The notes under the pieces: model-generated
Database searches by the model: none
What the model was told of the DNA's origin: nothing
What the model saw: only the letters and a program-made list of their open reading frames with translations
Translations under genes and position numbers: made by a program
In this document: piece after piece, positions 1 to 64,000 of the stretch
Position numbering within the stretch: the first letter of the stretch is position 1
Layout of the letters: each line of letters starts with the position of its first letter
Assembly (NCBI GenBank): GCA_040830765.1
Contig: JBFOMH010000003.1
Span: 32,001 to 96,000, forward strand
DNA length: 64,000 nt
Reading direction: 5' to 3'
DNA from: Puniceicoccaceae bacterium
GTDB lineage: Bacteria > Verrucomicrobiota > Verrucomicrobiia > Opitutales > Oceanipulchritudinaceae

Positions 1-1772
1 AGCAGGATTAATGAAGCGGCAAGGATCGCAGCGACAATAAATTTCATTACCGAGACGAGAACGGACCAATCCAGCCAGATCAGTCCGTTCCGGCCCATTT
101 CATTCAGCAGCTTCGGCAGCTTGGACCAGCGCATTGTTTTCCAGAAATGGGGCCTGTTGTCGGTGGGAACATTGCGGCTGTACCAGTCCGCTTCCTCAGG
201 CAATTTGCCCACTCCGGAAAACAGGGCCAGCGCCGCCTCGTGGTAGACGGGCCGATCAAGGATGTGGAAGCGATTTGACTCAGCTGATTCCAGGCCCGGC
301 AGGATGGAAATGTCAAACGATCCCCGGTGACAGAAGTTCCTTATCATCTCTAACTCCGGTGTACTCAAGCTATCCCGGAATACCATGAACAAGGCCTCTT
401 CCATGGAACGGACCATCGCCAGGCGGCCCAGCGGATCCGCAATCTCCCGACGCACAAGCGTTGTGCGGATAAGTTCCAGCAAGCGAATCGCGTCCCTGGG
501 GGGATTGGATAAATGTAGTGGAATGACCAGTACTCCATTTTCCTCCAGGGCCGAGTAGCAGGCTTCCATCCCCTCGACAGTCAGGAGATAATCGACATCC
601 ACGGCGTCCCCACCCATCGAGGCACCGGTCAAGATAAGAAGACAGAATTCCTCATCGGTCTTATCCACATACTGCCGGGGAAACGAGTGTACCATGCGGG
701 CACCAGGAAACATTTCCCGCTCGCGGTACAATTGCAGAATCGGTGCACTGCCATCCACAACAGTTATCTCCCGGGAGGGGCCATCCATGGGCAACATCCA
801 GTCACTGGCCCCAAGGACAGCCACGGAGCCCTCAGGGCGGAGATAAAACGGCAGTGCGACAAGCGTTGATTGTGCGTATCCTGCGTGTTCGGACGCATCA
901 CCCTTGCGCCAAACGGGTATGACCCTGTCAGCTTCAAGCACGGCCGCATCAACCGGCGGGAGGGGATGCTCCCACTGCACGCTAAGGCCGCGCCCAATGC
1001 GAATGCTCCCGGAGCGCACCACCGTTACGTCCGCCTGGACTCCGGGATGGCGGGAAATGATCTGCGCGTCCGGCAGGTCCAGCAAATAAGCCAGTTGCTT
1101 GAAATCGGAGATCCGAAGCGGGGCAACCCCCGAAAGCAGGACCGAAAGCAGCAGCAGAAAACCACCAAGGCCGATAAGGCCCAAACGGGGTGACCGGGAT
1201 CCCAAAATCCCGAATGCCCCAATGGCAACAAGGAGGCACAACGGAATTATCAGAAGCGCCTCCTCCAGATGAAAGAACGAAAGGACGATCAATGGCAGGA
1301 TGCAGCCAAGAGCGGAACCCAACAAACTGGCTCCATAAAGACGTGGAGTGGCCAAGGGCCAGCGCAGAAAGACCTGGCCAATGGAAACCGCCAGCCCGAG
1401 GAATGGGATAAACGCGATAAAGTCCAGCAGCAGCAACTTGAATAGTTCCCCACCGTCCCAAAGGGCGAACAAAGGCCGAACCAGTATCCAGCGGGGAAGC
1501 TGGAAGGCAGCAACCATGCCACCAGCTCCCAGCAAAAGTCCGGAAAGGAACAGACGGTCGCCCCACTTGACGGCCCGTTGGCCAAGCAGCGTCAATAACG
1601 TTCCAGCCACCCCGAATCCGAGCAGGGCCAAGGCCACTGCCAGCGAGGCGAAGTGATGCCACTGACTGAAGCTGAAGACCCGCAGAAGGATGATTTCCAG
1701 GGAGAGAACAGCCGCGGAGGCAACACCGACAAGCAGGTAATCCGCAAGGCGGGGCGAGCCCTCGCCTTTCAT
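1..1772 (-). CDS. Multi-TM membrane protein with spermidine-synthase/SAM-MTase-like domain (3' end runs off the window)
   Basis: Not in the ORF track because it runs off the edge. Manual translation from ATG 1772 (ATGA overlap with the pcm stop) gives MKGEGSPRLADYLLVGVASAAVLSLEIILLRVFSFSQWHHFASLAVALALLGFGVAGT. Further on, VAVLGASDW...EITVVD resembles a Rossmann MTase fold. Only parts of the frame were checked. Confidence 0.7.
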   Translation of the reverse strand, partial: MKGEGSPRLADYLLVGVASAAVLSLEIILLRVFSFSQWHHFASLAVALALLGFGVAGTLLTLLGQRAVKWGDRLFLSGLLLGAGGMVAAFQLPRWILVRPLFALWDGGELFKLLLLDFIAFIPFLGLAVSIGQVFLRWPLATPRLYGASLLGSALGCILPLIVLSFFHLEEALLIIPLCLLVAIGAFGILGSRSPRLGLIGLGGFLLLLSVLLSGVAPLRISDFKQLAYLLDLPDAQIISRHPGVQADVTVVRSGSIRIGRGLSVQWEHPLPPVDAAVLEADRVIPVWRKGDASEHAGYAQSTLVALPFYLRPEGSVAVLGASDWMLPMDGPSREITVVDGSAPILQLYREREMFPGARMVHSFPRQYVDKTDEEFCLLILTGASMGGDAVDVDYLLTVEGMEACYSALEENGVLVIPLHLSNPPRDAIRLLELIRTTLVRREIADPLGRLAMVRSMEEALFMVFRDSLSTPELEMIRNFCHRGSFDISILPGLESAESNRFHILDRPVYHEAALALFSGVGKLPEEADWYSRNVPTDNRPHFWKTMRWSKLPKLLNEMGRNGLIWLDWSVLVSVMKFIVAAILAASLIL

Positions 1773-2488
1773 CGCTTCTCCCTGGTCAAGGGAACAAAGC
1801 GAACAGGAAGCATGTTCCTTGTAGTGACAACGCCATCACGATCCTTCTCGACGAGGATCAGGTTTTGCGTCCATCCAGTTTCTCCGACGGGAATAACCAT
1901 GCGACCGCCGGGCTTGAGCTGGGCCAGCAAGGGAGGAGGGATGTGCTTTGCTGCCGCAGTCACGATAATGGCATCGTAAGGTCCGTCCGCCTCGTGTCCG
2001 AAATACCCGTCCTTGTGATGTACGGTTATGTTGCCAAACCCCAGGGTCGCGAGGTCTTCCCGGGCACGCCCGGCAAGGGCGGCTATGATTTCGACACTAA
2101 TCACCTTCTGGACAATCATCGCCAAGACGGCGGCCTGATATCCCGATCCGGTCCCGACTTCCAGGACAACATCTTCCGGCTCCAGTTCCAGCAGTTCCGT
2201 CATTCGGGCAACGATGTACGGTTGGGAAATCGTCTGCCCGTGGCCGATGGGCAGCGGGCGGTCTGCATAAGCACTTCCCCGGAGATTGCGGGGGATCAGC
2301 CGGTGCCGCGGAACGGCCCGCATGGCTTTAAGGACAGCGCTGTCCCGGACTCCCCTGCCCTCTATCTGCCGCGCAACCATGTCTTCACGCCCGGCCTTGA
2401 ATGGCTCCTCTGAGAAGTCGGGCGTTGGCGCGCCGATAAGGTTGAGCCAGGAAATAAGGATCAACAGACTGAAACAGCATCTACGCAT
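1769..2488 (-). CDS. pcm: Protein-L-isoaspartate O-methyltransferase with N-terminal signal-like segment
   Basis: Motifs GQTISQPY, VLEVGTGSGYQAA, PYDAIIVTAA, GGRMVIPVG and VRFVPL. Start set at MRRCCFSLL. Confidence 0.93.
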   Translation of the reverse strand: MRRCCFSLLILISWLNLIGAPTPDFSEEPFKAGREDMVARQIEGRGVRDSAVLKAMRAVPRHRLIPRNLRGSAYADRPLPIGHGQTISQPYIVARMTELLELEPEDVVLEVGTGSGYQAAVLAMIVQKVISVEIIAALAGRAREDLATLGFGNITVHHKDGYFGHEADGPYDAIIVTAAAKHIPPPLLAQLKPGGRMVIPVGETGWTQNLILVEKDRDGVVTTRNMLPVRFVPLTREKR

Positions 2489-2575
2489 GTTGGATTTCTC
2501 CATCAGCATGCTAAAGCATCCCGCTGGCAGGAGCAAGGATTATGGAGAGCAGACTCTCCGGTCACAGGGGATGGC

Positions 2576-3139
2576 TCAAATGCCGGGCCACAACCAGCCG
2601 AACACTCCCGCCGTCAGCAATGAATAAATCAATCCATCCAGCATCGACTTGAGGGTGGAGCTCCACTTTTTGGCATACCAGATTGAGTTCTGCGCCAAGG
2701 CGACGGCATAGCCGATGAAAGCCGTGCAACCAGCAATCTGGAATACCTTCATGTAATGGGCACCTTCCGGCAGCGCCGCTCCGGCAATGTAGGCCGCAAG
2801 GACGCTCACGACGAGGCAATAGATGAACCATTGGGCCAGGCTGGAACCCATGTTCCAGGGACCGTTCTTCATCACGGTCACCAGGGCCACGGGCCCTTCC
2901 TCCATCTTTTTCATGAACGCTTCATCCTTCATCGCATTGCCACTGCTGCAGTGCGGAATCATGTAATCCCCGGGGGGAATGTTGAACTTTCCCAGGGATT
3001 CACGGACATCGTCCTCGGAGGGGACTCCAGAAAAGTCGGACCGGTGATAGGTCAGGAACATGTGGATTGCCCAACTGGCAAAAAATACCAGCACCGTGGA
3101 CACAAGAATCGGTAACCAGAGAGAGAGTATGCTAACCAT
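2576..3139 (-). CDS. Hypothetical membrane protein (about 5 TM)
   Basis: 187-aa ORF with hydrophobic segments and a strong AGGAGG RBS upstream. Confidence 0.8.
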   Translation of the reverse strand: MVSILSLWLPILVSTVLVFFASWAIHMFLTYHRSDFSGVPSEDDVRESLGKFNIPPGDYMIPHCSSGNAMKDEAFMKKMEEGPVALVTVMKNGPWNMGSSLAQWFIYCLVVSVLAAYIAGAALPEGAHYMKVFQIAGCTAFIGYAVALAQNSIWYAKKWSSTLKSMLDGLIYSLLTAGVFGWLWPGI

Positions 3140-3290
3140 TTTTACCTCCTTAATAGTGAGTAGTGATTCGAGAAGGTCTCGACAATACCCAGCTCCGGTC
3201 CTGATTCAATGCAATTCCGCAAGCCCGGGTTTGGGATTGCCGGAGAGCTGGTCGGCACTATAGCATCGCACCACTCTCCACGGCTCGAGC

Positions 3291-5111
3291 ATGAAGCGAA
3301 CGCATCCATACGATCCCATTCAGTGGACCTCTCTGTTCCTCATTATCCTGCTTGTAGCCGTCCTCGGTGGTTGCCGTTCACCCGCTGATGTTGCTCCCCC
3401 GCCAAATCCCGGGCCAGCACCCGATATCCAGAGGGACAAGCGGCTGAGCGGAGATAATCCACAAGCCTCGAGGATTCTGGACTCAGCCGCCGAAGAAGCC
3501 GGGTCGCACCGCATCATCCTCCTTGAGTCGGGCGATGACGCCCTGCTGGCAAGGATCCACCTCATTCGTTCAGCCCGTGAATCCATCGACATCCAGACCT
3601 TCATCTGGGTCTATGACCGAAGCGGGCAATGGGTCTACCGGGAACTGCTGGAAGCCGCCCGTCGTGGTGTCAAGGTAAGGCTGCTCATTGACCAGTTCAT
3701 CAATCCCGAGCTACCGGCGGAGGAATACGCTGCCATCGCCACCGCCCATGAAAACCTGGAAATCCGGCTCTTCAGGCCCCTCACTGTAAATGCCATCAAC
3801 CGGCAATGGGACGTCACCCGACGCACCTTCACCCGCTTTGCGACGATGAACCACCGGATGCATCACAAGGTTTTCCTTGTTGACGGGCAGGCGGCCATTC
3901 TCGGCGGACGCAATTACCAGGACGCTTATTTCGACCGGGACTCCACGCTCAGTTTTCGGGATCGGGATGTCCTCGTAATGGGCCCCGCCTGCGACGACAT
4001 CAGCCGCTTTTTCGAACTCTTCTGGCAGCATGAGATGTCCTTCGAGGCAAGCCGGATGAAGGACCTCAAGAAAGCCCTTGAAACGGATGCGGCCCGTTTG
4101 CCGGATTCCCTCGAAGCCCCGCTGGACCCGATATTCCATGAGGACGACCTGCTGGCCAACCTCTATGATTTGAGAGCTATCCGGCCAACATTCAAGGAAT
4201 GGGTGGTCGGCAAAATCGAGTACATCTCCGACAAGCCGATCAAGGTCACTCAATACAGCAATCCGGGATTCCTCAATCCCTTCGCCAGCCTGAGGAATTT
4301 CATCGCCGAGGCAGACACTGAGGTTCTTATCCAGACTCCTTACTCGGTATTTGAGGACCGGACCTACAAGCGGTGGCGCAAGATTCGCAAGCAACGGCCG
4401 GAAGTCCGGGTCTGCCTCTCGACCAACAGTCTCTCATCCGCCGACCACGTCTATGTCGGCAGCATGGCCCTGAAACAGCGGCGGGCACAGATTGAGAGCC
4501 TCGGCATCGAGCTCTACCTTGCCAAGCCGGTTCCCGGGGACATCCGGGAGATGGTCCCTCGCTACGAAACATTGCTCCATGAGTCTGCCTCATCCCTTGA
4601 TCCGGACTGGGAAGAGGATCCGGAAATCATGCAACTGGACATTGAGGGTCCGCGCTTTTGCATCCATGCCAAGACGATGATCTTCGACCGCAAGATCAGT
4701 TTTATCGGCTCGCACAACTTTGATCCCCGTTCCATGAACCTGAACACGGAATGCGGTGTCGTCATCCGGGATGTCGCCTTTTCGCGGTATCTGGCGGAAT
4801 TTTACGACCGGGCGATCCATCCGGACAACAGTTGGGTCGTGGCCCCGAGGGATTTTGCGCCGATCGTCGGGGAAGTGAACAGTTTTATTGGCCTCGTCTC
4901 CACCAGCTTGCCCCTGTTCGACATCTGGCCGCTGGAGCATGTCTCCTGTTATGAAATGCTTGAAGGGGCGGAACCTCTCTCACCCTACGACGAGTCCTTC
5001 CACGAAAGCTATGAGGATGTTGGCCCCTTCCCCGGACTGGACCTTGGACTCGAACCCGTCAAGGTTCGACTCCTGAGGGCCATTGGGGATCCGGCAGTCC
5101 CCCTGATGTAG
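3291..5111 (+). CDS. Phospholipase D family lipoprotein (ClsC/YmdC-like cardiolipin synthase)
   Basis: Two HxKxxxxD motifs (HHKVFLVD...GGRN and HAKTMIFD...GSHNFDPRS..LNTE) and lipobox LGGC. Confidence 0.88.
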   Translation: MKRTHPYDPIQWTSLFLIILLVAVLGGCRSPADVAPPPNPGPAPDIQRDKRLSGDNPQASRILDSAAEEAGSHRIILLESGDDALLARIHLIRSARESIDIQTFIWVYDRSGQWVYRELLEAARRGVKVRLLIDQFINPELPAEEYAAIATAHENLEIRLFRPLTVNAINRQWDVTRRTFTRFATMNHRMHHKVFLVDGQAAILGGRNYQDAYFDRDSTLSFRDRDVLVMGPACDDISRFFELFWQHEMSFEASRMKDLKKALETDAARLPDSLEAPLDPIFHEDDLLANLYDLRAIRPTFKEWVVGKIEYISDKPIKVTQYSNPGFLNPFASLRNFIAEADTEVLIQTPYSVFEDRTYKRWRKIRKQRPEVRVCLSTNSLSSADHVYVGSMALKQRRAQIESLGIELYLAKPVPGDIREMVPRYETLLHESASSLDPDWEEDPEIMQLDIEGPRFCIHAKTMIFDRKISFIGSHNFDPRSMNLNTECGVVIRDVAFSRYLAEFYDRAIHPDNSWVVAPRDFAPIVGEVNSFIGLVSTSLPLFDIWPLEHVSCYEMLEGAEPLSPYDESFHESYEDVGPFPGLDLGLEPVKVRLLRAIGDPAVPLM

Positions 5112-5135
5112 CCAATTTTGGCTACAGTTGGCAAT

Positions 5136-5795
5136 TCATTCCAACCCGTCCCGGGCAATGTTCTGGAAGTCCGTCTGGTTGACGAAGCCCTTCTGCATGG
5201 CGTAACGGATCAATTCGACCGTTGAGTGCAGTCCCAACTTGCGCATGATGCGCGCCTTGTGGTTCTGCACGCTGACCGGCCGCAGGTTCAGGCTCTCGGC
5301 AATCCGCTCGTTGGAGGCACCGGCCCCGAAGTAACGGAGCAGTTCCTGTTCCCGCTCGGTCAGGATTTTTGAAAACGCCAGGGGGTCCGTCTTCTGGATA
5401 AGCATGTTCTGCTGCACCGTGGCGGCATAATAGCAATTTCCTTCCCCAAGTTGCTGCACCGCTTTCTTCAGTTCCTCAATGGACTCGGTGTTCTTGTCAA
5501 CGAATCCAAACAGGCCGGTCATGAAGACCCGGTAGAGGGTGTACTCGTCGGTGCGTCCCGAGACACCGAGGATCCGCAGCTTGGGATTGACCTTGAGCAT
5601 GCGGTTGGCCAAGTCCAGACCGCTCCCGTCCGGCAGCTCAATATCGAGAATGGCGACATCCGGATTGTATTTTTCAAAGGCCTTCCACCCATCCTTGATA
5701 GTCTGGCAAGTGGCCACCAGTTCGAATTTTTCGGTCAGGCAATTACTGACCAGATCGATGCCCAGCTTTTGATCTTCAATGATGATGGTTTTCAT
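5136..5795 (-). CDS. NarL/LuxR-family response regulator
   Basis: Receiver domain (ED..., LDIELPDGSG, K) plus LuxR HTH (LTEREQELL...IAESLNL..VSVQNHKARIMRKLG). ATGA overlap with the kinase stop. Confidence 0.93.
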   Translation of the reverse strand: MKTIIIEDQKLGIDLVSNCLTEKFELVATCQTIKDGWKAFEKYNPDVAILDIELPDGSGLDLANRMLKVNPKLRILGVSGRTDEYTLYRVFMTGLFGFVDKNTESIEELKKAVQQLGEGNCYYAATVQQNMLIQKTDPLAFSKILTEREQELLRYFGAGASNERIAESLNLRPVSVQNHKARIMRKLGLHSTVELIRYAMQKGFVNQTDFQNIARDGLE

Positions 5796-8700
5796 GACCG
5801 TCTCCATTTCCGCAGTTCCAGTAGCCCTACGTGTATCTCGTCCATGTCACCGTTCTGGGCGGACACTTGTAAGTCACGACATACCTGCTGCATGGCGCGA
5901 TTATTCCGGATCATGGCGAGGGTAGTCAAGCGATGGGCGCATCGACGGAGATTTTCCCACTCGTAGCGGTCTCCGTAAAGGAGGCATTCGTCGATATGTT
6001 TGTAAATTTCCTCCATCACCTCATCGGCGGCTACCATATCGGTGGTGCTGGCGAGCTCCGGCTTGTAATTCTGGATATTGGCCAGACAGTAGGCCAGGCG
6101 GGCAGCTGTCAGTGGCTTGCTGATATAGCCATTCATGCCCGCTTCCTCGCTTTCGCGCTTTTTCTCCCCATCGGTATAGGCCGTTACGGCGACCAGGATA
6201 ACCTCGTCATCAGGATCCTTCTTGCGGTGGCGGCGGGCGATTTCCGGGCCGGTCAACCCGGGAAGGTCCCAATCCAGCAGGGCAAGGTAGTAGTCGTTCT
6301 TCTCCAGCTGTTCGAGGGCATCCCGGCCGTTCTCAGCCTCGTCGCAGGAACAACCAATGGTCTCAAAGAACTCCACCACCGAACGGCGGTTGTAGACCAG
6401 GTCATCCACGACGAGAATCTTTTTACCCTTCAACTGGGCCAGGACCGCCTCCTTGTCGAGCTCGGTGGCTCCCTCGACACGATCGAAGCGCCCCTTGAGG
6501 ACAAAGCGGCAACCGGAAGGTTGATTGTCTTCCAGCCGCAAGTGTCCCCCCATGGCATGGGCGATTTCCTGACAAATGGACAATCCCAGTCCCGTCCCGT
6601 GCTTCCCGCTTTCCACACCGCTTTCACCCCGGTAGAAGCGCTCAAAAATGAATTCGCGTTCGGACTCGTCAATGCCGATGCCCCAGTCGGCAACATACAG
6701 TTCAAGGTCGACTTCATGGTCGGTGATGTTGATGCAGGTGGCTCCAATCTCCACCCGGTCCGACTCCGCGTACTGGAGGGCATTAACCAGCAGGTTGCTC
6801 AAAATCTTGATCATCCAGTTCCGGTCTGTCCGGATGACGACATCAGCCAGTTCCGGGGAAATGACCGTGTTCAGGTTCACCATCTCATGCTGAAGGCTGA
6901 ACTGGTTCTGTTTCACCGAGCTCTCGATCAGGTCGTGGATGGAAACAGGTATGAAGGCCGTCGGGATGTTTTTCTGATCAATGGCCGAAAAGTCGAGGAT
7001 CTCACCCAGCATCCGGTCAACAATGACTCCGAATTCGGTCAGGTCCTTCAAGCGGGGATCATCTCCGGATTCCGGTGGATTCCTGGTCAGGGTCTCGGTA
7101 ATCATGAGAACCCCGTTCAAGGGATTGCGGATGTCATGCGACAAGCCGGCGAGGAAGTTAGTCCGAGCTGCGGTGGCGGCCTCCAATTCCCGTGTCTGTT
7201 TCTTGACCTCGCTTTGCAACCAGAGGTTGGTCCGCTTCAATTGCGCCGAACGCAGGGCGAACAAGCCCCAGAAAAAGAAGAGGGCCGCCACGACCATGAC
7301 TCCCTGGTAGATGGGATTCAAGTACCAGGGCGGGGCGATCCCGAATTGCACCAGCTTGGAGGAGGAAACATTTCCATTCGGGTGCATGGCCCGCAACTCC
7401 ACCGTGAAGTTGCCATGCCCGGCAAACTGCAGGGACGGATCCTGCAAATTGACGTTTCGCCACCGCTGCTCGTTGATGCGGTACTGGACGATGCTGGGAA
7501 TGTCCGGCTCGGAGAAATTCACCTGCAGGTCAATGAAGTGCATGCCGCTGGGAATGGTCCGGTCCTCGATGCGCTTGTCTTCCAGCAGCAGGGCAAACTC
7601 GACCCGGGGTGCCGCCGCTCGGGACAATTCCGGAACCGCATACCAACCGACACCATGCGCCCCGACGATGCCCAGCCGCTCACCCCCACCCATCAGGCCA
7701 ATTGCTTCCCCGGCCTGCTCCAGGAACGGAACGGTCATCATGATGTTGCCGGCGTCGGAATACATGCCGACGGCAAGGTTTCGCGTGGCTGGATCTTCAA
7801 AAAGGACATAGGTATCCTCGCCCGAGTTACTGAGTGACCTGACGGTCCATCCTGGTGCCAGGGGGAAGCGTTCCAGCGATTCACCCCTCCATCGATAGAC
7901 AACCGTCGGGGAGGCCAGCCAGACCGCATTCTCACCCGCCGCATGGGCAATGATGACGTCCTCCATCTTGTAGGGGAGCTCCACTGAGCGCCATCCGGAC
8001 CCTTCCCGGATTAACTGCAGAATCTGCTTGCCCCCGATGAGGGCGTAAAAGCCGGAATCCAATTCTCCAATCAGCTCAATCTGGCGCTCATCCTTGTGAA
8101 TCAGTTCGAGTTCGAATGTGTCGGAAACTGAGTAGATTCCCTCCACCCCAAGGGCAAAGCCCGTTGATTGGCCCCACTTGAAGCTGGATATCGGTTGGGT
8201 GAGCTCTCTTACCGACCAATCTTCTCCATTAAATTCTTCGTAAATATTAACTGCTCCCATCACTGGGAGGCCGTCCTTGTCAACATCCACCCAGCTCGCC
8301 GTCCGCAGGAGTTCACCTTTCTCATAACCATCATTATCCAACCGGATCCAACCCTCATCCAGAAAGAGAAAGCCTGCCTCTTCCCCAGCCAGAAAATGCC
8401 GGACACTGTCCCCTTCCCAAAGCTCCCCGGAAGGGAAAAACTTGGACTCCCTGCTGAAGTCAACCACCCCCACGCCCTTGTCACCAAGCATGGCGATCCG
8501 GGTTTTATCAAGGGCCCGGATCTTGAAAACATCGCCCAGATCCAGCTTTTCATCGCTGCTAACGCTTTCACTGATGCGTTCCAGTGACCGGTTCCATACC
8601 GCCACCCCGAGCGGGTACTCAGTAATGGCGATATAATCGCCAAGACCCGCTGAATTATTGATGCCCTTCTTGAAAAAGTCCCCGTAGTTGGAATTGATAA

Positions 8701-9406
8701 GAACCGGTTCATCGTTCTTCTTTCCCGACCAGTAATATACCCCGAAATTGGTCCCGAAGGTGTACTTCTCCCCGGTCCTTTCGAGCCAGGCGACCAGTTC
8801 TCCGTCCGTCATTTCAATGGGAAGGATAAGTTCCCGGCCTTCGGCCGTTATGCGCCAGATACCAGAACCTGACCCGACATACAAAAACGGATTTTCCGCA
8901 TCGGCATGGTAGACTACCGGCCGGGGATTAAAGGTCTCTTTCCAGTGCTGTCCGACTTGGAACGTATCTGGCTCGATCCATCCAAATCCCTCTGAAGCAA
9001 TATACCACAAACGGTCCAGGTACCACTCCAACGACCATACAAAACCGACTTCAAGGGTTGAGAATCCGACAAGTTTTCCCGATCTGTCGAAGCCGCCAAC
9101 ACCGGCGGAATCAGCAAACCAGAGTGTGTTTCCATTCGGTGAAACGGCGAGTGCGGTAACGCGCCCGGAGGGCCGTATTGTCTCCCACTGGTCACCGCTG
9201 AGCCGATACAATCCCTCCCCTGCGAGCCATATATCATCCGCGAACAGGCTGACATCATGATAGCTTGCCGGCGGCACCGATTCGAGCTTTTCGGCGAAGC
9301 GGTAGGCGGGACCCGTTAATGGATCCGCAATCAGGACGTTGATAAAATTTAATCCAACGAGGAATAGGAACTGTGGAAATATGGATGAAGACATTTTTTT
9401 AAACAT
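5792..9406 (-). CDS. Hybrid sensor histidine kinase: large periplasmic beta-propeller-like/Y_Y_Y-like sensor, TM, HisKA, HATPase, receiver, Hpt-like tail
   Basis: H-box SHDIRNPLNG, N-box NLLVNA, G1 DWGIG, G2 GTGLGL, receiver VDD/DWDLP/KP and C-terminal CAHRL. The real start is probably 9406 or 9394 (signal-like MSSSIFPQFLFLVGLNFINVLIA), not 9562. Confidence 0.9.
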   Translation of the reverse strand: MFKKMSSSIFPQFLFLVGLNFINVLIADPLTGPAYRFAEKLESVPPASYHDVSLFADDIWLAGEGLYRLSGDQWETIRPSGRVTALAVSPNGNTLWFADSAGVGGFDRSGKLVGFSTLEVGFVWSLEWYLDRLWYIASEGFGWIEPDTFQVGQHWKETFNPRPVVYHADAENPFLYVGSGSGIWRITAEGRELILPIEMTDGELVAWLERTGEKYTFGTNFGVYYWSGKKNDEPVLINSNYGDFFKKGINNSAGLGDYIAITEYPLGVAVWNRSLERISESVSSDEKLDLGDVFKIRALDKTRIAMLGDKGVGVVDFSRESKFFPSGELWEGDSVRHFLAGEEAGFLFLDEGWIRLDNDGYEKGELLRTASWVDVDKDGLPVMGAVNIYEEFNGEDWSVRELTQPISSFKWGQSTGFALGVEGIYSVSDTFELELIHKDERQIELIGELDSGFYALIGGKQILQLIREGSGWRSVELPYKMEDVIIAHAAGENAVWLASPTVVYRWRGESLERFPLAPGWTVRSLSNSGEDTYVLFEDPATRNLAVGMYSDAGNIMMTVPFLEQAGEAIGLMGGGERLGIVGAHGVGWYAVPELSRAAAPRVEFALLLEDKRIEDRTIPSGMHFIDLQVNFSEPDIPSIVQYRINEQRWRNVNLQDPSLQFAGHGNFTVELRAMHPNGNVSSSKLVQFGIAPPWYLNPIYQGVMVVAALFFFWGLFALRSAQLKRTNLWLQSEVKKQTRELEAATAARTNFLAGLSHDIRNPLNGVLMITETLTRNPPESGDDPRLKDLTEFGVIVDRMLGEILDFSAIDQKNIPTAFIPVSIHDLIESSVKQNQFSLQHEMVNLNTVISPELADVVIRTDRNWMIKILSNLLVNALQYAESDRVEIGATCINITDHEVDLELYVADWGIGIDESEREFIFERFYRGESGVESGKHGTGLGLSICQEIAHAMGGHLRLEDNQPSGCRFVLKGRFDRVEGATELDKEAVLAQLKGKKILVVDDLVYNRRSVVEFFETIGCSCDEAENGRDALEQLEKNDYYLALLDWDLPGLTGPEIARRHRKKDPDDEVILVAVTAYTDGEKKRESEEAGMNGYISKPLTAARLAYCLANIQNYKPELASTTDMVAADEVMEEIYKHIDECLLYGDRYEWENLRRCAHRLTTLAMIRNNRAMQQVCRDLQVSAQNGDMDEIHVGLLELRKWRRS

Positions 9407-9425
9407 ACTGTAAAAATGGAGCCCT

Positions 9426-9593
9426 ATGAAAAACATCAAACGCATCCTAATACTCGTTGTGGCTATCTGTTTAGCCTCAGTCGGGCTAAATGCACAAGCT
9501 GAAACCGTCAGTAAGAAGGTAATCAAGGATTTGGACTCCAAGAGTTCCGGTTCCATTCTCATGAGTATCTACTGTATCGTCGGCATCAAGTAG
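9426..9593 (+). CDS. 55-aa secreted peptide; candidate RiPP/signal-peptide precursor
   Basis: Manual translation: MKNIKRILILVVAICLASVGLNAQA|ETVSKKVIKDLDSKSSGSILMSIYCIVGIK. It has a basic n-region, an h-region and an AQA cleavage site, with GGAG upstream, and lies 57 bp before the YcaO-like gene. Confidence 0.75.
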   Translation: MKNIKRILILVVAICLASVGLNAQAETVSKKVIKDLDSKSSGSILMSIYCIVGIK

Positions 9594-9650
9594 CCCTTAG
9601 GAGTAACGCAACACTGAATACTAACCGTAACGTATAACAAAGGCCTAGAA

Positions 9651-10631
9651 ATGACCACCCTGTCACAGTCAGCAACGCTGCCCGTTCCCTATGATTTGAG
9701 CGCAGCACCCGAATGGTTCCTCAAGAAAGCACGCTTCGCCAAGCGGTTTTTCCTGAATCTTGCCCCCATCCGCTATGCGCTGGCTGCTGAAGAAGGGGGT
9801 CCTATCAGCCAGGTGGAATACGGCCAGGCGGAATACATGGGCCAGCTCTGGCAGCTGTGCCGGGCGACCTTGCAGGAGGATTTCCAGCACCCGATGGGGA
9901 AAAAGCTGGAGTTGTTCTCCTCCGCAGACGGCTCGGGCATGGGGCTGACACGGCTTGAGGCCCGCGCCAAGGCTATCTCCGAAGCCCTCGAACGCTGGGC
10001 CTACACGGAGACCAGTTCCGGACCGGACGCTGTTCTCTATGGATATCCGTATTCCATGAGTACCAAGGGCATGGCCGCCTTTCCCAGTGTTTTCCCGGGA
10101 ATGGCACGCCGCACCGCCATTTCAGAGGCTTTTGAATACTACTCGGTGGACGCGTGGTGGGGAGGCACTCTCAACCACTGGATAATCAATCGGGACGATT
10201 CAACTATCGTCTTCATCAACCAGCCTGAGTTCAAGGGACATATCGCCTTGGCTATCCGGCACCTCGACCTGAACGACTATGTCGCCGCTTACGGGATAGG
10301 ATCGGGTGCTACGGCTGAAGAAGCCGAACTCAAGGCACAACTGGAAGCCTGCCGCTCACAGACCATTCTCGAACGGCGTGATGCGACACCCCACCGTGTC
10401 CGTAACAAGCCCGTCCTGGAAATGGAACAACGCCTGCTCGAGTTCTCTTCGCGCGAAGGCTTTGCCATGGTCAAGGATCGTCTTGCCAGTCGCCCGTGGT
10501 TGCCGGAAATCAAGCCCAACGTCATCTTCGACGGACCGGTCAAGGGACCATGGAATAAGTACGCCCATGTCTGGCGCTACGCACTGGAGCCCTTCCCGAT
10601 TAAGTATCGCCAACGTCAGTTTGTTGCCTGA
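9651..10631 (+). CDS. YcaO-like protein (stand-alone, short)
   Basis: Three YcaO-type ATP/Mg motifs: GSGMG...AKAISEALERWA, TKGMAA...AISEAFE and YGIGSG...AELKAQLE. Confidence 0.75.
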   Translation: MTTLSQSATLPVPYDLSAAPEWFLKKARFAKRFFLNLAPIRYALAAEEGGPISQVEYGQAEYMGQLWQLCRATLQEDFQHPMGKKLELFSSADGSGMGLTRLEARAKAISEALERWAYTETSSGPDAVLYGYPYSMSTKGMAAFPSVFPGMARRTAISEAFEYYSVDAWWGGTLNHWIINRDDSTIVFINQPEFKGHIALAIRHLDLNDYVAAYGIGSGATAEEAELKAQLEACRSQTILERRDATPHRVRNKPVLEMEQRLLEFSSREGFAMVKDRLASRPWLPEIKPNVIFDGPVKGPWNKYAHVWRYALEPFPIKYRQRQFVA

Positions 10632-10698
10632 CCAGGCACCGCTGCTGCCAATCTGCTGTCAATCTCCACAAACCGTCTTCATCCTAACCACAGGCACA

Positions 10699-11193
10699 AT
10701 GAGCACGCATGAAAGCACTTTCAACTTCCCGTTCATCTCCAACCTGATTTCTGACAAGGCTGGTGAGCGAACGAGCCAATTCCGTAAACAGGCTGTCTCC
10801 ATGAAAGAAAAAGCCCTCTGCCTTGACGACGACCCCCTTTCGCTTCGTCTGGTTGAGCACCTGTTGAAGGAGCGCTACCAGGTTGTTTCCTGTCCCACCA
10901 TTGATGCCGCAGTCAAGGCGGTACGGCGGCACAAGTTCTGCCTCTTCCTGTGCGACTATCATCTCGGGGAGCATTTCACTGGCGCTCGCGCCAACGAAAT
11001 CCTCACCCGGAAATACCGTTTCAATCCAATCCACCGGGTTCTGATCACTTCCTACCCGTCGCCGGAAATTGAAAAGGAGACCCTGGCCAGCGGATTTGAA
11101 AGAGTATTCGCAAAACCGCTACGTCGAGAGTTCCAATCCTATTGCCTGAGCCTTTACCGTCCTCCCCTCAAGAGTGGCATGGCCGTAGGCTGA
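10699..11193 (+). CDS. Single-domain response regulator (CheY-like receiver)
   Basis: LCLDDD, LFLCDYHLG, LITS and FAKP motifs. Start is 10699 or 10801. Confidence 0.82.
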   Translation: MSTHESTFNFPFISNLISDKAGERTSQFRKQAVSMKEKALCLDDDPLSLRLVEHLLKERYQVVSCPTIDAAVKAVRRHKFCLFLCDYHLGEHFTGARANEILTRKYRFNPIHRVLITSYPSPEIEKETLASGFERVFAKPLRREFQSYCLSLYRPPLKSGMAVG

Positions 11194-11409
11194 ATCCAGC
11201 AAGCGAAGCCCCCGTCATGATTGCCATTACCACCATAGGCCTTCTGGCCAATGGAACCCACCCCGTCCCCCGGGATGGCCACCCGAGACCTCGTACGGTC
11301 CGGAGGGGTTGCCGACCCCTGCCCAAGCCCGCCACTGTCCGCGTCAGGAAGGATCGGGGAGAACGCTAAAATTATTGCCAGCGGGATAAGGAAACGGCTT
11401 CCTTGAAGC

Positions 11410-13599
11410 ATGACTCTCGCTGCCAGACTGACGGCCTTGTTGATTATCGTCGCCGTCACGCCCGACCTCCCGGGCAAACCCAAGCCGGTTCCGGCTACCG
11501 GGCATGGAGTGCCACCGCCTCCGGTTGAGCTGAGCGGATCAAACGACACCCTGCTGCAGGCCAACCTGGCACCTGAGAACCAATATTCGATCGGCAGTCC
11601 CTCCGATGAAGAGCAGGCCATTGTCGAGATGATTAACCGGGCCCGTGCGGATGCCGACGCGGAAGCGCTACGTCTCGCCAATACCACCGACCAGGATGTC
11701 CTGGATGCGATCTGCTTTTTTGGTGTCAACCTGCCGGAGATGATCAACCAGTTCGCTGCCCTCCCCCAGTCCCTTCCCCCGCTTTCCATCCATCCTGAAT
11801 TAACGGATATGGCCCGCCTTCATTCCCAGGACATGTTTGACAATGTTTTCCAGGGCCACACCAGTTCCGGCACTCCCCCCGCTCCCTACTCCGCCGGGGA
11901 CACACTCTCAGACCGTGCTGCCGAGTTCACCTATGCCTACACGACGCTCGGAGAGAATGTTTATGCCTTCGCCAGATCTGATGCCTATGGTCATGCCAGT
12001 TTTGAAATCGACTGGGGATTCGATGCCTTTGGGATGCAAAGCCCACCGGAACACCGGGAAACGATTCATGATGCCCGATTTAAGGAAATTGGAATTGGCA
12101 TTATCAAGGGAACTAATTCGACCGAGTCCCTGACCGTTGGTCCCTTGCTGATGACCCAGGTATTCGGCGAGCCCCAGTCGTCAGGTCCCTTTATTACGGG
12201 CGTCGCCTATTACGACCTCAATGGAAATGGATTTTATGACGCCGGAGAGGGACTTGGCGGATTGACCGTTTCCACCGAGGAAACGACGGCCTGGGCACTG
12301 ACCGCAAACAGCGGGGGTTACTCCATTCCGGTCCCGTCGGATGGCGCCTACACGGTTACATTTTCCGGGTTAGGCATCACGCCCCAGACTACGGTCGTCA
12401 ACGTGGCGTCCGGGGAAAACATCAAGCAGGACTTTGCCATTGGATATGTCCCACCCGTCCTCTCCGGCTCATCCACGCCCTTTACCGGGATCGACAACGA
12501 ATATGCCATATCTCCAACGCCAGGAGCTACTGGCTACTGGTTCAAGGTATATACTGAAAATGTCACTACATGGCTGGAGGGGGCCGAGAACGGTAACACG
12601 GATGTCACGATCCTCAACAGCCCTGAATACGTCGTCATCCAGGGAGAGGTGGTCCGCAACGGGGCCAATGCCTTTCACCTTGCCCATCCGGGAGGCGGAA
12701 GCGACCAGGTCATCACGCTTCAGCATACCATATTTCCAACCGCCAGCAGTGAACTTCGTTTTGGCAGCAAGCTGCAGTATGCAACCTCCTCGCAAACGGC
12801 CAATGTGGACGTATCCACCAACGAAGGAATATCATGGACCAATATTTACCGCCAGACAGGATCCAACTCCAGCGGGGAAGCCGGTTTTGTCTACCGTTTT
12901 GTCCCTCTGGGAAGTTATGCCGGCCAACCGCTGCGGATTCGCTTCCGCTACTCCGTTGAAGGATGCAACCCCTCCATCTACGATGGTATCACCACAAACA
13001 TTGGCTGGATTATCGACGACATTACGGTGGCCAACGCGACCCGCTTGCTCCCGGAAAGCGAATTCATCCTGGGGTCCCCAATAGCGACTTTCAATCCCGC
13101 CACCGCCGGGGAATTCTACCTCACTGCCCGTCCGGTCAACAATTTCAAGGGCTTCCCCTATGGTCCGCTCCTCAAGGTAACATCCGGACCTGCCGGGCCG
13201 CAGGACTTGTGGCGGCTGGATAACTTCCTCCAGGCCGACCTCAATGACTCAGCCAAGGAATCGACAATATGGGGCGACCTCGCTGATCCCGACAAGGATG
13301 GATTGGGCAACTTACTTGAGTACGCCCTGGCGGGTAATCCCAACCTCGCCGATGCCCACATGATTATGCCGCAGTTCGGCCGGTCGGGAGGTGTCCTGAC
13401 GCTCAGTTACACGATGCAACGCTCTGAATTGAGCTACCGCGTCCTGACGAATACGGATCTCCAGGACCAGCCATGGACATCAACCGGGGTCAGCCAGACG
13501 CCGGATCCCGACACCGCGAGCGAAGGCACCCCCATAGAGGCTTCCGTGACCCTCGGCGTTGGTCGCCGTTTCCTGCAGCTTGAGGTGGTTGAGCCCTGA
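11410..13599 (+). CDS. Secreted CAP/SCP-domain protein with prealbumin-like and beta-sandwich domains and a verrucomicrobial C-terminal domain
   Basis: INRAR, ARLHSQDM..FQGH, GENV, HRETI..FKEIGIG (CAP); FITGVAYYDLNGNGFYDAGEGL; C-terminal DPDKDGLGNLLEYAL. Confidence 0.82.
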   Translation: MTLAARLTALLIIVAVTPDLPGKPKPVPATGHGVPPPPVELSGSNDTLLQANLAPENQYSIGSPSDEEQAIVEMINRARADADAEALRLANTTDQDVLDAICFFGVNLPEMINQFAALPQSLPPLSIHPELTDMARLHSQDMFDNVFQGHTSSGTPPAPYSAGDTLSDRAAEFTYAYTTLGENVYAFARSDAYGHASFEIDWGFDAFGMQSPPEHRETIHDARFKEIGIGIIKGTNSTESLTVGPLLMTQVFGEPQSSGPFITGVAYYDLNGNGFYDAGEGLGGLTVSTEETTAWALTANSGGYSIPVPSDGAYTVTFSGLGITPQTTVVNVASGENIKQDFAIGYVPPVLSGSSTPFTGIDNEYAISPTPGATGYWFKVYTENVTTWLEGAENGNTDVTILNSPEYVVIQGEVVRNGANAFHLAHPGGGSDQVITLQHTIFPTASSELRFGSKLQYATSSQTANVDVSTNEGISWTNIYRQTGSNSSGEAGFVYRFVPLGSYAGQPLRIRFRYSVEGCNPSIYDGITTNIGWIIDDITVANATRLLPESEFILGSPIATFNPATAGEFYLTARPVNNFKGFPYGPLLKVTSGPAGPQDLWRLDNFLQADLNDSAKESTIWGDLADPDKDGLGNLLEYALAGNPNLADAHMIMPQFGRSGGVLTLSYTMQRSELSYRVLTNTDLQDQPWTSTGVSQTPDPDTASEGTPIEASVTLGVGRRFLQLEVVEP

Positions 13600-13606
13600 G
13601 GTTTCC

Positions 13607-14767
13607 CTAATTGGGGCTGGCTACAAAACGGATGAGCAGGGCATCATGCTCAAGGGGCAGGAGGATTTGCTCCAGGACGATGGCCCGGCCATCGGAAATC
13701 CGGGTATCCAGGTTGAGAACAGAACCGGCCATTTGCCACGTTTCGCCATCGTGGCTGTAGTGGATATTTAATTCAACTTCCGCACCGAGGTTCCTCCAAT
13801 ATACCAGGGAATATCCATCTTCAGGATCGATCGCCTGGGAGATAGAGGGCCGGCTGCCGGCATCGCTGGGGTCGGATGCGAACAGGTATTCCATCAATTG
13901 CGACCAGCCATCCCTGTCTGTGTCAGCGTTTTCCACTGGCTCCAAGGCATATCCCCCGCTCCAGTCAGCAAAGGAGACAACGGGAACGGTGGCCGGGTTC
14001 ATCACACCAACCGCATCCAAGTCAAATCCGGACGTAATGATCGTTGGATACGGATCATAAATCGCGTAGCCCTCGCAATCCATCCGGGTGCCATCCCCCG
14101 GTATGTCAACCAGGCGGACATACCGGATCGCCTCCATGTTTAAATACGGAAAATTCTCCTCCACCGATTCAGCATAGGCTTCACTGAACCGGTCATAGCC
14201 CTGCAGCAGGGCAGCATGGACCGCGGCGAGCTCGGCCAGGTCAAACGGGGTTCCAAATCCCCCCGCGTGCTTCCCGGCAAATCCCTCGATGTATTCCGGT
14301 TGTAATACCCCGAATGCACCGACGGGCTCCGCAGTCAGGGAGTAATTGGGAAACCGGACAAAATGCAGGCCATCTGAGGAAACCTCCACATAGGCCAATT
14401 CGAGAAATGTCCCGCTGAAGCTGTTTTCAAACACGGCAAAGTCGTAGCCCCCACCATCCCGGATTGAGGGCGTGAATTCCAGGACTGCCGAGCCGCCACG
14501 ACCCAATACGACGACGTCATTCCCGTTCAGAAAAGCCGGACCGAGACCTGCTTCCGGCGTTTTCCACTCCTCAGCCACTTCCTCGCCGTACGTAACCTCG
14601 ATCCCTGTGGCCCAACCCTTGATGACCGGGTCTTGATTCCAGATAGCGACTGTTCCCGGTTCCCCGGCGGCCGGACTGAAGGGAAACACCGGAGCTTCAT
14701 ATCCCAGTGCCAGCGTTGGCGGAAATCCGGTAATGGCCAGCAGCCCAAACTGAAGAAGGTGCCTCAT
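13607..14767 (-). CDS. Secreted/cell-surface protein associated with a TonB-dependent receptor
   Basis: Signal peptide; [30 protein letters not shown] and GFDLDAV motifs; starts 6 bp after the TBDR stop. Confidence 0.75.
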
Positions 14768-14773
14768 ATTGCC

Positions 14774-16801
14774 TTATATGGAGTAATTAAGCCGGATGAA
14801 GGCCTGACGTCCCGGGCCCGGGTAAAAGCCTCCGCTATAGGCGGAAACCGCGTGGTTTCGATCAAACAGGTTGTGAATACCCCCCGACACAACAAATTGG
14901 GGGTGGGGATTCCAGCGGAACATCAGATCCACGATCCCATAGGCGGGAATCCTGCGGAAGGCGTTCGCGAAGTCATTCCCCTGAACCTGTGATGATAAGT
15001 AGCGACCGTGAAGTTGTATTCGCAGGGAATCAACCGGCTTGAACCAGCCGGTGAGCCCACCCTCGTACCGGGGAACAAGTGGCAGCCGCTTTCCTACAGA
15101 CTCGTCCTCGAATTCAGTCCGCACCACGGTGGCATGCATGGAAATGCCGTAGCGGTCTTTTCGATACGCTGCATTCAGCTCCAAACCGCTCCGGACTGTG
15201 TCACCAATATTGATGTTCAGGCGCTCTGACTCGGAAAAGCTGATCTCATCATCCATGCGCAAGTGGAAGACGGTCGCCGAAAGGTGCCAGTTGTCCTCAA
15301 AGCGCTTCAACCCGGCCTCGAAATTATGGCCCGTTTCCGGCTCCAAATTCACGTTGAGGGGATCCCTCAGGGGAAATCCCTGGTAAGAAGCCGTTTCATC
15401 AAGCGCCGGATACCGGTAGACACGGTCCCAGCCGGCCCACAGATTGAGCCCTTGGGACAACTTCTTTACCAGTGAAACCTCAGCCGACCAGCCGGACTTT
15501 GTAATTGTGCCGTCATATGAGGCCTCCTCATCGATATCCGGATTCTCCTGGTATTCGGGATTCGGGAATGTGCCTCGGTTCGTCTCGATAAACGGGTTCA
15601 GCTGATTCTCCTCGTAGCGGACATAGTCATTCGCTGAACGCGCTGTCTCCAGTCGCAACCCTCCCGACAATTCCAGGGTGGAGCTCAACTCCCTTGAAGA
15701 AAACAGGTATCCCCCCACGGTCAGGCGCCCGATATCCGCAAAGGAGCGTAGAATGTCCCCCGCTTCATTCGTATAGTCCCGATGCCGCACCTCATCTCCG
15801 GCAATGTCCAGACCCGTCATCAAGAACCCTTTACCGTCGCCCAGACGGACCCGCGGGGATAGCGTCAACTGGCGTTGGCGGTTGTCCCCAAATCTCCCTT
15901 CCAGGTTGGACTGGCGCTGGCGCTGCAAAACTCCACCGTTCATTTGCCAGCTGCCCCAATCTTCCTGGCCTTCCCCCATCAGGGTCGCCTGCCAGTTCTC
16001 TGCCTCAACCCGCTCCTTGCCTCCGTTGTTGGACTGGCGCGGATTTTCCCGGAACTGCCCATAGGTCAACGGCCCGGGAAATTGGATCGCTGAGTCTCCA
16101 GCCGTAAACCGTCCCCTCCACCTGGGACCACTGGTTCCACCCACATTCCAGGATAGGTGGCCGGTTCGGCTCTCAATATCCGAGTTTTCCCGGTAGCCTT
16201 TGGATTCCATCCAGTCGAGCCCACCCCGCAGGCCCACGGTCCCCAGCGCCTGCTGCAGGGATGCCGATGCCCGGCGTGTGGCATCACTTCCAAATTCTCC
16301 CTCAAGGTTTCCTGCCAATTCGCCCCCAGGTTCCCGGGTGCGCAACTTCACCACTCCGGATACGGCATGGTTCCCATACAAGACCGTCTGCCCCCCACGC
16401 AGGACTTCCACCGTCTCCAACTCCCCCAGCGAAAGGCCCAGCCAGTTAATTCCCCCCATGTCCGGCGGATTGTACACCTGCCCGTCCACCAGTACCAATA
16501 CCCGCAAGCCGCTGTTGTCCCCAAAACCCCTCAGGGCCAGCTGCCCCTCCGCTCCTGTCCCGGTGAATTGGCGAAACCGTACCCCAGCCGCCTGCTCCAA
16601 TACCTGCGGCACGCTCCACGCCCCGCTCGTCTCCAAATCCACCCGCTCCAGACGCACCACGCTCGCCGGTATCTCCATCCCCAGCCCGTCAAAATGCCAC
16701 GCTTCCACCACGTACGGACCCAGCTCCACCACCGGCTCCGCTTCCACCCTCAGAACCGCCAGTAGCAACAGGATTATCCACCTCTGTCCATTTCCCTTCA
16801 C
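14774..16801 (-). CDS. TonB-dependent receptor
   Basis: Plug motifs LRGFG..VLVLVDG and EVLRGG..LYG..A..GVV; LEPETG; NLFD; C-terminal IRLNYSI. GTG start at 16801 with GGAGG RBS. Confidence 0.9.
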   Translation of the reverse strand: MKGNGQRWIILLLLAVLRVEAEPVVELGPYVVEAWHFDGLGMEIPASVVRLERVDLETSGAWSVPQVLEQAAGVRFRQFTGTGAEGQLALRGFGDNSGLRVLVLVDGQVYNPPDMGGINWLGLSLGELETVEVLRGGQTVLYGNHAVSGVVKLRTREPGGELAGNLEGEFGSDATRRASASLQQALGTVGLRGGLDWMESKGYRENSDIESRTGHLSWNVGGTSGPRWRGRFTAGDSAIQFPGPLTYGQFRENPRQSNNGGKERVEAENWQATLMGEGQEDWGSWQMNGGVLQRQRQSNLEGRFGDNRQRQLTLSPRVRLGDGKGFLMTGLDIAGDEVRHRDYTNEAGDILRSFADIGRLTVGGYLFSSRELSSTLELSGGLRLETARSANDYVRYEENQLNPFIETNRGTFPNPEYQENPDIDEEASYDGTITKSGWSAEVSLVKKLSQGLNLWAGWDRVYRYPALDETASYQGFPLRDPLNVNLEPETGHNFEAGLKRFEDNWHLSATVFHLRMDDEISFSESERLNINIGDTVRSGLELNAAYRKDRYGISMHATVVRTEFEDESVGKRLPLVPRYEGGLTGWFKPVDSLRIQLHGRYLSSQVQGNDFANAFRRIPAYGIVDLMFRWNPHPQFVVSGGIHNLFDRNHAVSAYSGGFYPGPGRQAFIRLNYSI

Positions 16802-16856
16802 GTGACCTCCATACCCCTCATAATGGCACGGGAATGTCAATAAGGAAGGGAGTGTG

Positions 16857-18128
16857 CTATTGGGCACTGGCTCGGATGAACCGGGGGGCACCTGGCTGGA
16901 GGGCATTGGCATCCCTGACGGTGAGGTTCCATGTCCCGTCGCCGTTGGGGGAATTCCCTTCGACAATGACCTCGGCGGGATCGCTGGAGCTCCATGAACC
17001 GTCAAAGGACAGGGAGACACTGGTCCATCCGGCAAGGTCGCTACCCACTTCTACCGTATATTGGAGATCGGGGTCCTCACGGGTAGAGAAGACAGCCTGG
17101 AGGTGGCGCGCTCCGGTCAGCTCCGTCGTCCCGGAAAGCAGGGGTACGGGGTCGGTTGGATCGGAAGGGTCGAGGACAAAGGCGTATTCGGTAAAGTTGT
17201 CCAATCCGTCGCCATCGAAGTCGACAGCCGGACCAGCGACCGCCCAGTCGGTTGTCCCGAAGGCGGAGTTCATCCAGGAGACATACCCCGCCGTGGCGTC
17301 AACGGAGAAAGCAGAAATGGAGGCATCCAGGGAAGCGGCATAGTTCCCGATGTAGGAAAAGCCACTCAAGTTGCGCAGGTCCTCGAAGGCAGGCCGGCTG
17401 TCAATATCCACTGTTCCAATGAACCAGTTGATTCCAATCAGGGTAAGGACACCGCCGACGTCCCGCAGAAGAGGGGCTCCGGAATCTCCAATTTGCAGAT
17501 AAGCTTCGAAAGACACAAAATCCGGATCATCCGGCAGGTCCTGGTAGGCCAGTACAGCCTGATCGACAGTGCCAGAGTCACTGAAGTCCTCAATCCAATC
17601 ATTGAGGATATTCTTCCCCAGCGCCATATCGGTCACCAAAGGGAAGCTGGAAGGGGAACGGCCGACCATGAATGCCTCCTCGCCCGCATGCGAGGAGCTG
17701 AAGAAGCCAGCCGTATTGGCGATGGCCTCATCGGTGAAGGACATGGGAGTGTATCCGGCTGGGACTGGATCGGCCAATACACCCAGCCAGAGATCCGAGT
17801 CTTCAACCCTTTGCCCGGCAATGAGCTGCCTGCTCACAGATTCACCTGAGGGGTCGTTCGATTGATGGAATGTCATCGTACTCCCGATGGCCGGAAAGAA
17901 GTGATTGGCGGAAAGGATAACGTTTCCGCTGACCAGGGTACCCCAGCGCCCGGATTCGTTGAGGCCAATTGCCGAGAGGTCATAGGCAGCCGCGACAAAA
18001 GCCGGGTCGTTGCTGAATCGATCGTTACTGCCGCTGCTAAAGCCTTCAATGACAATGGCAGCCTCTCCCTGAAGACTCCCGCCGAGAAGGGCTCCGAGAA
18101 GCAGCAAAAATGGATTCCGACCAGGCAT
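16857..18128 (-). CDS. Secreted trypsin-like serine-protease-fold protein with verrucomicrobial C-terminal domain
   Basis: Signal peptide; ILSANH (His), DLW (Asp candidate) and GDSGAPL (Ser); C-terminal DFDGDGLDNFTEYAF. Confidence 0.7.
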   Translation of the reverse strand: MPGRNPFLLLLGALLGGSLQGEAAIVIEGFSSGSNDRFSNDPAFVAAAYDLSAIGLNESGRWGTLVSGNVILSANHFFPAIGSTMTFHQSNDPSGESVSRQLIAGQRVEDSDLWLGVLADPVPAGYTPMSFTDEAIANTAGFFSSSHAGEEAFMVGRSPSSFPLVTDMALGKNILNDWIEDFSDSGTVDQAVLAYQDLPDDPDFVSFEAYLQIGDSGAPLLRDVGGVLTLIGINWFIGTVDIDSRPAFEDLRNLSGFSYIGNYAASLDASISAFSVDATAGYVSWMNSAFGTTDWAVAGPAVDFDGDGLDNFTEYAFVLDPSDPTDPVPLLSGTTELTGARHLQAVFSTREDPDLQYTVEVGSDLAGWTSVSLSFDGSWSSSDPAEVIVEGNSPNGDGTWNLTVRDANALQPGAPRFIRASAQ

Positions 18129-18301
18129 GATGAATTAGACAGAGAATACAGCTCAACGGTGAGAGACCGATAAGAGATTACTGCAAGGTGTAACATCCAT
18201 CAAGTGCGGCAATCACCCGTCTTAAAGATTAATTTTTCTAATTTAAAACTTGTACTGTTTAAGTTCTGCTAATTAGAACTGATGTCCGGAAGAATCAGCT
18301 C

Positions 18302-19075
18302 ATGAATATATACTACTACCTCTCCTTGATTCCGGAATCCCTGGTGGCCTCGATGCTGCCGCCGGAGGAATTCGGCAATTATTATGCCCTTGGATCGCAC
18401 AAGCGCTCCCGCGGCCAGGCGATCTTCTTCGAGATCGATCCGGAAAAGGCCGGAGACGCTGTCGACATGGAAACAGTGGCCGCCCGCTGCGTCCCGCACG
18501 AGGACGGCAGCCCCCGCAAGTCGACCTACTTGCGGATTTACCGTGCCCTGGAATCGGTTTCCACGGAAGCCCTGGGGCGTCTTTTCCTGACCACGGATGA
18601 CGGCCGGACATTGGCCCTGGAATCCAAGGATTATGAGCCGGAGACGGATCGGACCCCGCACCTCTATCAGGAGATTTGCCCTGTCAATCCCCGGGTCGTC
18701 AGCAAGCTGAATCCTTATGACTTCTGCAAGCGCCTGACCTCGCCGGGTTCCATTCATGTCCCCAGGATTGTCTTTGCCGAGATGAAGCTGGAGGAGCTGG
18801 CCGAGGATCCGGATGCCCCGAAGGTGGAAAACCTCCCCTACGCCAACCTGGATCACCTCCGTGATTGCCTCAAGGAACTGCGGCATACCTATGCCAAGCC
18901 GAACAAGACGGTCATCCGGCACATGAAGACCGACTTTCTATTCCGCACCATCCGTGGCGGATTCTACATCGGGGACCAGGAGTCATTCCTCTATTACCCG
19001 ATACCGAGCATGGAGGAACTGGAAACCGTTCATTACGCATGGTGGCGCTCAGCGCTATCCGGATACGGAGCCTGA
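18302..19075 (+). CDS. Hypothetical cytoplasmic protein
   Basis: 257-aa ORF with genome-typical codon usage, ending 33 bp upstream of hppA. Confidence 0.75.
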   Translation: MNIYYYLSLIPESLVASMLPPEEFGNYYALGSHKRSRGQAIFFEIDPEKAGDAVDMETVAARCVPHEDGSPRKSTYLRIYRALESVSTEALGRLFLTTDDGRTLALESKDYEPETDRTPHLYQEICPVNPRVVSKLNPYDFCKRLTSPGSIHVPRIVFAEMKLEELAEDPDAPKVENLPYANLDHLRDCLKELRHTYAKPNKTVIRHMKTDFLFRTIRGGFYIGDQESFLYYPIPSMEELETVHYAWWRSALSGYGA

Positions 19076-19108
19076 AGCTACCGTTAACCCCCAACCAGGA
19101 AAACAGTA

Positions 19109-21331
19109 ATGAACAACACATTATTCTGGATAACTCCAGCTGCCTCACTGGCTGCGCTCGGTTTCGCGCTCTTCTTTTTCCGCAACATGCTGAAAAGTTC
19201 CGAAGGGACGGAAACCATGGCCACGATCGCCCAGCATGTCCGCACCGGGGCCATGGCGTATTTAAAACAGCAATACAAAATTGTCGGGATATTCTTCATC
19301 CTGATATTCGCCATATTCGCTTATCTGGCTTATGTCCTGCACCTGCAGAACAACTGGGTGCCCTTCGCTTTCATCACCGGCGGATTCTTTTCCGGCCTGG
19401 CTGGATTCTTCGGCATGAAGACGGCCACCTATGCCTCCGCACGCGTCGCCAACGCCGCCCGCGAATCGCTCGACGGTGGCCTCAAGCTGGCCTTCCGCAG
19501 CGGGGCGGTGATGGGCCTCGTCGTCGTCGGCCTCGCCCTGCTCGACATTTCCATTTGGTTCCTCGTCCTTAACAAATGGGTCAGCGCAGCCACTCCGCAG
19601 GAAAAGATGACGATCATTACCACCACCATGCTGACCTTTGGCATGGGGGCCTCCCTGCAAGCCCTCTTTGCCCGGGTTGGGGGTGGTATCTTCACCAAGG
19701 CAGCCGATGTCGGTGCCGACCTCGTTGGCAAGGTGGAAGCCAGTATCCCCGAAGACGATCCCCGCAATGCGGCCACTATTGCTGACAATGTCGGCGACAA
19801 CGTGGGCGACGTTGCCGGTATGGGAGCCGACCTTTACGAATCCTATTGCGGCTCCATTCTCGCTACGGCCGCGCTCGGCGCGGCGGCTTACGCAAACGGG
19901 GATCCGGAACTGCAGTACAAGGCGGTCATCGCACCAATGATCATAGCTGGTATTGGTACGCTCCTCTCGATCATTGGCGTCTACATCGTGCGGACCAAAC
20001 CTGGGGCCCGTCAGCGTGAGCTAATGAGCTCCCTCGGCAAAGCCGTGAACCTCAGCTCGGTGTTGATTGTCATCGCCTCTCTCCTCGTCCTGAGAGCGCT
20101 CGGTGTTCCCAACTGGCTTGGCATCTGGGGCTCCATCGTGACCGGATTGGTTACGGGGATCGTGATCGGCAAGGCGACGGAATATTACACCAGCCACGAG
20201 TACTCCCCCACCCGCTCCATTTCCGAATCGGGAAAGACCGGTCCGGCCACCGTCATCATTTCCGGCATGGGAGTGGGCTTTATCTCCACTGTCATCCCGG
20301 TCTTGGCGGTTGTCACCGGAACCACGCTCGCCTTCTGTTTCGCGGCCGGTGACTGGCATTTCACCACCACCTCGATTAGCCAGGGACTTTACGGAATTGG
20401 CATCGCTGCCGTCGGTATGCTCTCCACCCTGGGGTTGACGCTGGCCACGGATGCCTATGGTCCCATTGCGGACAACGCGGGCGGCAATGCGGAGATGAGT
20501 GGACTGGGGCCGGAAGTACGCGCCCGCACGGACGCCCTCGACGCCCTCGGCAATACAACCGCTGCTACCGGCAAGGGTTTTGCCATCGGTTCCGCCGCCC
20601 TGACCGCCCTTGCTCTCCTCGCCTCTTACATCGAGGAACTGAAAATCGGGCTCATCCACATCCTGCAAAAGGGACAGTCCTTTACCTTCCCCAATGGTAT
20701 CGAATTAACGGATACAGCAAGTGTCCGTGAACTCGACCTGATGCAGTTCATGGATTACTTCGAGGTTACCCTGATGAATCCAAAGGTCCTTATCGGCATT
20801 TTCATCGGTGCCATGATGGCCTTCCTGTTCTGCGGCCTGACCATGAACGCGGTTGGCCGGGCAGCCCAGAAAATGGTCGAGGAGGTACGCCGCCAGTTCC
20901 GCGAAATTGATGGCATCCTGACGGGCAGGGCGGAACCGGATTACGCCCGCTGCGTCGAGATCTCCACCATGGGTGCCCAGCGGGAAATGATCCTGCCCTC
21001 GATGGTGGCGGTACTGGTGCCCGTCATTGTCGGTCTTGTCTTCGGTGTCCCGGGAGTCTTCGGCCTTCTTGCCGGCGGCCTCTCAAGCGGCTTCGTACTG
21101 GCCGTCTTCATGGCCAATTCCGGGGGCGCCTGGGATAATGCCAAGAAGTACGTCGAGGAGGGTCACCTCGGCGGCAAGGGCGGTGACACGCACAAGGCAA
21201 CCGTCATCGGCGATACCGTAGGCGATCCCTTCAAGGATACCTCCGGCCCATCCCTGAACATCCTCATCAAGTTGATGAGCATGGTCTCCATTGTCATGGC
21301 CGGCGTCACCGTCGCCTTCAGTATATTCTAA
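19109..21331 (+). CDS. hppA: Membrane-bound pyrophosphatase, K+-dependent type, probably Na+-translocating
   Basis: [35 protein letters not shown] (Ala at the K+-dependence position) and [14 protein letters not shown]. Confidence 0.96.
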
Positions 21332-22597
21332 TCAGACTTCCAACAACTCGAGATTGAGAGCCTTGGCGTATTCCGGCAGGGTTTCCATCGAAACGGGAAG
21401 CGTTCCATTGAGGCGGTCGACAAAACCGCTCATGAATGGATCCGTTGCTGCCGTTGCTCCGAGGTTCAGGTCCAGTCCAAGCAACTTGCGCCATTCGGCC
21501 TCGCGCCCTTTGCCGTAGTTGCTCAGGGCGGAAGCGTCCGCCTTGCCCTCGATCTGGTCGGCAAGGATATTGCCCAGCATTTCCCCTTCGTGGATGCCGA
21601 TATTCATGCTCTGCATGCCGATGGGACCCGTCAGGTGACTGGCATCGCCGGTCAGCCAGACCCGGTTATTGCCAAAGCTTTCCGCCAGCCGTTTCTCAAA
21701 GCGGACAATCATGCGCCACCGGAAAGGTCCAATGGACCCATCAAACCATGGGGCCCGCTGCTTGATCATCTCGGAGAGCATGCTCGACTCAAGGACACGG
21801 TATCCCTGGTTGCCTACCTGCATGAACAACCGGTCCTTGTCCCGGGAATATTGTTCAGCCGCTGATTCGCCAATTTCGAATCCCCAGCGGTAGTAACCAC
21901 CCGGAAGGGGCCAAAGGACGCTGGTTCCTTCTTCCCCGAAGATGATCCGGACCTCATTGGCATGGTCGTAATTGGACTTGAACTCAAAAACGGCAAAACT
22001 CTGTGTCGGGGCGACCTTCGGAAACTCGATGCCCAGTCGCCGGCGTACCATTGAGAAATGGCCGTCCGCACCGACAACGTAATCCGCGGTCCGTGCAACT
22101 TCCTTGTCGACCTGCCATTCCAAACGAGCCATGGCATAGCCGCTCATGCCCTCGACCAACCGCTCCAACTCGACCTCGACGCCATCCGCGCCCTGCTTGA
22201 GACCCGCCAGCCGGTGGTTCCAGCTGATGTTGACTGAGGCGGCTTCCAGCGGTTCGATTAAGGCAGTTTCCAGATGGTCCTGTCCGACCACCCACAATCC
22301 TTCCTCCTGACCCGGAATCGTGGTCAGGTCGAGGGTGAATCTTGGTTCCGAGTTGTCGCAATAGACGATCTTCTTCACCAGCAGGGAGTTTTCCTCCAGT
22401 TTGCCCGCAACTCCCCATTCCCTGAGCTTCCCGTGGGAATCAGGGTGGAGTGCGAGGGCATAACTGTGGGTTCCAGGTCGGTCGTCGCGCTCTATTAGTT
22501 CAATCGGAACGTTTCTCCTGTGAAGAGCCAGGGCCGTCGCCAATCCGGCAGGCCCTGCCCCGACGATCAGGACTTTGGGGCTCGTTTTCCCTCTCAT
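21332..22597 (-). CDS. FAD-dependent monooxygenase (UbiH/PheA-like)
   Basis: GAGPAG, VGADG and GDASH motifs; the GxGMN motif is degenerate (MQSMNIG). Confidence 0.85.
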   Translation of the reverse strand: MRGKTSPKVLIVGAGPAGLATALALHRRNVPIELIERDDRPGTHSYALALHPDSHGKLREWGVAGKLEENSLLVKKIVYCDNSEPRFTLDLTTIPGQEEGLWVVGQDHLETALIEPLEAASVNISWNHRLAGLKQGADGVEVELERLVEGMSGYAMARLEWQVDKEVARTADYVVGADGHFSMVRRRLGIEFPKVAPTQSFAVFEFKSNYDHANEVRIIFGEEGTSVLWPLPGGYYRWGFEIGESAAEQYSRDKDRLFMQVGNQGYRVLESSMLSEMIKQRAPWFDGSIGPFRWRMIVRFEKRLAESFGNNRVWLTGDASHLTGPIGMQSMNIGIHEGEMLGNILADQIEGKADASALSNYGKGREAEWRKLLGLDLNLGATAATDPFMSGFVDRLNGTLPVSMETLPEYAKALNLELLEV

Positions 22598-22724
22598 TAC
22601 ATTTAATGGTAATCAATGCGTCCACTCGGTCAATGGAATTCACTTCTGTAAAAATTCCTGAGTTGGCGAATCCGGCCCAAATTATTTTGCATCCCGGGTC
22701 AGCATTTCAGATAATTACCGTCCC

Positions 22725-23306
22725 ATGGCACTGGACGAACAGCTTCACCTATCTGTCCACCTGACCCTTCCAGACTGGATCCGGGAGTATAATTCCCTGT
22801 TAGACGAGCCTTTCAACTCGGATGAAGACAAAATGGATCTGGCCATTCGGCTTGCCTCGCGAAATGTCCGCGAAGGCACGGGCGGCCCGTTCGGGGCAGC
22901 TATATTTGAAACCGACAGCGGCCGGGTCATCTCAGTCGGGGTCAACCGGGTAGTCCCCTTGAACAATTCCACGGCCCATGCCGAAATGATGGCCTTTATG
23001 CTGGCGCAGAAACGCCTCCGGAGCTTTCGCCTCGACGCGACCCGACATCATTTCGTCCTTGCTACCAGTGCCCAGCCCTGCGCCATGTGCTACGGGGCCT
23101 GCCCTTGGGCGGGTATCGACCGTCTGATCATCGGAGCCCGACGGGAAGATGTGGAAAGCCTGACCGAGTTTGACGAAGGACCCATGCCCCGTGACTGGAT
23201 TGAAGGCCTCAATCGCCGGGGAATCCATGTAACCCAGGATGTCCTCCGCAAGGAAGCCTGCTCCGTTTTCAGGGACTATCAAAGGTCCCGGGGAGAGACC
23301 TACTGA
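22725..23306 (+). CDS. Zn-dependent nucleoside/guanine deaminase (CDA superfamily)
   Basis: GGPFGA, TAHAE and PCAMC motifs. Confidence 0.9.
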   Translation: MALDEQLHLSVHLTLPDWIREYNSLLDEPFNSDEDKMDLAIRLASRNVREGTGGPFGAAIFETDSGRVISVGVNRVVPLNNSTAHAEMMAFMLAQKRLRSFRLDATRHHFVLATSAQPCAMCYGACPWAGIDRLIIGARREDVESLTEFDEGPMPRDWIEGLNRRGIHVTQDVLRKEACSVFRDYQRSRGETY

Positions 23307-23318
23307 ATTTGAGTCCGC

Positions 23319-23729
<411 letters not shown>

Positions 23730-23780
23730 GGGTAATATTCCTAAGGGGAACTAAAAAGTGTGCTGTCCAGCAGGGGTGGG

Positions 23781-25397
23781 TCAAGCTTTGGTTGGCGGGC
23801 GCCCGATAAATATCTGCAAGACCAGCAGTGAACCGAAGAAGATTGCCCCCGAAAGAATGGCACCGATGAGCGATCCCCCACTCCATCCAGCCGGCATAAA
23901 GCCCAGCACGGCCGCACCCAGAGCGGCTAAAGCGGCATACGGCAGTTGCGTTCGCACATGGTCCATCGGGTCCAGGTCACAGGCAATCGAGGAGACAATG
24001 GTCGTGTCGCTGATGGGGGAACAGTGGTCCCCGAAGACGGCACCGCTGAAGACGGCGCCAATGACCATGGGGACAAGCTGCAATCCGGCTTCGGTCTCTC
24101 CGGCAACGGCAAAGGCCAGGGGGATGGCCAGTGGCATCAGAAGCCCCATGGTGCCCCAGGAGGTTCCGGTGGTAAAGGCCACCAGGCTGCCGGTCAGGAA
24201 AACAGCCACCGGAAACAGCTCCTCTGGAATGCGCCCTCCCAGCATCTCCCCAAGATAGGCGGCCGCCTCAAGCTCCTTTAAAGTACTGCTGAGCATCCAG
24301 GCCATGATCAGGATCAGGACGGGCTGGAACAACTGGATCATTCCCTCCATGAAAATACCCCCCCGGGAATTTTCTCCCGTTGAGGCCGCTTTCGGGAAAA
24401 AGAGCCAGGCCAAAAAGGCCCCGGTGGCACTCCCGACAATCAGGATGGCGGGGACATTGGCCTCGGAAAACGACAAGGCCAGCTTGTCCAGGGTGAAGGG
24501 GAAAAGAGCTTCGCCCATTCGCTTGGTCCCGTCGGTATAAATCCCGGCAAAAATAATCACCAGCAGGGCCGCCACCGGGATCCAGGCTCGCCACAAGCCC
24601 TCCGGGGCAACGGGCAAGCCGCTCTCCATCGGCGCCTCCCCTCCCCCGGATTCCGCTTTGTAGCTGGCCATCGGCCCGAAGTTCCATTGCCGCCAGATCG
24701 CCACCACCATCAGGATAAGGGCAAACCAGGCATAGTAATTGTGTGGCAGGCTGGCAAAGAACTGCCGGTAGGGATCGGACAGGGCCTCCTGTCCGGCCAG
24801 GGCAAAGCCCTCGCGGATCATCGCCAGTTGGTAGGCGATCCAGGTCGAAATAAAGGCCAGGCAGGCAACTGCCGCACTCGTGGTATCGACAATGTAGGCC
24901 AGCCGAACCTTGCTCACTCCTGCAGACCGGGCCAGCGGCTGGAAAATCCGGCCCACCATGAGGCTGTTGGCCAGGCCGTCAAAAAAGCAGATCAGGCCAA
25001 AGGCCCCCGCTCCTGCCTCCACCTTGCGGCGGGACTGGCCATGGAGCAGGCGAATCAACAGCGCCTGCAGGATACCTCCCTTCTCCAGCAGGTGGACAAA
25101 GCCCCCCAGGAGAAGGGTGAAGACGATTGCGCCGGATTTCCACGGGCTGCTGAAATTGGGCAGGAGGTGGTTTTCCACCAGTTGCATCGGGACCGCCCAG
25201 AGCCGGCCATCGGCCAGCAATATAGCTCCCACCAGCGCACCTCCCAGCAAGCCGGCAAGCACATTGCGGGTCGTGAACACCAGCAGCAGGGCAGCAACGC
25301 TCGGCCAGATGGCACCAAAGGCCAGGCCTGTCCACTCGATTAGGGCGGTGACAACAGCCACTGCTCCAACTAATCCCATGAGGCGCGTTCCCTTCAT
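23781..25397 (-). CDS. Na+/H+ antiporter NhaC family protein
   Basis: FFDGLAN, YIVDTTSA, TTGTSWGT, FGDHCSPISDTT and HVRTQLPY motifs. Start uncertain. Confidence 0.88.
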   Translation of the reverse strand: MKGTRLMGLVGAVAVVTALIEWTGLAFGAIWPSVAALLLVFTTRNVLAGLLGGALVGAILLADGRLWAVPMQLVENHLLPNFSSPWKSGAIVFTLLLGGFVHLLEKGGILQALLIRLLHGQSRRKVEAGAGAFGLICFFDGLANSLMVGRIFQPLARSAGVSKVRLAYIVDTTSAAVACLAFISTWIAYQLAMIREGFALAGQEALSDPYRQFFASLPHNYYAWFALILMVVAIWRQWNFGPMASYKAESGGGEAPMESGLPVAPEGLWRAWIPVAALLVIIFAGIYTDGTKRMGEALFPFTLDKLALSFSEANVPAILIVGSATGAFLAWLFFPKAASTGENSRGGIFMEGMIQLFQPVLILIMAWMLSSTLKELEAAAYLGEMLGGRIPEELFPVAVFLTGSLVAFTTGTSWGTMGLLMPLAIPLAFAVAGETEAGLQLVPMVIGAVFSGAVFGDHCSPISDTTIVSSIACDLDPMDHVRTQLPYAALAALGAAVLGFMPAGWSGGSLIGAILSGAIFFGSLLVLQIFIGRPPTKA

Positions 25398-25494
25398 CCT
25401 GCAGGAGAATGGGTGGATGTCGGTGCCCAATCAAGTTTCCATTTTGGTTCCAACGGTTGCAACTTCTCCCGGACCTGTTTGAGTTCTCCCACAA

Positions 25495-26610
25495 ATGCGT
25501 TTCTCCCCTGCAAAGCCCTCCCTTTACGGCATGACTCCCGAGGACCTCAGCGAGGTCCTGCGTGAAGGAGGATTCCCGGCTTTCCGCGTCAAGCAGATCC
25601 TCGGGTGGCTCTACCAGCAGCGCGCGATTAACTTCGGGGAAATGAAAAACCTTCCCAAGGAACTGCTTTCATGGCTCCAGGAACGGTATTGCGTCAGCCC
25701 CAATTCCGTCCTCCTGGTCAAGCGGGCCAGTGATGTTACGGAAAAGCTTCTCATCCAGGGCGAGGACCAGTCGCTGGTGGAGACGGTCCTCATCCGCTAT
25801 CCGCAGCGCGGGGTCGGGAACGACTCCTCCCGCAAGACCATTTGTGTCTCTTCCCAAGTGGGCTGCGCCTACGGATGCAAGTTCTGCGCCTCCGGACTGG
25901 CCGGCTGGAAACGGGACCTTACGGCAGCGGAGATCGTTTCCCAGTTCATCCACGTCTCCCGCTTGGAAGCGGAGCGCGATGGCGACAGTGCCGATCGCAA
26001 CGTACCCCTCGACAATATCGTCTTCATGGGCATGGGCGAACCCCTGGCCAATTACGACAACCTCGTCGCCGCCATCCACACCCTCAACGCGCCGTGGGGC
26101 CTCCACTTCGGCGCCCGCCGCATCACCATTTCCACCTCCGGACTGGTTCCCCAAATCCGCAAGCTGGCCGACGAACCGGTCCAGTTCCGTCTCGCCCTCA
26201 GTCTCCATGGCGCCACCAACGCCGTCCGCGAACAGATCATGCCCATCAACAAGCGCTATCCGCTCGAGGAATTGATCCCCGCGGTCGAGGCCTTCTCCCG
26301 CAAAAAGGGCCGCATGCTGACCCTCGAGTTTATTCTCATCGAGGACGTCAATGACTCCTTCGACCAGGCCCGTGAACTGGCCACCATCGCCAACCGCCTC
26401 CACGCCCACGTCAACCTCATCCCCTACAACCGGGTCGAGGGCCTTCCCTGGAAGCGTCCCAATATCAAGCGCCAACAGGCCTTTGCCCAGATTCTCAAGG
26501 CCGCCCGAGTCTCCCACACCATCCGCAAGGAAAAGGGCCACGACATCGACGCCGCCTGCGGCCAGCTCCGCCTCCAGACCGAGCGCGACCGTGCCGCCGG
26601 GAAGGATTGA
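25495..26610 (+). CDS. rlmN: 23S rRNA (A2503-C2)/tRNA methyltransferase RlmN (radical SAM)
   Basis: CVSSQVGCAYGCKFC, MGMGEP and DIDAACGQL motifs. Confidence 0.96.
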   Translation: MRFSPAKPSLYGMTPEDLSEVLREGGFPAFRVKQILGWLYQQRAINFGEMKNLPKELLSWLQERYCVSPNSVLLVKRASDVTEKLLIQGEDQSLVETVLIRYPQRGVGNDSSRKTICVSSQVGCAYGCKFCASGLAGWKRDLTAAEIVSQFIHVSRLEAERDGDSADRNVPLDNIVFMGMGEPLANYDNLVAAIHTLNAPWGLHFGARRITISTSGLVPQIRKLADEPVQFRLALSLHGATNAVREQIMPINKRYPLEELIPAVEAFSRKKGRMLTLEFILIEDVNDSFDQARELATIANRLHAHVNLIPYNRVEGLPWKRPNIKRQQAFAQILKAARVSHTIRKEKGHDIDAACGQLRLQTERDRAAGKD

Positions 26611-26664
26611 TCCCCTCGTCCGTTTTTCTCCTTTACACCCAACCCATCATCCTATCATGATTTG

Positions 26665-27549
26665 ATGATGCTTAAAAATCGGCCAATTGGGGAATTGCTG
26701 GCACGGAGTGGACCGGTCATCTCGGTGGAGTTCTTTCCGCCGAAGGATGACACGGGCGGGGAACAGATCGTCGAGACGGCCCGGGCGATCCGGGAGCAGG
26801 TGAATCCCGACTTCGTTTCCATCACCTATGGGGCCGGGGGAACCACCCGGGAACGGACTTTCCGCTATGCCAGCATCCTCAAGGACGAATATGGCTTTGA
26901 AGTGATGCCACACCTGACCTGTGTCGGTTCCAGCAAGGAAGAACTGGTGGATATCATCAAGGGCTACCAGGAGGTGGGCTTCTGCAACATCATGGCATTG
27001 CGGGGCGATCCGCCCAAGGGCGAAAGCACCTTCACCCCGCATCCCGAGGGCCTTCCCCATGCCCAGGATCTGGTCCGGCTGATCCGGGGGGAATTTTCTG
27101 GCTTCAGCATTGGCGTGGCTGGCTATCCAGAGGTCCATCCGGAAGCCCCTTCGGCGGAACGGGATCTCCATTATCTCAAGGAGAAAGTCGACGCTGGCGC
27201 GTCCTTCATCACGACCCAGCTTTTCTACGACAACCGGAATTTCCTTTCCTTTGTCGAGCGCTGCCGGAATGCCGGCATCAAGGTTCCGGTCATCCCCGGC
27301 CTGATGCCGATTCGCTCAGCAAAGCAGGCCAGCCGTTTTTGCCGCGACATCCCGGAGGAGCTGGCAAGTGCGCTGGAAAAGGCGGGCGATGACAAAGCGG
27401 CAATTCGGGAGACGGCCATCGACTGGACCTACGGTCAAATCGTTGATCTGATGGACCATGATGTGAAGGCCTTTCACCTCTACATCATGAACCGCAGCGG
27501 GATGGCGGTTGAGGTTATCAAGCGCCTCCGGGAAGCCGGACGTCTCTAG
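26665..27549 (+). CDS. metF: 5,10-methylenetetrahydrofolate reductase
   Basis: SVEFFPPK, ITYGAGG, HLTC, ALRGD, GYPEVH and TQLF motifs. Confidence 0.95.
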   Translation: MMLKNRPIGELLARSGPVISVEFFPPKDDTGGEQIVETARAIREQVNPDFVSITYGAGGTTRERTFRYASILKDEYGFEVMPHLTCVGSSKEELVDIIKGYQEVGFCNIMALRGDPPKGESTFTPHPEGLPHAQDLVRLIRGEFSGFSIGVAGYPEVHPEAPSAERDLHYLKEKVDAGASFITTQLFYDNRNFLSFVERCRNAGIKVPVIPGLMPIRSAKQASRFCRDIPEELASALEKAGDDKAAIRETAIDWTYGQIVDLMDHDVKAFHLYIMNRSGMAVEVIKRLREAGRL

Positions 27550-27552
27550 CTT

Positions 27553-28029
27553 TTAATCGTCCTTGCTCCAGAACTTCCACCACTTGCGCCGCTTCTCCTT
27601 GGCAGTGTCGGAAGCGTTTTCCAGGTCCTTCTGGGGTTGCTCGGCTTTCTTCTCGGCTTGTTTGGCCAATCCCGGCGGCATGTCGCCCTTCTCAGCCTTC
27701 TGGGCCTTTACCTTCGCTTCCTTCCCGGCTCTTTCTTCTGCCTCTTCCCGGGCCTTCTCACGAGCCTCTTCAGCTTTCTCGCGGGCCTTTTCAGCTTCTT
27801 CTTCGGCCTTTTCCCTGGCTTCTTCAGCAGCTTCAGCAGCATCCCTGTCTACCTCGGTGGCCGGTTTTGCTTTCTTGCCGGCCTTTTGTGCATGCTCAGC
27901 CACATCCTCGTGGACCGACTCGCCCATTTCCGCGCGGGCCTTGCCGGGTCCCTTCCCTTCCGGAGGGGCTGCCTGAATCAGGCTGGTGCAAATGAGGGCA
28001 GATAGAAAAATGAGTGCTTTAGATTTCAT
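27553..28029 (-). CDS. Secreted low-complexity Ala/Glu/Lys-rich protein
   Basis: Signal peptide MKSKALIFL..IQA, AREKAEE-type repeats, PPGLAK and C-terminal KWWKFW. Confidence 0.75.
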   Translation of the reverse strand: MKSKALIFLSALICTSLIQAAPPEGKGPGKARAEMGESVHEDVAEHAQKAGKKAKPATEVDRDAAEAAEEAREKAEEEAEKAREKAEEAREKAREEAEERAGKEAKVKAQKAEKGDMPPGLAKQAEKKAEQPQKDLENASDTAKEKRRKWWKFWSKDD

Positions 28030-28086
28030 AACCCGCCCAGTCTGTCGAAAGACGCTTACCCTGTCGACAGTCAACTTGCGGCACCT

Positions 28087-29067
28087 TCACTTCCTCGGAT
28101 GAAACTTCTCATGCGCCTCGACGAGTCGTTTGCGGTCGACCCGGGTATAGATCTCAGTGGTTCCGATATCGGCATGGCCCAGCATTTCCTGGATGGCACG
28201 CAGGTCCGCCCCGTTGGAGAGGAGATGGGTGGCGAAGGAATGCCTAAGGAGGTGCGGCTTGACCGGTTTCTTAATCCCTGCCCTCTGGGCGTATTCCTTG
28301 ATCCAATACCAAATCGTCTTGCGGGAAAGGGCTGTCCCGCGGTTGCTCAGGAAAAGGGCACTCCCGGTCTTGGGACGCACCATGGAAGGACGTGCGTTGT
28401 GCAGGTAGCGCTGAATCGCTTCCCCTGCCTGACGCCCCACCGGGACGAGGCGGTCCTTGCCCCGCTTGCCTGCCTCGACGCGTAAGAAGCCATCTTCCAG
28501 ATCGAGGTCCTGCAGGGACAGTTGGCACAGCTCCGTTACCCGCAGGCCACTGCTGTACATCAGCTCAAGAAAGGCACGGTCCCGCAATCCCTGGGCGGAA
28601 TGGCGACTGGGCGCATCTAGGAGGGCATCAACCTCCTCCGGCGAAAGCGTATCTGGCAGTTGACGGGCCAGTTTCGGCCCGCTGACCAGCTCGGTAAAGT
28701 CACTGCCAATCACCTTTTCCGCCAGCAGGAAACGGGCGCAATGTTTGATGGCGCTCAGCTTGCGGGCCAGGGAAGCCGCAGAGTAGTCAGCCCCGTCGAG
28801 CGACTGCAACCAGGCCGAGATATCCTCACCAGCCACGGATTCCCAACCCGACTTCTTCCGTTTTGTAGCGATAAACTGGGCACACTGGCAAAGGTCCCGC
28901 TGGTACCCCTCGACGGTATGCCGCGAGTGTCCCTTTTCCAGCTCGATAAAGACCCCGAAGGCATCAAGCCCATCCGCCAGTCCGGGCGGCAGACTATCAA
29001 TGGCTGAATCAATGGATTCGCTCCATCGCCGCTGCTTCTTCAGGGACATGCTTCGATTAGAGGACAT
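28087..29067 (-). CDS. xerD: Site-specific tyrosine recombinase XerD/XerC
   Basis: SGLRVTEL, GK..KDR, PHLLRHSFATHLL..GADLRAIQEMLGHADI.TTEIYT. Confidence 0.88.
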   Translation of the reverse strand: MSSNRSMSLKKQRRWSESIDSAIDSLPPGLADGLDAFGVFIELEKGHSRHTVEGYQRDLCQCAQFIATKRKKSGWESVAGEDISAWLQSLDGADYSAASLARKLSAIKHCARFLLAEKVIGSDFTELVSGPKLARQLPDTLSPEEVDALLDAPSRHSAQGLRDRAFLELMYSSGLRVTELCQLSLQDLDLEDGFLRVEAGKRGKDRLVPVGRQAGEAIQRYLHNARPSMVRPKTGSALFLSNRGTALSRKTIWYWIKEYAQRAGIKKPVKPHLLRHSFATHLLSNGADLRAIQEMLGHADIGTTEIYTRVDRKRLVEAHEKFHPRK

Positions 29068-29144
29068 AGGGGGCCCTGCAGCAACCCGAAACAGCCTCAG
29101 GGTTTGCCTTGAAACGTGACTTCAGATGCTATTTCCTGTCCAAA

Positions 29145-30455
29145 ATGAAACTGGATGGACGGGAAAACGACCGGGAGCTCACACCCGCTGACTTGAGGGG
29201 AATCCTCAAGTATGTCCCCCTGTGGCGAAATCATACCTTTGTCATTGCCCTTGATGGATCCGTCATCGAGGAGGAGACCATCAACAACCTCATGTTGCAG
29301 CTGGCGGTCCTCAGCAACCTCGGCATCCGTCTCCTCATTGTCTACGGCATCGGCTCCCAGGTGAAGGGCCTCTCAAAGGAAAAGCGGATCCGCATCTCTG
29401 ACGCCCAGGGCTACGGCCCTACGGACCATGCCACCCTGGAACTGGCCATCGACGCCGCCAACCAGGTCGGGCACCGCATTGAGCGCGGCCTCACCCAGCA
29501 GCGGTTGAAGTGTGTCCGGGTCAATGCCGTCCGGGCGACGGACAAGGGCATTATCCGCGGGGTCAATCAGCTCTTCACTGGCAAGGTGGAGAAGGTTGAT
29601 GCGCGCCTGTTGGCCAAGTTGATGGAACAGGAACTGGTCCCGGTTATTGGCCCGGTAGCCTTTACCAAAGACGGCTCCGAACGGCGCATCAATTCCGACT
29701 CGCTTGCTTCTGAACTGGCCATTGCCCTCCAGGCTTCCAAGTTAATCTACCTGACTCCCTACCCCGGCCTGACCTACAAGGGTCAGCTCCGTCTCAATGC
29801 GGATGTTGGTGAAGTGAAGAAGCTGCTGGACAGCAACAGTGGCATGATTGACGAACCGGTCCGTTCCAAGGCAGCCTATGCCGTCAAGACGATCGAAGGA
29901 GGCATTCCCCGGGCCCACATCATCGACTGCCGCATTCATGACGGGCTGCTCAAGGAGGTTTTCTCAAAAGTGGGCATCGGATCGATGATTCACTCCAATC
30001 CCTACTCCCAGATCCGCCCGGCCCGGAAGAAGGATGTCGGTCCCATCTACGCCCTCACCAAGACAGCCGTCAAGGAAGAGTCCCTTCGTCCGCGGACCCG
30101 CCAAAGTATCGAGGCGGATTTTGCCGATTACTACGTCTACGAAATCGACGAAAGCGTCATCGGGTGTTTCCGCATCACCTCGTTTCCCCGCTCCCGGACT
30201 GTCGAGCTGGGCTCGGTCTTTGTCCATCCTGCCTATCAGGGTCGCCGAATCGGCAAGGCCATGGTGGAATTTGCGGTCAGCAAGGCCAAGGAGGAAGGCA
30301 AGCACCGGATGGTCGCCATGAGCACCCAGACGGCAGCCTTTTTCAAGGACACCTGCGGGTTCGAGCAGGGCACCAACGCCTTGCTTCCCAAGAAACTTCG
30401 CGAAGGCCTTCAGCGCAGTGGCCGCAATTCCCAGGTCTTTCACCTGGAGTTGTAA
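29145..30455 (+). CDS. argA: Amino-acid N-acetyltransferase (AAK + GNAT)
   Basis: N-terminal amino-acid-kinase domain (FVIALDG, INSD, RAHIID, EVFS..GIGS) plus C-terminal GNAT domain (VHPAYQGRRIG, RNSQV). Confidence 0.92.
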   Translation: MKLDGRENDRELTPADLRGILKYVPLWRNHTFVIALDGSVIEEETINNLMLQLAVLSNLGIRLLIVYGIGSQVKGLSKEKRIRISDAQGYGPTDHATLELAIDAANQVGHRIERGLTQQRLKCVRVNAVRATDKGIIRGVNQLFTGKVEKVDARLLAKLMEQELVPVIGPVAFTKDGSERRINSDSLASELAIALQASKLIYLTPYPGLTYKGQLRLNADVGEVKKLLDSNSGMIDEPVRSKAAYAVKTIEGGIPRAHIIDCRIHDGLLKEVFSKVGIGSMIHSNPYSQIRPARKKDVGPIYALTKTAVKEESLRPRTRQSIEADFADYYVYEIDESVIGCFRITSFPRSRTVELGSVFVHPAYQGRRIGKAMVEFAVSKAKEEGKHRMVAMSTQTAAFFKDTCGFEQGTNALLPKKLREGLQRSGRNSQVFHLEL

Positions 30456-30460
30456 AAGGG

Positions 30461-30855
30461 CCGGTTGGCGGTAAGCCGGATTCTGTTCCCCTACCGAAGC
30501 AGGAGTGGCTCCCATTTGTCTATCCCACCGAAGCGGAATCCCCCGCTTCGTGCCAAGGCACTACGCGGAGGTGCGACTTACCCGGGACCGATGGACGGGC
30601 CGCCCGATCCCCTATTTAGTCTTGCACCAGATTGGGTTTTCCGTGCCCCTTCGGTTACCCTCCGGGCGGTGAGCTCTTACCTCACCTTTTCACCCTTACC
30701 CCAAGACGAGCTCGGGGCGGTATGTTTTCTGTGGCACTGTCCGTCACGCCGGCCTCACGCCCGGCGTGCCCCCGTTTTCACGGGGAATCTTGCCCTGTGG
30801 TGTCCGGACTTTCCTCTACCACCCCGAAAGATGACAGCGGGAGCCCGCCAACCGG
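30461..30855 (-). ncRNA. rnpB: RNase P RNA (class A)
   Basis: Minus strand contains GAGGAAAGUCCGG, GUGCCACAGAAA, GUGCAAG and the 3' ACAGAAUCCGGCUUA. The ends CCGGUUGGCGG/CCGCCAACCGG pair as P1. Confidence 0.95.
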
Positions 30856-30898
30856 TTAATGGACCAGCCTGCTCAATTCCCACCCCATGGCAACTCCC

Positions 30899-31026
30899 AA
30901 TCTTAATCTCAATCTTAGCCTTAATCTTAATCTTAGTCTTAATCTAATTCCACCGCAGAACCTTTTTCGCCCGTACCCTGATCCGCCGCAAGGAGGGGGA
31001 TTAAGATTAAGATTGAGATTAAGATT
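30899..31026. repeat. Inverted pair of AATCTT/AAGATT hexamer tandem arrays (MITE/REP-like, 128 bp)
   Basis: About 8 AATCTT-type units at 30899-30945 and about 5 GATTAA-type units at 30999-31027. The outer 19 bp are perfect inverted repeats. Confidence 0.85.
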
Positions 31027-31735
31027 ACCTGTCGAAGTAAAGGATGCGGCCGCAGCTGTCGCAGCGGATGAGTTCCTTCCCCTTGCGCGCTTCGGATTCG
31101 ACCTCCCCGGAAACCTTGAGATGGCAGCCAAGGCAACGGCCATCGTCCATCTGAACCACGACCGGCGGGCGCTTAATCTGGCTCTTGACGTACTTGTACT
31201 GCTGCAGCACGCCTGCCTCAATCTCCGCCTCACAGGAAGAAACGGCATTCCGGGCATCCTCCAGTTCAGAGGCAAAGGAATCAAAATTCTGCCTCAACAG
31301 GGCAATGTGCGCCTCCAGGGTCTTTTGCTGTTGCCCGATGTCTTCCCGCGCATGGGATAATTCGACTGTCTTGGCATCAATGGCCTCGAGGACTTCCAGT
31401 TCGGTATCCTCGAGGTCGGAAATCTTGCCCTGCAGGGCCTTGATCTCGTTTTCCAGGGCGGTGTATTCCTCGTTTTTTTTGACCTGCATCTGCTGGGTCT
31501 TGTACTTGACGATGGCCGCCTCGGTCTGCTCCACCTCGCCCTCGAGGTCGAGTCGCCTGACTTCGAGATCGCGGGCTTCGGTTTCCAGGGTGGCAAGCGT
31601 TTCCTGCAGTTTCTTGATGTTGGCCTCCTCGGCCGAAATCTCGCCCGGAATGGCATCCAACTGGCGTTGAATCCCGTCGCAGCGGGAATCACGGTCCTGG
31701 AGAATCAAGAGCTTCTGCAACCATTCAGCCACCAT
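31025..31735 (-). CDS. Coiled-coil protein with C4 zinc ribbon (CT398/HP0958-like)
   Basis: LLILQDRD N-terminus, long heptad coiled coil, CLGCH...CDSCGRILY. Confidence 0.9.
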   Translation of the reverse strand: MVAEWLQKLLILQDRDSRCDGIQRQLDAIPGEISAEEANIKKLQETLATLETEARDLEVRRLDLEGEVEQTEAAIVKYKTQQMQVKKNEEYTALENEIKALQGKISDLEDTELEVLEAIDAKTVELSHAREDIGQQQKTLEAHIALLRQNFDSFASELEDARNAVSSCEAEIEAGVLQQYKYVKSQIKRPPVVVQMDDGRCLGCHLKVSGEVESEARKGKELIRCDSCGRILYFDR

Positions 31736-31844
31736 ATGCTGGCAATGGATGCCTGCCTCGACAAAAATGGCAAACGCAAAACCCCGCCAAAGGGAGGCTT
31801 TTTTGCCGTTGCCGCTTGGGGAGGCGGTTATCCATGATGCGGGA

Positions 31845-33878
31845 ATGATTGGGTTGAACGATGCCTTTATCGAGGGTTCGGTGGACAAACCATCCGCCCG
31901 CGAACTGGTGGAGGCCATCTTTAACAGGGAAGGATTCCTTGAGCACAACCTGCAACTGGACCATCGGCCCCAGCAGGCCGCAATGGCTATCCACACCATC
32001 GAGGCCTGGGAAAAGGACGACGCCCTATTCTTTGAAGCCGGCACCGGAGTGGGCAAAAGCCTGGCTTACCTGGTTCCAGGGATCCTGCACGCCATGACCA
32101 GTGCCCGGCCACTGGTTGTTTCCACCCACACCATTGCCCTCCAGGAGCAGATTGAAAAGAAAGACCTTCCGCTCTGCCGCAAGCTCTTTACTACCGATTC
32201 CTCCCTGCAGCCCTTCTCCGCATTTCGTGAAGCTGTCCTCCTCGGCCGGGCCAATTACCTCTGCGGGGCACGCCTGGCCCAGGCCCAGAAAGCAAAGACC
32301 GAACTTTTCCCCAGCGCTGAACAAGAGGAACTGTCCCGTATTGCGGATTGGGCCAAAACCTCGGAAAGCGGCCTCCTGCAGGAACTGGACCCGCAACCGT
32401 TGCCGGAAGTCTGGGACTGGGTCCAGGCCGATGGTCATGCCTGCAATCCCCGGAATTGTTCGCCGAAGACCTGCTTTTTCAGGAAGGCCCGCGAAGCCGT
32501 GCGGCAGGCCAATGTGATCATTGTCAATCACAGCCTCCTTTTCTCCCTACTGGCCGCTGGCCACTTTCCGGGAAGGAACGTGCCGGGCATTCTTTTCCCG
32601 GAAGACTTCATGGTCATCGACGAGGCTCACACCCTTCCAGCGGTGGCAACGGAGTACTTCGGGCTCAAGCTGAGTGCAGTTGGCCTCCGGCGCCAGCTCC
32701 TCAAGCTCTATCAGCCCCAGAAGAAAAAAGCCCGCGGGCTTCTGGCCCGGCATGGCAATCCCGGACTGCGCAGCCAGGTCATGGAATTGACCAGCGGGGC
32801 GGAGAACTTCTTCAAGGCCATCCACGAGGAATTCCTGACCAAGGGTAGCCAGATGCGCCTGCAACAACCGGGCTGGTTTGACAATGCCCTCGACATGCCG
32901 CTGCGGGACCTCATCCACGGCCTTCACAAGTTGGAGAATCGCCTTGAGGAAGGTCCGGGCAGGGATGAACTGGAGGGCGTCCGCCGATCCCTGCAAGGTT
33001 ATCGGGAAGGTATTAATGAGACCATCCAGCTTAGCGATCCGGAGTCTGTCTACTGGCTCGAGGCTGGTGGCCGCGGGGGAGACCGTGTCCATCTGCGCTC
33101 AGCCCCCCTGGAAGTATCCGGTCCCCTGCGGGAACGCCTCTTCAACAGGAACACCGGCCTGCTCCTGACCAGTGCCACGCTGGCCGAGGGCGTGTCCATG
33201 GATTCCTTCAAGGCCAAGGTCGGTGGAGTGGATGCCGCCTCGCACCAGGAGGCCTCCCCATTCGATTATTCGATCCAAATGGAGATTTGCATTCATCAGG
33301 GAGCCCCCACGCCCTCTGCAGAAGATGGAAGTCTCGATGTCAACTTTCTCGCCGACCAGATCAGACAGCATAGCCTTGAACTGGAGGGCGGGACGCTGGC
33401 CCTCTTTACCAGCTACCGCGACCTCAATGCGGTTCGCCAAAGACTGGAACCGGCCTGCCGGAAAGCCGGGAGGCCACTCCTGTGCCAGGGTGCCGGCATG
33501 GGCCGTTCCCGACTCCTCAAGGAAATGAAGGAGACCGGTAATGCCATCCTGCTTGGAACAGACTCCTTCTGGACCGGAGTGGATGTTCCGGGGAGCGCCC
33601 TCTCGCAGGTCATTATCACCCGCTTGCCATTCGAAAATCCAACCCACCCCGTCGCGGAGGCCCGCGCAGAGCGCTGCCGCCAGAATGGACAAAGCCCATT
33701 TGCCGAATTGACGCTCCCCGCTGCCCTGATCAAGTTCCGCCAAGGCATTGGCCGGCTCATCCGCAGCCACTTCGATGAGGGACGCTTGCTGATTCTCGAT
33801 TCCCGCATTCTCAGCAAGCAATATGGCCGTCTCTTCCTGGAAGTCCTGCCACACGACCAATTCAGGAAAATATCCTGA
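31845..33878 (+). CDS. DinG/YoaA family ATP-dependent helicase
   Basis: EAGTGVGKS, NYLC plus Cys cluster, DEAH, TSAT, LFTSY, FWTGVD and QGIGRLIR motifs. Confidence 0.93.
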   Translation: MIGLNDAFIEGSVDKPSARELVEAIFNREGFLEHNLQLDHRPQQAAMAIHTIEAWEKDDALFFEAGTGVGKSLAYLVPGILHAMTSARPLVVSTHTIALQEQIEKKDLPLCRKLFTTDSSLQPFSAFREAVLLGRANYLCGARLAQAQKAKTELFPSAEQEELSRIADWAKTSESGLLQELDPQPLPEVWDWVQADGHACNPRNCSPKTCFFRKAREAVRQANVIIVNHSLLFSLLAAGHFPGRNVPGILFPEDFMVIDEAHTLPAVATEYFGLKLSAVGLRRQLLKLYQPQKKKARGLLARHGNPGLRSQVMELTSGAENFFKAIHEEFLTKGSQMRLQQPGWFDNALDMPLRDLIHGLHKLENRLEEGPGRDELEGVRRSLQGYREGINETIQLSDPESVYWLEAGGRGGDRVHLRSAPLEVSGPLRERLFNRNTGLLLTSATLAEGVSMDSFKAKVGGVDAASHQEASPFDYSIQMEICIHQGAPTPSAEDGSLDVNFLADQIRQHSLELEGGTLALFTSYRDLNAVRQRLEPACRKAGRPLLCQGAGMGRSRLLKEMKETGNAILLGTDSFWTGVDVPGSALSQVIITRLPFENPTHPVAEARAERCRQNGQSPFAELTLPAALIKFRQGIGRLIRSHFDEGRLLILDSRILSKQYGRLFLEVLPHDQFRKIS

Positions 33879-33940
33879 TATTGACCTCCCCATCGTCCTT
33901 TACGGGTTGCAACCAACGATTGTCAGGATAGGATGGAGTC

Positions 33941-34645
33941 ATGATTAAGGCCTCATTCGGCTTATCGGAAACCGGGTCCGTCCGGAACGAAAACCAGGAT
34001 AGTTTTCTGCTCGATGTGGAGAATGGCATTGTCGCCGTGGCCGATGGACTGGGCGGATTGCCTAACGGGGAACGGGCCAGCAGCCTGACCCTGGAGATTC
34101 TCCGGCGCAAAATCCTCGAAAGCCCCAACCATCCTCTTGGGGAATTGATAACCGAAGTGAACCAGGAAGTCCGCAAAATCGGGTATGATCTCGATGCTTC
34201 GGGCTTTGGCACCACCTTGACCATGGCCCGCTTCCGACCGGACCGCAACATGCTCCAAATTGCCCACGTTGGTGACTCGGCAGCCCTTGTCGTCAGCGGG
34301 GGCAAGGTGAACATGCTGACGATGGAGCACACGGTCGCTGCGCGCATGGTGGCTGAACAGTGGCAGGACGCCTCCGAGGCCATTCCCCTGACGGCACACC
34401 ACACCCTGACCCAGTGCATTGGACAGGACCTGTACATTGATCCACAAGTCCTCGAGGTGGATGTCCATCCAAGGGACCGGTTCTTCCTGGTCACCGACGG
34501 GGTAACCAAGGCCATTGCCGGAGGAACCCTCAACCAGAGCCTGATGGCGAAAACTTCCATCGGCCAGCTCTGCCAAGGCCTGACTTTCCAGATCGAAGCT
34601 GCTGGCTCGCCCGACAACTACACAATTGTCGGGATCGAATTCTGA
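33941..34645 (+). CDS. PP2C-family Ser/Thr protein phosphatase
   Basis: RNENQD, VADGLGG, HVGDS, TDG and DN motifs. Confidence 0.93.
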   Translation: MIKASFGLSETGSVRNENQDSFLLDVENGIVAVADGLGGLPNGERASSLTLEILRRKILESPNHPLGELITEVNQEVRKIGYDLDASGFGTTLTMARFRPDRNMLQIAHVGDSAALVVSGGKVNMLTMEHTVAARMVAEQWQDASEAIPLTAHHTLTQCIGQDLYIDPQVLEVDVHPRDRFFLVTDGVTKAIAGGTLNQSLMAKTSIGQLCQGLTFQIEAAGSPDNYTIVGIEF

Positions 34646-34649
34646 GGGC

Positions 34650-37130
34650 TCAGAAAGAGTCGTTACCGTCTTCCAAGGCAATCAACTCCTCGAGGCTATC
34701 GAACTGCTTGAAGATATCTGTCGGCGCATCAAGGTCGCTGAGTAGGTCCTCAAACAGCCGTCCCTTGTCCTTTTTCAAGCGCTCAATACGTTCCTCAATA
34801 GTTCCCTTGGTAACCATCCGGTAGACAATCACCCTCTGGCGTTGCCCGATGCGGTGAACGCGATCAATGGCCTGGGCTTCAACCGCCGGATTCCACCATG
34901 GGTCCAGCAGGAAAACATAATCCGCCATCTGCAGGTTCAATCCGGTACCGCCGGCCCGCAGGCTGATGAAGAAAACGGCAGGTCCCTTCGTTTCCTTGAA
35001 TCGCTGCACAGGACGGTCCCGATCGAGGGTCGAACCCGTCAACTCCATCTGGGGGATTCCTGGATATTCATTTCGGACAACGGTCCGGGCCCGCCGCAGC
35101 AACTGGACAAACTGACTGAAGACAACCACCTTGGAACCGCCATCGAAGGCTTCACCCAGACGCTTGACCAGGCTGAGCAGCTTTCCGCTGTGCTCCGGTG
35201 CATAATCCTGATCCGGCAATAGGCCCGGATCACAGCAGGCCTGGCGGAGACGGGTCAACAAGCTGAAGAGGTGAATCCGTTTTTCCCGCAGCATTTCGGC
35301 AAAAGCGCCCTTGAATTCGCTGGAAGCCCCTCTGGTCAGCTCCTCGTAGCTTCGGCGCTGGACAGGTGACAGAGGACAAATCCAGTCGATTTCGACTTTC
35401 TCTGGAAGGTCGCTGGCCACCGCATTCTTGGTCCGCCTTAAAATAAAGGGAGCGATCTGTCCGCGCAATTGCTCGATGAATCCACCATTCTCCTTGACCT
35501 GATCCTCAAAGTGCCGGCGCGTTCCCAAGAAACCGGGCATGAGGAAGCGGAACAAGGTCCACAGGTCGAGGGGCCGGTTTTCCAAGGGCGTCCCGGTCAG
35601 GGCAATCCGGTGCCGGGCCTGGATGGCGAAGCAGGCATGCGTTACCTTGGCGTCCGGATTCTTGATACTTTGGGCCTCATCGAGGATGGTGTATTCAAAG
35701 TGGACGGAATCGAGCAGGTGCTTATGCCGGCGCAGCTGGGTGTAGCTGCTCAGCCAGAGGGATGTATCCCCTTCGACAAAAGGTTGGTTCCGGGACAGGA
35801 CCTTGACCGGCGTACCCGGGAAAAAACGGTCCAGTTCAGCCTGCCAGACCGGGACCACACTGGCTGGACAAACAACCAGGACAGGAGCTTTCCCGAGGGC
35901 TTCCCGGACGGAGAGGAAGTTGAGGACCTGGAGGGTCTTGCCCAATCCCATTTCATCCGCCAGCAGGCCCGGACAACCGGATAATTCCAATTTGCTCAGC
36001 CAGGCAATGCCATCGCGCTGGTACCCCCTGAGGTAATCGGGCAGTTGCAAATCTGCGGTGGCTTCGGCCGCGGCCTCCAGTTGCTGCTGCCAGTCTTGCA
36101 GTTCAGTAGAGACCTTGAGCTGCACATTGGGATCGCGGGCAAAGGTGAAAAGGAGATAGCGGGGTAATACCCCTTCACCGACCGAAGGCAGAAGCGATTT
36201 CCACTCATGGACACTCCCCATGGCCTTTTCATCGACCCGGAAAATGCCCTTACCGGGGACAAAGTGGGTATGTCCGGGCATCCGGAAGAGGCGCTCCCGG
36301 AGTTCGTCCGGCACGATCGATCCCCGGTTTGTGAAGTCAAAGCGGAAGCGGCCCTGGGCTCCGTCAGCCTCGACCTCAATCAACGGCCGCACTTCCTGCA
36401 CCCCGCGACGCCAGAATTTCACGCCCGCGTCCTCCTGGATTGAATAATGCTGCCTCCAGACCTTCAGCTCATCCTTGAAAAAGCGGCCGATAACCGACTC
36501 ATCCTGAAGCCGGTAGGTCCCTTCCCGATTCCCCGGGCGGAATCCCGACCGGTGGGCCCGGGCAGTGTAGCCGATCAGCTGCTCCCGTTCCCAGAGAGTC
36601 AATTCACGCAGGGAAAAGTGAGACCAGTCCGTTTTGCCCCCGCTCTTCCATCCGGCTTCCAGCCACAGTCCGTCCGCCTTGGCCACCAAGCGGACCCTCA
36701 AGGGCCGGCCGGTCCGATCCATCCCCTGGTGGACAGGGACTTCCGGCACCTCTTCCAGCAGTTCCGGCTTGGTGCCGTTGCTTTCTTCAATGACCGGTGG
36801 AAGCTCGTCGGCGATGAACTCTTCCAACTCATACATGCCGGCCACCGCCAGGGCATGCCCGGGAGCCACCTCCGGGTGGGATTCCCGGAAACTGGGCTGG
36901 TCCTTTTCCCAGTCCACGATAACATAGAGCGGTTCCTTGCCGCGCTTGAAATGGACAATGGCACTGCCCTCCAGCAGTTCGGTGGAGCGCACTTCCCCGG
37001 TTCGATAATACTCCCGGCCCCAGCTGAGTTCCTCATGGGAAAAGTACTGTTCCCAGTCCCTCGTCAGGCGATCAAACCACAACTCAATGGTGCGCGAGGT
37101 ATAGGAACGTTGGGGACTGCGGTGCATCAT
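34650..37130 (-). CDS. SNF2-family helicase
   Basis: LADEMGLGKT, DEAQSIKN, TGTPLEN, SLRAGGTGLNL and QAIDRVHRIGQ motifs. Confidence 0.94.
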   Translation of the reverse strand: MMHRSPQRSYTSRTIELWFDRLTRDWEQYFSHEELSWGREYYRTGEVRSTELLEGSAIVHFKRGKEPLYVIVDWEKDQPSFRESHPEVAPGHALAVAGMYELEEFIADELPPVIEESNGTKPELLEEVPEVPVHQGMDRTGRPLRVRLVAKADGLWLEAGWKSGGKTDWSHFSLRELTLWEREQLIGYTARAHRSGFRPGNREGTYRLQDESVIGRFFKDELKVWRQHYSIQEDAGVKFWRRGVQEVRPLIEVEADGAQGRFRFDFTNRGSIVPDELRERLFRMPGHTHFVPGKGIFRVDEKAMGSVHEWKSLLPSVGEGVLPRYLLFTFARDPNVQLKVSTELQDWQQQLEAAAEATADLQLPDYLRGYQRDGIAWLSKLELSGCPGLLADEMGLGKTLQVLNFLSVREALGKAPVLVVCPASVVPVWQAELDRFFPGTPVKVLSRNQPFVEGDTSLWLSSYTQLRRHKHLLDSVHFEYTILDEAQSIKNPDAKVTHACFAIQARHRIALTGTPLENRPLDLWTLFRFLMPGFLGTRRHFEDQVKENGGFIEQLRGQIAPFILRRTKNAVASDLPEKVEIDWICPLSPVQRRSYEELTRGASSEFKGAFAEMLREKRIHLFSLLTRLRQACCDPGLLPDQDYAPEHSGKLLSLVKRLGEAFDGGSKVVVFSQFVQLLRRARTVVRNEYPGIPQMELTGSTLDRDRPVQRFKETKGPAVFFISLRAGGTGLNLQMADYVFLLDPWWNPAVEAQAIDRVHRIGQRQRVIVYRMVTKGTIEERIERLKKDKGRLFEDLLSDLDAPTDIFKQFDSLEELIALEDGNDSF

Positions 37131-37276
37131 TCGAATATAGACAAACCTCCATTTACTAAGGTCCTACCAGCCGGTTCAAGCCAGATCGCCCAAAAAATCC
37201 ACTCAATGCCTGAAAAGCCCCAATTTAGCCGCCTCCACCCTTGCTCTCACTAATTCCTTGGGCAAAATCATCGATC

Positions 37277-37717
37277 ATGGATCTTCCCGCCCCGCCACTG
37301 GTCATTGAGCGTCGAGTGCCTTTTTCACAGACGGATGCCTCCGGGCTCATTCATTTCACCACCTATTTCACCTTCATGGAGGCCGCCGAGGCCGAATTGT
37401 TCCGCCTTCTGGGGATCCCCTTGCTTCAGGAAACCGACGACTGCACGCGCGGATTTCCGCGTGTGGATTGCCAATGCCAATTCAAGCGACCGGTCGGTTT
37501 TGATGATCTCATCCACATCAAGCTTTACCTCGATGAGGTGCGGGAGAACCGGATTCATTACCGCTTTGTATTCACCGGTCCGAATGGCAGAACCTGTGCC
37601 GAAGGCAGCATGGTAACGGCCTATGCCATGCGGGATGCTTCCGGACGCCTGCAGTCGGCCAATATGCCCGAAGAAACCCTGTCCCTGTTAAAGACTTGGA
37701 AAAACAGGACTTCCTGA
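37277..37717 (+). CDS. Acyl-CoA thioesterase (4HBT/YbgC hot-dog fold)
   Basis: RVPFSQTDASGLIHF..Y..FME motif. Confidence 0.85.
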   Translation: MDLPAPPLVIERRVPFSQTDASGLIHFTTYFTFMEAAEAELFRLLGIPLLQETDDCTRGFPRVDCQCQFKRPVGFDDLIHIKLYLDEVRENRIHYRFVFTGPNGRTCAEGSMVTAYAMRDASGRLQSANMPEETLSLLKTWKNRTS

Positions 37718-37795
37718 AGCACGGACCTTGCAATTTCAGGTCACCTCCCCTAGCAAATCCCCAGTGGCGAATTAGTCCCCCTCGACTGAAAACAT

Positions 37796-38410
37796 ATGTC
37801 CCCGTCTATCAAGATCACCAAGGATGAAATAAACGCGCTTCCCCTCAGGTCCTACGAGGGCCCGGTGACTATCGTCGACAGTGATCAGAAGTTGAAGGAG
37901 GCGCTCAAGGCCATCCGCAGGGAGAAGGTCCTCGGCTTTGACACGGAATCCCGACCTTCCTTCAAGAAGGGACAAAACTTTCCCGCTTCCCTCATTCAAC
38001 TCGGTGGCGCAAAGCAAGTCTGGCTATTCCAGATCCAGAAGTTCGAGAACATGGAAAGCCTATGGAAAATCCTCGCCAACCGGGACATCATCAAGGCAGG
38101 GGTCGCTATCGCCGATGACATCAAGAAATTGCAGGAGTTGATCGACTTCAAACCGGCTGGATTTGTTGAAATTGCGGACCTGACCCAGAAAGCCGGCATC
38201 CTCAACACAGGATTGCGCAGCCTCGCCGGGCTGCTCTTGAATTTTCGCATTTCCAAGCGGGCACAGGTCTCGAACTGGGCCCGCAGCCAGTTGACCGAAG
38301 CCCAGGTGCAGTACGCCGCTACCGATGCCTGGGTAAGCCGTGAACTGTATTGCCACATGCAAAAAATGAAGAAACGGGCCCGTAAACCAGCGGCGCAAGC
38401 CAGGAAATAA
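37796..38410 (+). CDS. 3'-5' exonuclease (DEDDy, WRN/RNase D-like)
   Basis: GFDTE, SNW and QYAATDA motifs. Confidence 0.9.
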   Translation: MSPSIKITKDEINALPLRSYEGPVTIVDSDQKLKEALKAIRREKVLGFDTESRPSFKKGQNFPASLIQLGGAKQVWLFQIQKFENMESLWKILANRDIIKAGVAIADDIKKLQELIDFKPAGFVEIADLTQKAGILNTGLRSLAGLLLNFRISKRAQVSNWARSQLTEAQVQYAATDAWVSRELYCHMQKMKKRARKPAAQARK

Positions 38411-38421
38411 TCCCGGATGTC

Positions 38422-39277
<856 letters not shown>

Positions 39278-39300
<23 letters not shown>

Positions 39301-41119
39301 CGTAAATTTCGCGGCCCGGTCCCGGTGTCCCCGGCAACATCTGGAAGTCCTCCTCCGTCAGGTTGTTGCCCCGCAGGACAAGGTCCCAGCCTTCGGCGAC
39401 GGCATTCTCCCAGGCCGCTTCCACATGCAGCAAAAAGGCGGTGTCGTCGCTGGTCCGCAGCGTATTGCCTGGATGGTCACGATACTCGCCTTCCAGACGC
39501 AGAATGATGGCATCCCCGACCTGTTGTTCCACGGAGACCAGCAAGCGGTGGCGGGCGTAGTTCAAGGCGTAGAAGCTGGCATCTACCTCACTGTCACCGT
39601 AGTCCTCATCCTTGTCCAACCACGCATATCCAAATTCCAGTGCTGTTGCTCCAGCCTCCCAGCGAAGCCAGCCCTCGAGGCCAGTCACTTCGATATCGAC
39701 CGCAGCCGCCTGCCGGGCACTGGAGGATTCCTCCGCATAGACCCAGTCAACAAGGTTGCTGTCGTCACGATGGAAAAGAACCAGCTTGCCGCTAATGGCG
39801 TCCTTCTGGAAGGAAAGGCCGGCTTCCATTGTATCGGCAAATTCACGACCGAGTGTCGGGTCTCCCCGGAAAAGGCCCCCGCTGCTGCGGGAGTTGAGGA
39901 CCGTGTAACCCGGTACCTGGCTTGTTTCCGAATACTCCAGGTAAGCCTTCCAGCTTGTCCGGTCAGCAATGCCACTGGCGCTGATTCCCAGCTGCGGCAA
40001 CCCGACAGTCGAATCCTCACTGCTGGAATCCATGGCCATGCCACCATGAACCGACCAGTCGACCGCACCGGACTCCCAGGTCCGCCGGGCAAGAACCGCC
40101 GCCTTGCCGTAGTTGCGCTTGGAAAAGTCCCCATGGACAAGGCTGGTACTGCGAATGATCCTGTCCTCCATGACAACCCACCGGTAAAGGAGGTCCAGTT
40201 GCTCGAAGGCGATGGTCCCGTCACCCTGGAGGCTGTAGACTTCGGTCTTGTGTTCAAAAAACGCATTGGGCGAGGAGCGGCTGAACTCGTAATCATCATC
40301 CACTTCGCGCCAGTAACCGCCGATGCGATGGCGCGAGCCCTGTTCGGAAGCTGTACTTTCCCACTGCCAGCCCAGCAGATAGACTGAATAATCATCCGTC
40401 TCATTAAAGCTCGCCGGCGCAAAGGCGCCTCCGATGTACATTTCCGGCCAGCCATAGAACTTGTCCAGGTAGCCACCAAAGAGCCGCAGGGTTCCGCCCC
40501 CGAGGCCGAATTCCAGTCGCCCGCTGATGCGGGTCAGGTCAAAGTCCCCGAAGGGAATACTGCCATCCCCGGTCTCGCGGGTCACTGCCACTTCATAAAG
40601 GGCACTCCCAACGGTCCCGCCCTGACGCAGACCACCGCCGAAGTAACTGTCCGTTCCGATGCGCCCGTAGGCGCTTCCCGATTCCTCGATGGCCGCCCAT
40701 TGCCAGTCGATGCTGCCAGCTGTTGAATTGAATCCCTGAAGGCCGTTGCGCGTCCCTGTCAGCAGGTAAGCCCCGCCAAAGAAGGCCGGATCGAGTGGAA
40801 TCTCCGAGAAATAATGTCCGGTCTGGGGATCAAACAAGGCCAGTCCGCCCACCATCAGACCGGTTCCCTCGAATATCCCTCCGCGGATGGAAATGTCCGT
40901 CTGGTATCGATTCCCGCCCCGGGTCTGCAGATCCACCCGGACCTCCCGTGCCATGCGGTCGCTCAGCTGCACAGCCGGATCCCGCTGCTCCGCAAAGGAA
41001 CCAGCGAACACCGGGAAGGCCGACATCTCAATGACACTTGAAGACTCGTCCTGTCCCATCAAACAGCTGGCTCCAGCCACCAGAAACAGTCCTGCCCATC
41101 CGAATTTGATTTTGCACAT
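39278..41119 (-). CDS. TonB-dependent receptor (short)
   Basis: Plug motif DLQTRG..QTDISIRGG..DPQTGH, beta-strand pattern, NLT..PGPGR and C-terminal Trp. Confidence 0.85.
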
Positions 41120-41186
41120 GCCTTCTCTCCTGCGGAGTTCCGGCAAAAAATCAATTGTTAATTTAAGGAATTTTAGTACTTAACAA

Positions 41187-42446
41187 TTAATTGCGGGGGA
41201 TTTTGATCCCGCGCCGCAAATAGGTGGGAATATCAAGGTCTTCCCCCTCATAGATATTGCGCTGGGTTTTCTCAAAGAGGCCACGGTTGTCCTCCGGGGA
41301 CGGAAAGGCGAATTCCTCCTGTTGACGCTTGGCGGCCATGACCGGGGCCGACATGGCGAAGGATTCTGCCGGCTTGAGGGGTTTCGCAAGGGGCTCATTG
41401 TCCGGGATGCTGGCCGCTGAGACAGGAGCATAACCCTTCGCGGCCGAGGCGCTGCAGACGGTTCCCATGACAGTAATGCGCAACTGGTTGTAGAAGCTGC
41501 CGTCAATGGAGGCTCCCATGATGATGGAATTTCGGCACCCGAAAATTTCCCCGACCACATCCATTGCCTTGTTCACGGTGGCCATGGTCATGTCCGGTCC
41601 ACCGGTCAGGTTGATAATGAGCTGGTCCGTATCCTTGATAAACCCGCTGTCCGGCAGATGGAGGAGAGGACAGCCTTTCAAATCCTGCAGGGCCTGATCA
41701 ACCAGGTTGTCCCCCTTGCCATAACCAGTGCCGAAAATGGTCTTTCCCCCGGGTTCCGCAAGGGCGCTTTGCAAGGTCGAGAAATCGACATTGATGAGCC
41801 CGGTATTGAAAAGCATGGACCAGATTGAATGCACACCCAGCTTGATCCACTTGTCGGCCAGGGCAAACGCCTCCATCAGGGTGGCATCCTCCTCGATCTG
41901 CTCGAAAATCAAGTCATTGGGCAGCGTGATGACGGCGTGACAATGCTTCCGCATGTCAGCGAGTGCTTTTTCCGCACGTTCGGACCGGGCCGCGCCTTCC
42001 CGCTTGAAGGGAATGGGCGTAAAGGCAATCACCAGTGCTCCCTGGGAAGCCGCCTGTTCGGCAATGAATGGAGCCGCCCCACTCCCGGTACCACCACCAA
42101 GGCCGGCCAGAAGGAAGATAAGGTCCACCCCCCTGACGATTTCGCCAAGGGCGTCCACGTCGGACTCCGCCGCCATCCGACCCTTGTTTACTGAGCCCCC
42201 GGCGCTCTTGCCATTGGTAACGGTTCGACCAAGAAGGAAGGTCTCCTCAACCGGTGATGCCGAAAGGACCTGGCTGTCGGTATCGATGGCGGTCAGGTGG
42301 ACTTGCTCCAGATCCTCCAGCTTGATGCGGTCAACCGCATTGGTACCGGCTCCACCAACGCCGATAATCTTGATGCGCAATCCACCGTCGGGCAGCTGGT
42401 CACTGACAAGGGGGTCCTCTTCCGGGAAAAAGCCTGGCTGTTCCAT
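41187..42446 (-). CDS. ftsZ: Cell division protein FtsZ (divergent T7 loop)
   Basis: IGVGGAGTNAV, GLGGGTGSG, PF..EG..R and C-terminal DLDIPTYLR. Confidence 0.95.
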   Translation of the reverse strand: MEQPGFFPEEDPLVSDQLPDGGLRIKIIGVGGAGTNAVDRIKLEDLEQVHLTAIDTDSQVLSASPVEETFLLGRTVTNGKSAGGSVNKGRMAAESDVDALGEIVRGVDLIFLLAGLGGGTGSGAAPFIAEQAASQGALVIAFTPIPFKREGAARSERAEKALADMRKHCHAVITLPNDLIFEQIEEDATLMEAFALADKWIKLGVHSIWSMLFNTGLINVDFSTLQSALAEPGGKTIFGTGYGKGDNLVDQALQDLKGCPLLHLPDSGFIKDTDQLIINLTGGPDMTMATVNKAMDVVGEIFGCRNSIIMGASIDGSFYNQLRITVMGTVCSASAAKGYAPVSAASIPDNEPLAKPLKPAESFAMSAPVMAAKRQQEEFAFPSPEDNRGLFEKTQRNIYEGEDLDIPTYLRRGIKIPRN

Positions 42447-42464
42447 ATGTCGTCTCGTTTGTGG

Positions 42465-43676
42465 TTAACTGAACAGGCCGGTAACCTTCTTGAGCCACTT
42501 CTTCTGGCCACCGGGTTGGTTCTGTTCCTCTTCCTTTTGATCGTGAAGGGCGTTGTAGAGAAGGCCGAGTACCGTTGCATACTCCGGTTCACGCAGCTCC
42601 TCATGCCGGACCCAGTCGGGGCTTTGGCCCAGTGCGACCGGGACGTCGAGTGTCACTTCGGCAAGATCGGCAATTAGCGGTGTTTTCGATACGGCCCCGG
42701 TAAGGATGATGCCGCCGGGAAGATTCTGCCGGGTAAGGGCACTGCCAAGCCGGTTCTTGAGGATAATGAAAAGCTCCTCCAACCGTGCATGTGTGATCTT
42801 GTTGATCGTCAGTTGCGAATGGAAACTGTCCCCGATATTGAGGTCGCCGACAAGGGGCACCTTCTGGGTGCGGTCTTCCTTCTGCACCATGGCCCGGGCA
42901 CACCGGACCTTGAGGTTTTCCGCCAGCTTGCTCTTGACCCGAAGTCCGAGCCCAAGATCGTTTGTCACGTGGTCCCCACCGACAGGGATGACGCCAGTCT
43001 GGGCAATGCGACGCCCCTTGTAGAGCGCAAAGTCGGTCACGCCCTTGCCGATATCAACCACCAGTACGCCCTGGCGCTTTTCCTCCTCGGTCGCCAGCAA
43101 ACTCCCCGATGCCAGTGAAGAAATGACGATGTCATTCACATCGAGGCCGAATCCATTGACCACCATAATGTGGTCCTTGACCTTCTGTTCGTCCGCCACC
43201 ACGTGCCAGTACTGCACTTCAAGATGGGAGCCCTCACGGGAAATCGGGTTGAGCACCGGCTGACCGTCGAGGATAAAGCCACTCCGGATATGGTGGATAT
43301 AGACTTCGCCCGGCTCCAAGACCTTGCTCTTGGCATTGTCCACGGCACGCTTGATGTCGGATTGGGTAACGATATTCTCACTACCGCTGATGGCGGTCGC
43401 GCCGGCATGACGGAATCCCCAGAGGTGTGTGCCGGAGAGGGAAAGGTAGACATGCTCAATCTGGGCCCCAGCTGTCCGTTCCGCTGACATGATAGCGGCA
43501 TGGGTGCAGTCACTGACGCTGCGGAGGTCAACGATCTCCCCCTTCTTCATACCGGAGTTGGTCGACTGCCCGCGCCCGATGATGTTCATCGAACGTCCGT
43601 CGGTCATCTCCGCCACAAGGACGACAACTTTGGATGTTCCTATCTCGATTGCCCCGACAATTTTTGACCGACTCAT
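42465..43676 (-). CDS. ftsA: Cell division protein FtsA
   Basis: EIGTSK, VDIG, PVGGDHVTND, AENLK and ILTG motifs; dcw position. Confidence 0.95.
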   Translation of the reverse strand: MSRSKIVGAIEIGTSKVVVLVAEMTDGRSMNIIGRGQSTNSGMKKGEIVDLRSVSDCTHAAIMSAERTAGAQIEHVYLSLSGTHLWGFRHAGATAISGSENIVTQSDIKRAVDNAKSKVLEPGEVYIHHIRSGFILDGQPVLNPISREGSHLEVQYWHVVADEQKVKDHIMVVNGFGLDVNDIVISSLASGSLLATEEEKRQGVLVVDIGKGVTDFALYKGRRIAQTGVIPVGGDHVTNDLGLGLRVKSKLAENLKVRCARAMVQKEDRTQKVPLVGDLNIGDSFHSQLTINKITHARLEELFIILKNRLGSALTRQNLPGGIILTGAVSKTPLIADLAEVTLDVPVALGQSPDWVRHEELREPEYATVLGLLYNALHDQKEEEQNQPGGQKKWLKKVTGLFS

Positions 43677-43707
43677 TGTTGCTATTCTCAGATGGTGAAA
43701 ATCATGG

Positions 43708-44592
43708 TTAGCGGATAACCGCTTCCTCTCCGAATGACAAATCTATCAACTTTGGCTGGGCCAGTTGATGTCTTTGTATGTGTTGCAGAATTCCCGCCAG
43801 GCGTTCGATTTGTTCCTCGATGCCATAGGTGGAAAAAACGATTTCCTCGATGTGGGTGCTCTTTACCTTGACCAGCGAGGGCCGGTAATCCACCTCGGGA
43901 TTCCAGTCGCTCAGGTCGACTACCTGCCAGTGCCGGTAGACAGCAGGCAAGCGCTTCTGGGCCGTATCAAGGAGGAAAGCGACCGCCTCCAGTCCGGTAA
44001 CCGGCTGATAGCCTGTTCCATCCTTGCGCACCCGGAGCCCGGCGACTCCCGGAAGGTTCCGCAGGGTTTCCGCAGGATAGAGGGCTCCCCGGTATATGGT
44101 CCCGTCCCGGGCGATCAGCAAGGTCGAGGAAGAACCATCTTCATTGCGGACCCGCATCCGGAGAATTGGCTCCCGTTCCTCAAGGGCTACCTCGATGTGC
44201 GATGGCAGCGACAAGGTGACTTCTGCCGTCGAAACCTGCCCGTATCGTTCAAGCTGCTCTTTCAGGACACCGACATCAATCTGCCGTAATTCCATGCGGA
44301 GGGTATCGGAGAAAGAATCGCGGAACCAGTTTTCTGTCAAAACCCCGTCGGAGGCAAATTTAACATCTACCATTGCACCAGCAAAGCGGACCGACGTTCC
44401 CTTGCCCAAACCACCGAGATAGTAGATCGCAACGACCCCCGTGATGATGACGATGAAAAGCAATAGAGCCACCGCACTGCGAAGGAACAGCTTGAGGCTG
44501 CGTTGCCGCGCCACCTTGGTTGTCTTGCCCCGCTTGTTCGCTTGTTGGATATTCCTCCAGGAACTCGAGGCCTTCTTTGGTTTCCTGGTCAT
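43708..44592 (-). CDS. ftsQ: Cell division protein FtsQ/DivIB
   Basis: Basic cytoplasmic N-terminus, single TM, POTRA-like region, EREP and C-terminal IDL.F; lies between ddl and ftsA. Confidence 0.8.
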   Translation of the reverse strand: MTRKPKKASSSWRNIQQANKRGKTTKVARQRSLKLFLRSAVALLLFIVIITGVVAIYYLGGLGKGTSVRFAGAMVDVKFASDGVLTENWFRDSFSDTLRMELRQIDVGVLKEQLERYGQVSTAEVTLSLPSHIEVALEEREPILRMRVRNEDGSSSTLLIARDGTIYRGALYPAETLRNLPGVAGLRVRKDGTGYQPVTGLEAVAFLLDTAQKRLPAVYRHWQVVDLSDWNPEVDYRPSLVKVKSTHIEEIVFSTYGIEEQIERLAGILQHIQRHQLAQPKLIDLSFGEEAVIR

Positions 44593-45539
44593 CCGTTGCA
44601 TCCCTCCATTCGTCGCATTGCAAAGCTCGTCCACGAGAGGACCAGCTCGCTAAATGTCAAACCCAGGCAGCCGGCGGACTTCGGCAGCAGGCTGGTCGGC
44701 GTCATCCCTGGTAGTGTATTGACCTCGAGGAAGACCGCTTTCCCGTCCTCCCCAAGGCGAAAGTCGACCCGTGCCAAATCGCGGCATCCGCAGGCCCGGA
44801 AAATAACCAGGCTCCATTGCCTCAGCCGGGCCGCCAGTACCTCCGGCAGGTCAGCAGGCGCCTCATAGCGGCTCATCCCGCTGGTGTACTTGTGATCGTA
44901 ATCGTAAAGACCGCTTTTCGGGTAAACGGCAACAACCCCGAGGGCTTCGTCATTCAGGACCCCCACGGTCAGGTCATACCCGTCGATGAAGGTCTCGGCA
45001 ATATACTCGGAACTAGCAAGGTCCTCCCTCGCGCCATGGTAGTCCTCCTCCTGGTGGATCAGGTGAAGGCCAACACTACTTCCGTCCCGACGGGGCTTTA
45101 GGATGAACGTGTCTCCTAATTCGGATGCTACCTCACCATACTCAATTGGGCTGGTCGGTGAAAGAAGCAGGTCCTTGGCAACCGGCAGACCAAGGCGGTC
45201 AGCCATGGCCTTGCAGGCCAGTTTGTCAAAGCAGAGAACGCTCGATGCCTGGGCACAACCGGCATAGGCAAATCCACGGGATTCCAGTTCGGCGCTCAGG
45301 CGGCCGTCTTCACCGTATGTTCCATGGATGACCGGCAGGACAAGGTGAATGGAAGGACTTAGGTTCTCCGGGAGCCGATTCTCCTCCAACTCAAACAGGT
45401 CACAGGGGACACCAGCTGCCTCGAGCGCATCGGCCACTGCCTTGCCCGAAACCAGGGAAACGGCCCGCTCGGAGCTGCTGCCCCCGCAGAGGACAGCTAC
45501 CCTGCAACCCGTCGACCGGATTGCTTCAGGCAATCCCAT
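44589..45539 (-). CDS. ddl: D-alanine--D-alanine ligase
   Basis: GG.SSER.VSL.SG, HG.YGEDG, GSSVG, YDYDHKY, RVDF and EVNTLPG motifs. Confidence 0.95.
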   Translation of the reverse strand: MGLPEAIRSTGCRVAVLCGGSSSERAVSLVSGKAVADALEAAGVPCDLFELEENRLPENLSPSIHLVLPVIHGTYGEDGRLSAELESRGFAYAGCAQASSVLCFDKLACKAMADRLGLPVAKDLLLSPTSPIEYGEVASELGDTFILKPRRDGSSVGLHLIHQEEDYHGAREDLASSEYIAETFIDGYDLTVGVLNDEALGVVAVYPKSGLYDYDHKYTSGMSRYEAPADLPEVLAARLRQWSLVIFRACGCRDLARVDFRLGEDGKAVFLEVNTLPGMTPTSLLPKSAGCLGLTFSELVLSWTSFAMRRMEGCNG

Positions 45540-46686
45540 GCGTGACCTCCTCCCTGCCAGCGGCCTTCCCGGAAAGGCCCGGTCCGTCAACCGGTTGAAT
45601 GTACTGCCGCATGACATACCGGCAGATCTCTGATGCGGCATCGCCATGGATCAGCCGCCGCAGGTTCGCCCGTATCCGGCCCAGCAACCAGTCATTGAAT
45701 ATCAAGTCAAGTATCTCCCTGTAGAGGCCGTCCAATTGTGTTTGTTCGACAAGGATACATCCACCGCGCCGTTCGAGGTCGCGCGCATTGGCCAGCTGAT
45801 GCTGGTCAGCCGCATAGGGATAGGGAATGAGGATGCTTGGGGTAAGGCAATGGACCATCTCCGCGATGGTTCCCGCCCCCGCCCGGCTGATAACGACATC
45901 AGCGGCACTGAAGAGCTCGTGGAGGGCATTGTGAAAGGCAAATGTGCGGCACTCCACATGGGCTCCGGCATCGGAGGTGAAGGTCTCCTTCTCGGGTAAT
46001 GCCTGTTTCCCGGGGCCGGATACGAGGAAGATCCAGATGCCATCGGCGGCGAGGGACTGGCGATTGGCCCCGACCCATTGGTTGAGCGCCTGGGCTCCCT
46101 GGCTGCCACCGACCACGGCAAGCACCTTGGCGTGCATTGGAATACCCAGCTGCTTGCGGATATCCTCCTTGTAGATGTGGTGCACTTCGCGCCGCAAGGG
46201 CATGTTCAGCCGGCGGATGCGCCGGGCCTCGGTTCCGGGAAGCGCAACCCCGTCCGGCAGGTAGATGCGATCCGCCATGTTCGCCAATGTGCGGATGGAG
46301 CGACCCGCCTTGCGGTTGGCCTCATGCAGGACTACCGGAACCTTTTGTATCCAGGCAGCTATGACAAAACTGACACTCAGGTATCCGCCGAAGGCGACGA
46401 TGGCCGAAGGGCGGTTTTCACGCAAAAGCCCGAAGCTCTGAAAAAAACCAAACATGCTGCCGTAGATGAAGCGCAGGAGCCGGGCGGGTCTCCACCCAAA
46501 GGGTGCTCCCTTGGCCCGCTTGTAAGGAATGTCCGGATAGGCCTTGAGGAGACGGCTGTCGACCTCCTTCTCACTGATGATTAACTCGACCGGAATTTGC
46601 TCCTCCAGAAACCGCTGGGCGGTGGCGATTCCGGGGGCCAAATGCCCGCCTGTTCCACCGCAAATGATGTAGACTGGTTTCCGCAT
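45526..46686 (-). CDS. murG: Lipid II GlcNAc transferase MurG
   Basis: GGTGGH, GGY, HEAN, GGSQGA, RAGAGT and HQ..NA motifs. Confidence 0.95.
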   Translation of the reverse strand: MRKPVYIICGGTGGHLAPGIATAQRFLEEQIPVELIISEKEVDSRLLKAYPDIPYKRAKGAPFGWRPARLLRFIYGSMFGFFQSFGLLRENRPSAIVAFGGYLSVSFVIAAWIQKVPVVLHEANRKAGRSIRTLANMADRIYLPDGVALPGTEARRIRRLNMPLRREVHHIYKEDIRKQLGIPMHAKVLAVVGGSQGAQALNQWVGANRQSLAADGIWIFLVSGPGKQALPEKETFTSDAGAHVECRTFAFHNALHELFSAADVVISRAGAGTIAEMVHCLTPSILIPYPYAADQHQLANARDLERRGGCILVEQTQLDGLYREILDLIFNDWLLGRIRANLRRLIHGDAASEICRYVMRQYIQPVDGPGLSGKAAGREEVTHGIA

Positions 46687-46688
46687 GC

Positions 46689-47843
46689 CTAACTTCGAAA
46701 TTCCCGGGGTTGAAATTCCGGAGGATTGTTCCACTTCCAGATGCACCGGCAGATGATGCCGAACAGAAAATAGGTCACCACCAGATTGGAGCCACCGTAG
46801 CTGATGAACGGCAGGGACATTCCCTTGGTGGGGAGGCACCCGGTAGACACGCCCATGTTGATCATGGCCTGCAGGGTGATGAAAAGAAGGGACCCGCATA
46901 CCAGCATGAACTGATAGATATTCGGCGCCTTCTGCAACTGGTGCCAGGTAACGAGGAAAAAGAGGGAAAAGGCCGCCACTACCGAAAGGGTAAATACCAG
47001 TCCAAGCTCTTCCCCGATAATGGGGAAAATAAAGTCCGTATGGGCTTCCGGAAGAAAGGCGAACTGCTGCCGTCCATTGCCGAGCCCGACCCCATCGATA
47101 CCCCCGACACCAAAGCCGATCAGGCCCTGCCAGAGCTGGTAGGCCCCTTCGCTGCGGTTTCCCTCAACGTCGAGAAAGGCGAGAATCCGGCCCATCCGGA
47201 CCGGGTCATTGGCGATGGCCCAACCGAAGAGTCCGGCCCCGGCAACAGCGGTTGGGATTAGGTATTTCAGGGAGGAACCGGCCAGGAAGAGGAGAATTCC
47301 CCCGACCACGGCAAAAAGAAAAGCAGTCCCGAAATCGGGCTGCATCAGAATAAGGACAAAGAATACCCCTATGACACCCATTGGCAGAAGGAAGCCCTTG
47401 AAGAAAGTGTCGCGATGCCGCTGGACCAGGGAGAAGTATTGGGCCAGGCAAAGAATGTATCCAATTTTCGCGACATCGGATACCTGCATGTTCATCGGTC
47501 CGATATCAATCCACCGCCGGGCCCCGTTGATTTTCATGCCAATCCCGGGAACGAGCACAATTACCAGAAGGACAATGCCGCCCAGGGCAACCCACCACGA
47601 GGCTTTCCGCCAGCGCTCATAGTCGATAATCAAGGCGGACGCGAATCCGGTCATGGCAATTCCCATCCAGAGGCACTGGCGGAAGAAATAACCACCTACA
47701 CCTGATTCGTAGGCCCGGCCTATGCTCAGCAAAACAACCAGTCCCAATCCATTCAGGAAGAGGACGGAGAGGCCAAGGAAAACCACCGGCAAGCGACGGC
47801 CGATTGTGTAGCTCCAAAGTCTCTGGCTGTCCGCTGCTTGCAT
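46689..47843 (-). CDS. ftsW: SEDS peptidoglycan glycosyltransferase FtsW
   Basis: NGARRW, QPDFG, LPEAHTDF, GEELG and LPFISYGGS motifs. Confidence 0.95.
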   Translation of the reverse strand: MQAADSQRLWSYTIGRRLPVVFLGLSVLFLNGLGLVVLLSIGRAYESGVGGYFFRQCLWMGIAMTGFASALIIDYERWRKASWWVALGGIVLLVIVLVPGIGMKINGARRWIDIGPMNMQVSDVAKIGYILCLAQYFSLVQRHRDTFFKGFLLPMGVIGVFFVLILMQPDFGTAFLFAVVGGILLFLAGSSLKYLIPTAVAGAGLFGWAIANDPVRMGRILAFLDVEGNRSEGAYQLWQGLIGFGVGGIDGVGLGNGRQQFAFLPEAHTDFIFPIIGEELGLVFTLSVVAAFSLFFLVTWHQLQKAPNIYQFMLVCGSLLFITLQAMINMGVSTGCLPTKGMSLPFISYGGSNLVVTYFLFGIICRCIWKWNNPPEFQPREFRS

Positions 47844-48928
47844 TAATTATTGGGCTGGCTTCCGTCTTCGACTGCCTCCACTTCAACGAATGGCAGGTCC
47901 TCGTCTTCCAGTGCCTCCAGCACCGACATCGGATCTTCCTCGGTCGGTTCAGGAAGGGGTGCTTCATCAACAATGGTGGTCACCGGTTGAGTTGGCCGTG
48001 ACATCGTCTGCGGCGGGGGTGAGCTCTCTGGTTGGCTCCCTCCGGAAGATGGAATCACGAGGGTCTTCCCGACGTACAACTTGCGGGGATCAGAAATGTC
48101 GTTGGCGGCCATCAGCTCCGGTGCGGAGACCCCGAACCGGCGTGCGATGCCACTCGGGGTATCGCCGGGCTGGACTGTGTAGGTCTGGCCTGTGGCTGTC
48201 GAAGTCGAACGGGTGACCGAGGTTGTCGGAGCGGTATAGGTCGACCTGCTTCCAGACTCGGGAACGGCCAGTCGCTGACCAACAAAAATGGTGTCACTGG
48301 TCAATCCATTGAGGGCCTTCAATGCCTTGACGGTGGTGCCGTTGCGGGCAGCGATGGAGCTCAGGGTATCTCCCCGGGCAACCACGACTTCACGGCCGGA
48401 GTGTTCCACCTCAACGGAGGCGTCGGAATCCACCGGACGGGATGCCGGGACCATCAGGACCTGACCGACATAAATGACGGAGGATTTGCTCAAACCATTG
48501 GCGGCCAGCAGGGAATCCAGGGAGACACCCTCGCTTCGGGCAATACCGCTGAGCGTGTCACCCGGCTTGACGGTGTACTCGCTCTGGACCGGCGGTACGC
48601 TGAGCTCGTCCTGGACCGGCTCAAGGACCGGTTGCAGCACACCTGTATCCGGTGTGGAACGGGTTCCTCCCTCGGGCCGGGTCGGCGCACTGAGATTGCG
48701 CGAGCTGCTCGTCCGGGTCGTTGTTGTCGACGGGATACCCGCGTTGAATGCGCTGTCGAGTTCCGCTGGTTCCTGCGGGGCGTTGTAGGCCTCCGAAGGA
48801 GCCGGTGCGGTCATGCCGGGATCCGGGCGTTCGGAGGGCTGACTCTGGCAACCGGGCTGAATCAAGAGCAAGCCGATAACCGCGACGTGAAAGATGATAA
48901 CGAGACTGAACACTGACCAGATTTTCAT
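47843..48928 (-). CDS. Membrane-anchored protein with three LysM domains
   Basis: Three (Y)TVxxGDTLSxIA-type LysM repeats and an N-terminal TM. Confidence 0.92.
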   Translation of the reverse strand: MKIWSVFSLVIIFHVAVIGLLLIQPGCQSQPSERPDPGMTAPAPSEAYNAPQEPAELDSAFNAGIPSTTTTRTSSSRNLSAPTRPEGGTRSTPDTGVLQPVLEPVQDELSVPPVQSEYTVKPGDTLSGIARSEGVSLDSLLAANGLSKSSVIYVGQVLMVPASRPVDSDASVEVEHSGREVVVARGDTLSSIAARNGTTVKALKALNGLTSDTIFVGQRLAVPESGSRSTYTAPTTSVTRSTSTATGQTYTVQPGDTPSGIARRFGVSAPELMAANDISDPRKLYVGKTLVIPSSGGSQPESSPPPQTMSRPTQPVTTIVDEAPLPEPTEEDPMSVLEALEDEDLPFVEVEAVEDGSQPNN

Positions 48929-48952
48929 GATACTTATACCTTTTTAATTCAC

Positions 48953-50260
48953 TTAGACACTCCCCTTCTGATGCTTCAAACCTAAAACCGCATTTTCAAA
49001 ACAGATACCGCGTTCCATCATGTCACCATACTCTTCACCAGGAACAAAGCCGGGACTGTAGACGACGGGAACTTCCCCCTCGGCAAGATCGAAGGCCGCT
49101 TCGACTGCCTGGTTGAGATTGAGACATCCCGTGCAGGGAATTTTCCGATCCTCCAAAACCGGAAGGAGATGCCAGGCGGCGTTTCCGGTGATGACCGCAC
49201 CCTTTAGTCGGGAACCGATTTTGTCGATGAGGGCATCCGTAGGACCGCCCCGGAAATGACCGCCGCCGATCCACACAACCGGGGTCTTGAAGTTCTCAAT
49301 GGCCGCCTCGACTGCGGCAAAGTTGCGGGAATTGGCATCATTCCAGAAGGCGGTCTTGCCAATTATCGTGGAAACATGCAGCCGGTGGGCGCGGACCTCG
49401 AAGTGTTCCGCAGCACTCTTGAGGAGCGAATCCGAGTATCCCATCTCCAGCCAGTAGCGGCGATAGAGGGCCAGTGCCGGCCGGTGGATGCTGGTTGCGA
49501 ACGCGGTCCGGTCGGGCAGTTCCCAGTCCGGGTAATCCTCCTCCCGTGCAGTGTAGACCCGGTCGGGCAGGGGCCGGCCCAGTTCGCGGGACATTTCAAC
49601 AACCGAATCACCGAGGAAGAACATCGCTTTCGGACTCAATTGCATGAGACGCCGGAAACCATCGAAGGCAGCCCGCCTTTCATCTTCATCGACAAGGTGA
49701 TCCTCGCGGAAATTAGTCCAGAAAAGGGCATCGAAACGGAATTCCTTCAGGGGCTGGATGTAGTCGGGACCGAGTTCGCAGACAGCTGTCACCCCATCCA
49801 GTTCCTGGTGCACCGCGAGACGAGAAAGCGGGTAGGCATTCTGGCCAGCCGCGACTGCACTGATACCGGTCCTTTTGAGACTGAAGGTAATGAACTCCTG
49901 CAGGGTGGTCTTCCCATTGGTCCCGGTGACCACGAGGGTCGGTCCCCTTCGAAGTTGCTGGGCAAAGTCGATCTCGCTGACCACGCAGCAAGCCTCCCCA
50001 AGGGCTGTCTCGATCCATGGGTGATCCATCCTGAATGCCGGGCTGTGCAGGACAAGCCGGTGCCGCCGGGCGGCCGCTTCGTCAAAAGCGCGGTCCACCG
50101 AGTCTTCATCCCCGGCAAGCTCATCGTAAGTCATGTACTTCACCCCGAGCTTGTCGAGCAAGCTGCCAGCGGCATGCCCGCTGGCCCCATAACCAAAGAC
50201 GGCCACTGGCTGTTGCAGCAGTTCCTTATAGGCAGCGGGAATGTTCTCGGAAAGACTCAT
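48953..50260 (-). CDS. murD: MurD-like ligase (degenerate active site)
   Basis: VFGYGASG, SP, SEID, VTGTNGKTT, DHL, HRL and SPG; dcw position after mraY. Confidence 0.85.
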   Translation of the reverse strand: MSLSENIPAAYKELLQQPVAVFGYGASGHAAGSLLDKLGVKYMTYDELAGDEDSVDRAFDEAAARRHRLVLHSPAFRMDHPWIETALGEACCVVSEIDFAQQLRRGPTLVVTGTNGKTTLQEFITFSLKRTGISAVAAGQNAYPLSRLAVHQELDGVTAVCELGPDYIQPLKEFRFDALFWTNFREDHLVDEDERRAAFDGFRRLMQLSPKAMFFLGDSVVEMSRELGRPLPDRVYTAREEDYPDWELPDRTAFATSIHRPALALYRRYWLEMGYSDSLLKSAAEHFEVRAHRLHVSTIIGKTAFWNDANSRNFAAVEAAIENFKTPVVWIGGGHFRGGPTDALIDKIGSRLKGAVITGNAAWHLLPVLEDRKIPCTGCLNLNQAVEAAFDLAEGEVPVVYSPGFVPGEEYGDMMERGICFENAVLGLKHQKGSV

Positions 50261-51357
50261 CGCAGCTTCAGGGTGGCCAAACCAATTACAGCAAAAACAA
50301 GGGACATGATCCAGAAGCGAATAACCACCTGGGTCTCCGCCCATCCCTTGATTTCAAAATGATGGTGAATCGGCGACATCAGGAATATGCGCCGCTTGTA
50401 GAGTTTAAAAAATCCGACCTGCAGCATGACCGAGAGCACCTCGATAACAAATACGCCCCCGATCAGGACTAGGGTAATCGGCTGCAGGATCATGAAGGCG
50501 ACTATCCCGATCAGTCCGCCGAGAGCGAGACTACCGGTATCTCCCATAAAAATAGCCGCCGGATGGGCATTGTGCCACAGGAAGGCCAGGCAGGCCCCGC
50601 AAAGGATGGACAACAGGATGGTCAACTCCCCCGCTCCCGGCATGAAGGGAACAAGTAGGTAATCAGCGTAGATGGCATTACCGGCGGCATAGGCCATCAG
50701 GGCGTAGGCCATGGCAACGGTCAGGGTGCACCCGATGGCCAGTCCATCCACACCATCGGTCAGGTTGATGGCATTACTGGAACCGGAAAGGACCAGATAA
50801 AGGAAGACAAAGAGGAACGGCAGGGGCATAACAGCGATGATGGGCTCCTTGTAGAAAGGCAACCAAAGCTGGCGGATAAATCCGGCACTGTCCTCACTGG
50901 AAAGCAATAGAAGCAGTGCCAGCAGGGTCAGGATCGCCTGGCCAAGGAGCTTCATCCGGCCGGAAAGCCCCTTGCTGGTTCGCCGCTTGATAATGAGATA
51001 GTCATCGAGGAAACCGATGATCGTCAGGCCGGTGAAGACAACCAGGGCTGTGACCACGTAAATATTGAGCTGGGCCCAGAGCAGTGTGCTTACTGCAACA
51101 GCGACAAAGACGATCAATCCGCCCATCGTGGGGGTGTTTTTCTTGCTGTTGTGGAGGTCCGCCAACCGGCCCACCTCCTCCGCCGACCGGAGGACCTGCT
51201 GCACCTTGAGCGCCTTGAGGCGGGCAATGAGGAATGGAGCAATCAACATGCCGAGCATCATTGCGGTAGCGGCTCCGCCCATTGCCCTGAAAGAGATGTA
51301 ACGGAAGAGCCGCAGGGGACCCCAGATGGACTCAAGGTCGGCCAGATAGCTCAGCAT
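50257..51357 (-). CDS. mraY: Phospho-N-acetylmuramoyl-pentapeptide transferase
   Basis: TPTMGG, DD, NAINLTDGVDG, FMGDTGS and PIHHHFE motifs. Confidence 0.97.
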   Translation of the reverse strand: MLSYLADLESIWGPLRLFRYISFRAMGGAATAMMLGMLIAPFLIARLKALKVQQVLRSAEEVGRLADLHNSKKNTPTMGGLIVFVAVAVSTLLWAQLNIYVVTALVVFTGLTIIGFLDDYLIIKRRTSKGLSGRMKLLGQAILTLLALLLLLSSEDSAGFIRQLWLPFYKEPIIAVMPLPFLFVFLYLVLSGSSNAINLTDGVDGLAIGCTLTVAMAYALMAYAAGNAIYADYLLVPFMPGAGELTILLSILCGACLAFLWHNAHPAAIFMGDTGSLALGGLIGIVAFMILQPITLVLIGGVFVIEVLSVMLQVGFFKLYKRRIFLMSPIHHHFEIKGWAETQVVIRFWIMSLVFAVIGLATLKLR

Positions 51358-52757
51358 CGCACGCCTCCTTCCGGAACAAGCTTTTCCAGCCCCAAGGAGC
51401 GACTGCCCTTGAGGAACACCGCGCCCCGGAAGGACTTGATGTGCTCGGCGAGCTCACTTGTGTCAGTGACAAGGTGTACCCTGTCGGCGGTGAATCCACG
51501 CTGTTGCAGACTCTCGGCCATCGGCGCGGCCTCTTCCCCGACGAGGTAAACAGTCGAACCCTCCTTGAGGAGAATTTGTTCACCGGTCCTTCGATGCCAT
51601 TCGGCGGAAGCGGTACCCATCTCCTTCATGCTGCCGATAACGTAGAGATGAGGCAGGCGGGGAAAGATTTTTGCGAAGCGCTGGGCGCTGTCGATCATTG
51701 AACCTGGATTGGCGTTGTAGCAATCGACATAGAACCAGGTTTCCCGGTTCCGGATAACTTCGCCACGTTGGCGGAACGGGCGCCAGGCATCGAGGCAGGC
51801 CTGCAAGGTGGTCTGCGGTACCCCGAGATGAAGCGCTACATGGGCGACCAGGGCCAGATTCGAAACCATCCCCTGGCTGCCGGCTTGAAAGGTAAAACTC
51901 CCAGGGGACACGGGTGCCACCGTTTCCAGTGTACCCGTGCCCCGGGAATGCTTCAGTTCAGTCCATTTGTATTGGTAAATTGTTACATTGGGTAACTGCT
52001 CCCATGCCGGATCCGTCGCTTCACCCGGACCGCACAAGGCATGCACCTGGATGGATTCCGGGATACTCCGGAAAGGCTCGTACTGCAGGAGGGAGACAGG
52101 AATGAAGACATGGCCACCGGGACGGACGGAATGGGCCAGGACCGCCTTTTCCCGGGCGACTCCTTCAATGTCACCAAGGCGTTCCAGGTGAGCCGGGCCA
52201 ACAGCGGTGATGATGGCCATATCGGGTTGGATCATCCCGGCCAGAAGGGGCATCTCATTCACATCATTGATACCGGCCTCAAGGATGGCTCCGGCATGAC
52301 GGCGCGGATCCAGTTCCAGAAGACTCAGGGGTACGCCAATGTGGTTGTTGTAGTTGCCACGGGTGTGAAACCATTGCGTCCCCATGACAATTCCCAGCAT
52401 CTCCTTGACCGTCGTCTTGCCGTAACTGCCGGTAATCCCAATCACGGGAGCCTTGAATCGTTCCCGCCAGTTACCGGCCAGCGCATGCAAGGCCTCCAGC
52501 GAGTCGCGCACGACCAACTGGGGTAGCTCAATGTCCGGGTTGGGCCGTTCAACGAGGGCGGCATTGGCACGGTAATCAAATGCCTTGTGCAGGAAGTCGT
52601 GTCCATCGGCGCGCTCCGAGCGCAGGGCGACAAAGGTCTCCCCCGGCTGGAGGCGCCGGGTATCAAAGGCAAAGGACGTCAAATGCGCAGAAGGAAGGCC
52701 GGTGGCCCAGCGACCTTGGGCGATGGTCGCGGCCTCATCTGGATCAAGGGTTGCCAT
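51351..52757 (-). CDS. murF: UDP-MurNAc-tripeptide--D-Ala-D-Ala ligase
   Basis: DTR, GITGSYGKTT, GNYNNHIGVP, AHLE, EK, DCYNANP.SM and KGSR motifs. Confidence 0.95.
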   Translation of the reverse strand: MATLDPDEAATIAQGRWATGLPSAHLTSFAFDTRRLQPGETFVALRSERADGHDFLHKAFDYRANAALVERPNPDIELPQLVVRDSLEALHALAGNWRERFKAPVIGITGSYGKTTVKEMLGIVMGTQWFHTRGNYNNHIGVPLSLLELDPRRHAGAILEAGINDVNEMPLLAGMIQPDMAIITAVGPAHLERLGDIEGVAREKAVLAHSVRPGGHVFIPVSLLQYEPFRSIPESIQVHALCGPGEATDPAWEQLPNVTIYQYKWTELKHSRGTGTLETVAPVSPGSFTFQAGSQGMVSNLALVAHVALHLGVPQTTLQACLDAWRPFRQRGEVIRNRETWFYVDCYNANPGSMIDSAQRFAKIFPRLPHLYVIGSMKEMGTASAEWHRRTGEQILLKEGSTVYLVGEEAAPMAESLQQRGFTADRVHLVTDTSELAEHIKSFRGAVFLKGSRSLGLEKLVPEGGVRC

Positions 52758-54367
52758 CACTGCTGCTGCCACTGCCTGTTTTGGATAATTTCACGGGCTA
52801 CCGCGCGGTCGTCGAATGGGACCACGCAGTCGCCGAATTCCTGGAAAGTCTCATGTCCCTTGCCGGCTATGAGGACGGTGTCGCCGGGTTGAGCCAGCTC
52901 CAGGGCCCGGGCAATGGCCGCCCGCCGGTCCTCAATGAAGTCAAGATTCGGACAAGATTCGTTGCCGTTACGCATGTCATCGAAAATCTGTTGCACGGTC
53001 TCGTTACGGGGATTGTCGGCCGTTGCCAGGGCGACATCACTCAAACGGTTCACGGTGGCGGTAATGACCGGCCGGGTAGCGGCGTCCCGGTTACCACCAC
53101 AGCCAAAGACGGTAATCAAACGGCCCTTGGTGAGCCCACGGACCATCTTCAGGCCCTTCTCGTAAGCTGCCTCCGTGTGCATGTAATCAATGAGGACGTT
53201 AAAGGGCTGCTCCATCTCGAGGCGTTCCATGCGACCACGCACCCCGGGGAAGGAAAGGAGGGCAGACCCCATCTCGGCGGGATCCAGTCCGTGCAGGTAT
53301 CCACAGGCAAGGGCCGCCAGGGTGTTCTGGAGATTGAATTCACCGAGCAAAGGACTGACCAGCTTGAGCGAGCCACCCGGCCATGAGAGCAGAAAACGGG
53401 TATCCTTCTCGCTGTAGGCAATGTCGCTGGCCCGGATATCGGCCTCTGCAGAAGTCCCGAAGGTCAGGGTCTTATCAAGGACTTTGGCTGGGAGCGTCCG
53501 ATGGATGTCCCCCACCTGCGGGTCATCAATACCAGCAACAAAATGCTTCAATGAACCTGCCTGGTGGCAGATGAAATCACGCTCCAGCTCAACGTAGTTG
53601 TCCAGGGTCCCGTGATAATTGAGGTGCTCCGCCGTGATGTTGAGGAGCACCAGCTGTTCAAACTTTAGCCGTGCGATGCGCCCCTGGTCGATCCCGTGGG
53701 AACTGACCTCCATGAGGACTTCCTCGCAGGACTGCTGCTGGATCTGCGAGAGTAGACTGTAGAGCTCGATCGGTTCGGGGGTTGTCCGGTGGGCCGGGAG
53801 GGTCCGGTTGCCAATCTCGTAGTTGATGGTCCCGAGGAGTCCAACCGGTCCGCGGGCCTTGAGGAAATGCTTGAGGAGGACGGAGGCCACGGTCTTGCCA
53901 CTGGTCCCCAGGAAACCGGTCAGCTTCAGCTTGCTGGCGGGCTTGCCAAAGAACCGGTTGGCCACTTCGGCCACCACTTGCGGCAAGTCGCTTGTCCGGA
54001 TGAGGGTGACATTGGGCGGGACCCAGCAATCCTTTTCCGAAACGATGGCTACCGCACCCCGGTCGATGGCTTCATTGATAAAGAAGTGCCCATCGGTTCG
54101 CATCCCCGGCATGGCGAAAAAGAGGGAGCCGGCAACGACGCGGCGACTGTCCGTGGCCAGCGAATGAATGCGCACGTTGTCCTTGCCCGCAACTGTCAGG
54201 TTCGGGATGCCGGCAATCAGCGCTTTCAAGGTTTGCGTCATGTGCCTGTTCCTGACAGCACGCTCAAGGAGCATCGCCGAACCGGCGGCCCGGTAATCGG
54301 AGAGGCGGTGGGTGGCTGCAGGGCGGTGGGTTCTTTTTGATAAAACGGTCGGGTTAAAAGGAGTCAT
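52757..54367 (-). CDS. murE: MurE-like UDP-MurNAc-dipeptide--DAP ligase (several substitutions)
   Basis: DSR, TTP, MEVSSH, GRME, FGCGG.RD, DNPR and AGKGHE motifs. Start uncertain (54367 or 54241). Confidence 0.9.
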   Translation of the reverse strand: MTPFNPTVLSKRTHRPAATHRLSDYRAAGSAMLLERAVRNRHMTQTLKALIAGIPNLTVAGKDNVRIHSLATDSRRVVAGSLFFAMPGMRTDGHFFINEAIDRGAVAIVSEKDCWVPPNVTLIRTSDLPQVVAEVANRFFGKPASKLKLTGFLGTSGKTVASVLLKHFLKARGPVGLLGTINYEIGNRTLPAHRTTPEPIELYSLLSQIQQQSCEEVLMEVSSHGIDQGRIARLKFEQLVLLNITAEHLNYHGTLDNYVELERDFICHQAGSLKHFVAGIDDPQVGDIHRTLPAKVLDKTLTFGTSAEADIRASDIAYSEKDTRFLLSWPGGSLKLVSPLLGEFNLQNTLAALACGYLHGLDPAEMGSALLSFPGVRGRMERLEMEQPFNVLIDYMHTEAAYEKGLKMVRGLTKGRLITVFGCGGNRDAATRPVITATVNRLSDVALATADNPRNETVQQIFDDMRNGNESCPNLDFIEDRRAAIARALELAQPGDTVLIAGKGHETFQEFGDCVVPFDDRAVAREIIQNRQWQQQ

Positions 54368-56123
54368 TGGAGACAATAAAGGGTTCCCATTTTTCAGGTT
54401 TGCGGATGGCCAGGTGCGGGATCAGCTTCTCCCCGATTGAGCGGAAAACCGGAGCCGCCACGACCCCGCCATAGGCAGGACCGCTCACCTTGCCGTCGTC
54501 GACAACAACCGTGATGACTACCTTCGGCTTGCTGGCCGGGAAGAATCCACTGAAGGAGCCCACATGGTTCGTCAGGCTGTACTGGCCATTGATAATCTTG
54601 CGACTGGTCCCGGTCTTGCCTGCGACAAGGTAACCCGGAAGGGCCGCCCGGCGGGCTGTCCCTTCGGGACTGACCACACTGACCAGCATTTCCCGCATCA
54701 GGCGGGCGGTGGTCACGGAAAGAATGCGCTCACCCTTGACGGGCTCCAGCGGCATGGAAAGCTCCTCAACCGGATCGATGACGCGTTTCAGGATCCGGGG
54801 ACGGAGCCGTACCCCGTCATTGGCAATGGTCGACATGGCCTGGTGCACCTGGATGGCCGTTGCCCCGACAGCGTAACCGGTCGGCAGCCGGCTGATGGTC
54901 AGGCCATCCCACTTGTCCACGGTTGGCAGGGATCCGTTGATTTCACCGGACAAGGGCCAGCCGACCGGCTTTCCAAATCCAAAACGGCTGGCATAGTCGT
55001 ACATCCGCTGCTCGCCCAGTCGCATCCCAATCTGGGCCGCACCGCGGTTACTCGACTTGGTGACAATGGTCTTCACGGGCACCACCCCGAGGTTGCGATG
55101 GTCCGAGGGCAGCCGGATGGTCACATTGTTGAAGACACAGACCTCCATGCCACAATCAAATTCCGACTCCGGTCCGATGATGCCTTCCTCAAGACCAGCC
55201 GCCACCGGGACAATCTTGAAGGTCGAACCTGGTTCGTACTGGTCGGTCAAAGCGCGGTTGCGCTGGTTTTCCAGTGGAAACTCCCAGAAGGTATTGGGAT
55301 CAAAGGTGGGATAATTGGCCATGCCAAGGATCTCCCCGCTGGTCGGATCCGAGACAATGATGCTGGCCCCGGCCGGAGTCACTTCCTCGACAAGCTGCTG
55401 CAGGGCGCTTTCGATCACTGATTGTACAAAAAGATCAATGGTCAACTCAACATGCATGCCATTCCTCGGGGCCACCTCGCGCTCCCGGAATGCTGCCAGT
55501 TCCCTGCGAAGGCCGTCCACTTCTGTTTCCCTCCAGCCGGCCTGGCCATGCAGATAATAATCAAGCGCATGCTCGACGCCCATTACCGGCGTCTGTTCCT
55601 TGTTGATAAACCCAATCACATGGGCCGCCAGTTCACGGCCGGGATAATACCGTTCGTAGCGACGGTTTCCATACACGCCTTGCATATCCAGCGCCTGCAC
55701 CGCTGCGTAAAGATCTTCATCAATCTCCGCCAGGGGAACCCAACGGACTTCCCTTTTCACTCCTTTGCTGTCAATCCGCTCCCGGCGGTTCAGCTTCTCC
55801 GCGATCTCCGTGAAGGGCTGGTCAAGGATTCCGGCCAGGAGGGCGATTTGCTCGGTGTCAGAAGTGTCGACCACCTGGGGATCCGCCCCGAGGAGGATTT
55901 CCGAACGGGTCCCGGCCAGGAGGTTGCCATGGCGATCAAGGATGTCACCCCGTTTGGCTTCCATCCGCACCACCCGCTTGCGGGCCGATTCAACTTCCTC
56001 GGCAATGCTTTCCGCCCGTACCACCTGCAGAAAATAGAGACGCCCGCAGAGCAGGAAAAACCCAACGACCACGACCGCCGTACAAACATGAAAGCGGGCT
56101 TTCCTGACACATACCTTCGACAT
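54354..56123 (-). CDS. ftsI: Class B penicillin-binding protein FtsI/PBP3
   Basis: RGDILDR, RYYP, EPGSTFK (SxxK), KSSN (SxN) and KTGT motifs. Confidence 0.93.
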   Translation of the reverse strand: MSKVCVRKARFHVCTAVVVVGFFLLCGRLYFLQVVRAESIAEEVESARKRVVRMEAKRGDILDRHGNLLAGTRSEILLGADPQVVDTSDTEQIALLAGILDQPFTEIAEKLNRRERIDSKGVKREVRWVPLAEIDEDLYAAVQALDMQGVYGNRRYERYYPGRELAAHVIGFINKEQTPVMGVEHALDYYLHGQAGWRETEVDGLRRELAAFREREVAPRNGMHVELTIDLFVQSVIESALQQLVEEVTPAGASIIVSDPTSGEILGMANYPTFDPNTFWEFPLENQRNRALTDQYEPGSTFKIVPVAAGLEEGIIGPESEFDCGMEVCVFNNVTIRLPSDHRNLGVVPVKTIVTKSSNRGAAQIGMRLGEQRMYDYASRFGFGKPVGWPLSGEINGSLPTVDKWDGLTISRLPTGYAVGATAIQVHQAMSTIANDGVRLRPRILKRVIDPVEELSMPLEPVKGERILSVTTARLMREMLVSVVSPEGTARRAALPGYLVAGKTGTSRKIINGQYSLTNHVGSFSGFFPASKPKVVITVVVDDGKVSGPAYGGVVAAPVFRSIGEKLIPHLAIRKPEKWEPFIVSNDSF

Positions 56124-56548
56124 CAATCCATTGGCGTGAGGGATTCCATGACAGCCAGATCGATTGAGTAACGGAAGGGATCCGTATCCTTGCGCTGGGC
56201 ACCGCCCTTGGTATCCTTGGCATAGGTGCGCTGGTGTTGCGGATAACCATCCATGTAAACAACCTGGTCAGCCAGTGGCGGACGGAGATTGAGGTTGAGG
56301 CGCTTGATCTGGCGCTCGAGGTAAATGGGCTGGTGAATTTCCGCGATCTTGGTGTCAAGGTAGCGCAGGCGACGCTCCTCCTTGGCGATTTCCAATTCCA
56401 GCGTGCGAGTTGCCTGGGCCGTATATTCTATCTTTTGACGCAACCATAACAGGCCCAGGCAACCGCTCACCGTAACCACTGCCAGCACAATCAGCAGTGA
56501 TAAAATCTGTTTATAATAAAGGGTTTCTTTTTGTAGTGCGGGACTCAT
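56123..56548 (-). CDS. ftsL: FtsL-like cell division protein
   Basis: Single TM plus coiled coil; lies between rsmH and ftsI. Confidence 0.65.
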   Translation of the reverse strand: MSPALQKETLYYKQILSLLIVLAVVTVSGCLGLLWLRQKIEYTAQATRTLELEIAKEERRLRYLDTKIAEIHQPIYLERQIKRLNLNLRPPLADQVVYMDGYPQHQRTYAKDTKGGAQRKDTDPFRYSIDLAVMESLTPMD

Positions 56549-57489
56549 GCAGCCCTCCTCTGTTTTTCCAGAACCCGCAACTTGGCAGAGCGGGACCGGG
56601 GGTTTTGGGATATTTCGTCTTCATCTGCGATGACCGGCTTGCGGGTCACCATTTCGGCTTGGCGGACACGGAACTGACCCGGACGGGAATCCCGGCCATG
56701 CTCAGGCCGGCCCGCCATGCGCCGGAAAAAGCGTTTGACGATCCGGTCCTCCAGGGAATGAAAGCTGATCGCGGCAATGCGCCCGCCGTCGACGAGCTTG
56801 TCGAACGCCGCCGGCAAGGCCGCTTCGATTACCGCCAATTCCCGGTTCACGGCAATCCGGACGCCCTGGAAGGTACGCGTAGCCGGATGAATGCGGTCCG
56901 TGGGTCGACGCCCTCCAAGGGCCTCCTCAACCAGTCCGGCAAAGGCCAGGGTACTCTCCAGTTGCTCGGTCCCGCGGGCCGACTCAATGGCAGCAACCAC
57001 CCGGCGCCAGCGGTTTTCCTCGCCAAAGTCACGGACAGCCCGGACCAGCTCGGCAGGATCCGCCGTATTCAAAAAGCGACTCGCGGGAACACCGGCTTGC
57101 GGATTCATTCGCATGTCGAGCGGGCCATCCTCACGGAAGGAAAATCCCCGCCGGGCCTCGTCAAAGTGATAGGAACTGACCCCGAAGTCGAACAGGATAC
57201 CGGTAAAGTCGGTTTCCTCAATTTGACCGAGGTCCTCGAAGTTCATGTGGTAAAGTGTCAGGCGTCCGGGAAAGTCGGACTGCAAGCGGCGACCCCTGTC
57301 AATAGCCTCCGGATCGCAGTCCAGCGCGACCACGAAGTTGCGATCGTCGGCCTCGAGGATAGCCCGGGTGTGACCACCTCCGCCGAAAGTGGCATCAAGA
57401 AACATCCCGTTCCGGCCCTCCGCCAGATACGCGACAACCGGTCCAAGAAGAACCGGCAAATGTCCGCTCGATGTCCCTTCTTCCTTCAT
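56545..57489 (-). CDS. rsmH: 16S rRNA C1402 N4-methyltransferase RsmH
   Basis: HLPVL, DATFGGGGH, DFGVSS, PLDMRM, FHSLEDR and NPRSRSAKLR motifs. Confidence 0.97.
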   Translation of the reverse strand: MKEEGTSSGHLPVLLGPVVAYLAEGRNGMFLDATFGGGGHTRAILEADDRNFVVALDCDPEAIDRGRRLQSDFPGRLTLYHMNFEDLGQIEETDFTGILFDFGVSSYHFDEARRGFSFREDGPLDMRMNPQAGVPASRFLNTADPAELVRAVRDFGEENRWRRVVAAIESARGTEQLESTLAFAGLVEEALGGRRPTDRIHPATRTFQGVRIAVNRELAVIEAALPAAFDKLVDGGRIAAISFHSLEDRIVKRFFRRMAGRPEHGRDSRPGQFRVRQAEMVTRKPVIADEDEISQNPRSRSAKLRVLEKQRRAA

Positions 57490-57492
57490 GCG

Positions 57493-57708
57493 TTAACTTT
57501 TCCTGAGCGAGTGCCAGATCTGCATCCAGCCACTCATTCCCCGGTTGACCTTCGGAGCGTGGGCCTTTTGCCGCCGGTAGAGGGCATCTCTGACCGAGCC
57601 CCCGACAGGCATGTTCAGTTTGGGAACCTCGGGCGGGCTCCATGAGGAATAATGCTTGGGTTCACCGGTATTGAGGATTCCACTTTGCATCAGTCGCTTT
57701 GTTTTCAT
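57493..57708 (-). CDS. Putative 71-aa small protein between mraZ and rsmH
   Basis: GGAG RBS 8 nt before ATG 57708. The ORF fills the gap and stops 3 bp before the rsmH start. Confidence 0.55.
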   Translation of the reverse strand: MKTKRLMQSGILNTGEPKHYSSWSPPEVPKLNMPVGGSVRDALYRRQKAHAPKVNRGMSGWMQIWHSLRKS

Positions 57709-57730
57709 GCGGCTTTCTCCCTCGTCTTGG

Positions 57731-58177
57731 TTAAATTCCCATCTCCGCCATGGCTTCGAGGATGTCGAAGTCCTCTTCCCCAGCCTCACGGCGGTCGGCG
57801 TCCCAGATTTCGAAATAATGTCCCAGCCCGACGAGGCTGACGGTCTTTTCAATCCCGGCGTGCTTCTTGAGCCCGTCCGGGAGGAGGATGCGGCCCTGCT
57901 TGTCACAGCCAAACTTGAAGGCCCGGCTGAACATCTTCCGCAGGGCAGCCTTGCTACGCACATTGCTCTGCTGGATTTGACGGGCCTTCTCCATCAGCTC
58001 ATCGAGCATGTGCGGGGGATAAACCACGATACAGCCTTCGGGATGAGGCCATGCAAAGTAATAGCTGCCATCGTCGCCAGCGACCCGCCAGCTGGAGGGC
58101 ACGGTCACGCGATTCCGTGCATCCAGTTGATGCACAAACTCACCGACATACGCCATCATTTGCCCTCGTTCCATCAT
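57731..58177 (-). CDS. mraZ: dcw cluster transcriptional regulator MraZ
   Basis: Two DxxxR motifs (LDARNRVTVP, CDKQGRILLP) and EIW; first gene of the dcw cluster. Confidence 0.93.
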   Translation of the reverse strand: MMERGQMMAYVGEFVHQLDARNRVTVPSSWRVAGDDGSYYFAWPHPEGCIVVYPPHMLDELMEKARQIQQSNVRSKAALRKMFSRAFKFGCDKQGRILLPDGLKKHAGIEKTVSLVGLGHYFEIWDADRREAGEEDFDILEAMAEMGI

Positions 58178-58196
58178 CGCTGCTAGGTCAAGCTCT

Positions 58197-58230
58197 CCAC
58201 TCTGGCCCATTTTCTGACATTCCGTCCCAC
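58197..58230 (-). promoter_or_regulatory. Putative MraZ-binding dcw box (four 10-bp-phased GTGG-like repeats)
   Basis: Minus strand reads GTGG, ATGT, ATGG, GTGG at an exact 10-nt period just upstream of mraZ. Confidence 0.65.
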
Positions 58231-58590
58231 ATTGGTCAAGTCCCTTTTGTAAAAAATGGAAATTTAAAAATGCTGTAAGCTTCTGAAAAAGAAGCGCTTA
58301 GCCGGGTTATTAACGAGTTGTTCACAGTAAATTGAACATGTCTCAAACGGTCCCGGGAAGGAGGAATTGAACTCAGCCCAAGAAATAAAATCCCATAAAC
58401 ATCTCGTATTCAACAAATTGCGAATTTGTTTACAATTCACATTGCTAGTTACCAGCAAGGTCCGGATCGTGAACTACCGGATTTGTATCCAAAATTACCG
58501 ACAATTGTGAAAAGGAGGATTAATGGGTCCGATTAGGGTGAAATCGGAGGAAAATTGACAATTCCTGACCGGGAGGGCCATAAAACGGGC

Positions 58591-59355
58591 ATGGGAAAGC
58601 GAAAAATGCGGCTGGACGAGCTTCTGGTGGCGCGAGGAATGGTCGAAAACCGGAGCCGGGCGAAGGCGCTGATCATGGGTGGCAAGGTCCGGCATGGAAC
58701 AGAAATCCTCGACAAGGCCGGTAAGGAATATCCGGCCGATTTGGAGTTGGAGCTGGAGCAGCCGTCACCCTACGTCTCGCGGGGGGCGGACAAACTGGCT
58801 GGATACTTCAGGGCATTCCCGTGGAATATTGAGGACAAGCGGTTACTGGACATTGGGGCCTCAACGGGAGGCTTCACGGACTACCTGTTACAGGCCGGGG
58901 CGGTTGAAGCCACCTGTGTCGATGTCGGGCACGGGCAATTGCACTACAAGCTGCGCCAGGATCCCCGGGTCACGAACCTGGAACGGATCAACGCCCGGCA
59001 CCTTGAACCGGAGCAACTCCCCCACTCCACCTACCCGCTGGTCGTGATGGACCTTTCCTTCATTTCCCTGAAGCTGATCCTTCCAGTCGCCTGGCGCTGC
59101 CTCGAACCGGGGGGACTGATGGTCGCCCTTGTGAAACCCCAATTTGAGGCCGGCAAGGAGGAGGCGGACCGGTTCCGGGGCGTCATTACCGACACCACGA
59201 TCCGGGAACGCATACTCAACGAGGTGCTGGATTTTGTCTCACACAACCTCGAGGGCAGCCAACTGGTCGGCTGGTGCGAGTCCCCAATCGCCGGGACCAC
59301 CGGCAACCGGGAATACCTTGCCGGATGGACCCGTGGGGATACCGGGCATACTTGA
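58591..59355 (+). CDS. tlyA: TlyA family rRNA 2'-O-methyltransferase
   Basis: RLDELL S4 domain, YVSRG..KL, DIGASTGGFTD, DLSFISL, KPQFE and GN.E motifs. Confidence 0.95.
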   Translation: MGKRKMRLDELLVARGMVENRSRAKALIMGGKVRHGTEILDKAGKEYPADLELELEQPSPYVSRGADKLAGYFRAFPWNIEDKRLLDIGASTGGFTDYLLQAGAVEATCVDVGHGQLHYKLRQDPRVTNLERINARHLEPEQLPHSTYPLVVMDLSFISLKLILPVAWRCLEPGGLMVALVKPQFEAGKEEADRFRGVITDTTIRERILNEVLDFVSHNLEGSQLVGWCESPIAGTTGNREYLAGWTRGDTGHT

Positions 59356-59387
59356 CTTTAGCAAATTGAGCGGAGTTAATGCAGGCC

Positions 59388-60233
59388 ATGGGGCGCCTGA
59401 AAAACATCCTCCTTGTCGTCAATTCCGGAAAGGCCGGGGCAACAGACCTTGCCGATGAGCTTGCTGCGATTGCTCGCGACGGTGGTGTCCATGCGGAGGT
59501 TGTCACCAATTTCCCGTTGGAAGCCTCGCAGATGGAAGGCTGTGAACTGTGCCTTGTCATTGGAGGCGACGGAACCCTTCTGGGCGTTGTCGAGGCAGCC
59601 TCCCGTTGGGGTGTGCCGGTTCTCGGGATTAACCTGGGGCGGCTGGGCTTCATGGCCAGCTTTTCCCCGGACGAAATCAGGTCCCGCTTCGAGGGTTTCC
59701 TAGAGGGTCAATTCACCTACCGCAGCCTGACAGTCCTCAGTTGTTCCGAACCGGGCGGGGAAACGGTTCATGTTTTGAACGACCTTGTCATTAAGGCCCG
59801 GACCTCGCGGCTCATCCGCCTGGAAATTCATTGCGAGGCGGAGCACATGAACACTTACCACGCTGACGGGGTCATCTTTTCGACCCCGACCGGTTCAACC
59901 GCCTACAACCTGTCCGCCGGTGGCCCTATTGTCCATCCCTCGGCCAAGGTCATGGTGACAACCCCCATCAACCCGCACACGCTTTCCAACCGGGCCATCG
60001 TGCTGGATGACTCCCACGTGTTGCTGGTCAATCTCCTCGGCAGTCCGGAGGATGTCCAGGTATCCGCGGACGGAAGGACGATATTCGGCAGCAGCCCGAC
60101 CTTCCCGATAGAAATCAAGGTCGCACCCGACCGGTCCTTCCATCTGGTCCAGCCGGAAGGATATTCCCATTACTTTGTCCTGCGGAACAAACTCCGCTGG
60201 ACCGGCGACGCCATCTTCAGTCAGCCACAGTAG
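59388..60233 (+). CDS. nadK: NAD(+) kinase
   Basis: [17 protein letters not shown] and DG...[16 protein letters not shown] motifs. Confidence 0.95.
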
Positions 60234-60241
60234 TCCCGGGC

Positions 60242-60727
60242 TCAGCGGATCGGGACATCCAGGGGAACCGGGTTCAAGAGCATGATCGCGATAGCCAGCC
60301 CGTAGAGGATAATCCCGACAAAGAGAATGTAGCCACCGCGTCGATACGCACTGGTCTTGAGGTTGCGTCGCCGGAGGACCCGCAGGATGGTTTCCTGGTT
60401 ACTTTCCGCCAGCCTTTGCGTGGCCCAGCGAAGGGTCATCACGGAATGGAACATGTAGAAGGCGCAGGCCACGACAACGGAAAGCCCTGCAATGATCGTC
60501 CCCTGGGCAACTGCGTTGGTCCCGGCGATGAGGCGGCCGGAGAAACCGGTAACGGTGATCACGATCCCACAAAAGCTGAAAAGGACCTGAGCCCGGTTGT
60601 GGAGGGTATTGAACTGGCGCTCAACCACCGCCATAGCCTCCTTGAGGTCATTGTTGCACATGGCCAGGATGCGGGTGGCTTCCGTCTGGCAATCGAGGAG
60701 GTGGGTTTTGGGATTTTCGCTTTTCAT
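60242..60727 (-). CDS. Hypothetical 3-TM membrane protein
   Basis: 161-aa ORF with three hydrophobic segments. Confidence 0.7.
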   Translation of the reverse strand: MKSENPKTHLLDCQTEATRILAMCNNDLKEAMAVVERQFNTLHNRAQVLFSFCGIVITVTGFSGRLIAGTNAVAQGTIIAGLSVVVACAFYMFHSVMTLRWATQRLAESNQETILRVLRRRNLKTSAYRRGGYILFVGIILYGLAIAIMLLNPVPLDVPIR

Positions 60728-60800
60728 CAGCCGGCAGGTAAGTTTACTTAAGCTTAATGATGCTCACCCACCTCCATGCAGGGCAAGGGCAAATCCCGGA

Positions 60801-61514
60801 ATGAACCAGAAAGCGCCAGACGATCACGATCCGTTCAATACCAAGCGGCCGGAAGTCTATGACCTCAAGGGTCTGCAATGGCTACTTTTCTATCCGGCAG
60901 CCTGGGGACTTTGGCTCTACTACCGATCCCTCCGCTGGCGTCTGGATAAGGAGACTGAACGTCAGCTGGCGGCGCTCCCCTCCCCGCGCTTGATCGCGGT
61001 GTGGCACAATCGCAGCCTCATCGCCGCGGAATGGCTTCGGAGGACCTTTGATCCGCCACGCTTTGCCTGCCTCATCAGTCCCAGCCGGATGGCGGCCTGG
61101 GAAGTGGCCTTTTTCCGTTTCCTCAAACTAAAGGTCATCCGCGGTTCATCAACTCGCCGCAGTGTCCAGGCAGCGATTGAAATCCTCCGCGCCCTGCGCG
61201 AAGGAAATGATGCCGGCATCTCCCCGGACGGCCCTTCAGGCCCACTCTATTCCTTTCAGGAAGGGGCTATCACCCTCGCCCGCAAGGCCGGGGCATCAAT
61301 GGTCGTTCTGAGCCTCAATGCGGGGGCGGCCTACCGGGCCCGGACATGGGATCGTCATCTCATTCCCCTTCCATTTGCACAGGTCGACGTTCTTGTCCGC
61401 ATTATCGAACCGGATGACCCCATGTGGGGGAAAAACGATGCCGAGGTGGCTGCGAAAGTCCGCTCCATCCTCCTTGAAATGACCCGCGACCCGTTCAGCC
61501 AACCGGAAAACTAG
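60801..61514 (+). CDS. DUF374 / lysophospholipid acyltransferase-like protein
   Basis: WH, RGSS, ISPDGPSGP and WDR..IPLPF motifs. Confidence 0.85.
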   Translation: MNQKAPDDHDPFNTKRPEVYDLKGLQWLLFYPAAWGLWLYYRSLRWRLDKETERQLAALPSPRLIAVWHNRSLIAAEWLRRTFDPPRFACLISPSRMAAWEVAFFRFLKLKVIRGSSTRRSVQAAIEILRALREGNDAGISPDGPSGPLYSFQEGAITLARKAGASMVVLSLNAGAAYRARTWDRHLIPLPFAQVDVLVRIIEPDDPMWGKNDAEVAAKVRSILLEMTRDPFSQPEN

Positions 61515-61523
61515 TCCGGCTTC

Positions 61524-61964
61524 TCAGGCAGCATTCTCGCGGTCCTTGGCAACCTTCTTCAGCGTTTCCCGGAAACCGGCCATCAGGACCGCGGAGGAAA
61601 CCCCGATCATCAGCACCCCGTTAATCGACTCCAGGGGCCCCAGCAAGCGGTGCTTCTCCGACATGACAATATCGCCATACCCGAGCGTGGCAAAGTTGAC
61701 CGCTGAATGGTAGATGGCCTCCTGCAAGTGGCTGAATTCCCCAAGGAAGACAAAGAGCAGTGCCCAAATGACAATCTGGCTGACGTTCCCGATTATCAGG
61801 ATGAACATCATTCCCGCGATAATGGAGAATCCGCTCATGTAGGAAATTTCCGGAGCGTTACTTTCGCGCCGGCTGTAGTAGTTGAAGGCCATTACCGCCA
61901 GCAGTCCCTGCAGGAGCAGGCAGATCGCCATGACAGGCAGGCCATACATAAGGTTGATCAACAT
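61524..61964 (-). CDS. Small potassium-channel-family (Ion_trans_2) protein
   Basis: Pore motif YHSAVNFATLGYGD and ESING. Confidence 0.88.
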   Translation of the reverse strand: MLINLMYGLPVMAICLLLQGLLAVMAFNYYSRRESNAPEISYMSGFSIIAGMMFILIIGNVSQIVIWALLFVFLGEFSHLQEAIYHSAVNFATLGYGDIVMSEKHRLLGPLESINGVLMIGVSSAVLMAGFRETLKKVAKDRENAA

Positions 61965-63022
61965 CGGACAGGTTCCTCTGGATGAAATCGGCGTTCAAGG
62001 GAACTAAGATAGCGGCGGCGCAAGAGGTCAAGTGCGATGACGGCCAGCCAGGCATAGACCGTGACGAAAATGAACAATCCCATGCGGACCGCAAAGGCCA
62101 TGTAGACGTCATTCCCGTTGGCCGCGTCCTGAACAGCCGGGCCCAGCAGGATGAGCATCGTCACGGCTGAATTGATCCAGAATGGCGGGGTGAACCGGGT
62201 GGGGACAATGCGGTAGATGCGACTGGCAAGGAATATCCCGAAAAGCAGCATCGTCACGGTAAACATCCAGAGGCTGGTCCACAGGTCGAGCGCGATCCAG
62301 AAAAGAATGGCCAGCAAACCTCCCATAAAGGTTGAGCCCAGCAGTTCCCGCCCGGCAGCGCGGGCGTCGGTGATCGAGCCCTGCTGGCCAAGGGAGACCG
62401 ACTTCATGATCAGTGGGATGTAGAGCGACGGATTCGTCAGCGCGAGAAAGTAGGACGGGAGGACAATCAGGGTGGCCCGCAGGGCAATCCACATCCCGGG
62501 AGTATCCTCATCGGGAGTTGGTCTTGCCGCTGCGCCGCCCGGACCTGACGGCTCGGGAAAGAACAGGTAGACCAGATGATGACTGAGGACAGCCATCAGG
62601 ACCGCCATCACCAAGGCCACGACGATGATCTGGGCCAGGGCGAGACTGGCCAACCCGGCAGCCGTGAGAAGCGTCAACCCGACGGTCAGCAGTGATCCCA
62701 CAGCGCCCTTGCCCTTGTTGACACTGAGGTGGTTGGCAAGGAACACCCCGCCAGCGACAATCAGGAATCCACTGGCTGGAAAATGATCGAGAAGCGGAAC
62801 GACAAGCAGCCCCGCGCCGGTTGCCAGGCACAAGAGGATGAGCAGGCCCAACAGGCCCTTCAGCGGAAGTGGAGGGGCTGGCTTCAGTCCCAGCATGAGA
62901 GCCAGGATGGGAGCAATGTAGGGCAACGGCAACGACAGCCCGTAGGCCCCACCGAGGGAAAGGGCCATTGCCGAGGCAAGGCGGAAAACCCGCCGGGCGC
63001 CGATGGGCATGCCTGTATTCAT
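61958..63022 (-). CDS. DUF2955-type (FUSC-like) inner-membrane protein
   Basis: Multi-TM protein downstream of a HlyD-family gene. Confidence 0.7.
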   Translation of the reverse strand: MNTGMPIGARRVFRLASAMALSLGGAYGLSLPLPYIAPILALMLGLKPAPPLPLKGLLGLLILLCLATGAGLLVVPLLDHFPASGFLIVAGGVFLANHLSVNKGKGAVGSLLTVGLTLLTAAGLASLALAQIIVVALVMAVLMAVLSHHLVYLFFPEPSGPGGAAARPTPDEDTPGMWIALRATLIVLPSYFLALTNPSLYIPLIMKSVSLGQQGSITDARAAGRELLGSTFMGGLLAILFWIALDLWTSLWMFTVTMLLFGIFLASRIYRIVPTRFTPPFWINSAVTMLILLGPAVQDAANGNDVYMAFAVRMGLFIFVTVYAWLAVIALDLLRRRYLSSLERRFHPEEPVRC

Positions 63023-63026
63023 GAAA

Positions 63027-64000
63027 TCAATACGCGTAGGAGAAGAAGCTCAGGACGCGGATATAGAGCTTACCGAGAAAGTTCAGGACCGGCCGTTTCT
63101 TCGGATAGGCGATGACCGTGGCCTGCCCCCCGATCCGGAGCTGCTGCAGGAGTTCCTCATCGGTACGGGGATCAAAGCCGATGACCACGGGAAAGCGCTG
63201 GGCCTGGCGCAGCCAGTCGCGGTTATTACTGATCGACGGCAAGGCCCCGGGCGGTGGCGGATTCCCCGCACTGACCCCGAAACCGATGCTGCGGACGCTT
63301 CCCTTGAAGACCCTGCCCGGCATGGCATCGAAAAGGATTTCCACCGGCGAGCCTTCCTTCAGATGTCCGAGATTGTTCTCGGTGAATTCGGCATTGATCC
63401 AGAGATCATGGATGGAGATAAGGGTCAGTACCGGGCTACCGGTTCCGGCAAACTGGCCGACATCCGCCCGCAGGTCCGTTATCAAGCCGTCGGCTGATGC
63501 CGTTACGGTCGTATCGGCCAGATCGAGCTCGGCCTTCTCCACTGCAGAGGATGCGGCATTGAGAAATGCATTGTTCTGGTCGTCGATCCCTCCCTTTTGT
63601 TCAATCGTCAGGCGGACGTTTGCCCTGGCTGCATCAACCGCTGCGCGGGACTGCTTCAGGGAGGCATAGGACATCTCGAGGCGGCGCATGGAGATGGTCC
63701 CCGGATCATCCTCCCAGAGGCGCTGCTGGCGGTCATAGTCCTTTTCCGCCCGTTCGGCATTGGCCTCGGCGGCCCGGAGATTGGCCCGGGCGGCTTCGAC
63801 AGCTGCGTTACCGGCATCGACCTGACTGCGGGCCTTGTCCAAATCCGACTGCGCCTTGTCAAGGGCGATTCGATAGGCGGAGGGATCAATCTGGAAAAGC
63901 CTTTGCCCCTTTTTCACCTCCTGATTGTTCTCCACCCAGACATCCGTCAGGAGACCTCCCACTTTGGGGGCAACCCCGACGATGTATCCCTGGACACGCG
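63027..64000 (-). CDS. HlyD/EmrA family membrane-fusion protein (5' end outside the window)
   Basis: V.KGQ.LFQIDP, coiled hairpin, ENNL and WLRQAQRFPV motifs. Confidence 0.9.
   Translation of the reverse strand, partial: RVQGYIVGVAPKVGGLLTDVWVENNQEVKKGQRLFQIDPSAYRIALDKAQSDLDKARSQVDAGNAAVEAARANLRAAEANAERAEKDYDRQQRLWEDDPGTISMRRLEMSYASLKQSRAAVDAARANVRLTIEQKGGIDDQNNAFLNAASSAVEKAELDLADTTVTASADGLITDLRADVGQFAGTGSPVLTLISIHDLWINAEFTENNLGHLKEGSPVEILFDAMPGRVFKGSVRSIGFGVSAGNPPPPGALPSISNNRDWLRQAQRFPVVIGFDPRTDEELLQQLRIGGQATVIAYPKKRPVLNFLGKLYIRVLSFFSYAY

Follow-up and report, generated by a model that had tools for sequence, protein, structure and literature searches.

Gene organization of the locus

Within the window, by which we mean the whole stretch of 64,000 nucleotides analyzed, all five open reading frames (ORFs) were found at the coordinates given in a preliminary description of this DNA. 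The plus strand carries a gene for a 55-aa precursor peptide (9426..9593), whose Sec-type leader and Cys50 core were recognized by a family profile and by conservation, a compact stand-alone YcaO-family enzyme of 326 aa (9651..10631), recognized from an AF2 model and structural matches, and a stand-alone receiver domain of 164 aa (10699..11193; REC by Pfam). On the minus strand lie an unorthodox hybrid histidine kinase of ~1200 aa (5792..9406, start at 9394 or 9406) and a NarL/FixJ-type response regulator of 219 aa (5136..5795). This division into a plus arm (signal-peptide ORF, YcaO-like gene and receiver) and a minus arm (hybrid kinase and regulator), as already proposed, agrees with ORFs, Pfam and structure. 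The database call of the kinase (1200 aa) and the lengths of its close full-length relatives (~1170-1220 aa) rule out a kinase start at 9562, which would place a long ORF antisense over the peptide gene; with a start at ~9394-9406, the divergent start codons of the kinase and the peptide are just 19-31 bp apart. The longest ORF of the regulator starts at 5807, and an ATG at 5795, most likely its start judging from the reading frames, overlaps the kinase stop codon (ATGA), which supports the translational coupling suggested earlier for these two genes. The receiver gene follows the YcaO gene in loci L002-L011 and is specific to the clade of the window, where its product could possibly serve as a phosphate sink. 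A second complete locus of the same kind is present in this genome, on contig C28.

The preliminary description had recognized no dehydrogenase, TfuA, E1-type partner, peptidase, exporter or immunity gene, and our scans of the genome and of the neighbouring genes agree. In the 97%-complete genome, TfuA (PF07812) gave no match, with a positive control genome, and neither a TIGR03603 partner nor a SagB-type dehydrogenase scored over the cut-off. The cluster has neither the dehydrogenase of TOMM/LAP clusters nor their E1-like C protein or RRE partner, and no route for export across the outer membrane is encoded. No conserved enzyme, peptidase or exporter was observed among the downstream neighbours scanned; among the neighbours scanned, no immunity, glycan-utilisation or metal-homeostasis genes were conserved, MNIO and DUF2063 enzymes were absent, as they were from the locus itself, and the genes flanking the module varied between loci. 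A nitroreductase gene was observed 3' of the YcaO gene in L070, L139 and L156 only. We discarded as parts of the module the TonB receptor of the window (14774-17035), which lies outside the receptor clade linked to short peptides, and the upstream PLD and PCMT genes, which are not kept across the family.

A compact YcaO enzyme below profile cut-offs

By structure, the 326-aa protein adopts the YcaO fold (AF2 pLDDT 88), which confirms its earlier designation as YcaO-like even though Pfam stays below cut-off. The best structural match was McbD (VIA Z 17.4, rmsd 3.7 over 256 residues), followed by a LynD-type heterocyclase (Z 16.6), MusD (16.1) and an archaeal YcaO (16.0), with the next unrelated fold at Z 6.7. 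All of the Foldseek matches listed, to E 1.5e-3, were YcaO proteins, and in the ESM Atlas the enzyme fell among clusters of YcaO proteins. By sequence, it shares 12-15% identity with known azoline-forming YcaO cyclodehydratases and lies below the Pfam and NCBIfam cut-offs (PF02624: E 3.4e-5, 23.8 bits for a gathering cut-off of 25.7). The search of the whole genome with PF02624 gave no match, and no YcaO was retrieved when the sequences of solved structures were searched with either a relative or the YcaO profile; PF02624 matched 46/50 distant relatives at E <= 0.01. One partial YcaO match (G153/L106) was rejected as a family member, the module being absent there.

Residues E111, E114, R115, E159, E162 and E232 correspond to E75, E78, R79, E199, E202 and E290 of E. 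coli YcaO, the first motif being matched by eye and the others by low-probability hhalign alignments; we take E75, E78, R79, E199 and E290 to be ATP/Mg-binding. The role of E202 comes from the E202A variant in the available part of PMC13063428. These motif residues are near-invariant in 370 sequences, and the window copy keeps all five glutamates and R115. The arginine equivalent to R203 is lost in the clade of the window, where Tyr, His or Phe replaces it in 56/56 sequences with Lys139 (Tyr in the window copy), and the N181-equivalent is changed. Since Lys139 is present exactly where Arg163 is lost, this change looks compensatory. The clade sits on a long branch; as the tree is quick, midpoint-rooted and long-branched, we do not use it to order events. 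The enzyme evolves with dN 0.011 vs dS 0.42.

The enzyme thus resembles McbD of microcin B17, LynD/TruD and MusD in its fold (Z 16-17), in its ATP/Mg glutamate motifs, in the structural position of its C-terminus, the last residue of the model aligning where McbD and the cyanobactin heterocyclases reach their C-terminal end, and in the adjacent Cys/Thr-bearing precursor. The accessible portion of PMC6722960 reports a catalytic role for P396 of McbD. Unlike these systems, the window has a YcaO of ~300 aa with no accompanying genes for an E1/RRE partner, a dehydrogenase, an exporter or immunity. Instead of the poly-azole core of McbD-type systems there are one or two target residues, and the C-terminus of the enzyme is F-x-W/F/A where theirs is Pro-rich. 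The enzyme also differs from TfuA-YcaO thioamide systems by the lack of a TfuA partner. An enzyme of this size with no visible partner, missed by standard profiles, points to a blind spot in mining and is a candidate minimal peptide-modifying tool.

The precursor peptide family

The 55-aa peptide belongs to a precursor family with a conserved leader and a variable Cys core. In the window copy, the Sec-type leader, which the A-x-A rule predicts to be cleaved after AQA (residue 25), is followed by a spacer and the Cys50 core ILMSIYC. The earlier proposal of a Sec-exported peptide agrees with this leader but does not extend to the whole family, as the leaders of one clade lack a hydrophobic core. 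The ORF is kept in 10/10 close loci with an invariant Cys50, and comparison with the nearest relative gives dN 0.008 vs dS 0.25; judged from these comparisons, 9426-9593 is a real gene. The family profile has two matches in the whole genome, each directly 5' of a YcaO gene, a one-to-one pairing. L070 and L139 carry the YcaO and kinase genes with no detectable adjacent peptide.

A C-terminal Cys is found in 126/130 first-copy peptides, the first Cys lying 20-23 residues (interquartile) past the leader Asp; Pro precedes 99 of the 233 Cys, and CxxxC occurs in 50/130 cores. The cores vary strongly between close relatives. In members of the short-peptide clade, the core site carries either Cys or Thr following aromatic-Pro (SYPCEV vs TFPTEV, for example), an alternation that points to azoline chemistry. 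The window peptide has no Pfam or NCBIfam family, 10 relatives gave none over the cut-off, and AgrB/AgrD, ComQ/ComX or any other named pheromone family gave no match; the ESM Atlas returned sub-0.9 leads alone.

The sensor kinase, its regulator and a conserved palindrome

The kinase consists of a signal peptide, a periplasmic sensor, one TM helix, HisKA, HATPase, REC and HPt, of which Pfam detected HisKA, HATPase and REC. The hybrid kinase of the preliminary description therefore stands, with a sensor of ~670 aa instead of ~700 aa and a C-terminal HPt domain that had been overlooked. The HPt His is present in 48/49 aligned C-termini; Pfam Hpt was over the cut-off in 3/6 kinases tested and weak in the window copy (E 0.02). 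The sensor (7322..9325, minus strand) is from structure an all-beta double beta-propeller with Y_Y_Y (AF2 pLDDT 91). Pfam found Reg_prop in 4/4 and Y_Y_Y in 2/4 sensors of relatives, and none by sequence in the window copy. The top Foldseek matches were the Bacteroides BT4673, BT4663 and BT3049 sensors (best E 2e-23), and the closest solved relatives include a heparin-sensing kinase. The Bacteroides proteins share the double-propeller and Y_Y_Y periplasmic domain, the single TM helix and the kinase and REC domains. Bacteroides hybrid two-component sensors have a fused AraC domain; the window kinase differs from them by its HPt domain, its separate NarL-type regulator and the lack of glycan-utilisation genes conserved nearby. 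The sensor is the fastest-evolving protein domain of the locus (dN 0.10-0.15; remainder of the kinase, 0.009-0.027). Its family also occurs without YcaO in 13/37 sensor-positive genomes, and this genome holds an orphan copy.

The regulator contains REC and a LuxR-type HTH (GerE by Pfam), and its recognition helix is nearly identical in 8 clade loci examined. An imperfect 20-bp palindrome (9338..9357, without strand) is located at -88 to -69 from the peptide ATG, within the kinase signal-peptide codons. We observed it at -88 in 10/10 clade loci, in perfect form in L011, with a pairwise DNA identity of 87% vs 37-59% in adjacent 20-mers. It matched once in the window and in none of 100 shuffles. 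More broadly, a palindromic motif was found 5' of the peptide in 82/114 non-redundant loci (log-likelihood 389 vs 23 in two shuffles). A genome scan with the clade palindrome gave no clear second site, the next score being 19.6 vs 32.9 for the training site. The position and conservation of the palindrome suggest that it is likely the feedback operator of the regulator.

Conservation of the module and its Bdellovibrionota form

Synteny of YcaO with the peptide and kinase/LuxR genes, expected earlier, was observed in the best 80 of 279 genome hits. Counting as informative the loci with enough flank, the peptide lies 5' of YcaO in 75/76, a divergent propeller kinase is present in 65/69 and a NarL-type regulator in 42/47; metagenome loci outside the building of the peptide profile gave 55/58 and 36/38. 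The locus is carried by the named strains Oleiharenicola lentus 23ND54W-5 and Horticoccus sp. 23ND18S-11. The module is kept together in two unrelated Gram-negative groups (two phyla sampled), the Opitutales side and the Bdellovibrionota, where the leader family of the window recurs. Of 18 regions taken from the phylum to which a Bdellovibrionales genome belongs, 14 have an SBP_bac_5 gene next to YcaO and 14 have an adjacent small kinase; the kinases tested have two TM helices ~110-140 residues apart. Judging by gene content, the propeller sensor is replaced there by an orphan OppA-like binding protein and a small kinase. NikA, a nickel-binding protein, matches these OppA-like proteins about as closely as OppA does. 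Most peptides of the Bdellovibrionota type have no Cys (within the last 32 residues, one occurs in 3/12), so a single chemistry does not apply throughout. In 7/10 short-peptide loci, a homologous TonB-dependent receptor is encoded directly 3'.

A candidate make-and-sense loop

We consider it probable that the YcaO-matured peptide is the ligand of the kinase in an autoregulated make-and-sense loop, and the locus most likely encodes a system, so far undescribed, that makes and senses a modified peptide. The literature searched gave no description of such a system, no YcaO-made ligand, no peptide ligand for a Bacteroides-type propeller sensor and no such peptide loop in Verrucomicrobiota. The computations established the gene content, the folds, the conservation of the catalytic and phosphorelay residues and of the palindrome, the one-to-one peptide:YcaO pairing and the receptor swap. 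In the proposed pathway, the compact YcaO would recognize the conserved leader in the cytoplasm and, with ATP, turn the Tyr49-Cys50 bond, just ahead of the core Cys, into a thiazoline (-18 Da by cyclodehydration), which would remain an azoline since no dehydrogenase is encoded. The leader would double as the Sec signal peptide, and signal peptidase would free a ~30-residue product, perhaps trimmed by general proteases, into the periplasm. Binding to the double-propeller sensor would then switch a His-Asp-His-Asp relay through the REC and HPt domains of the kinase to the NarL-type regulator, which would bind the palindrome at -88 and feed back on the peptide-YcaO-receiver operon, while the co-oriented receiver may drain phosphate.

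The peptide-signalling reading of the preliminary description is favoured by synteny, by the receptor swap and by the fixed-position palindrome; the co-variation of peptide C-termini with sensor domains that it anticipated was not found. Beyond kinase divergence, the partial r between peptide core and sensor was -0.1 over 97 non-independent pairs, with whole-domain identity as a crude proxy of the binding pocket and with peptide and sensor both varying fast. Sensors just 38-42% identical adjoin the same ILMSIYCIVG core. Co-folding of the sensor with peptide residues 26-55 gave a score of 0.03 (mark 0.32), which we count neither for nor against binding. The lack of co-variation and a propeller fold known from sugar sensors count against the peptide as ligand. 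They fit a regulated effector RiPP, in which the kinase senses an outside cue (sugar, metal complex or stress) and the Sec-exported, YcaO-modified peptide is the output, doing a job such as the periplasmic metal binding of bufferins. The occurrence of the sensor family without YcaO, the CxxxC cores and the resemblance of the binding proteins to NikA speak for it as well, and the palindrome fits it equally well. According to the available part of PMC11626156, bufferins are RiPPs with a Sec signal peptide and no dedicated exporter, their Cys being modified before export as in the pathway proposed here, and they are under a dedicated regulator; they have MNIO and DUF2063 enzymes, a folded 68-residue core with four conserved Cys and ECF sigma control, unlike the YcaO, the short variable single-Cys core and the two-component relay of the window. 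We regard an effector role as unlikely, given cores that are highly variable among close relatives, unlike a conserved chelator, the lack of conserved immunity, exporter, glycan-utilisation or metal-homeostasis genes among the neighbours scanned, and two unrelated receptor types, one from a typical peptide-binding family, tied to the same peptide and enzyme.

With the same parts as the make-and-sense loop, the peptide could also be a ligand read solely in the periplasm of its producer, reporting secretion flux, ATP state, envelope leakiness or confinement with no communication between cells. Sec delivery and the sensor share one compartment, a 3-kDa peptide exceeds the usual porin limit, there is no exporter, and matched peptide/sensor dialects were not found. 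Such a private gauge is nevertheless improbable: social specificity explains the core variability among close relatives more easily, and the TonB-dependent receptor of the short-peptide loci suggests that the peptide crosses the outer membrane in that clade. Finally, a YcaO that no longer cyclises in the clade of the window and leaves the peptide to act unmodified, whether as a degenerate leader-binding chaperone, a MusD-like ATP-dependent peptidase or an enzyme for another protein, would fit the altered R203 and N181 equivalents, the long branch, the peptide-less L070 and L139 and the precedents of peptide cleavage by MusD (PMC10885120, in part) and of a ribosomal protein modified by E. coli YcaO (PMC13063428, in part), but is very improbable in view of the retained glutamates and R115, the low dN, the apparently compensatory Lys139 and the invariant Cys50.

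The make-and-sense loop unites in one locus a precursor, a maturing enzyme, a kinase and a regulator, as do the com loci of Bacillus and Streptococcus, and peptide-pheromone circuits are textbook for Gram-positive bacteria. Staphylococcal agr, as presented in the accessible text of PMC10885120, has this content with one maturing enzyme, and shares a variable core and sensor and a probable feedback operator. Unlike agr and com, the present system has a diderm host, YcaO in place of AgrB or ComQ, a single-pass periplasmic propeller sensor with a REC-HPt relay and a NarL-type regulator instead of a polytopic kinase, and no matched peptide/sensor variation was found. LuxP-LuxQ is a receptor type made of a binding protein and a kinase, and the Bdellovibrionota form, not that of the window, resembles it by its orphan periplasmic binding protein and two-TM kinase; it differs by a binding protein of the OppA/NikA family, encoded in line with the peptide and YcaO. 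Signalling between cells is conjectural, because Sec takes the peptide no further than the periplasm of its producer and the genes include no export route across the outer membrane. We therefore propose only tentatively, and as somewhat short of probable, a widespread peptide communication between diderm cells (Opitutales, Bdellovibrionota) with a minimal YcaO, a Sec-leader, one heterocycle or, in Bdellovibrionota, an Asn-based modification, interchangeable receptors (the propeller sensor, or the orphan OppA-like protein with a small kinase) and a loop on its own operator. The parts are testable with two small genes for the chemistry, one soluble domain for binding and one 20-bp site for regulation.

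Coverage of the locus in RNA-library contigs

The locus was covered by RNA-library contigs of a mollusc-metagenome study and of a second study, the latter of guessed RNA status; one contig spans 9498-11264. Contig depth was rejected as evidence of expression, since contigs of relatives are included and DNA is possibly present, and it cannot rank genes. The peptide-gene bin was not the deepest in a fourth run, and it had by far the highest summed depth in three runs recorded as RNA (8395, 4198 and 72).

Organization of the locus

The five ORFs that the preliminary description had assigned to a YcaO-peptide signalling circuit were recovered at matching coordinates: a regulator (5136..5795) and a kinase (5792..9406) on the minus strand, and a peptide (9426..9593), a YcaO-like enzyme (9651..10631) and a receiver (10699..11193) on the plus strand. 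The kinase, the NarL-type regulator and the lone receiver received clear family names from Pfam and NCBIfam, the 326-aa protein matched YcaO below the cut-off only in both, and the 55-aa ORF returned nothing meaningful from either. The kinase ORF is present as first described, with its start moved to approximately 9394-9406 (the database call is 1200 aa). Using this start, 19-31 bp separate the divergent start codons of kinase and peptide (window 9339-9562), so that each promoter must sit within the opposite gene, probably giving transcripts with overlapping 5' ends. The regulator most likely starts at 5795, its ATG overlapping the stop codon of the kinase (ATGA). The C-terminal domain of the kinase is an HPt, its His kept in 48 of 49 aligned C-termini, which makes a four-step relay to the regulator possible. 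The nearest named locus, with a YcaO 98% identical to the window copy, places the host in Opitutales as a Puniceicoccaceae/Oceanipulchritudo-like bacterium.

Conservation in Opitutales

We analyzed the neighbourhoods of the best 80 of 279 genome matches. Among those with sufficient flank, the synteny anticipated in the preliminary description was confirmed: the peptide was found in 75/76 loci (its profile being built from these loci), a divergent kinase with a propeller sensor in 65/69 and the NarL-type regulator in 42/47. Sixty-five metagenome loci were classed as Opitutales-type, 15 others being set aside by neighbours and C-termini; they held the peptide in 55/58 cases, with similar small ORFs visible by eye in the three misses, and the divergent propeller sensor in 36/38. 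Of 201 evenly sampled Opitutales genomes, 25 carried the YcaO. In the 25 loci retrieved, which include four repeats of earlier contigs, the divergent kinase was present in 24, 16 matched the peptide profile and 8 more had a short ORF by eye. Downstream genes are freely variable, with recurrent extra receivers and PAS kinases, and no recurrent enzyme, peptidase or exporter was found among 130 downstream proteins scanned. One metagenome contig carries two distinct loci of the system (L204 and L205), approximately 6.5 kb apart. The system is genuine and conserved, and neither Pfam nor NCBIfam has a name for it.

The precursor peptide

A profile made from ORFs upstream of YcaO genes matched exactly two sites in the 4-Mb genome, each directly preceding a YcaO. 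The second locus (L001, G000:C28:43634-49379) is complete, with an LPC-core peptide, a YcaO 32% identical to the first, its own divergent propeller kinase and a convergent regulator; from their sequences, the two loci would form two channels in one cell. After removal of five broken or partial rows, 149 distinct peptides were compared, and their leaders conserve Gly (147), Ala (144) and Asp (133); 19 Cys-free second copies were kept apart. A Cys beyond residue 27 is present in 126/130 first-copy peptides, Pro directly precedes 99 of the 233 Cys in that region, and the first Cys is found 20-23 residues past the leader Asp (interquartile range). Cores diverge strongly even where the YcaOs are >85% identical.

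Tandem pairs of leader-family peptides occur in L012, L013, L015, L016, L020, L022, L024-L026 and several metagenome loci. The first peptide has a Cys core; the second bears a conserved FDPV motif and usually no Cys, and may act as a decoy, an inhibitor or a leader in trans. In L034, L046, L060, L092 and L096, the precursor upstream of YcaO carries two to four tandem copies of the core, like cyanobactin-type cassettes. At window 9498-9748, RNA-library contigs of 90-95% identity from the same samples carry variant alleles of peptide and YcaO, which shows that related strains differing in these alleles live together.

In one well-supported clade, the peptides are just 39-48 aa and the hydrophobic core is weak or absent in six of the seven measured (0.25-1.57 vs 3.22 for the window peptide). 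They end in aromatic-Pro-Cys (three loci) or aromatic-Pro-Thr (four loci and L075), a Cys/Thr interchange that azoline chemistry would predict and that lactone or thiolactone chemistry would also permit. In 7/10 of these loci (L074, L075, L093, L097, L101, L102 and L105), a homologous TonB-dependent receptor of approximately 900 aa (30-70% identity) lies directly after YcaO; several of them also have no adjacent NarL-type regulator.

A compact YcaO enzyme

Its predicted fold and its motifs place the enzyme in the YcaO superfamily. Its AF2 model (pLDDT 88) ranked YcaO proteins above every other fold, with Z scores of 17.4 for McbD, 16.6 for a LynD-type heterocyclase, 16.1 for MusD and 16.0 for an archaeal thioamide YcaO, compared to 6.7 for the best non-YcaO fold. 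The aligned range includes the final residue of the model against McbD and the cyanobactin enzymes and ends at 318-322 against archaeal YcaOs; since a range gives just its first and last residues, this is only a hint that the modelled C-terminus matches the former rather than the latter. Counterparts of E75, E78, R79, E199, E202 and E290 of E. coli YcaO, residues of its ATP/Mg-binding motifs, are near-invariant in 370 family sequences. An E202A variant of E. coli YcaO appears in PMC13063428, and McbD P396 is given as important for catalysis in PMC6722960. In the window's clade, the R203 equivalent is Tyr, His or Phe in 56/56 sequences gaining Lys139. The family comprises 731 clusters (50% identity) at E 0.001 and 314 at 1e-30. 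Neither YcaO copy was matched by the Pfam YcaO model run on the whole genome. Searches of this 97%-complete genome for TfuA, for an E1-type partner and for SagB likewise gave nothing above the cut-off. Stand-alone YcaOs are described as little known in PMC4603692.

The propeller sensor

The sensor is a double propeller followed by a Y_Y_Y domain, nearest to Bacteroides BT4673, BT4663 (heparin-sensing, per its PDB title) and BT3049. It evolves rapidly: it is 81% identical to its nearest relative, where the kinase core reaches 97%, and 35-42% identical where the kinase core is at 72-80%; its dN is approximately ten times that of the remainder of the protein, yet well below dS. The test for co-variation of peptide and sensor suggested in the preliminary description found none: after correction for kinase identity, sensor and peptide-core identity were uncorrelated (r = -0.1). 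Along with the occurrence of the same core beside very different sensors, this weighs more than any other result against a strict lock-and-key reading. The sensor family occurs in 37/201 genomes, and is not exclusive to YcaO, because 13 of the 37 lack YcaO and the window's genome holds a third, orphan copy with neither peptide nor YcaO (L234, G000:C13:110006-113905). This orphan could listen to the peptides of other strains or sense something else.

A receptor swap in Bdellovibrionota

In the phylum to which a Bdellovibrionales record belongs, 33/301 genomes have a member of the YcaO family, 12 at E <1e-30. An SBP_bac_5 gene adjoins YcaO in 14 of the 18 regions fetched from this phylum, and a small kinase lies within approximately 3 kb, again in 14/18; six metagenome loci are further SBP cases. 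The best NCBIfam matches of these proteins were OppA and NikA, all below cut-off, and no Opp permease or ATPase was present among 52 neighbours scanned, out of 130 listed. Twelve small ORFs weakly matched the Opitutales leader profile (E 4e-6 to 0.8); their tails mostly bear an Asn-Gly-type motif, with Cys in 3 only. In these loci, peptide, enzyme and kinase therefore remain together, and it is the receptor that differs, here drawn from a family typical of peptide-binding proteins. A receptor change with retained linkage argues for the peptide as ligand, and is our strongest argument.

In a variant form (L070, L139), YcaO is followed by a nitroreductase, the kinase is directly divergent and no adjacent peptide was found; L156, cut upstream, also has a nitroreductase after YcaO. 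Its precursor may be encoded elsewhere, and its products may be azoles. A distant form (L150-L152) has a sigma-54 response regulator, a small ORF, an OppA-like protein, YcaO and kinase, all co-oriented.

A candidate feedback site and the role of the peptide

The best reading of the locus, which we hold to be rather probable, is a make-and-sense loop, in which the exported peptide matured by YcaO is the ligand of the adjacent kinase and feeds back via the regulator; we infer each biochemical step. This loop may be private to the producing cell, a point that the preliminary description leaves aside: Sec export ends in the periplasm beside its own sensor, and the window's locus encodes nothing that would carry the peptide across the outer membrane. 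The system most probably works like agr and com but belongs to neither, and it is likewise distinct from TOMM, TfuA and bufferin systems.

Alternatively, the modified exported peptide would be an output rather than a ligand. Bufferins offer a precedent: these RiPPs are exported through Sec, and their modification does not require the signal peptide (PMC11626156). We searched 114 loci, non-redundant but related by descent, for motifs within 170 bp upstream of the peptide gene, using two shuffles only. A palindrome, TACCgg-AT-ccGGTA, scored in 82/114, and in 73 of these it sits at -70, -90 or -120. In the window's clade the palindrome is another one, located at exactly -88 in 10/10 loci, with 87% conservation vs 53-67% for the peptide coding sequence, and the L011 palindrome is perfect despite differing encoded residues. 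TACCgg-AT-ccGGTA resembles the 7-2-7 sites of NarL-type regulators. The same recognition helix of the regulator goes with the same palindrome type, a pairing that descent alone could explain. Such a candidate site would fit autoinduction by the make-and-sense loop and, equally, plain control of an effector operon. Within the open-licence literature (listings and abstract openings), we found no description of this YcaO family or of a YcaO-made signal; supplements of genome-mining studies could list such loci.

Other genes of the window

Three secreted-looking proteins, a CAP-domain protein (11410-13599), one of no family (13607-14767) and a trypsin-like protein (16857-18128), have a common C-terminal segment with a D-x-D-x-D-G motif then EY, possibly a surface-anchoring domain; a TonB receptor is located between them. 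A 257-aa protein with no Pfam family (18302-19075) precedes a 740-aa membrane protein resembling an H+-pyrophosphatase. In L007, ORFs of matching sizes, with the counterpart of the first at L007:9063-9839, directly follow the receiver gene.

Follow-up and report, generated by a model that had tools for sequence, protein, structure and literature searches.

A class-wide gene module of Opitutia (Verrucomicrobiota) combining a small cysteine peptide with predicted export, a compact YcaO-like enzyme and a hybrid sensor kinase

Does a short reading frame with a signal peptide, lying beside a YcaO-like gene and divergent from the genes of a two-component system, belong to a signalling module, and is its product the signal? 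The question is raised by a locus in a 64,000-nucleotide stretch of contig JBFOMH010000003.1 of a Puniceicoccaceae bacterium (the window), for which a preliminary description proposed a self-contained pheromone system. All five genes named in that description are open reading frames at the positions it gave them. A small Cys peptide with predicted export, a stripped-down YcaO and a sensor kinase with its regulator make up a gene module found across one class of Verrucomicrobia; this class is the Opitutia (Verrucomicrobiota), and the module is a conserved signalling module. It is apparently undescribed and looks like a modified-peptide signalling or stress system. Its established part consists of real genes, an enzyme with the YcaO fold and the class-wide retention of the gene set.

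Whether YcaO homologues keep a short signal-peptide ORF and kinase/LuxR genes beside them, the first check suggested in the preliminary description, was answered strongly in the affirmative across Opitutia. A profile of the peptide matched in 75 of 80 sources, each time immediately ahead of the YcaO-like gene and on its strand, and had no match elsewhere among 20,531 six-frame segments, save a weak one 1.8 kb upstream in L066. The five sources with no match include L024 (N-masked), L063 (10 nt of upstream sequence) and L052 (154 nt). At most loci, a gap of -6 to 115 nt separates the nearest peptide from the YcaO gene. A large hybrid kinase diverges from this pair at 52 of 55 loci (49 by a filter of >900 aa, plus L009, L041 and L062, which have split or over-extended ORFs), and a relative of the LuxR-type regulator lies 3.9-6.6 kb upstream of the YcaO-like gene at 45 of the 52 loci with enough sequence. 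An additional two-component protein is encoded downstream of the YcaO-like gene at 50 of 71 loci (two-component domains in the first downstream ORF at 48 by Pfam, with L004 and L007 added by BLAST). This third protein varies between a receiver, a PAS kinase and a short kinase, and it belongs to the module in most loci, so that "self-contained" needs a qualifier. The kinase is missing from L023, which has the peptide and the YcaO, and L066 gave no kinase match.

Outside the module genes, the flanks showed no conservation (114 ORFs, 20 loci), and no metal-handling or glycan-utilisation genes recurred among them. The absence of partner genes stated for the window extends to its relatives: among the 114 flanking ORFs of 20 loci and 71 downstream ORFs, E1/ThiF, TfuA, a C39 peptidase and a dedicated or recurrent exporter were not found, a nitroreductase was present at one locus only (L036) and ABC ATPases occurred twice (L010 and L039) in non-recurrent contexts. 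The module is chromosomal and has been retained through the whole class. The synteny of peptide ORF, YcaO-like gene and kinase/LuxR genes across Opitutia therefore points to a real functional unit, which these genes very probably form, and to the small ORF as a genuine coding sequence for a conserved, precursor-like peptide whose Cys is conserved as well.

The 55-aa precursor peptide (9426..9593, plus strand), assigned from its ORF, family alignment, frame test, dN/dS and profile matches, is a real gene rather than a product of chance. The sequence GGAG lies 6 nt ahead of its ATG, and the start is kept in all but one of 85 peptides. In a six-frame comparison of nine sequences over the same nucleotides, the peptide frame was the most conserved (identity 0.52, mean BLOSUM62 2.57), the antisense shadow frame reached 0.41 and 1.40, and dN/dS was 0.031 against the closest relative, L001. 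When a profile of 68 peptides from other clades was searched against the window's 1,167 six-frame segments, the window peptide was the sole match, a weak one (E=0.09). No Pfam or NCBIfam family matches the peptide.

In total, 77 peptides align as one family with the consensus MK..LLL..G...AAE..DP....C, and lengths range from 49 to 88 aa. The N-terminus of the window peptide resembles, by eye, a Sec-type signal peptide (MKNIKR, a hydrophobic core, AQA); in the family, the hydrophobic core spans about 15 residues and leads into a small-x-small (AxA) site that is conserved and contains an invariant Ala. These features make export through Sec quite likely. The predicted exported part of the window peptide comprises about 30 residues, ends in SIYCIVGIK and holds one conserved Cys, and window-clade peptides have this single Cys and no His. 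The distance of the Cys from the AxA site is near-constant in the 77-peptide alignment; a late Cys (after residue 30) is present in 71 of 85 peptides and a C-x(1-3)-C motif in 32, and the 14 peptides with no late Cys include both L075 peptides and, at most loci with two peptides, the one nearer the YcaO gene. Within the precursors of L025, L045, L067 and L079, the Cys-containing segment is repeated, an arrangement resembling that of multi-core modified-peptide precursors. The residue preceding the Cys is often Pro, which is unusual for cyclodehydratases. The peptide is probably the substrate of the YcaO-like enzyme.

This enzyme (9651..10631, plus strand), a compact stand-alone YcaO-superfamily protein of 326 aa, has neither a signal peptide nor a fused partner domain and belongs to a compact subfamily of about 300 aa. 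It scores 23.8 bits against the Pfam YcaO cut-off of 25.7 bits, with 25 profile positions covered, and also misses the NCBIfam cut-offs (TIGR03604, 16.6 vs 219 bits). The AF2 model (pLDDT 87.5, pTM 0.87) retrieved only YcaO enzymes with Foldseek among all 41 PDB matches with E<=1e-3 (probability 1.00, TMq 0.34-0.56). The label "YcaO-like gene" in the preliminary description is thus upheld at the level of the fold and not by Pfam score, and the YcaO fold of the predicted structure is an assignment that holds at fold level only. Residues E111, E114, R115, E159, E162, E232 and R235 are invariant in 25 diverse relatives, and the invariant Glu and Arg residues, on three helices, correspond in alignment to positions 1-25, ~113-165 and up to ~272 of the Pfam YcaO profile; three ATP-binding motifs are reportedly common to all YcaOs (PMC8120280). 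The invariant acidic residues, together with purifying selection on the gene (dN/dS 0.026), speak for a functional active site.

Azoline cyclodehydratases (LAP/TOMM/cyanobactin; McbD, LynD/TruD and the SagD family) share this fold (6gri, 6gos, 4v1v, 4v1t and 4bs9 were matched), have a Cys precursor gene adjoining the enzyme gene and conserve acidic residues on three helices. Unlike these systems, the module has a YcaO of about 300 aa with neither an E1-like/Ocin-ThiF partner nor a recognition domain, no dehydrogenase (except in L036) and a signal peptide in place of a leader. A PxPxP C-terminus, the motif of azoline-forming YcaO cyclodehydratases, is not visible in the module YcaO. The best structural matches were to stand-alone or protein-modifying YcaOs, the archaeal McrA thioamidation enzymes (6cib/6pe3) and the YcaO peptidase 7u58 among them. 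Stand-alone YcaOs, including E. coli YcaO acting on uL16, are described as functioning with no E1 partner (PMC13063428), so that thioamide formation or peptide cleavage is as open here as azoline formation. The enzymes of this group are, however, reported to be larger (360-650 aa) and either to have no adjoining small peptide gene (E. coli) or to act on a large protein, and the module differs from them also in the absence of TfuA.

On the minus strand lies the hybrid sensor histidine kinase (5792..9406; Pfam HisKA, HATPase_c and Response_reg), with an N-terminal hydrophobic segment, a periplasmic sensor of about 660 aa and a second membrane segment at about residues 695-715, followed by HisKA, HATPase_c and receiver domains and, in the last ~95 residues, a possible HPt (Hpt 15 bits, E 0.027). 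In its longest form (5792-9562), the kinase ORF runs antisense to 137 nt of the 55-aa ORF. A start near 9406 (MFKKMSSS...) is likely from N-terminal alignment and leaves only 19 nt between the divergent start codons of kinase and peptide. Profile comparison identifies the sensor as a double propeller of the Bacteroides HTCS type with a Y_Y_Y domain: the sensor profiles of the window clade and of Opitutaceae align with each other (hhalign probability 100%, E 3.2e-44, 716 columns), and the Opitutaceae profile matches the HTCS sensor structures 3v9f, 4a2l and 3ott (E 2.7e-48 to 4e-34). The homology to HTCS sensors (BT4663, 4a2l/4a2m) is full-length and takes in the Reg_prop propeller repeats and the Y_Y_Y domain. 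HTCS proteins carry a fused AraC DNA-binding domain and act on polysaccharide utilisation loci, whereas the output of the module kinase is a separate LuxR-type regulator and its presumed neighbouring target is the peptide/YcaO operon. BT4663, one of the solved relatives, is reported to bind heparan-sulfate disaccharides (PMC9067506), so that the cue for the module kinase may not be the peptide at all.

The NarL/LuxR-type response regulator (5136..5807, minus strand; Pfam Response_reg 62 bits, GerE 61 bits) has NarL-class regulators as its best NCBIfam matches. It starts at ATG 5807 or ATG 5795, and the kinase stop TGA (5794-5792) overlaps both, the first by 16 nt and the second as ATGA, which bears out the translational coupling first proposed. 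The stand-alone receiver of 164 aa (10699..11193, plus strand; Pfam Response_reg 35.6 bits) begins at ATG 10699 within a longer GTG ORF (10306-11193), and the 164-aa form is retained in the relatives L002, L005, L006 and L009. Its acidic pair (LDDD), phospho-acceptor Asp (LCDYH), S/T (LITS) and K (AKP) are all present, and a receiver lies directly downstream in all ten window-clade loci (eight Pfam-confirmed). The peptide, mini-YcaO and receiver genes are 57 and 67 nt apart, and neither gap holds a terminator, which suggests a single operon. A candidate promoter or regulator site for it is the DNA block GTTGATAAAATTTAATCCAA (9337..9357), noted for its nucleotide-level conservation, which contains an imperfect palindrome and lies 70-90 nt upstream of the peptide ATG, within the first kinase codons; it is the most invariant stretch of the 9-locus alignment and unique in the window at up to 3 mismatches.

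According to the pheromone reading, one of two live readings of the module, the mini-YcaO would use ATP in the cytoplasm to activate a precursor backbone amide near the conserved Cys, the likeliest product being a thiazoline (-18 Da). The precursor would then exit through Sec and, judging from its sequence features, be cleaved by signal peptidase I after AQA. In the least supported step, the modified peptide of about 30 residues would act in the periplasm on the double-propeller sensor of the hybrid kinase, which would pass phosphate to the translationally coupled LuxR-type regulator and thereby act on the peptide operon through the conserved DNA block, with the co-transcribed receiver competing for phosphate. 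Bufferins are reported as a case in which Cys-modified RiPP precursors bear Sec signal peptides and are modified before export (PMC11626156). The mechanism as a whole, with the peptide feeding into the adjacent kinase, is a serious possibility that stops short of being probable, and feedback of the peptide on the kinase is, if anything, a little more tentative.

The peptide-sensor co-variation looked for gave no specific signal past shared descent. In partial Mantel tests on 50 sources, r was 0.18 for peptide and sensor given the kinase core, 0.30 for peptide and kinase core given the sensor, and 0.31 for peptide and YcaO given the sensor; the window's peptide shares 87-91% identity with those of L003/L004, and its sensor only 43%. 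In a diderm, a Sec substrate remains in the periplasm. A Sec-exported peptide of about 30 residues would thus reach the periplasm and not the outside, so that feedback or an effector role within the periplasm is likelier than "quorum sensing". Nisin NisK/NisR, agr and com are peptide-autoinduced two-component circuits of monoderm bacteria, and as in these systems, precursor, modifying enzyme, kinase and regulator are encoded together in the module, with a feedback loop plausible. They rely on dedicated exporters and proteases (AgrB, ABC/C39) and on kinases with membrane-embedded or small-loop sensors, whereas the module has predicted Sec export into the periplasm and a double-propeller sensor of about 660 aa.

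Alternatively, the peptide may be the output: the kinase would sense an external cue (for instance a glycan fragment, as in BT4663, or envelope, metal or redox stress) and the regulator would induce the peptide operon. The YcaO-modified Cys peptide would be a periplasmic effector, such as a bufferin-like thiazoline/thiol metal or redox buffer, and the co-transcribed receiver or second kinase would tune the response. The HTCS homology of the sensor and the glycan ligand reported for BT4663, the unspecific co-variation, the periplasmic fate of Sec substrates, the C-x(1-3)-C motifs and the repeated Cys cassettes are consistent with this reading, as is the conservation of the peptide while the sensor diverges fast (dN/dS 0.11 vs 0.022 for the kinase core). 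Bufferins (MNIO/DUF692, gig/buf operons), described as Sec-exported, Cys-heterocyclised periplasmic copper chelators with dedicated regulators, provide a parallel (PMC11626156): in that account, as in the module, a Sec-type signal peptide replaces the classical leader, modification probably falls on Cys residues and would take place in the cytoplasm, ahead of Sec export and delivery to the periplasm, no dedicated exporter or leader peptidase appears and a dedicated regulator responds to envelope signals. The module differs in its YcaO-superfamily enzyme, with neither MNIO nor DUF2063 partner, in its shorter peptides (49-88 aa vs 80-120) and in its regulation by a hybrid kinase and LuxR-type regulator rather than a sigma/anti-sigma pair. 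Against an output role, the window-clade peptide has one Cys and no His and so would be a poor metal site, the extra co-transcribed signalling protein is more in keeping with a signalling component than with a simple effector, and neither metal-handling nor glycan-utilisation genes recur nearby. This second live reading is a real possibility, slightly less likely than the first.

It is unlikely that the small protein stays uncleaved in the membrane as an accessory of the kinase, with its hydrophobic stretch as anchor and its Cys-bearing tail contacting the sensor in the periplasm, and that the YcaO-like protein is non-catalytic or has another substrate, such as a signalling protein. The peptide gene is only 19 nt from the kinase start, and the peptide shares the general layout of MgrB, reported as a 47-aa membrane protein of the PhoQ/PhoP regulon that inhibits PhoQ in a negative feedback loop (PMC8404706). 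Both are proteins of about 50 aa in which a hydrophobic N-terminal segment precedes a periplasmic tail with Cys, and each is encoded alongside a two-component system that probably controls it and on which it could act (PMC8404706), and whole proteins can be YcaO substrates, as in the reported thioamidation of ribosomal protein uL16 by E. coli YcaO (PMC13063428). However, MgrB, as described, is unmodified and stays in the membrane, whereas the module peptide has a signal-peptidase-like site and a dedicated modifying enzyme; the two have no sequence relationship. A core of about 15 residues followed by the conserved AxA site is more readily explained by a cleaved signal peptide than by an anchor, the peptide ORF accompanies the YcaO gene even in the kinase-less L023, and the invariant acidic residues and low dN/dS favour a working YcaO active site.

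An antimicrobial azoline peptide (a bacteriocin-like RiPP), its production induced by the two-component system, is more improbable still. In the distant member L036, a nitroreductase-family gene, the usual azoline dehydrogenase partner, lies 10 nt downstream (E 4e-40), and many antibacterial azol(in)e peptides are reported to be YcaO-made (PMC6395948, PMC7298704). Nevertheless, no immunity gene, dedicated exporter, leader peptidase or dehydrogenase recurs in Opitutia loci, Sec would put the product in the producer's own periplasm, and chromosomal, class-wide retention is unlike the typically patchy occurrence of bacteriocin loci. The probability that the 55-aa ORF arose by chance or as a shadow of the kinase 5' end, its YcaO-kinase adjacency meaningless, is negligible: the antisense overlap with the longest kinase ORF, with third codon positions shared, and the want of a match in curated families would fit, but this reading is contradicted by the frame test (peptide frame best conserved of six), the same position of the peptide in 75 of 80 sources, the conserved ATG and its recovery by the leave-clade-out profile, and Opitutaceae homologues (e.g., L038 and L025) lie clear of the kinase ORF.

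The locus comprises two divergent arms. The plus arm contains a small ORF of 55 aa without any Pfam match (9426–9593, +), the gene for a YcaO-like protein of 326 aa, called mini-YcaO here (9651–10631, +), and the gene for a receiver of 164 aa (10699–11193, +; Pfam Response_reg, 35.6 bits), which is nested in a longer ORF with a GTG start at 10306; the gaps in this operon are 57 nt and 67 nt. The minus arm encodes a kinase, with a longest ORF of 1256 aa (5792–9562, −; Pfam HisKA, HATPase_c and Response_reg), and a regulator of 223 aa (5136–5807, −; Response_reg and GerE), and NCBIfam agrees with Pfam for the genes of the locus. The ORF list of the window contains all five genes where the preliminary description had placed them, and the translational coupling of kinase and regulator that it proposed holds, because the kinase stop codon TGA (5794–5792) overlaps the regulator start (ATG at 5807 or ATGA at 5795). 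The locus is chromosomal, given the RNase P RNA of bacterial class A at 30456–30856 (−; 235.9 bits), and the host bacterium is Puniceicoccaceae-like. Among the 79 related public loci carrying relatives of mini-YcaO (L001–L079), the nearest is L001, with 98% identity in the YcaO-like protein. A PLD-like protein (3291–5111, +), a CAP-domain protein of 729 aa with a CarboxypepD_reg-like domain (11410–13599, +) and a protein of 386 aa without Pfam family (13607–14767, −) are encoded nearby, but are considered to lie outside the module, because their synteny is confined to the close relatives of the window (window clade).

The arrangement proposed in the preliminary description is widely conserved in the related loci. 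The peptide was found in 75 of 80 sources (the window and the 79 loci, 80 having been taken in of 244 matching loci). Where 4.3 kb or more of upstream sequence is available (55 loci), a divergent kinase longer than 900 aa ends near the YcaO-like gene in 49, or in 52 when L009, L041 and L062, with split or over-extended ORFs, are included; there is no kinase at L023 or L066. Of the 52 loci with 5.3 kb or more of upstream sequence, 45 have a LuxR-type regulator past the kinase; it shares the kinase strand in eight of these (L028 and the window clade) and is convergent with the kinase in the other 37. The first downstream ORF has two-component domains in 50 of 71 loci: 48 by Pfam (12 stand-alone receivers, 16 proteins of the PAS-HisKA-HATPase(-REC) type and 20 short HATPase_c proteins of about 255–370 aa), together with L004 and L007, where BLAST identified receivers. 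The other 21 belong to T2SSF (three), ThsB_TIR (two), HpcH, PrpD, EamA and nitroreductase families (one each) or to no family (12), and the 114 ORFs that flank 20 of the loci revealed no recurrent function. These conserved neighbours define a unit consisting of a regulator, a kinase and, divergently, one or more peptides, mini-YcaO and an accessory two-component protein. The ThsB-type TIR-like matches are located at 5874–6473 in L021 (E 9e-7) and 2643–3194 in L024 (E 5e-5). L009, labelled as an uncultured Agromyces sp., has a truncated kinase ORF; it shares an identical peptide with L004 (Opitutales) and the same 80% YcaO identity to the window, so its label is probably wrong.

Mini-YcaO is predicted to have the YcaO fold. 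Its AF2 model (pLDDT 87.5, pTM 0.87) matches 41 PDB structures at E ≤ 1e-3, all of them YcaO enzymes (Foldseek probability 1.00, TMq 0.34–0.56), including archaeal thioamidation enzymes, LynD/TruD, McbD, E. coli YcaO and a YcaO peptidase; the next matches (E ≥ 1.6e-3) are unrelated dsRBD proteins. Searches of the PDB with the 326-aa sequence or with a profile of the YcaO-like proteins returned noise, or a weak and ambiguous match to MJ1094 at E 2.1. The Pfam model of the YcaO superfamily (PF02624/IPR003776) scored the window protein at 23.8 bits, below its cut-off of 25.7, with profile positions 1–25 alone matched, and 12 relatives at 18.2–31.1 bits, five of them above the cut-off, with colinear matches over profile positions of about 98–272. 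The YcaO-like identity assigned earlier is therefore upheld by the fold, but not by the curated Pfam threshold. The SagD family model TIGR03604, with a cut-off of 219 bits, failed on the window protein (16.6 bits) and on the 12 relatives (15–28 bits), and neither NCBIfam nor Pfam has a model of its own for this subfamily. The stretches ISEALERWA, GMAAFPG, A..E..E and A...A..E..R are invariant in 25 members, down to 29% identity. Their invariant residues lie on three helices (E111/E114/R115, E159/E162 and E232/R235) and are colinear with the Pfam model; three ATP-binding (ATP/Mg) motifs are reported to be common to all YcaOs (PMC8120280).

Homologues of mini-YcaO form 495 clusters at E ≤ 1e-3, mostly of about 295–326 aa, with names from Puniceicoccaceae, Opitutaceae, Opitutales and "Verrucomicrobia". 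When 1.84 billion representatives (50% identity) were searched with a profile, 699 proteins were retrieved at E ≤ 1e-3, 309 of them at E ≤ 1e-30. The best 150 of the 699 are all 270–374 aa long, which is too short for fusion to an E1 or recognition domain, and an atlas feature search returned Verrucomicrobiota clusters of about 295 aa and one Pseudomonadota cluster of 339 aa. The gene is under purifying selection (dN/dS 0.026). Mini-YcaO is a member of a distinct, compact (about 300 aa) and unfused subfamily far from the canonical YcaOs.

The lack of an E1/ThiF partner, TfuA, peptidase and exporter, already remarked on for the window, extends to the relatives. No TfuA, ThiF/E1, nitroreductase or C39 peptidase is encoded by the 114 flanking ORFs of 20 loci, and the 71 downstream ORFs include no E1-like/Ocin-ThiF partner and no FMN dehydrogenase, save a nitroreductase in L036; the supposed absence of a dehydrogenase thus stands for all the downstream and flanking ORFs checked except in that locus. 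Azoline-forming cyclodehydratases (TOMM/LAP) have in common with mini-YcaO an adjacent precursor with a Cys residue, but they work with an E1-like/Ocin-ThiF partner or fused domain and an FMN dehydrogenase, which mini-YcaO lacks. TfuA-dependent thioamide YcaOs have an adjacent tfuA, whereas no TfuA domain was found in the 71 downstream and 114 flanking ORFs, although thioamidation may proceed without TfuA. E. coli YcaO is described as acting on a protein, uL16, and thioamide formation without an adjacent tfuA gene has been reported (PMC13063428); more than one chemistry may thus apply here, and a thiazoline would be the simplest guess for the product, given the conserved Cys. L036 (8550–11467; bin labelled Bdellovibrionales) encodes a family member with 33% identity, divergent from an ORF of 465 aa that was called kinase-like from its H-box and G-box, read by eye. 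Its nitroreductase-family gene, 10 nt downstream (E 4e-40), fits an azoline-forming ancestry; no peptide ORF was recognised in this locus by the profile search.

As 137 nt of the peptide ORF lie antisense to the longest kinase ORF, and the two share third codon positions, it was necessary to exclude a shadow ORF. When the kinase N-termini of ten sources were aligned, the membrane-anchor sequence FPQFLFLVGLNFIN proved to begin after a Met at about 9406, and the kinase "extension" upstream of this point simply mirrors the peptide. In nine sequences compared over identical nucleotides, the peptide frame shows an identity of 0.52, a mean BLOSUM62 score of 2.57 and no stops, versus 0.41, 1.40 and 10 stops in the antisense frame (for which the region examined for stops was slightly longer), and this comparison led to rejection of the antisense kinase extension as a true gene. 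The peptide ORF has a dN/dS of 0.031 relative to L001 and a GGAG motif 6 nt before its ATG, and the corresponding ORFs of Opitutaceae are free of any overlap with the kinase ORF (L038 and L025, for example). The kinase start, frame conservation, selection and the non-overlapping relatives all favour a genuine gene. The dS relative to L001 is 0.25 for the peptide gene and 0.42 for the YcaO-like gene, as opposed to 0.61–0.98 for neighbouring genes, which hints at added DNA or RNA constraints on the first two.

The peptides constitute a family that is tied to the YcaO-like gene. In the 79 loci, small ORFs that lie upstream of this gene and begin like a signal peptide served as seeds for a profile that was searched against 20,531 six-frame stop-to-stop segments of the loci and the window. 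All 86 matches lie on the YcaO strand upstream of the YcaO-like gene, mostly within about 0.7 kb (0.8–1.1 kb in L019, and 1.8 kb for a weak match in L066), and no other match was found among these segments. Seed peptides match by construction, so the independent evidence comes from the eight non-seed ORFs recovered (L016, L019 twice, L021, L056, L060, L071 and L066) and from leaving out clades: a profile based on 68 peptides, none of them from the window clade, retrieves only five window-clade peptides (E 0.0014–0.096), and a window-clade profile retrieves only four Opitutaceae peptides. No match was obtained in five sources: L024 (N-masked), L052 and L063 (154 nt and 10 nt upstream, respectively), L030 and L036. 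No Pfam or NCBIfam model matched any of 24 peptides tested.

The 77 distinct peptides form one alignable family with the consensus MK..LLL..G...AAE..DP....C, one invariant Ala and one Gly shared by at least 90%. The N-terminus resembles that of a Sec substrate, with a basic start, a hydrophobic core of about 15 residues and a small-x-small site containing the invariant Ala, and the family Cys is found about 23–25 residues after this putative site. A Cys follows residue 30 in 71 of 85 peptides, a C-x(1-3)-C motif is present in 32 and a DP motif in 49. Type IV pilin-like, lipoprotein, Tat and C-terminal sorting signals were rejected, as the layouts of these motifs do not fit the sequence. Two tandem peptide genes are present in ten loci (L011, L012, L015, L018, L019, L058, L059, L069, L076 and L075). 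In the first nine of these, the first peptide ends in ...PC or SC plus 3–5 residues, and the second, YcaO-proximal one (MTPTQRILFG...AESFDPVF...RLS type) has no Cys, except in L019; the two peptides of L075 are near-identical, both Cys-less and without a DP motif. The Cys segment is duplicated in the precursors of L025 (9764–9985), L045 (4098–4322), L067 (9724–9987) and L079 (1581–1784), with APDCSTYCD or LPAPGCNSTCSW occurring twice, for example, and these precursors resemble multi-core RiPP precursors.

The DNA upstream of the peptide gene contains candidate regulatory sites. The block GTTGATAAAATTTAATCCAA (9337–9357), within the first codons of the kinase, is the most invariant stretch of a nine-locus alignment, more conserved than the surrounding coding sequence and unique in the window. 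It contains an imperfect palindrome, GATAAAATTTAATC, and may serve the peptide operon as a promoter or as a site for its regulator. A subgroup of Opitutaceae loci (L038, L043, L047, L048, L053, L061, L074, L077, L046, L039, L054 and L033) has blocks unlike that of the window clade, GCAAG...AAAAA.CACCC and, just before the ribosome-binding site, GCAACGCGATACT; these lie about 10–110 nt upstream of the peptide ATG, at positions comparable to that of the window-clade block, and are likewise candidate sites for a promoter or regulator. A scan of 9000–11600 for consensus sigma-70 promoters gave no sites, and terminator-like sites in this region were not above shuffles, with none between the genes of the plus-strand operon.

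The sensor of the kinase can be connected to sensors of solved structure. Pfam detected Reg_prop in 17 and Y_Y_Y in eight of 32 sensors, and neither in the seven from the window clade. The sensor profile of the window clade alone reached only E 0.017 against the PDB, but it aligns over 716 columns with that of the Opitutaceae (probability 100%, E 3.2e-44). The Opitutaceae profile, which contains no window-clade sequence, matches 3v9f (2.7e-48), 4a2l/4a2m (2e-43) and 3ott/3va6 (4e-34), all periplasmic domains of Bacteroides hybrid two-component systems (HTCS). By transitivity at the profile level, the window sensor is homologous to these solved HTCS sensors. In the strict sense, an HTCS has a DNA-binding output fused to the kinase; the window kinase has no such domain, and its regulator is encoded by a separate gene. 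The C-terminal tail of about 95 aa after the kinase receiver scores below the cut-off for Hpt (15 bits, E 0.027). 4A2L/4A2M are described as BT4663 (PMC8534201), the ligand of which is given as a heparan-sulfate disaccharide (PMC9067506). The association of this sensor class with glycan fragments weakens the case for peptide sensing, although the kinase may yet respond to a peptide.

The adjacent hybrid kinase had been proposed as the receptor of the peptide, but co-variation provided no sensor-specific signal. In Mantel tests on 50 sources, with the near-duplicates L001, L009 and L032 left out, every component co-diverges with every other (r 0.54–0.58), whereas partial correlations are small, and that between peptide and sensor (0.18–0.21) is no stronger than that between peptide and kinase core (0.30) or between peptide and YcaO given the sensor (0.31). 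Within the window clade, the sensor is the fastest-diverging part (82%, 43% and 43% identity to the window in L001, L003 and L004) and the peptide stays similar (98%, 87% and 91%, respectively). The dN/dS of the sensor is 0.11 (relaxed, not diversifying), versus 0.022 for the kinase core.

The module can be seen as a variation on known kinds: RiPPs made by YcaO enzymes, RiPPs with a Sec signal and peptides linked to two-component systems. The reading that we tentatively favour, at somewhat short of an even chance, is that of a YcaO-modified, Sec-exported Cys peptide with production tied to the adjacent phosphorelay and probably acting back in the periplasm, for which MgrB-PhoQ offers the closest logic of small-protein feedback (PMC8404706). 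In a nearly equal rival reading, itself rather doubtful, the peptide is an output and would serve as a periplasmic effector like the bufferins, Cys-modified RiPPs made by MNIO enzymes. Bufferins are described as having Sec-signal precursors, forming Cys heterocycles and chelating copper in the periplasm (PMC11626156); the N-terminal layout of the precursors studied here would fit a Sec signal of this kind. Bufferins depend, however, on MNIO (DUF692) and DUF2063, neither of which is encoded by the window neighbours or by the 71 downstream and 114 flanking ORFs of the relatives.

The favoured coupling of a modified peptide to the phosphorelay has a stronger form, which seems unlikely: the Sec-exported, modified peptide of about 30 residues would be the ligand, activating or inhibiting, of the HTCS-type double-propeller kinase. 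It would be the first YcaO-dependent signalling peptide, in a feedback or pheromone circuit of diderm Opitutia based on a minimal, partner-free YcaO, and would represent a new RiPP class in which a signal peptide replaces the leader. Circuits of the agr, com and nisin types have a dedicated processing or export protein, whereas none (AgrB or ABC-C39 transporter) was recurrent in the 71 downstream and 114 flanking ORFs.

No description of this YcaO/peptide/two-component arrangement was found in the literature covered, in which subscription journals are thinly represented and an earlier mention is possible. RiPP biology would gain a subfamily of partner-free YcaOs of about 300 aa, a conserved link between a modifying enzyme and phosphorelay proteins, and a new precursor family using a Sec signal peptide, a feature of RiPP precursors documented so far mainly for the MNIO-made bufferins, according to PMC11626156. 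For signalling, the module would provide a test of whether propeller sensors of the HTCS type, which are known to sense glycans, read or respond to a modified peptide, and of peptide-based feedback or communication in Verrucomicrobia. The module is small (four to five genes) and is present in the cultured strains Horticoccus sp. 23ND18S-11 (L025) and Oleiharenicola lentus 23ND54W-5 (L051), so these predictions are directly testable.

Follow-up and report, generated by a model that had tools for sequence, protein, structure and literature searches.

The 64,000-nucleotide stretch of Puniceicoccaceae DNA analyzed here (the window) carries a 55-codon open reading frame (ORF) that is almost certainly a genuine gene. 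Its product, a precursor with a signal peptide and a conserved cysteine, belongs with a stripped-down YcaO protein and a dedicated sensor kinase to an undescribed module found across the Opitutales, which probably makes a modified peptide and perhaps senses it. The reading we favor, with somewhat better than even confidence, is a Sec-exported, YcaO-modified RiPP tied to its own two-component system, possibly as an autoinducer. A full-text literature search, with subscription-only papers outside its cover, returned no description of this family. The one paper to mention YcaO together with an Opitutales name, PMC7794033, only includes Opitutus terrae among its training genomes.

A small gene opposite an over-extended kinase frame

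The ORF runs from ATG to TAG at 9426..9593 on the forward strand, exactly as quoted in the preliminary description, and is antisense to the 5' end of a mechanically called ORF on the reverse strand (5792..9562). That a gene is hidden at this position was borne out by comparison with related genomes. The small frame is kept directly upstream of a YcaO-like gene in 10 of 10 orthologous loci, at 41–98% identity, and in 12 orthologous sequences the first 50 codons are free of indels and a cysteine always occupies position 50. The preliminary description had proposed frame conservation and dN/dS upstream of homologous YcaO genes as a check; all values for the window against an orthologue lie below 1 (0.04, 0.09, 0.09, 0.10, 0.12, 0.19, 0.22 and 0.38), three further pairs being saturated. 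Searching metagenomic peptide clusters with the 55-residue sequence yielded 51 matches at E <= 0.001. An alignment of 52 sequences shows residues L10, L16, G20, A25, D35 and C50 to be invariant and E26, K30, G42 and Y49 to be almost so. The exact window peptide is absent from a public collection of 15 billion proteins while its orthologues are present there as 'hypothetical protein', so the gene was missed in this genome.

The opposing explanation is that the ORF is not a gene, that the kinase begins at 9562, and that conservation of the small frame mirrors the kinase N-terminus. Third codon positions are indeed common to the two frames, which is why codon periodicity cannot choose between them, and the antisense frame is open across the peptide in 9 of 12 orthologues. 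However, it is interrupted by stops in two of the twelve (L004 and L009), and another stop is conserved opposite codons 48–49 in 11 of them. The antisense frame also has the higher pooled pN/pS (0.594, against 0.405 for the peptide frame) and the more radical replacements, with a mean BLOSUM62 score of −0.74 as compared to +0.24. Furthermore, the kinase has a proper signal-anchor N-terminus when started at 9406, peptide orthologues were called by other annotators, and mini-ORFs with a signal and a cysteine are found at paralogous loci where the sequence is unrelated. We give this explanation hardly any credence. The 5792..9562 ORF is over-extended, as had been suspected, and the kinase likely starts at 9406, where an ATG (MFKKMSSSIF...) stands 20 nt ahead of the one that opens the peptide gene; 7 of 12 orthologues retain it, and a further 4 have a start close by. 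Genuine micro-genes can thus go unseen opposite over-extended antisense ORFs.

The two divergent start codons are separated by a 19-nt spacer (9407..9425) with a TA-rich, −10-like box at 9411–9417, and TA is kept at this position in 12 of 12 orthologues. The same 12 spacers share no conserved Shine-Dalgarno sequence. The spacer may be a promoter, and the peptide mRNA may be near-leaderless, with a start at about 9422–9424; the kinase mRNA would overlap the peptide gene in antisense unless it is leaderless as well. A sigma-70 promoter scan of 9000–11600 found no sites, terminator-like sites were no more numerous than expected (4 versus 3.0), Rfam gave only sub-threshold chance matches, and just two short palindromes occur in 9150–9700. 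RNA-library contigs identical to the window cover the ORF, and one of them (9035–10515) bridges it; as DNA may be present in the libraries, these contigs weakly support expression. The RNA runs were picked using this very stretch and their depths cannot rank genes, and contig-free stretches (e.g. 5886–8401 in X4 and 4500–9017 in X7) prove nothing.

Layout of the predicted precursor

The arrangement of signal, spacer and Cys-containing tail that had been proposed for the peptide is readable in the sequence; the precursors encoded before paralogous YcaO genes show it too, although their sequences differ greatly. Residues 1–25 (9426..9500) form a predicted Sec-type signal peptide with K2, K5 and R6 followed by a hydrophobic core; judged by eye, a 15-residue hydrophobic stretch leads to A-Q-A and then E26. 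Small residues at −3/−1 (AQA or AHA) followed by E or D are kept in 12 of 12 orthologues. Residues 26–49 (9501..9572) comprise a charged spacer (ETVSKKVIKDLDSK) and a hydrophobic stretch before the cysteine, the charged part covering residues 26–39 and the hydrophobic part residues 40–55. This region may contain the sequence recognized by YcaO. Cys50 (codon 9573..9575), the proposed site of YcaO chemistry, is the single cysteine of the post-signal part, the other one (Cys15) lying within the signal. It is followed by a variable tail, IVGIK in the window (residues 51–55, 9576..9590), that in orthologues is 2–9 residues long and commonly reads x-x-G-P-G-x-N-R.

This pattern of conservation separates the residues earlier listed as candidate nucleophiles. 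Cys50 stands as the one invariant residue of the tail (12/12 orthologues and 52/52 aligned sequences), whereas the serines fall away: Ser40, Ser41 and Ser43 vary among orthologues, and position 47 may be S, T or N. The idea that the C-I-V-G-I spacing recalls the ring of an AIP, which takes a Cys and four more residues up to the processed C-terminus, was not supported at the level of the encoded C-terminus: its distance from the cysteine varies in the orthologues and in the family as a whole (0–27 residues, mode 4–5).

Two other classes of exported product were considered for the peptide and rejected. It has no lipobox and the signal-region Cys15 is not conserved, which disfavors a lipoprotein; for a PEP-CTERM or other C-terminal sorting tail the hydrophobic stretch is too short and the motif is absent. 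The peptide had no match in Pfam, its sole NCBIfam match was to CTX-M (E 0.062, a chance similarity of signal peptides), and all ESM Atlas matches were below 0.9 (HEAT-repeat clusters) and gave no lead.

The precursor is paired with a minimal YcaO protein

The gene after the peptide (9651..10631, forward strand) encodes a minimal stand-alone YcaO-domain protein of 326 aa. Its identification as a YcaO was confirmed at the level of structure: an AF2 model (pLDDT 88.1) has the YcaO-domain fold, the top Foldseek matches are all YcaO proteins, and McbD and LynD tie as the best fold matches. Comparison of 37 diverse members showed no variation at S110, E111, E114, R115, E159, E162, E232, R235, E259 or R309, and the motif S110-E111-x-x-E114-R115 matches the start of the Pfam profile. 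By hhalign, E159/E162, candidate acidic ATP/Mg2+-binding residues, align with E199/E202 of E. coli YcaO (E 0.0071, but at a probability of 5%); an E202A variant of the latter appears in a figure legend of PMC13063428. Scores against sequence models lie below the cut-offs, at 23.8 versus 25.7 bits for PF02624, where the match spans profile positions 1–25 only, and at 12.4 versus 75.65 bits for TIGR00702. A whole-genome search with PF02624 gave no match; precomputed PF02624 matches exist for many members of this YcaO family. Searches of PDB sequences (phmmer and profile) returned nothing significant, and neither the peptides nor the YcaOs of the paralogues are represented by a model in NCBIfam. 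Family members are 295–326 aa long, consist of a bare YcaO domain, and fall into 719 clusters at 50% identity.

Mini-ORFs with a signal peptide and a cysteine were surveyed among ORFs of 40–110 aa, with a near-C-terminal Cys as a filter criterion and only loci with enough upstream DNA counted. Such an ORF lies just upstream of YcaO on the same strand in 62 of 71 Opitutales loci, as compared to 4/71 on the opposite strand and 1/56 in a stretch 2.6–3.3 kb upstream. None of the 62 catalogued precursors lacks a Cys close to the C-terminus, as the filter demands; 29 have one cysteine and 23 have two. Precursors of the paralogues carry another post-signal motif, [LFIMV]-D-[PVAG]-x and mostly LDPLT, which was present in 46 of the 62. 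The residue before the cysteine varies across the family; Pro is the most frequent (43 of 117 cases), and Ser and Tyr come next. In L013, L023, L026, L017, L076, L088 and L102 the core is repeated in tandem, with 2–3 cores of 11–21 residues that end in basic residues, like multi-core RiPP precursors. Core types follow YcaO clades on a tree, a descriptive observation.

This pairing bears on an alternative in which the small protein stays unmodified and serves the kinase as an accessory, periplasmic or anchored in the membrane, much as MgrB serves PhoQ, and YcaO acts on another substrate, be it a protein, the kinase or a regulator. Small size, an N-terminal hydrophobic segment, a periplasmic cysteine and tight pairing with a kinase do resemble MgrB. 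YcaO proteins that modify proteins also exist, E. coli YcaO acting on uL16 according to the excerpts of PMC13063428. Nonetheless, the peptide gene is always directly before YcaO on the same strand, the core type tracks the YcaO clade, and tandem repeated cores would make no sense in an anchored subunit. The A-x-A motif is strictly kept, and cleavage is therefore favored over anchoring. We consider an accessory role improbable.

Candidate chemistry of the modified peptide

We are fairly confident that the peptide is the substrate of the adjacent YcaO. An invariant cysteine is the classic azoline nucleophile, and the most likely product would be a thiazoline formed from Tyr49-Cys50, to which we assign about an even chance among the possible chemistries. 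Other YcaO reactions, namely ATP-dependent removal of the tail, backbone thioamidation, or macrocyclization through the Cys thiol, are on the unlikely side but have real arguments behind them. The tail after the cysteine varies and seems expendable. YcaOs that form azolines as a rule require an E1-like or RRE partner, with a dehydrogenase in addition if azoles are to result; no E1-like or Ocin-ThiF (RRE) partner was found among the genes flanking YcaO in 12 wider loci, nor was an FMN-dependent dehydrogenase among the conserved neighbors there. The conserved cysteine and the fold matches to McbD and LynD, though tied, speak against these other reactions. So does the lack of TfuA in this genome, although thioamidation independent of TfuA exists. 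For tail removal the precedent is MusD (PDB 7u58), described in the excerpts of PMC10885120 as the YcaO-like, ATP-dependent peptidase of muscoride A. The variable C-terminal tail found here could similarly be a removable recognition sequence. However, MusD is a 651-residue chain in 7u58 with extra domains, and the cyanobactin pathway in which it works has enzymes that depend on a leader.

Microcin B17 (McbBCD) and the cyanobactin systems of LynD, PatD and TruD resemble the present one in having a small precursor gene directly upstream and a conserved Cys, and cyanobactins also have multi-core precursors. In contrast to those systems, the YcaO is bare, a predicted Sec-type signal replaces the leader, there are usually only one or two cysteines, and the pair is always accompanied by a hybrid kinase and LuxR regulator. 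Linear azol(in)e peptides (TOMMs) characteristically have cores rich in heterocyclized Cys, Ser and Thr. No protease, ABC exporter or other conserved export or maturation gene was seen in the 12 loci. If the assignment is correct, no RRE partner is required for a YcaO domain on its own to locate its substrate.

The closest parallels to the predicted precursor itself are the MNIO-modified bufferins and oxazolins. As outlined in the excerpts of PMC12452194 and PMC11626156, these have an N-terminal Sec-type signal in place of a leader, a precursor gene that precedes the enzyme gene, cysteine as the modified residue, and cytoplasmic modification before export. They depend on an MNIO enzyme with a DUF2063 partner rather than on YcaO alone; no MNIO (DUF692) or DUF2063 gene was among the neighbors scanned here. 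Bufferins, moreover, contain several cysteines and bind copper, and those excerpts mention no conserved kinase. Precursors using the Sec pathway are viewed in the excerpted text of PMC12452194 as highly unusual among RiPPs, with export shown so far only for MNIO-made bufferins. A YcaO family with Sec-signal precursors would be a second, independent case.

In weighing the favored reading as a whole, we counted against it that its chemistry is inferred, that the E1-like or RRE partner is absent, that YcaO scores below the Pfam cut-off and is only weakly linked by sequence to YcaOs of solved structure, and that only one cysteine is conserved, preceded by a residue that varies.

The kinase and its regulators

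Divergent from the peptide gene, the reverse strand encodes a hybrid sensor histidine kinase of 1204 aa (5792..9406, from the ATG at 9406), identified by its Pfam domains, hydrophobic segments and conserved start. It consists of a signal anchor, an extracytoplasmic domain of ~670 aa (residues ~31–697), a transmembrane segment (residues 699–721) and a HisKA-HATPase-REC-(HPt) portion. Next to it lies a LuxR/GerE-type response regulator of 223 aa (5136..5807, reverse strand; Pfam Response_reg and GerE). Beyond YcaO, a single-domain response-regulator receiver of 164 aa (10699..11193, forward strand; Pfam Response_reg) was assigned a start that matches its 164–165-aa orthologues, the mechanical ORF from 10306 being over-extended. 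The receiver gene is present in 6 of 6 orthologous loci compared and absent from the paralogue loci.

The kinase is a nearly constant companion of the peptide–YcaO pair. A divergent hybrid kinase of 1219–1362 aa is found in 12 of 12 wider loci, 10 of which have the LuxR regulator beside it. In a set of 51 loci, a divergent hybrid histidine kinase was detected in 49 and a LuxR-type match (>150 residues) in 42, a score of which adjacency to the kinase was not part. The pairing with the kinase and LuxR regulator spans 279 species-level loci. Two such modules occur together in eight genomes of the genus, and in the genome studied here they have separate sensors; a further kinase, the third with this kind of build, occurs without YcaO.

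The sensor domain has a weak profile match (E 0.027) to the sensor domains of Bacteroides hybrid two-component proteins 3ott and 3va6, and Reg_prop or Y_Y_Y matches were obtained for 4 of 8 paralogue kinases, weakly suggesting a propeller-type fold. The 3ott/3va6 proteins likewise have a large periplasmic domain followed by a transmembrane segment, HisKA, HATPase and REC; they differ in their fused AraC output, in place of which this kinase has an HPt region and a LuxR regulator encoded separately, and their sequence similarity is marginal. Glycan binding is what sensors built in this way are known for, and glycans are the known ligands of the 3ott/3va6-type Bacteroides sensors. The domain is also the fastest-evolving part. 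When the window is compared with L044, sensor identity is 82% (dN 0.107), as against 98% for the peptide, 98% for YcaO and 97% for the cytoplasmic kinase part; in L046 and L047 the peptide is 87–91% identical to that of the window and the sensor only 41–42%.

These observations lend themselves to a different role for the same biosynthesis, in which the kinase senses, for example, a glycan or stress and the two-component system has the peptide as its output, which could be an antimicrobial, a bufferin-like metal binder or an envelope factor. Regulator pairs are common in RiPP clusters. The known Sec-signal RiPPs are, in the excerpts of PMC12452194, Cys-derived metal binders, and the much faster divergence of the sensor than of the peptide, like its weak relation to glycan-type sensors, would fit as well. 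On the other hand, only the peptide and YcaO are conserved neighbors of this kinase family, and the 12 loci have no recurrent genes for glycan use, immunity, transport or metal homeostasis. One conserved cysteine makes a poor metal site, short tandem cores with basic ends look more like small diffusible peptides, and two orthogonal modules per genome fit signaling channels better. An output role is accordingly rather unlikely in our estimate.

Proposed pathway and comparison with signaling systems

For the favored reading of a Sec-exported, YcaO-modified peptide tied to its own kinase, we propose the following route. The 55-residue precursor would be made in the cytoplasm, with the Sec-type signal peptide replacing a classical leader, and the adjacent cytoplasmic, ATP-dependent minimal YcaO would activate the backbone amide beside Cys50. 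The modified precursor would then be exported by Sec and cut after A-Q-A25; export by this pathway is likely. The presence of 2–3 tandem cores in relatives makes it likely that the product would be trimmed further, to a short peptide containing the Cys. The product would be functionally tied to the divergent hybrid kinase and LuxR-type regulator. Of the possible links the most likely is that it would be the periplasmic ligand of the large propeller-type sensor and so close an autoinduction loop, an assignment whose chances we rate a little short of even; otherwise it would be a regulated output. Against a simple ligand–receptor pair, the divergence of the sensor outpaces that of the peptide. 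The glycan binding of comparable sensors and the third kinase that lacks a YcaO were also counted against the favored reading.

Among signaling systems, the staphylococcal agr system consists of the AgrD precursor, AgrB, which modifies it at a Cys, the membrane kinase AgrC and the regulator AgrA, encoded in divergent units with orthogonal variants. The present module parallels agr in its four-part make-up, divergent transcription and several orthogonal variants. However, its modifier is a cytoplasmic ATP-dependent YcaO, its precursor carries a predicted Sec signal, the distance from Cys to C-terminus is not fixed, the ~670-aa sensor is periplasmic rather than polytopic, and the host is a Gram-negative member of the Verrucomicrobiota. 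AgrB is missing, as the preliminary description had stated, with 0 matches to PF04647 in the 96.9%-complete genome. The likeness to Phr, PapR and AimP precursors drawn there survives as an analogy only: no TPR-type RRNPP receptor was found among the neighbors scanned (YcaO, hybrid kinase, LuxR regulator and REC protein), and what accompanies the peptide conservedly is a kinase of the membrane. Peptides of the RRNPP class act as unmodified C-terminal oligopeptides that Opp re-imports. The signaling analogy is reasonable because the hybrid kinase and LuxR regulator belong to the conserved module.

More tentatively, the module could constitute a quorum-sensing-like circuit of the Opitutales, with a Sec-exported, single-Cys peptide marked by YcaO, periplasmic sensing by the kinase, a peptide operon driven by the LuxR regulator, and two orthogonal channels per genome. 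Such a circuit would be of a kind not described for Gram-negative bacteria. To our knowledge, no peptide pheromones are known from the Verrucomicrobiota, and since a hybrid kinase and LuxR regulator are obligate partners here, the module points to signaling by modified peptides in this phylum. The family is small and has clear bounds, and its carriers include the cultured isolates Horticoccus sp. 23ND18S-11 and Oleiharenicola lentus, which makes the question directly testable.

A small gene hidden beneath the kinase reading frame

The reading frame at 9426..9593 (+) runs from ATG to TAG over 55 codons. On the other strand it overlaps the initial 137 bases of a mechanically called ORF at 5792..9562 (-), whose product, a hybrid histidine kinase, carries HisKA, HATPase_c and Response_reg domains. 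The residues quoted for it in the preliminary description, which took it to encode a hidden precursor peptide, are present exactly as claimed. As read from the sequence, the N-terminal part of the peptide has basic residues (K2, K5 and R6), 15 hydrophobic residues, and A-Q-A followed by E26. Residues 26–39 form a charged stretch, and the C-terminal part is hydrophobic, with Cys50 as the sole cysteine beyond the signal peptide. To assemble orthologues, the taxonomic family (37 genomes including the window's own) was searched with the 326-aa YcaO protein encoded immediately downstream at 9651..10631 (+). The protein was present in 29 of these genomes, and 10 loci were orthologous to the YcaO of the window (49–98% identity); all 10 have the small frame immediately 5′ of the YcaO gene (41–98% identity). 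Codons 1–50 are free of indels in 12 sequences, with Cys at residue 50 throughout and 2–9 residues beyond it. Pairwise dN/dS between the window peptide and its orthologues was 0.04–0.38 (8 pairs with computable dS, another 3 being saturated), a range whose naive reading is weakened because the kinase and peptide frames have common third codon positions; for the same reason, codon periodicity cannot choose between the frames. A profile of the 12 orthologues matched 51 peptide clusters in a collection of 5.8 billion clusters. Over 52 sequences, L10, L16, G20, A25, D35 and C50 are invariant, the last of these having been proposed earlier as a candidate modified residue, and Q24, E26, K30, G42 and Y49 are nearly so. 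The exact window peptide has no copy in the protein collection searched, which does hold orthologues and paralogues labelled "hypothetical protein", so the gene was overlooked in this genome and not everywhere. We conclude that 9426..9593 is a real gene, as had been claimed.

The antisense frame behaves differently. It is interrupted by internal stops in two orthologous loci (L004 and L009) and has a stop opposite peptide codons 48–49 in 11 of the 12 sequences. Pooled pN/pS was 0.594 for this frame versus 0.405 for the peptide frame, and its replacements were more radical (mean BLOSUM62 of −0.74 versus +0.24). An ATG 20 nt 5′ of the peptide start, suitable as the kinase start, is kept in 7/12 orthologues; four more have alternative starts at −17, −23, −32 and −29, and one (L051) has none upstream. 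In the window, this ATG at 9406 opens the sequence MFKKMSSSIFPQFLFLVGLNF..., a normal signal anchor. The ORF at 5792..9562 is therefore over-extended, as suspected in the preliminary description. Read from 9406 on the minus strand, the hybrid kinase has 1204 residues, comprising a hydrophobic segment (8–30), an extracytoplasmic region of ∼670 residues, a transmembrane segment (699–721), and a cytoplasmic kinase, receiver and HPt-like end. The kinase and peptide start codons are divergent with 19 nt between them (9406 and 9426). No Shine-Dalgarno sequence is conserved before the peptide in the 12 orthologues, and a near-leaderless peptide mRNA is suggested, along with a kinase mRNA that, if not likewise leaderless, must run antisense across the peptide gene. 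The interval also contains a TA-rich, −10-like box at 9411–9417, 9 nt 5′ of the peptide ATG, whose TA is kept in 12/12 orthologues, and 'CCT' precedes the ATG in 11/12.

The downstream enzyme is a predicted minimal YcaO

The 326-aa protein scores just below the Pfam cut-off for PF02624 (23.8 versus 25.7 bits, covering profile positions 1–25 only) and reaches 16.6 bits with TIGR03604; PDB sequence searches returned no significant match. An AF2 model built from a 37-sequence alignment had a pLDDT of 88.1 and a pTM of 0.88, and the top Foldseek matches to it were exclusively YcaO chains, with the first unrelated chain scoring 6.5. By its modeled fold, the protein is a minimal YcaO. Its invariant residues include S110, E111, E114, R115, E159, E162, E232, R235, E259 and R309, of which E159/E162 align to E199/E202 of Escherichia coli YcaO in a profile-sequence alignment of low probability (E 0.0071). 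A figure legend in PMC13063428 names an E202A variant of the E. coli protein, and that source also mentions biochemically validated ATP-binding residues. Because the window protein is without a signal peptide, it is expected to act in the cytoplasm. Neither TfuA, AgrB nor a canonical PF02624-scoring YcaO was found in the window genome.

Searches of a word-indexed collection gave 495 family matches, all unnamed or "hypothetical", and the named source organisms were exclusively Opitutales or Verrucomicrobia. The family comprises 719 clusters at 50% identity (E ≤ 0.001; 316 at ≤ 1e-30), nearly all of 280–340 aa, and 279 loci in species-representative genomes. It occurs in 31 of 401 genomes sampled from the phylum, all within the order of the window. 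Two loci with an Opitutales-type module (L052 and L112) are from MAGs labelled 'uncultured Agromyces sp.' and 'uncultured Bdellovibrionales bacterium', designations that look like binning or naming errors since L052 is near-identical to L047 from an Opitutales MAG. ESM Atlas matches to the protein of 9651–10628 include a cluster of 339-aa YcaO proteins that is commonest in Pseudomonadota (feature score 0.93), which hints at similar short YcaOs outside Verrucomicrobiota.

Most family enzymes are preceded by signal-bearing cysteine peptides

All 71 loci that had 450 nt or more upstream, free of N, were screened with one filter for ORFs of 40–110 aa that lie on the YcaO strand, end before YcaO, begin with basic residues, and have a hydrophobic run lacking charged residues with a Cys further downstream. 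Such an ORF was found in 62/71 loci; the other strand of this stretch gave 4/71, and a stretch 2.6–3.3 kb upstream gave 1/56. These 62 precursors have widely divergent sequences but are organized alike: a signal whose −3/−1 positions are small residues, a clade-specific post-signal motif (LDPLT-like in 46/62), and either one (29/62) or two (23/62) Cys near the C-terminus. Spacing is CxxxC in 23 of the 33 precursors with at least two Cys, and the residue preceding Cys is most commonly Pro (43/117 cases). Core type tracks YcaO clade on the tree, a descriptive result only, since relatives have common labels. Seven precursors (L013, L023, L026, L017, L076, L088 and L102) contain 2–3 tandem copies of an 11–21-residue core; examples are three tandem 11-residue units around L-P-C and two units around CxxxC. 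One multi-core locus, L088, is from a cultured Horticoccus isolate.

The peptide and YcaO belong to a conserved four-gene module

A hybrid kinase of 1219–1362 aa is divergent from the peptide-YcaO pair in all 12 of the wider loci compared (4 orthologous and 8 paralogous), and a LuxR/GerE regulator, at 5136..5807 (-) in the window, adjoins it in 10 by Pfam and in an 11th (L053) by tblastn. Of the 51 loci that extend 4.3 kb or more upstream, 49 carry the divergent kinase and 42 a match of >150 residues to the LuxR-type regulator. No recurrent transporter, protease, dehydrogenase or E1-like gene was detected in the 12 wider loci. The pair thus belongs to a conserved four-gene module. A 164-aa single-domain receiver after YcaO (10699..11193) is confined to the module clade to which the window belongs; the mechanical 295-aa ORF at 10306–11193, which overlaps the YcaO 3′ end, is over-extended, its true start being 10699. 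Genes flanking the module (3291–5111, 11410–13599 and 13607–17035) lie outside it; they encode a member of the PLD family, a CAP/YkwD-domain protein of 729 aa that also has carboxypeptidase-regulatory-like repeats, a protein of 386 aa assigned to no family, and a TonB-dependent receptor.

Window-type and paralogous modules occur together in 8 genomes of the genus. In the window's genome, the second module lies on another contig (L032, 7635–12690) and has a mini-YcaO of 301 aa, a divergent hybrid kinase of 1288 aa, a LuxR regulator and a 61-aa precursor (8589..8774, minus strand) with a signal peptide and the ending ...TLPCGSNKRK. The sensors of the two modules barely align, and each is unique within the genome. 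A third contig (L124, 6037–10841) encodes another hybrid kinase with a similar layout, 1289 aa long and 20% identical to the paralogue sensor (E 3.8e-8), with no YcaO or mini-ORF; a 312-aa REC-LuxR fusion follows it and a divergent 1105-aa protein precedes it.

Proposed pathway and the role of the sensor

The cytoplasmic YcaO would activate a backbone amide of the precursor ahead of export. Our first choice of product is a thiazoline from Tyr49-Cys50, because an invariant Cys is the classic nucleophile; we put this chemistry at slightly less than an even chance. Tail removal of the MusD type, which has precedent (PMC10885120), and thioamidation remain live alternatives, since fold scores fail to separate the chemistries, and azoline formation by a partner-less enzyme would be unusual. 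Whichever the modification, Sec would export the linear product and signal peptidase would cut after A25. Further trimming to a short peptide, suggested by the tandem cores of relatives, may follow, and the product, linked to the kinase/LuxR pair, would act in the periplasm or extracellularly. Judged from sequence, a YcaO-modified, Sec-exported precursor tied to this pair is the somewhat more probable explanation of the locus.

Whether the product is also the signal for the kinase was considered through the extracytoplasmic sensor (kinase residues 31–699; window 7310–9316), the fastest-evolving part of the module. Relative to the closest relative (L044), the sensor is 82% identical (dN 0.107, dN/dS 0.11), whereas the peptide (98%), YcaO (98%) and cytoplasmic kinase part (97%) have a dN of 0.008–0.016; the sensor dN is ∼seven times that of the cytoplasmic part (0.016) and far above that of the peptide. 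In L046 and L047, the peptide is 87–91% identical to that of the window and the sensor only 41–42%. A ligand and a receptor that form a tight pair should co-vary; either a small pocket alone matters or the peptide is an output and the kinase senses something else. The output reading also draws on a marginal resemblance of the sensor to the sensor domains of Bacteroides hybrid two-component systems (E 0.027), whose known ligands are glycans; some paralogue kinases have Reg_prop or Y_Y_Y matches. An autoinducing loop is favored because the peptide and enzyme are the sole conserved neighbors of this kinase family, the genes stand head to head with a 19-nt gap, a single genome contains orthogonal modules, and the products resemble short diffusible peptides. 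Even so, an autoinducer role falls a little short of an even call.

Relation to known systems

The closest enzymology is that of YcaO-dependent RiPPs, which have in common the fold and an upstream Cys precursor, but the search of the Opitutales module turned up no partner protein, no dehydrogenase and no leader peptide. The closest precursor logic is that of bufferins/oxazolins, where a Sec-signal precursor is likewise used with a different enzyme superfamily; a review calls such precursors highly unusual, with bufferins as the sole experimentally shown case (PMC12452194). The agr system is closest in circuit logic (precursor, modifier, kinase and regulator), but with AgrB absent and a Cys50 tail that varies among orthologues (2–9 residues), the AIP-like ring put forward earlier is not supported. 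The likeness to Phr/PapR/AimP is one of analogy alone, as no RRNPP-type receptor lies among the scanned neighbors; the module kinase carries its own large sensor and is paired with a LuxR regulator. The Ser residues did not hold up as YcaO nucleophiles either, leaving the preliminary interpretation partly supported. Full-text literature searches found no published description of this YcaO/peptide family, and Pfam and NCBIfam have no model for the peptides and no specific model for the family YcaOs. We rate the module as a probable YcaO RiPP system in which the precursor carries a Sec signal, the enzyme is bare and the two-component partner is obligate.

Possible traces of expression

Part of the window stretch occurs in 20 sequencing runs, 3 of them recorded as metatranscriptomic. 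Contigs from 4 runs match the window without mismatch: one (9035–10515) bridges the entire peptide ORF, and others cover 9442–10102, 9475–11398 and 9498–11264. They are weak evidence that the genes for the peptide, YcaO and receiver are transcribed, as contigs show neither strand nor ends, may derive from DNA in the libraries, and come here from runs selected with this very sequence. In one RNA run (X3), word depth was ∼1636 in the 9520–9770 bin versus 114 for the flanking contig, with loose ends at 9498 (adapter-like) and 9745; this peak (9498–9770) may reflect an abundant short RNA or may have arisen in assembly. A weak hairpin with a T-run lies at 9732–9755, inside the YcaO 5′ end.
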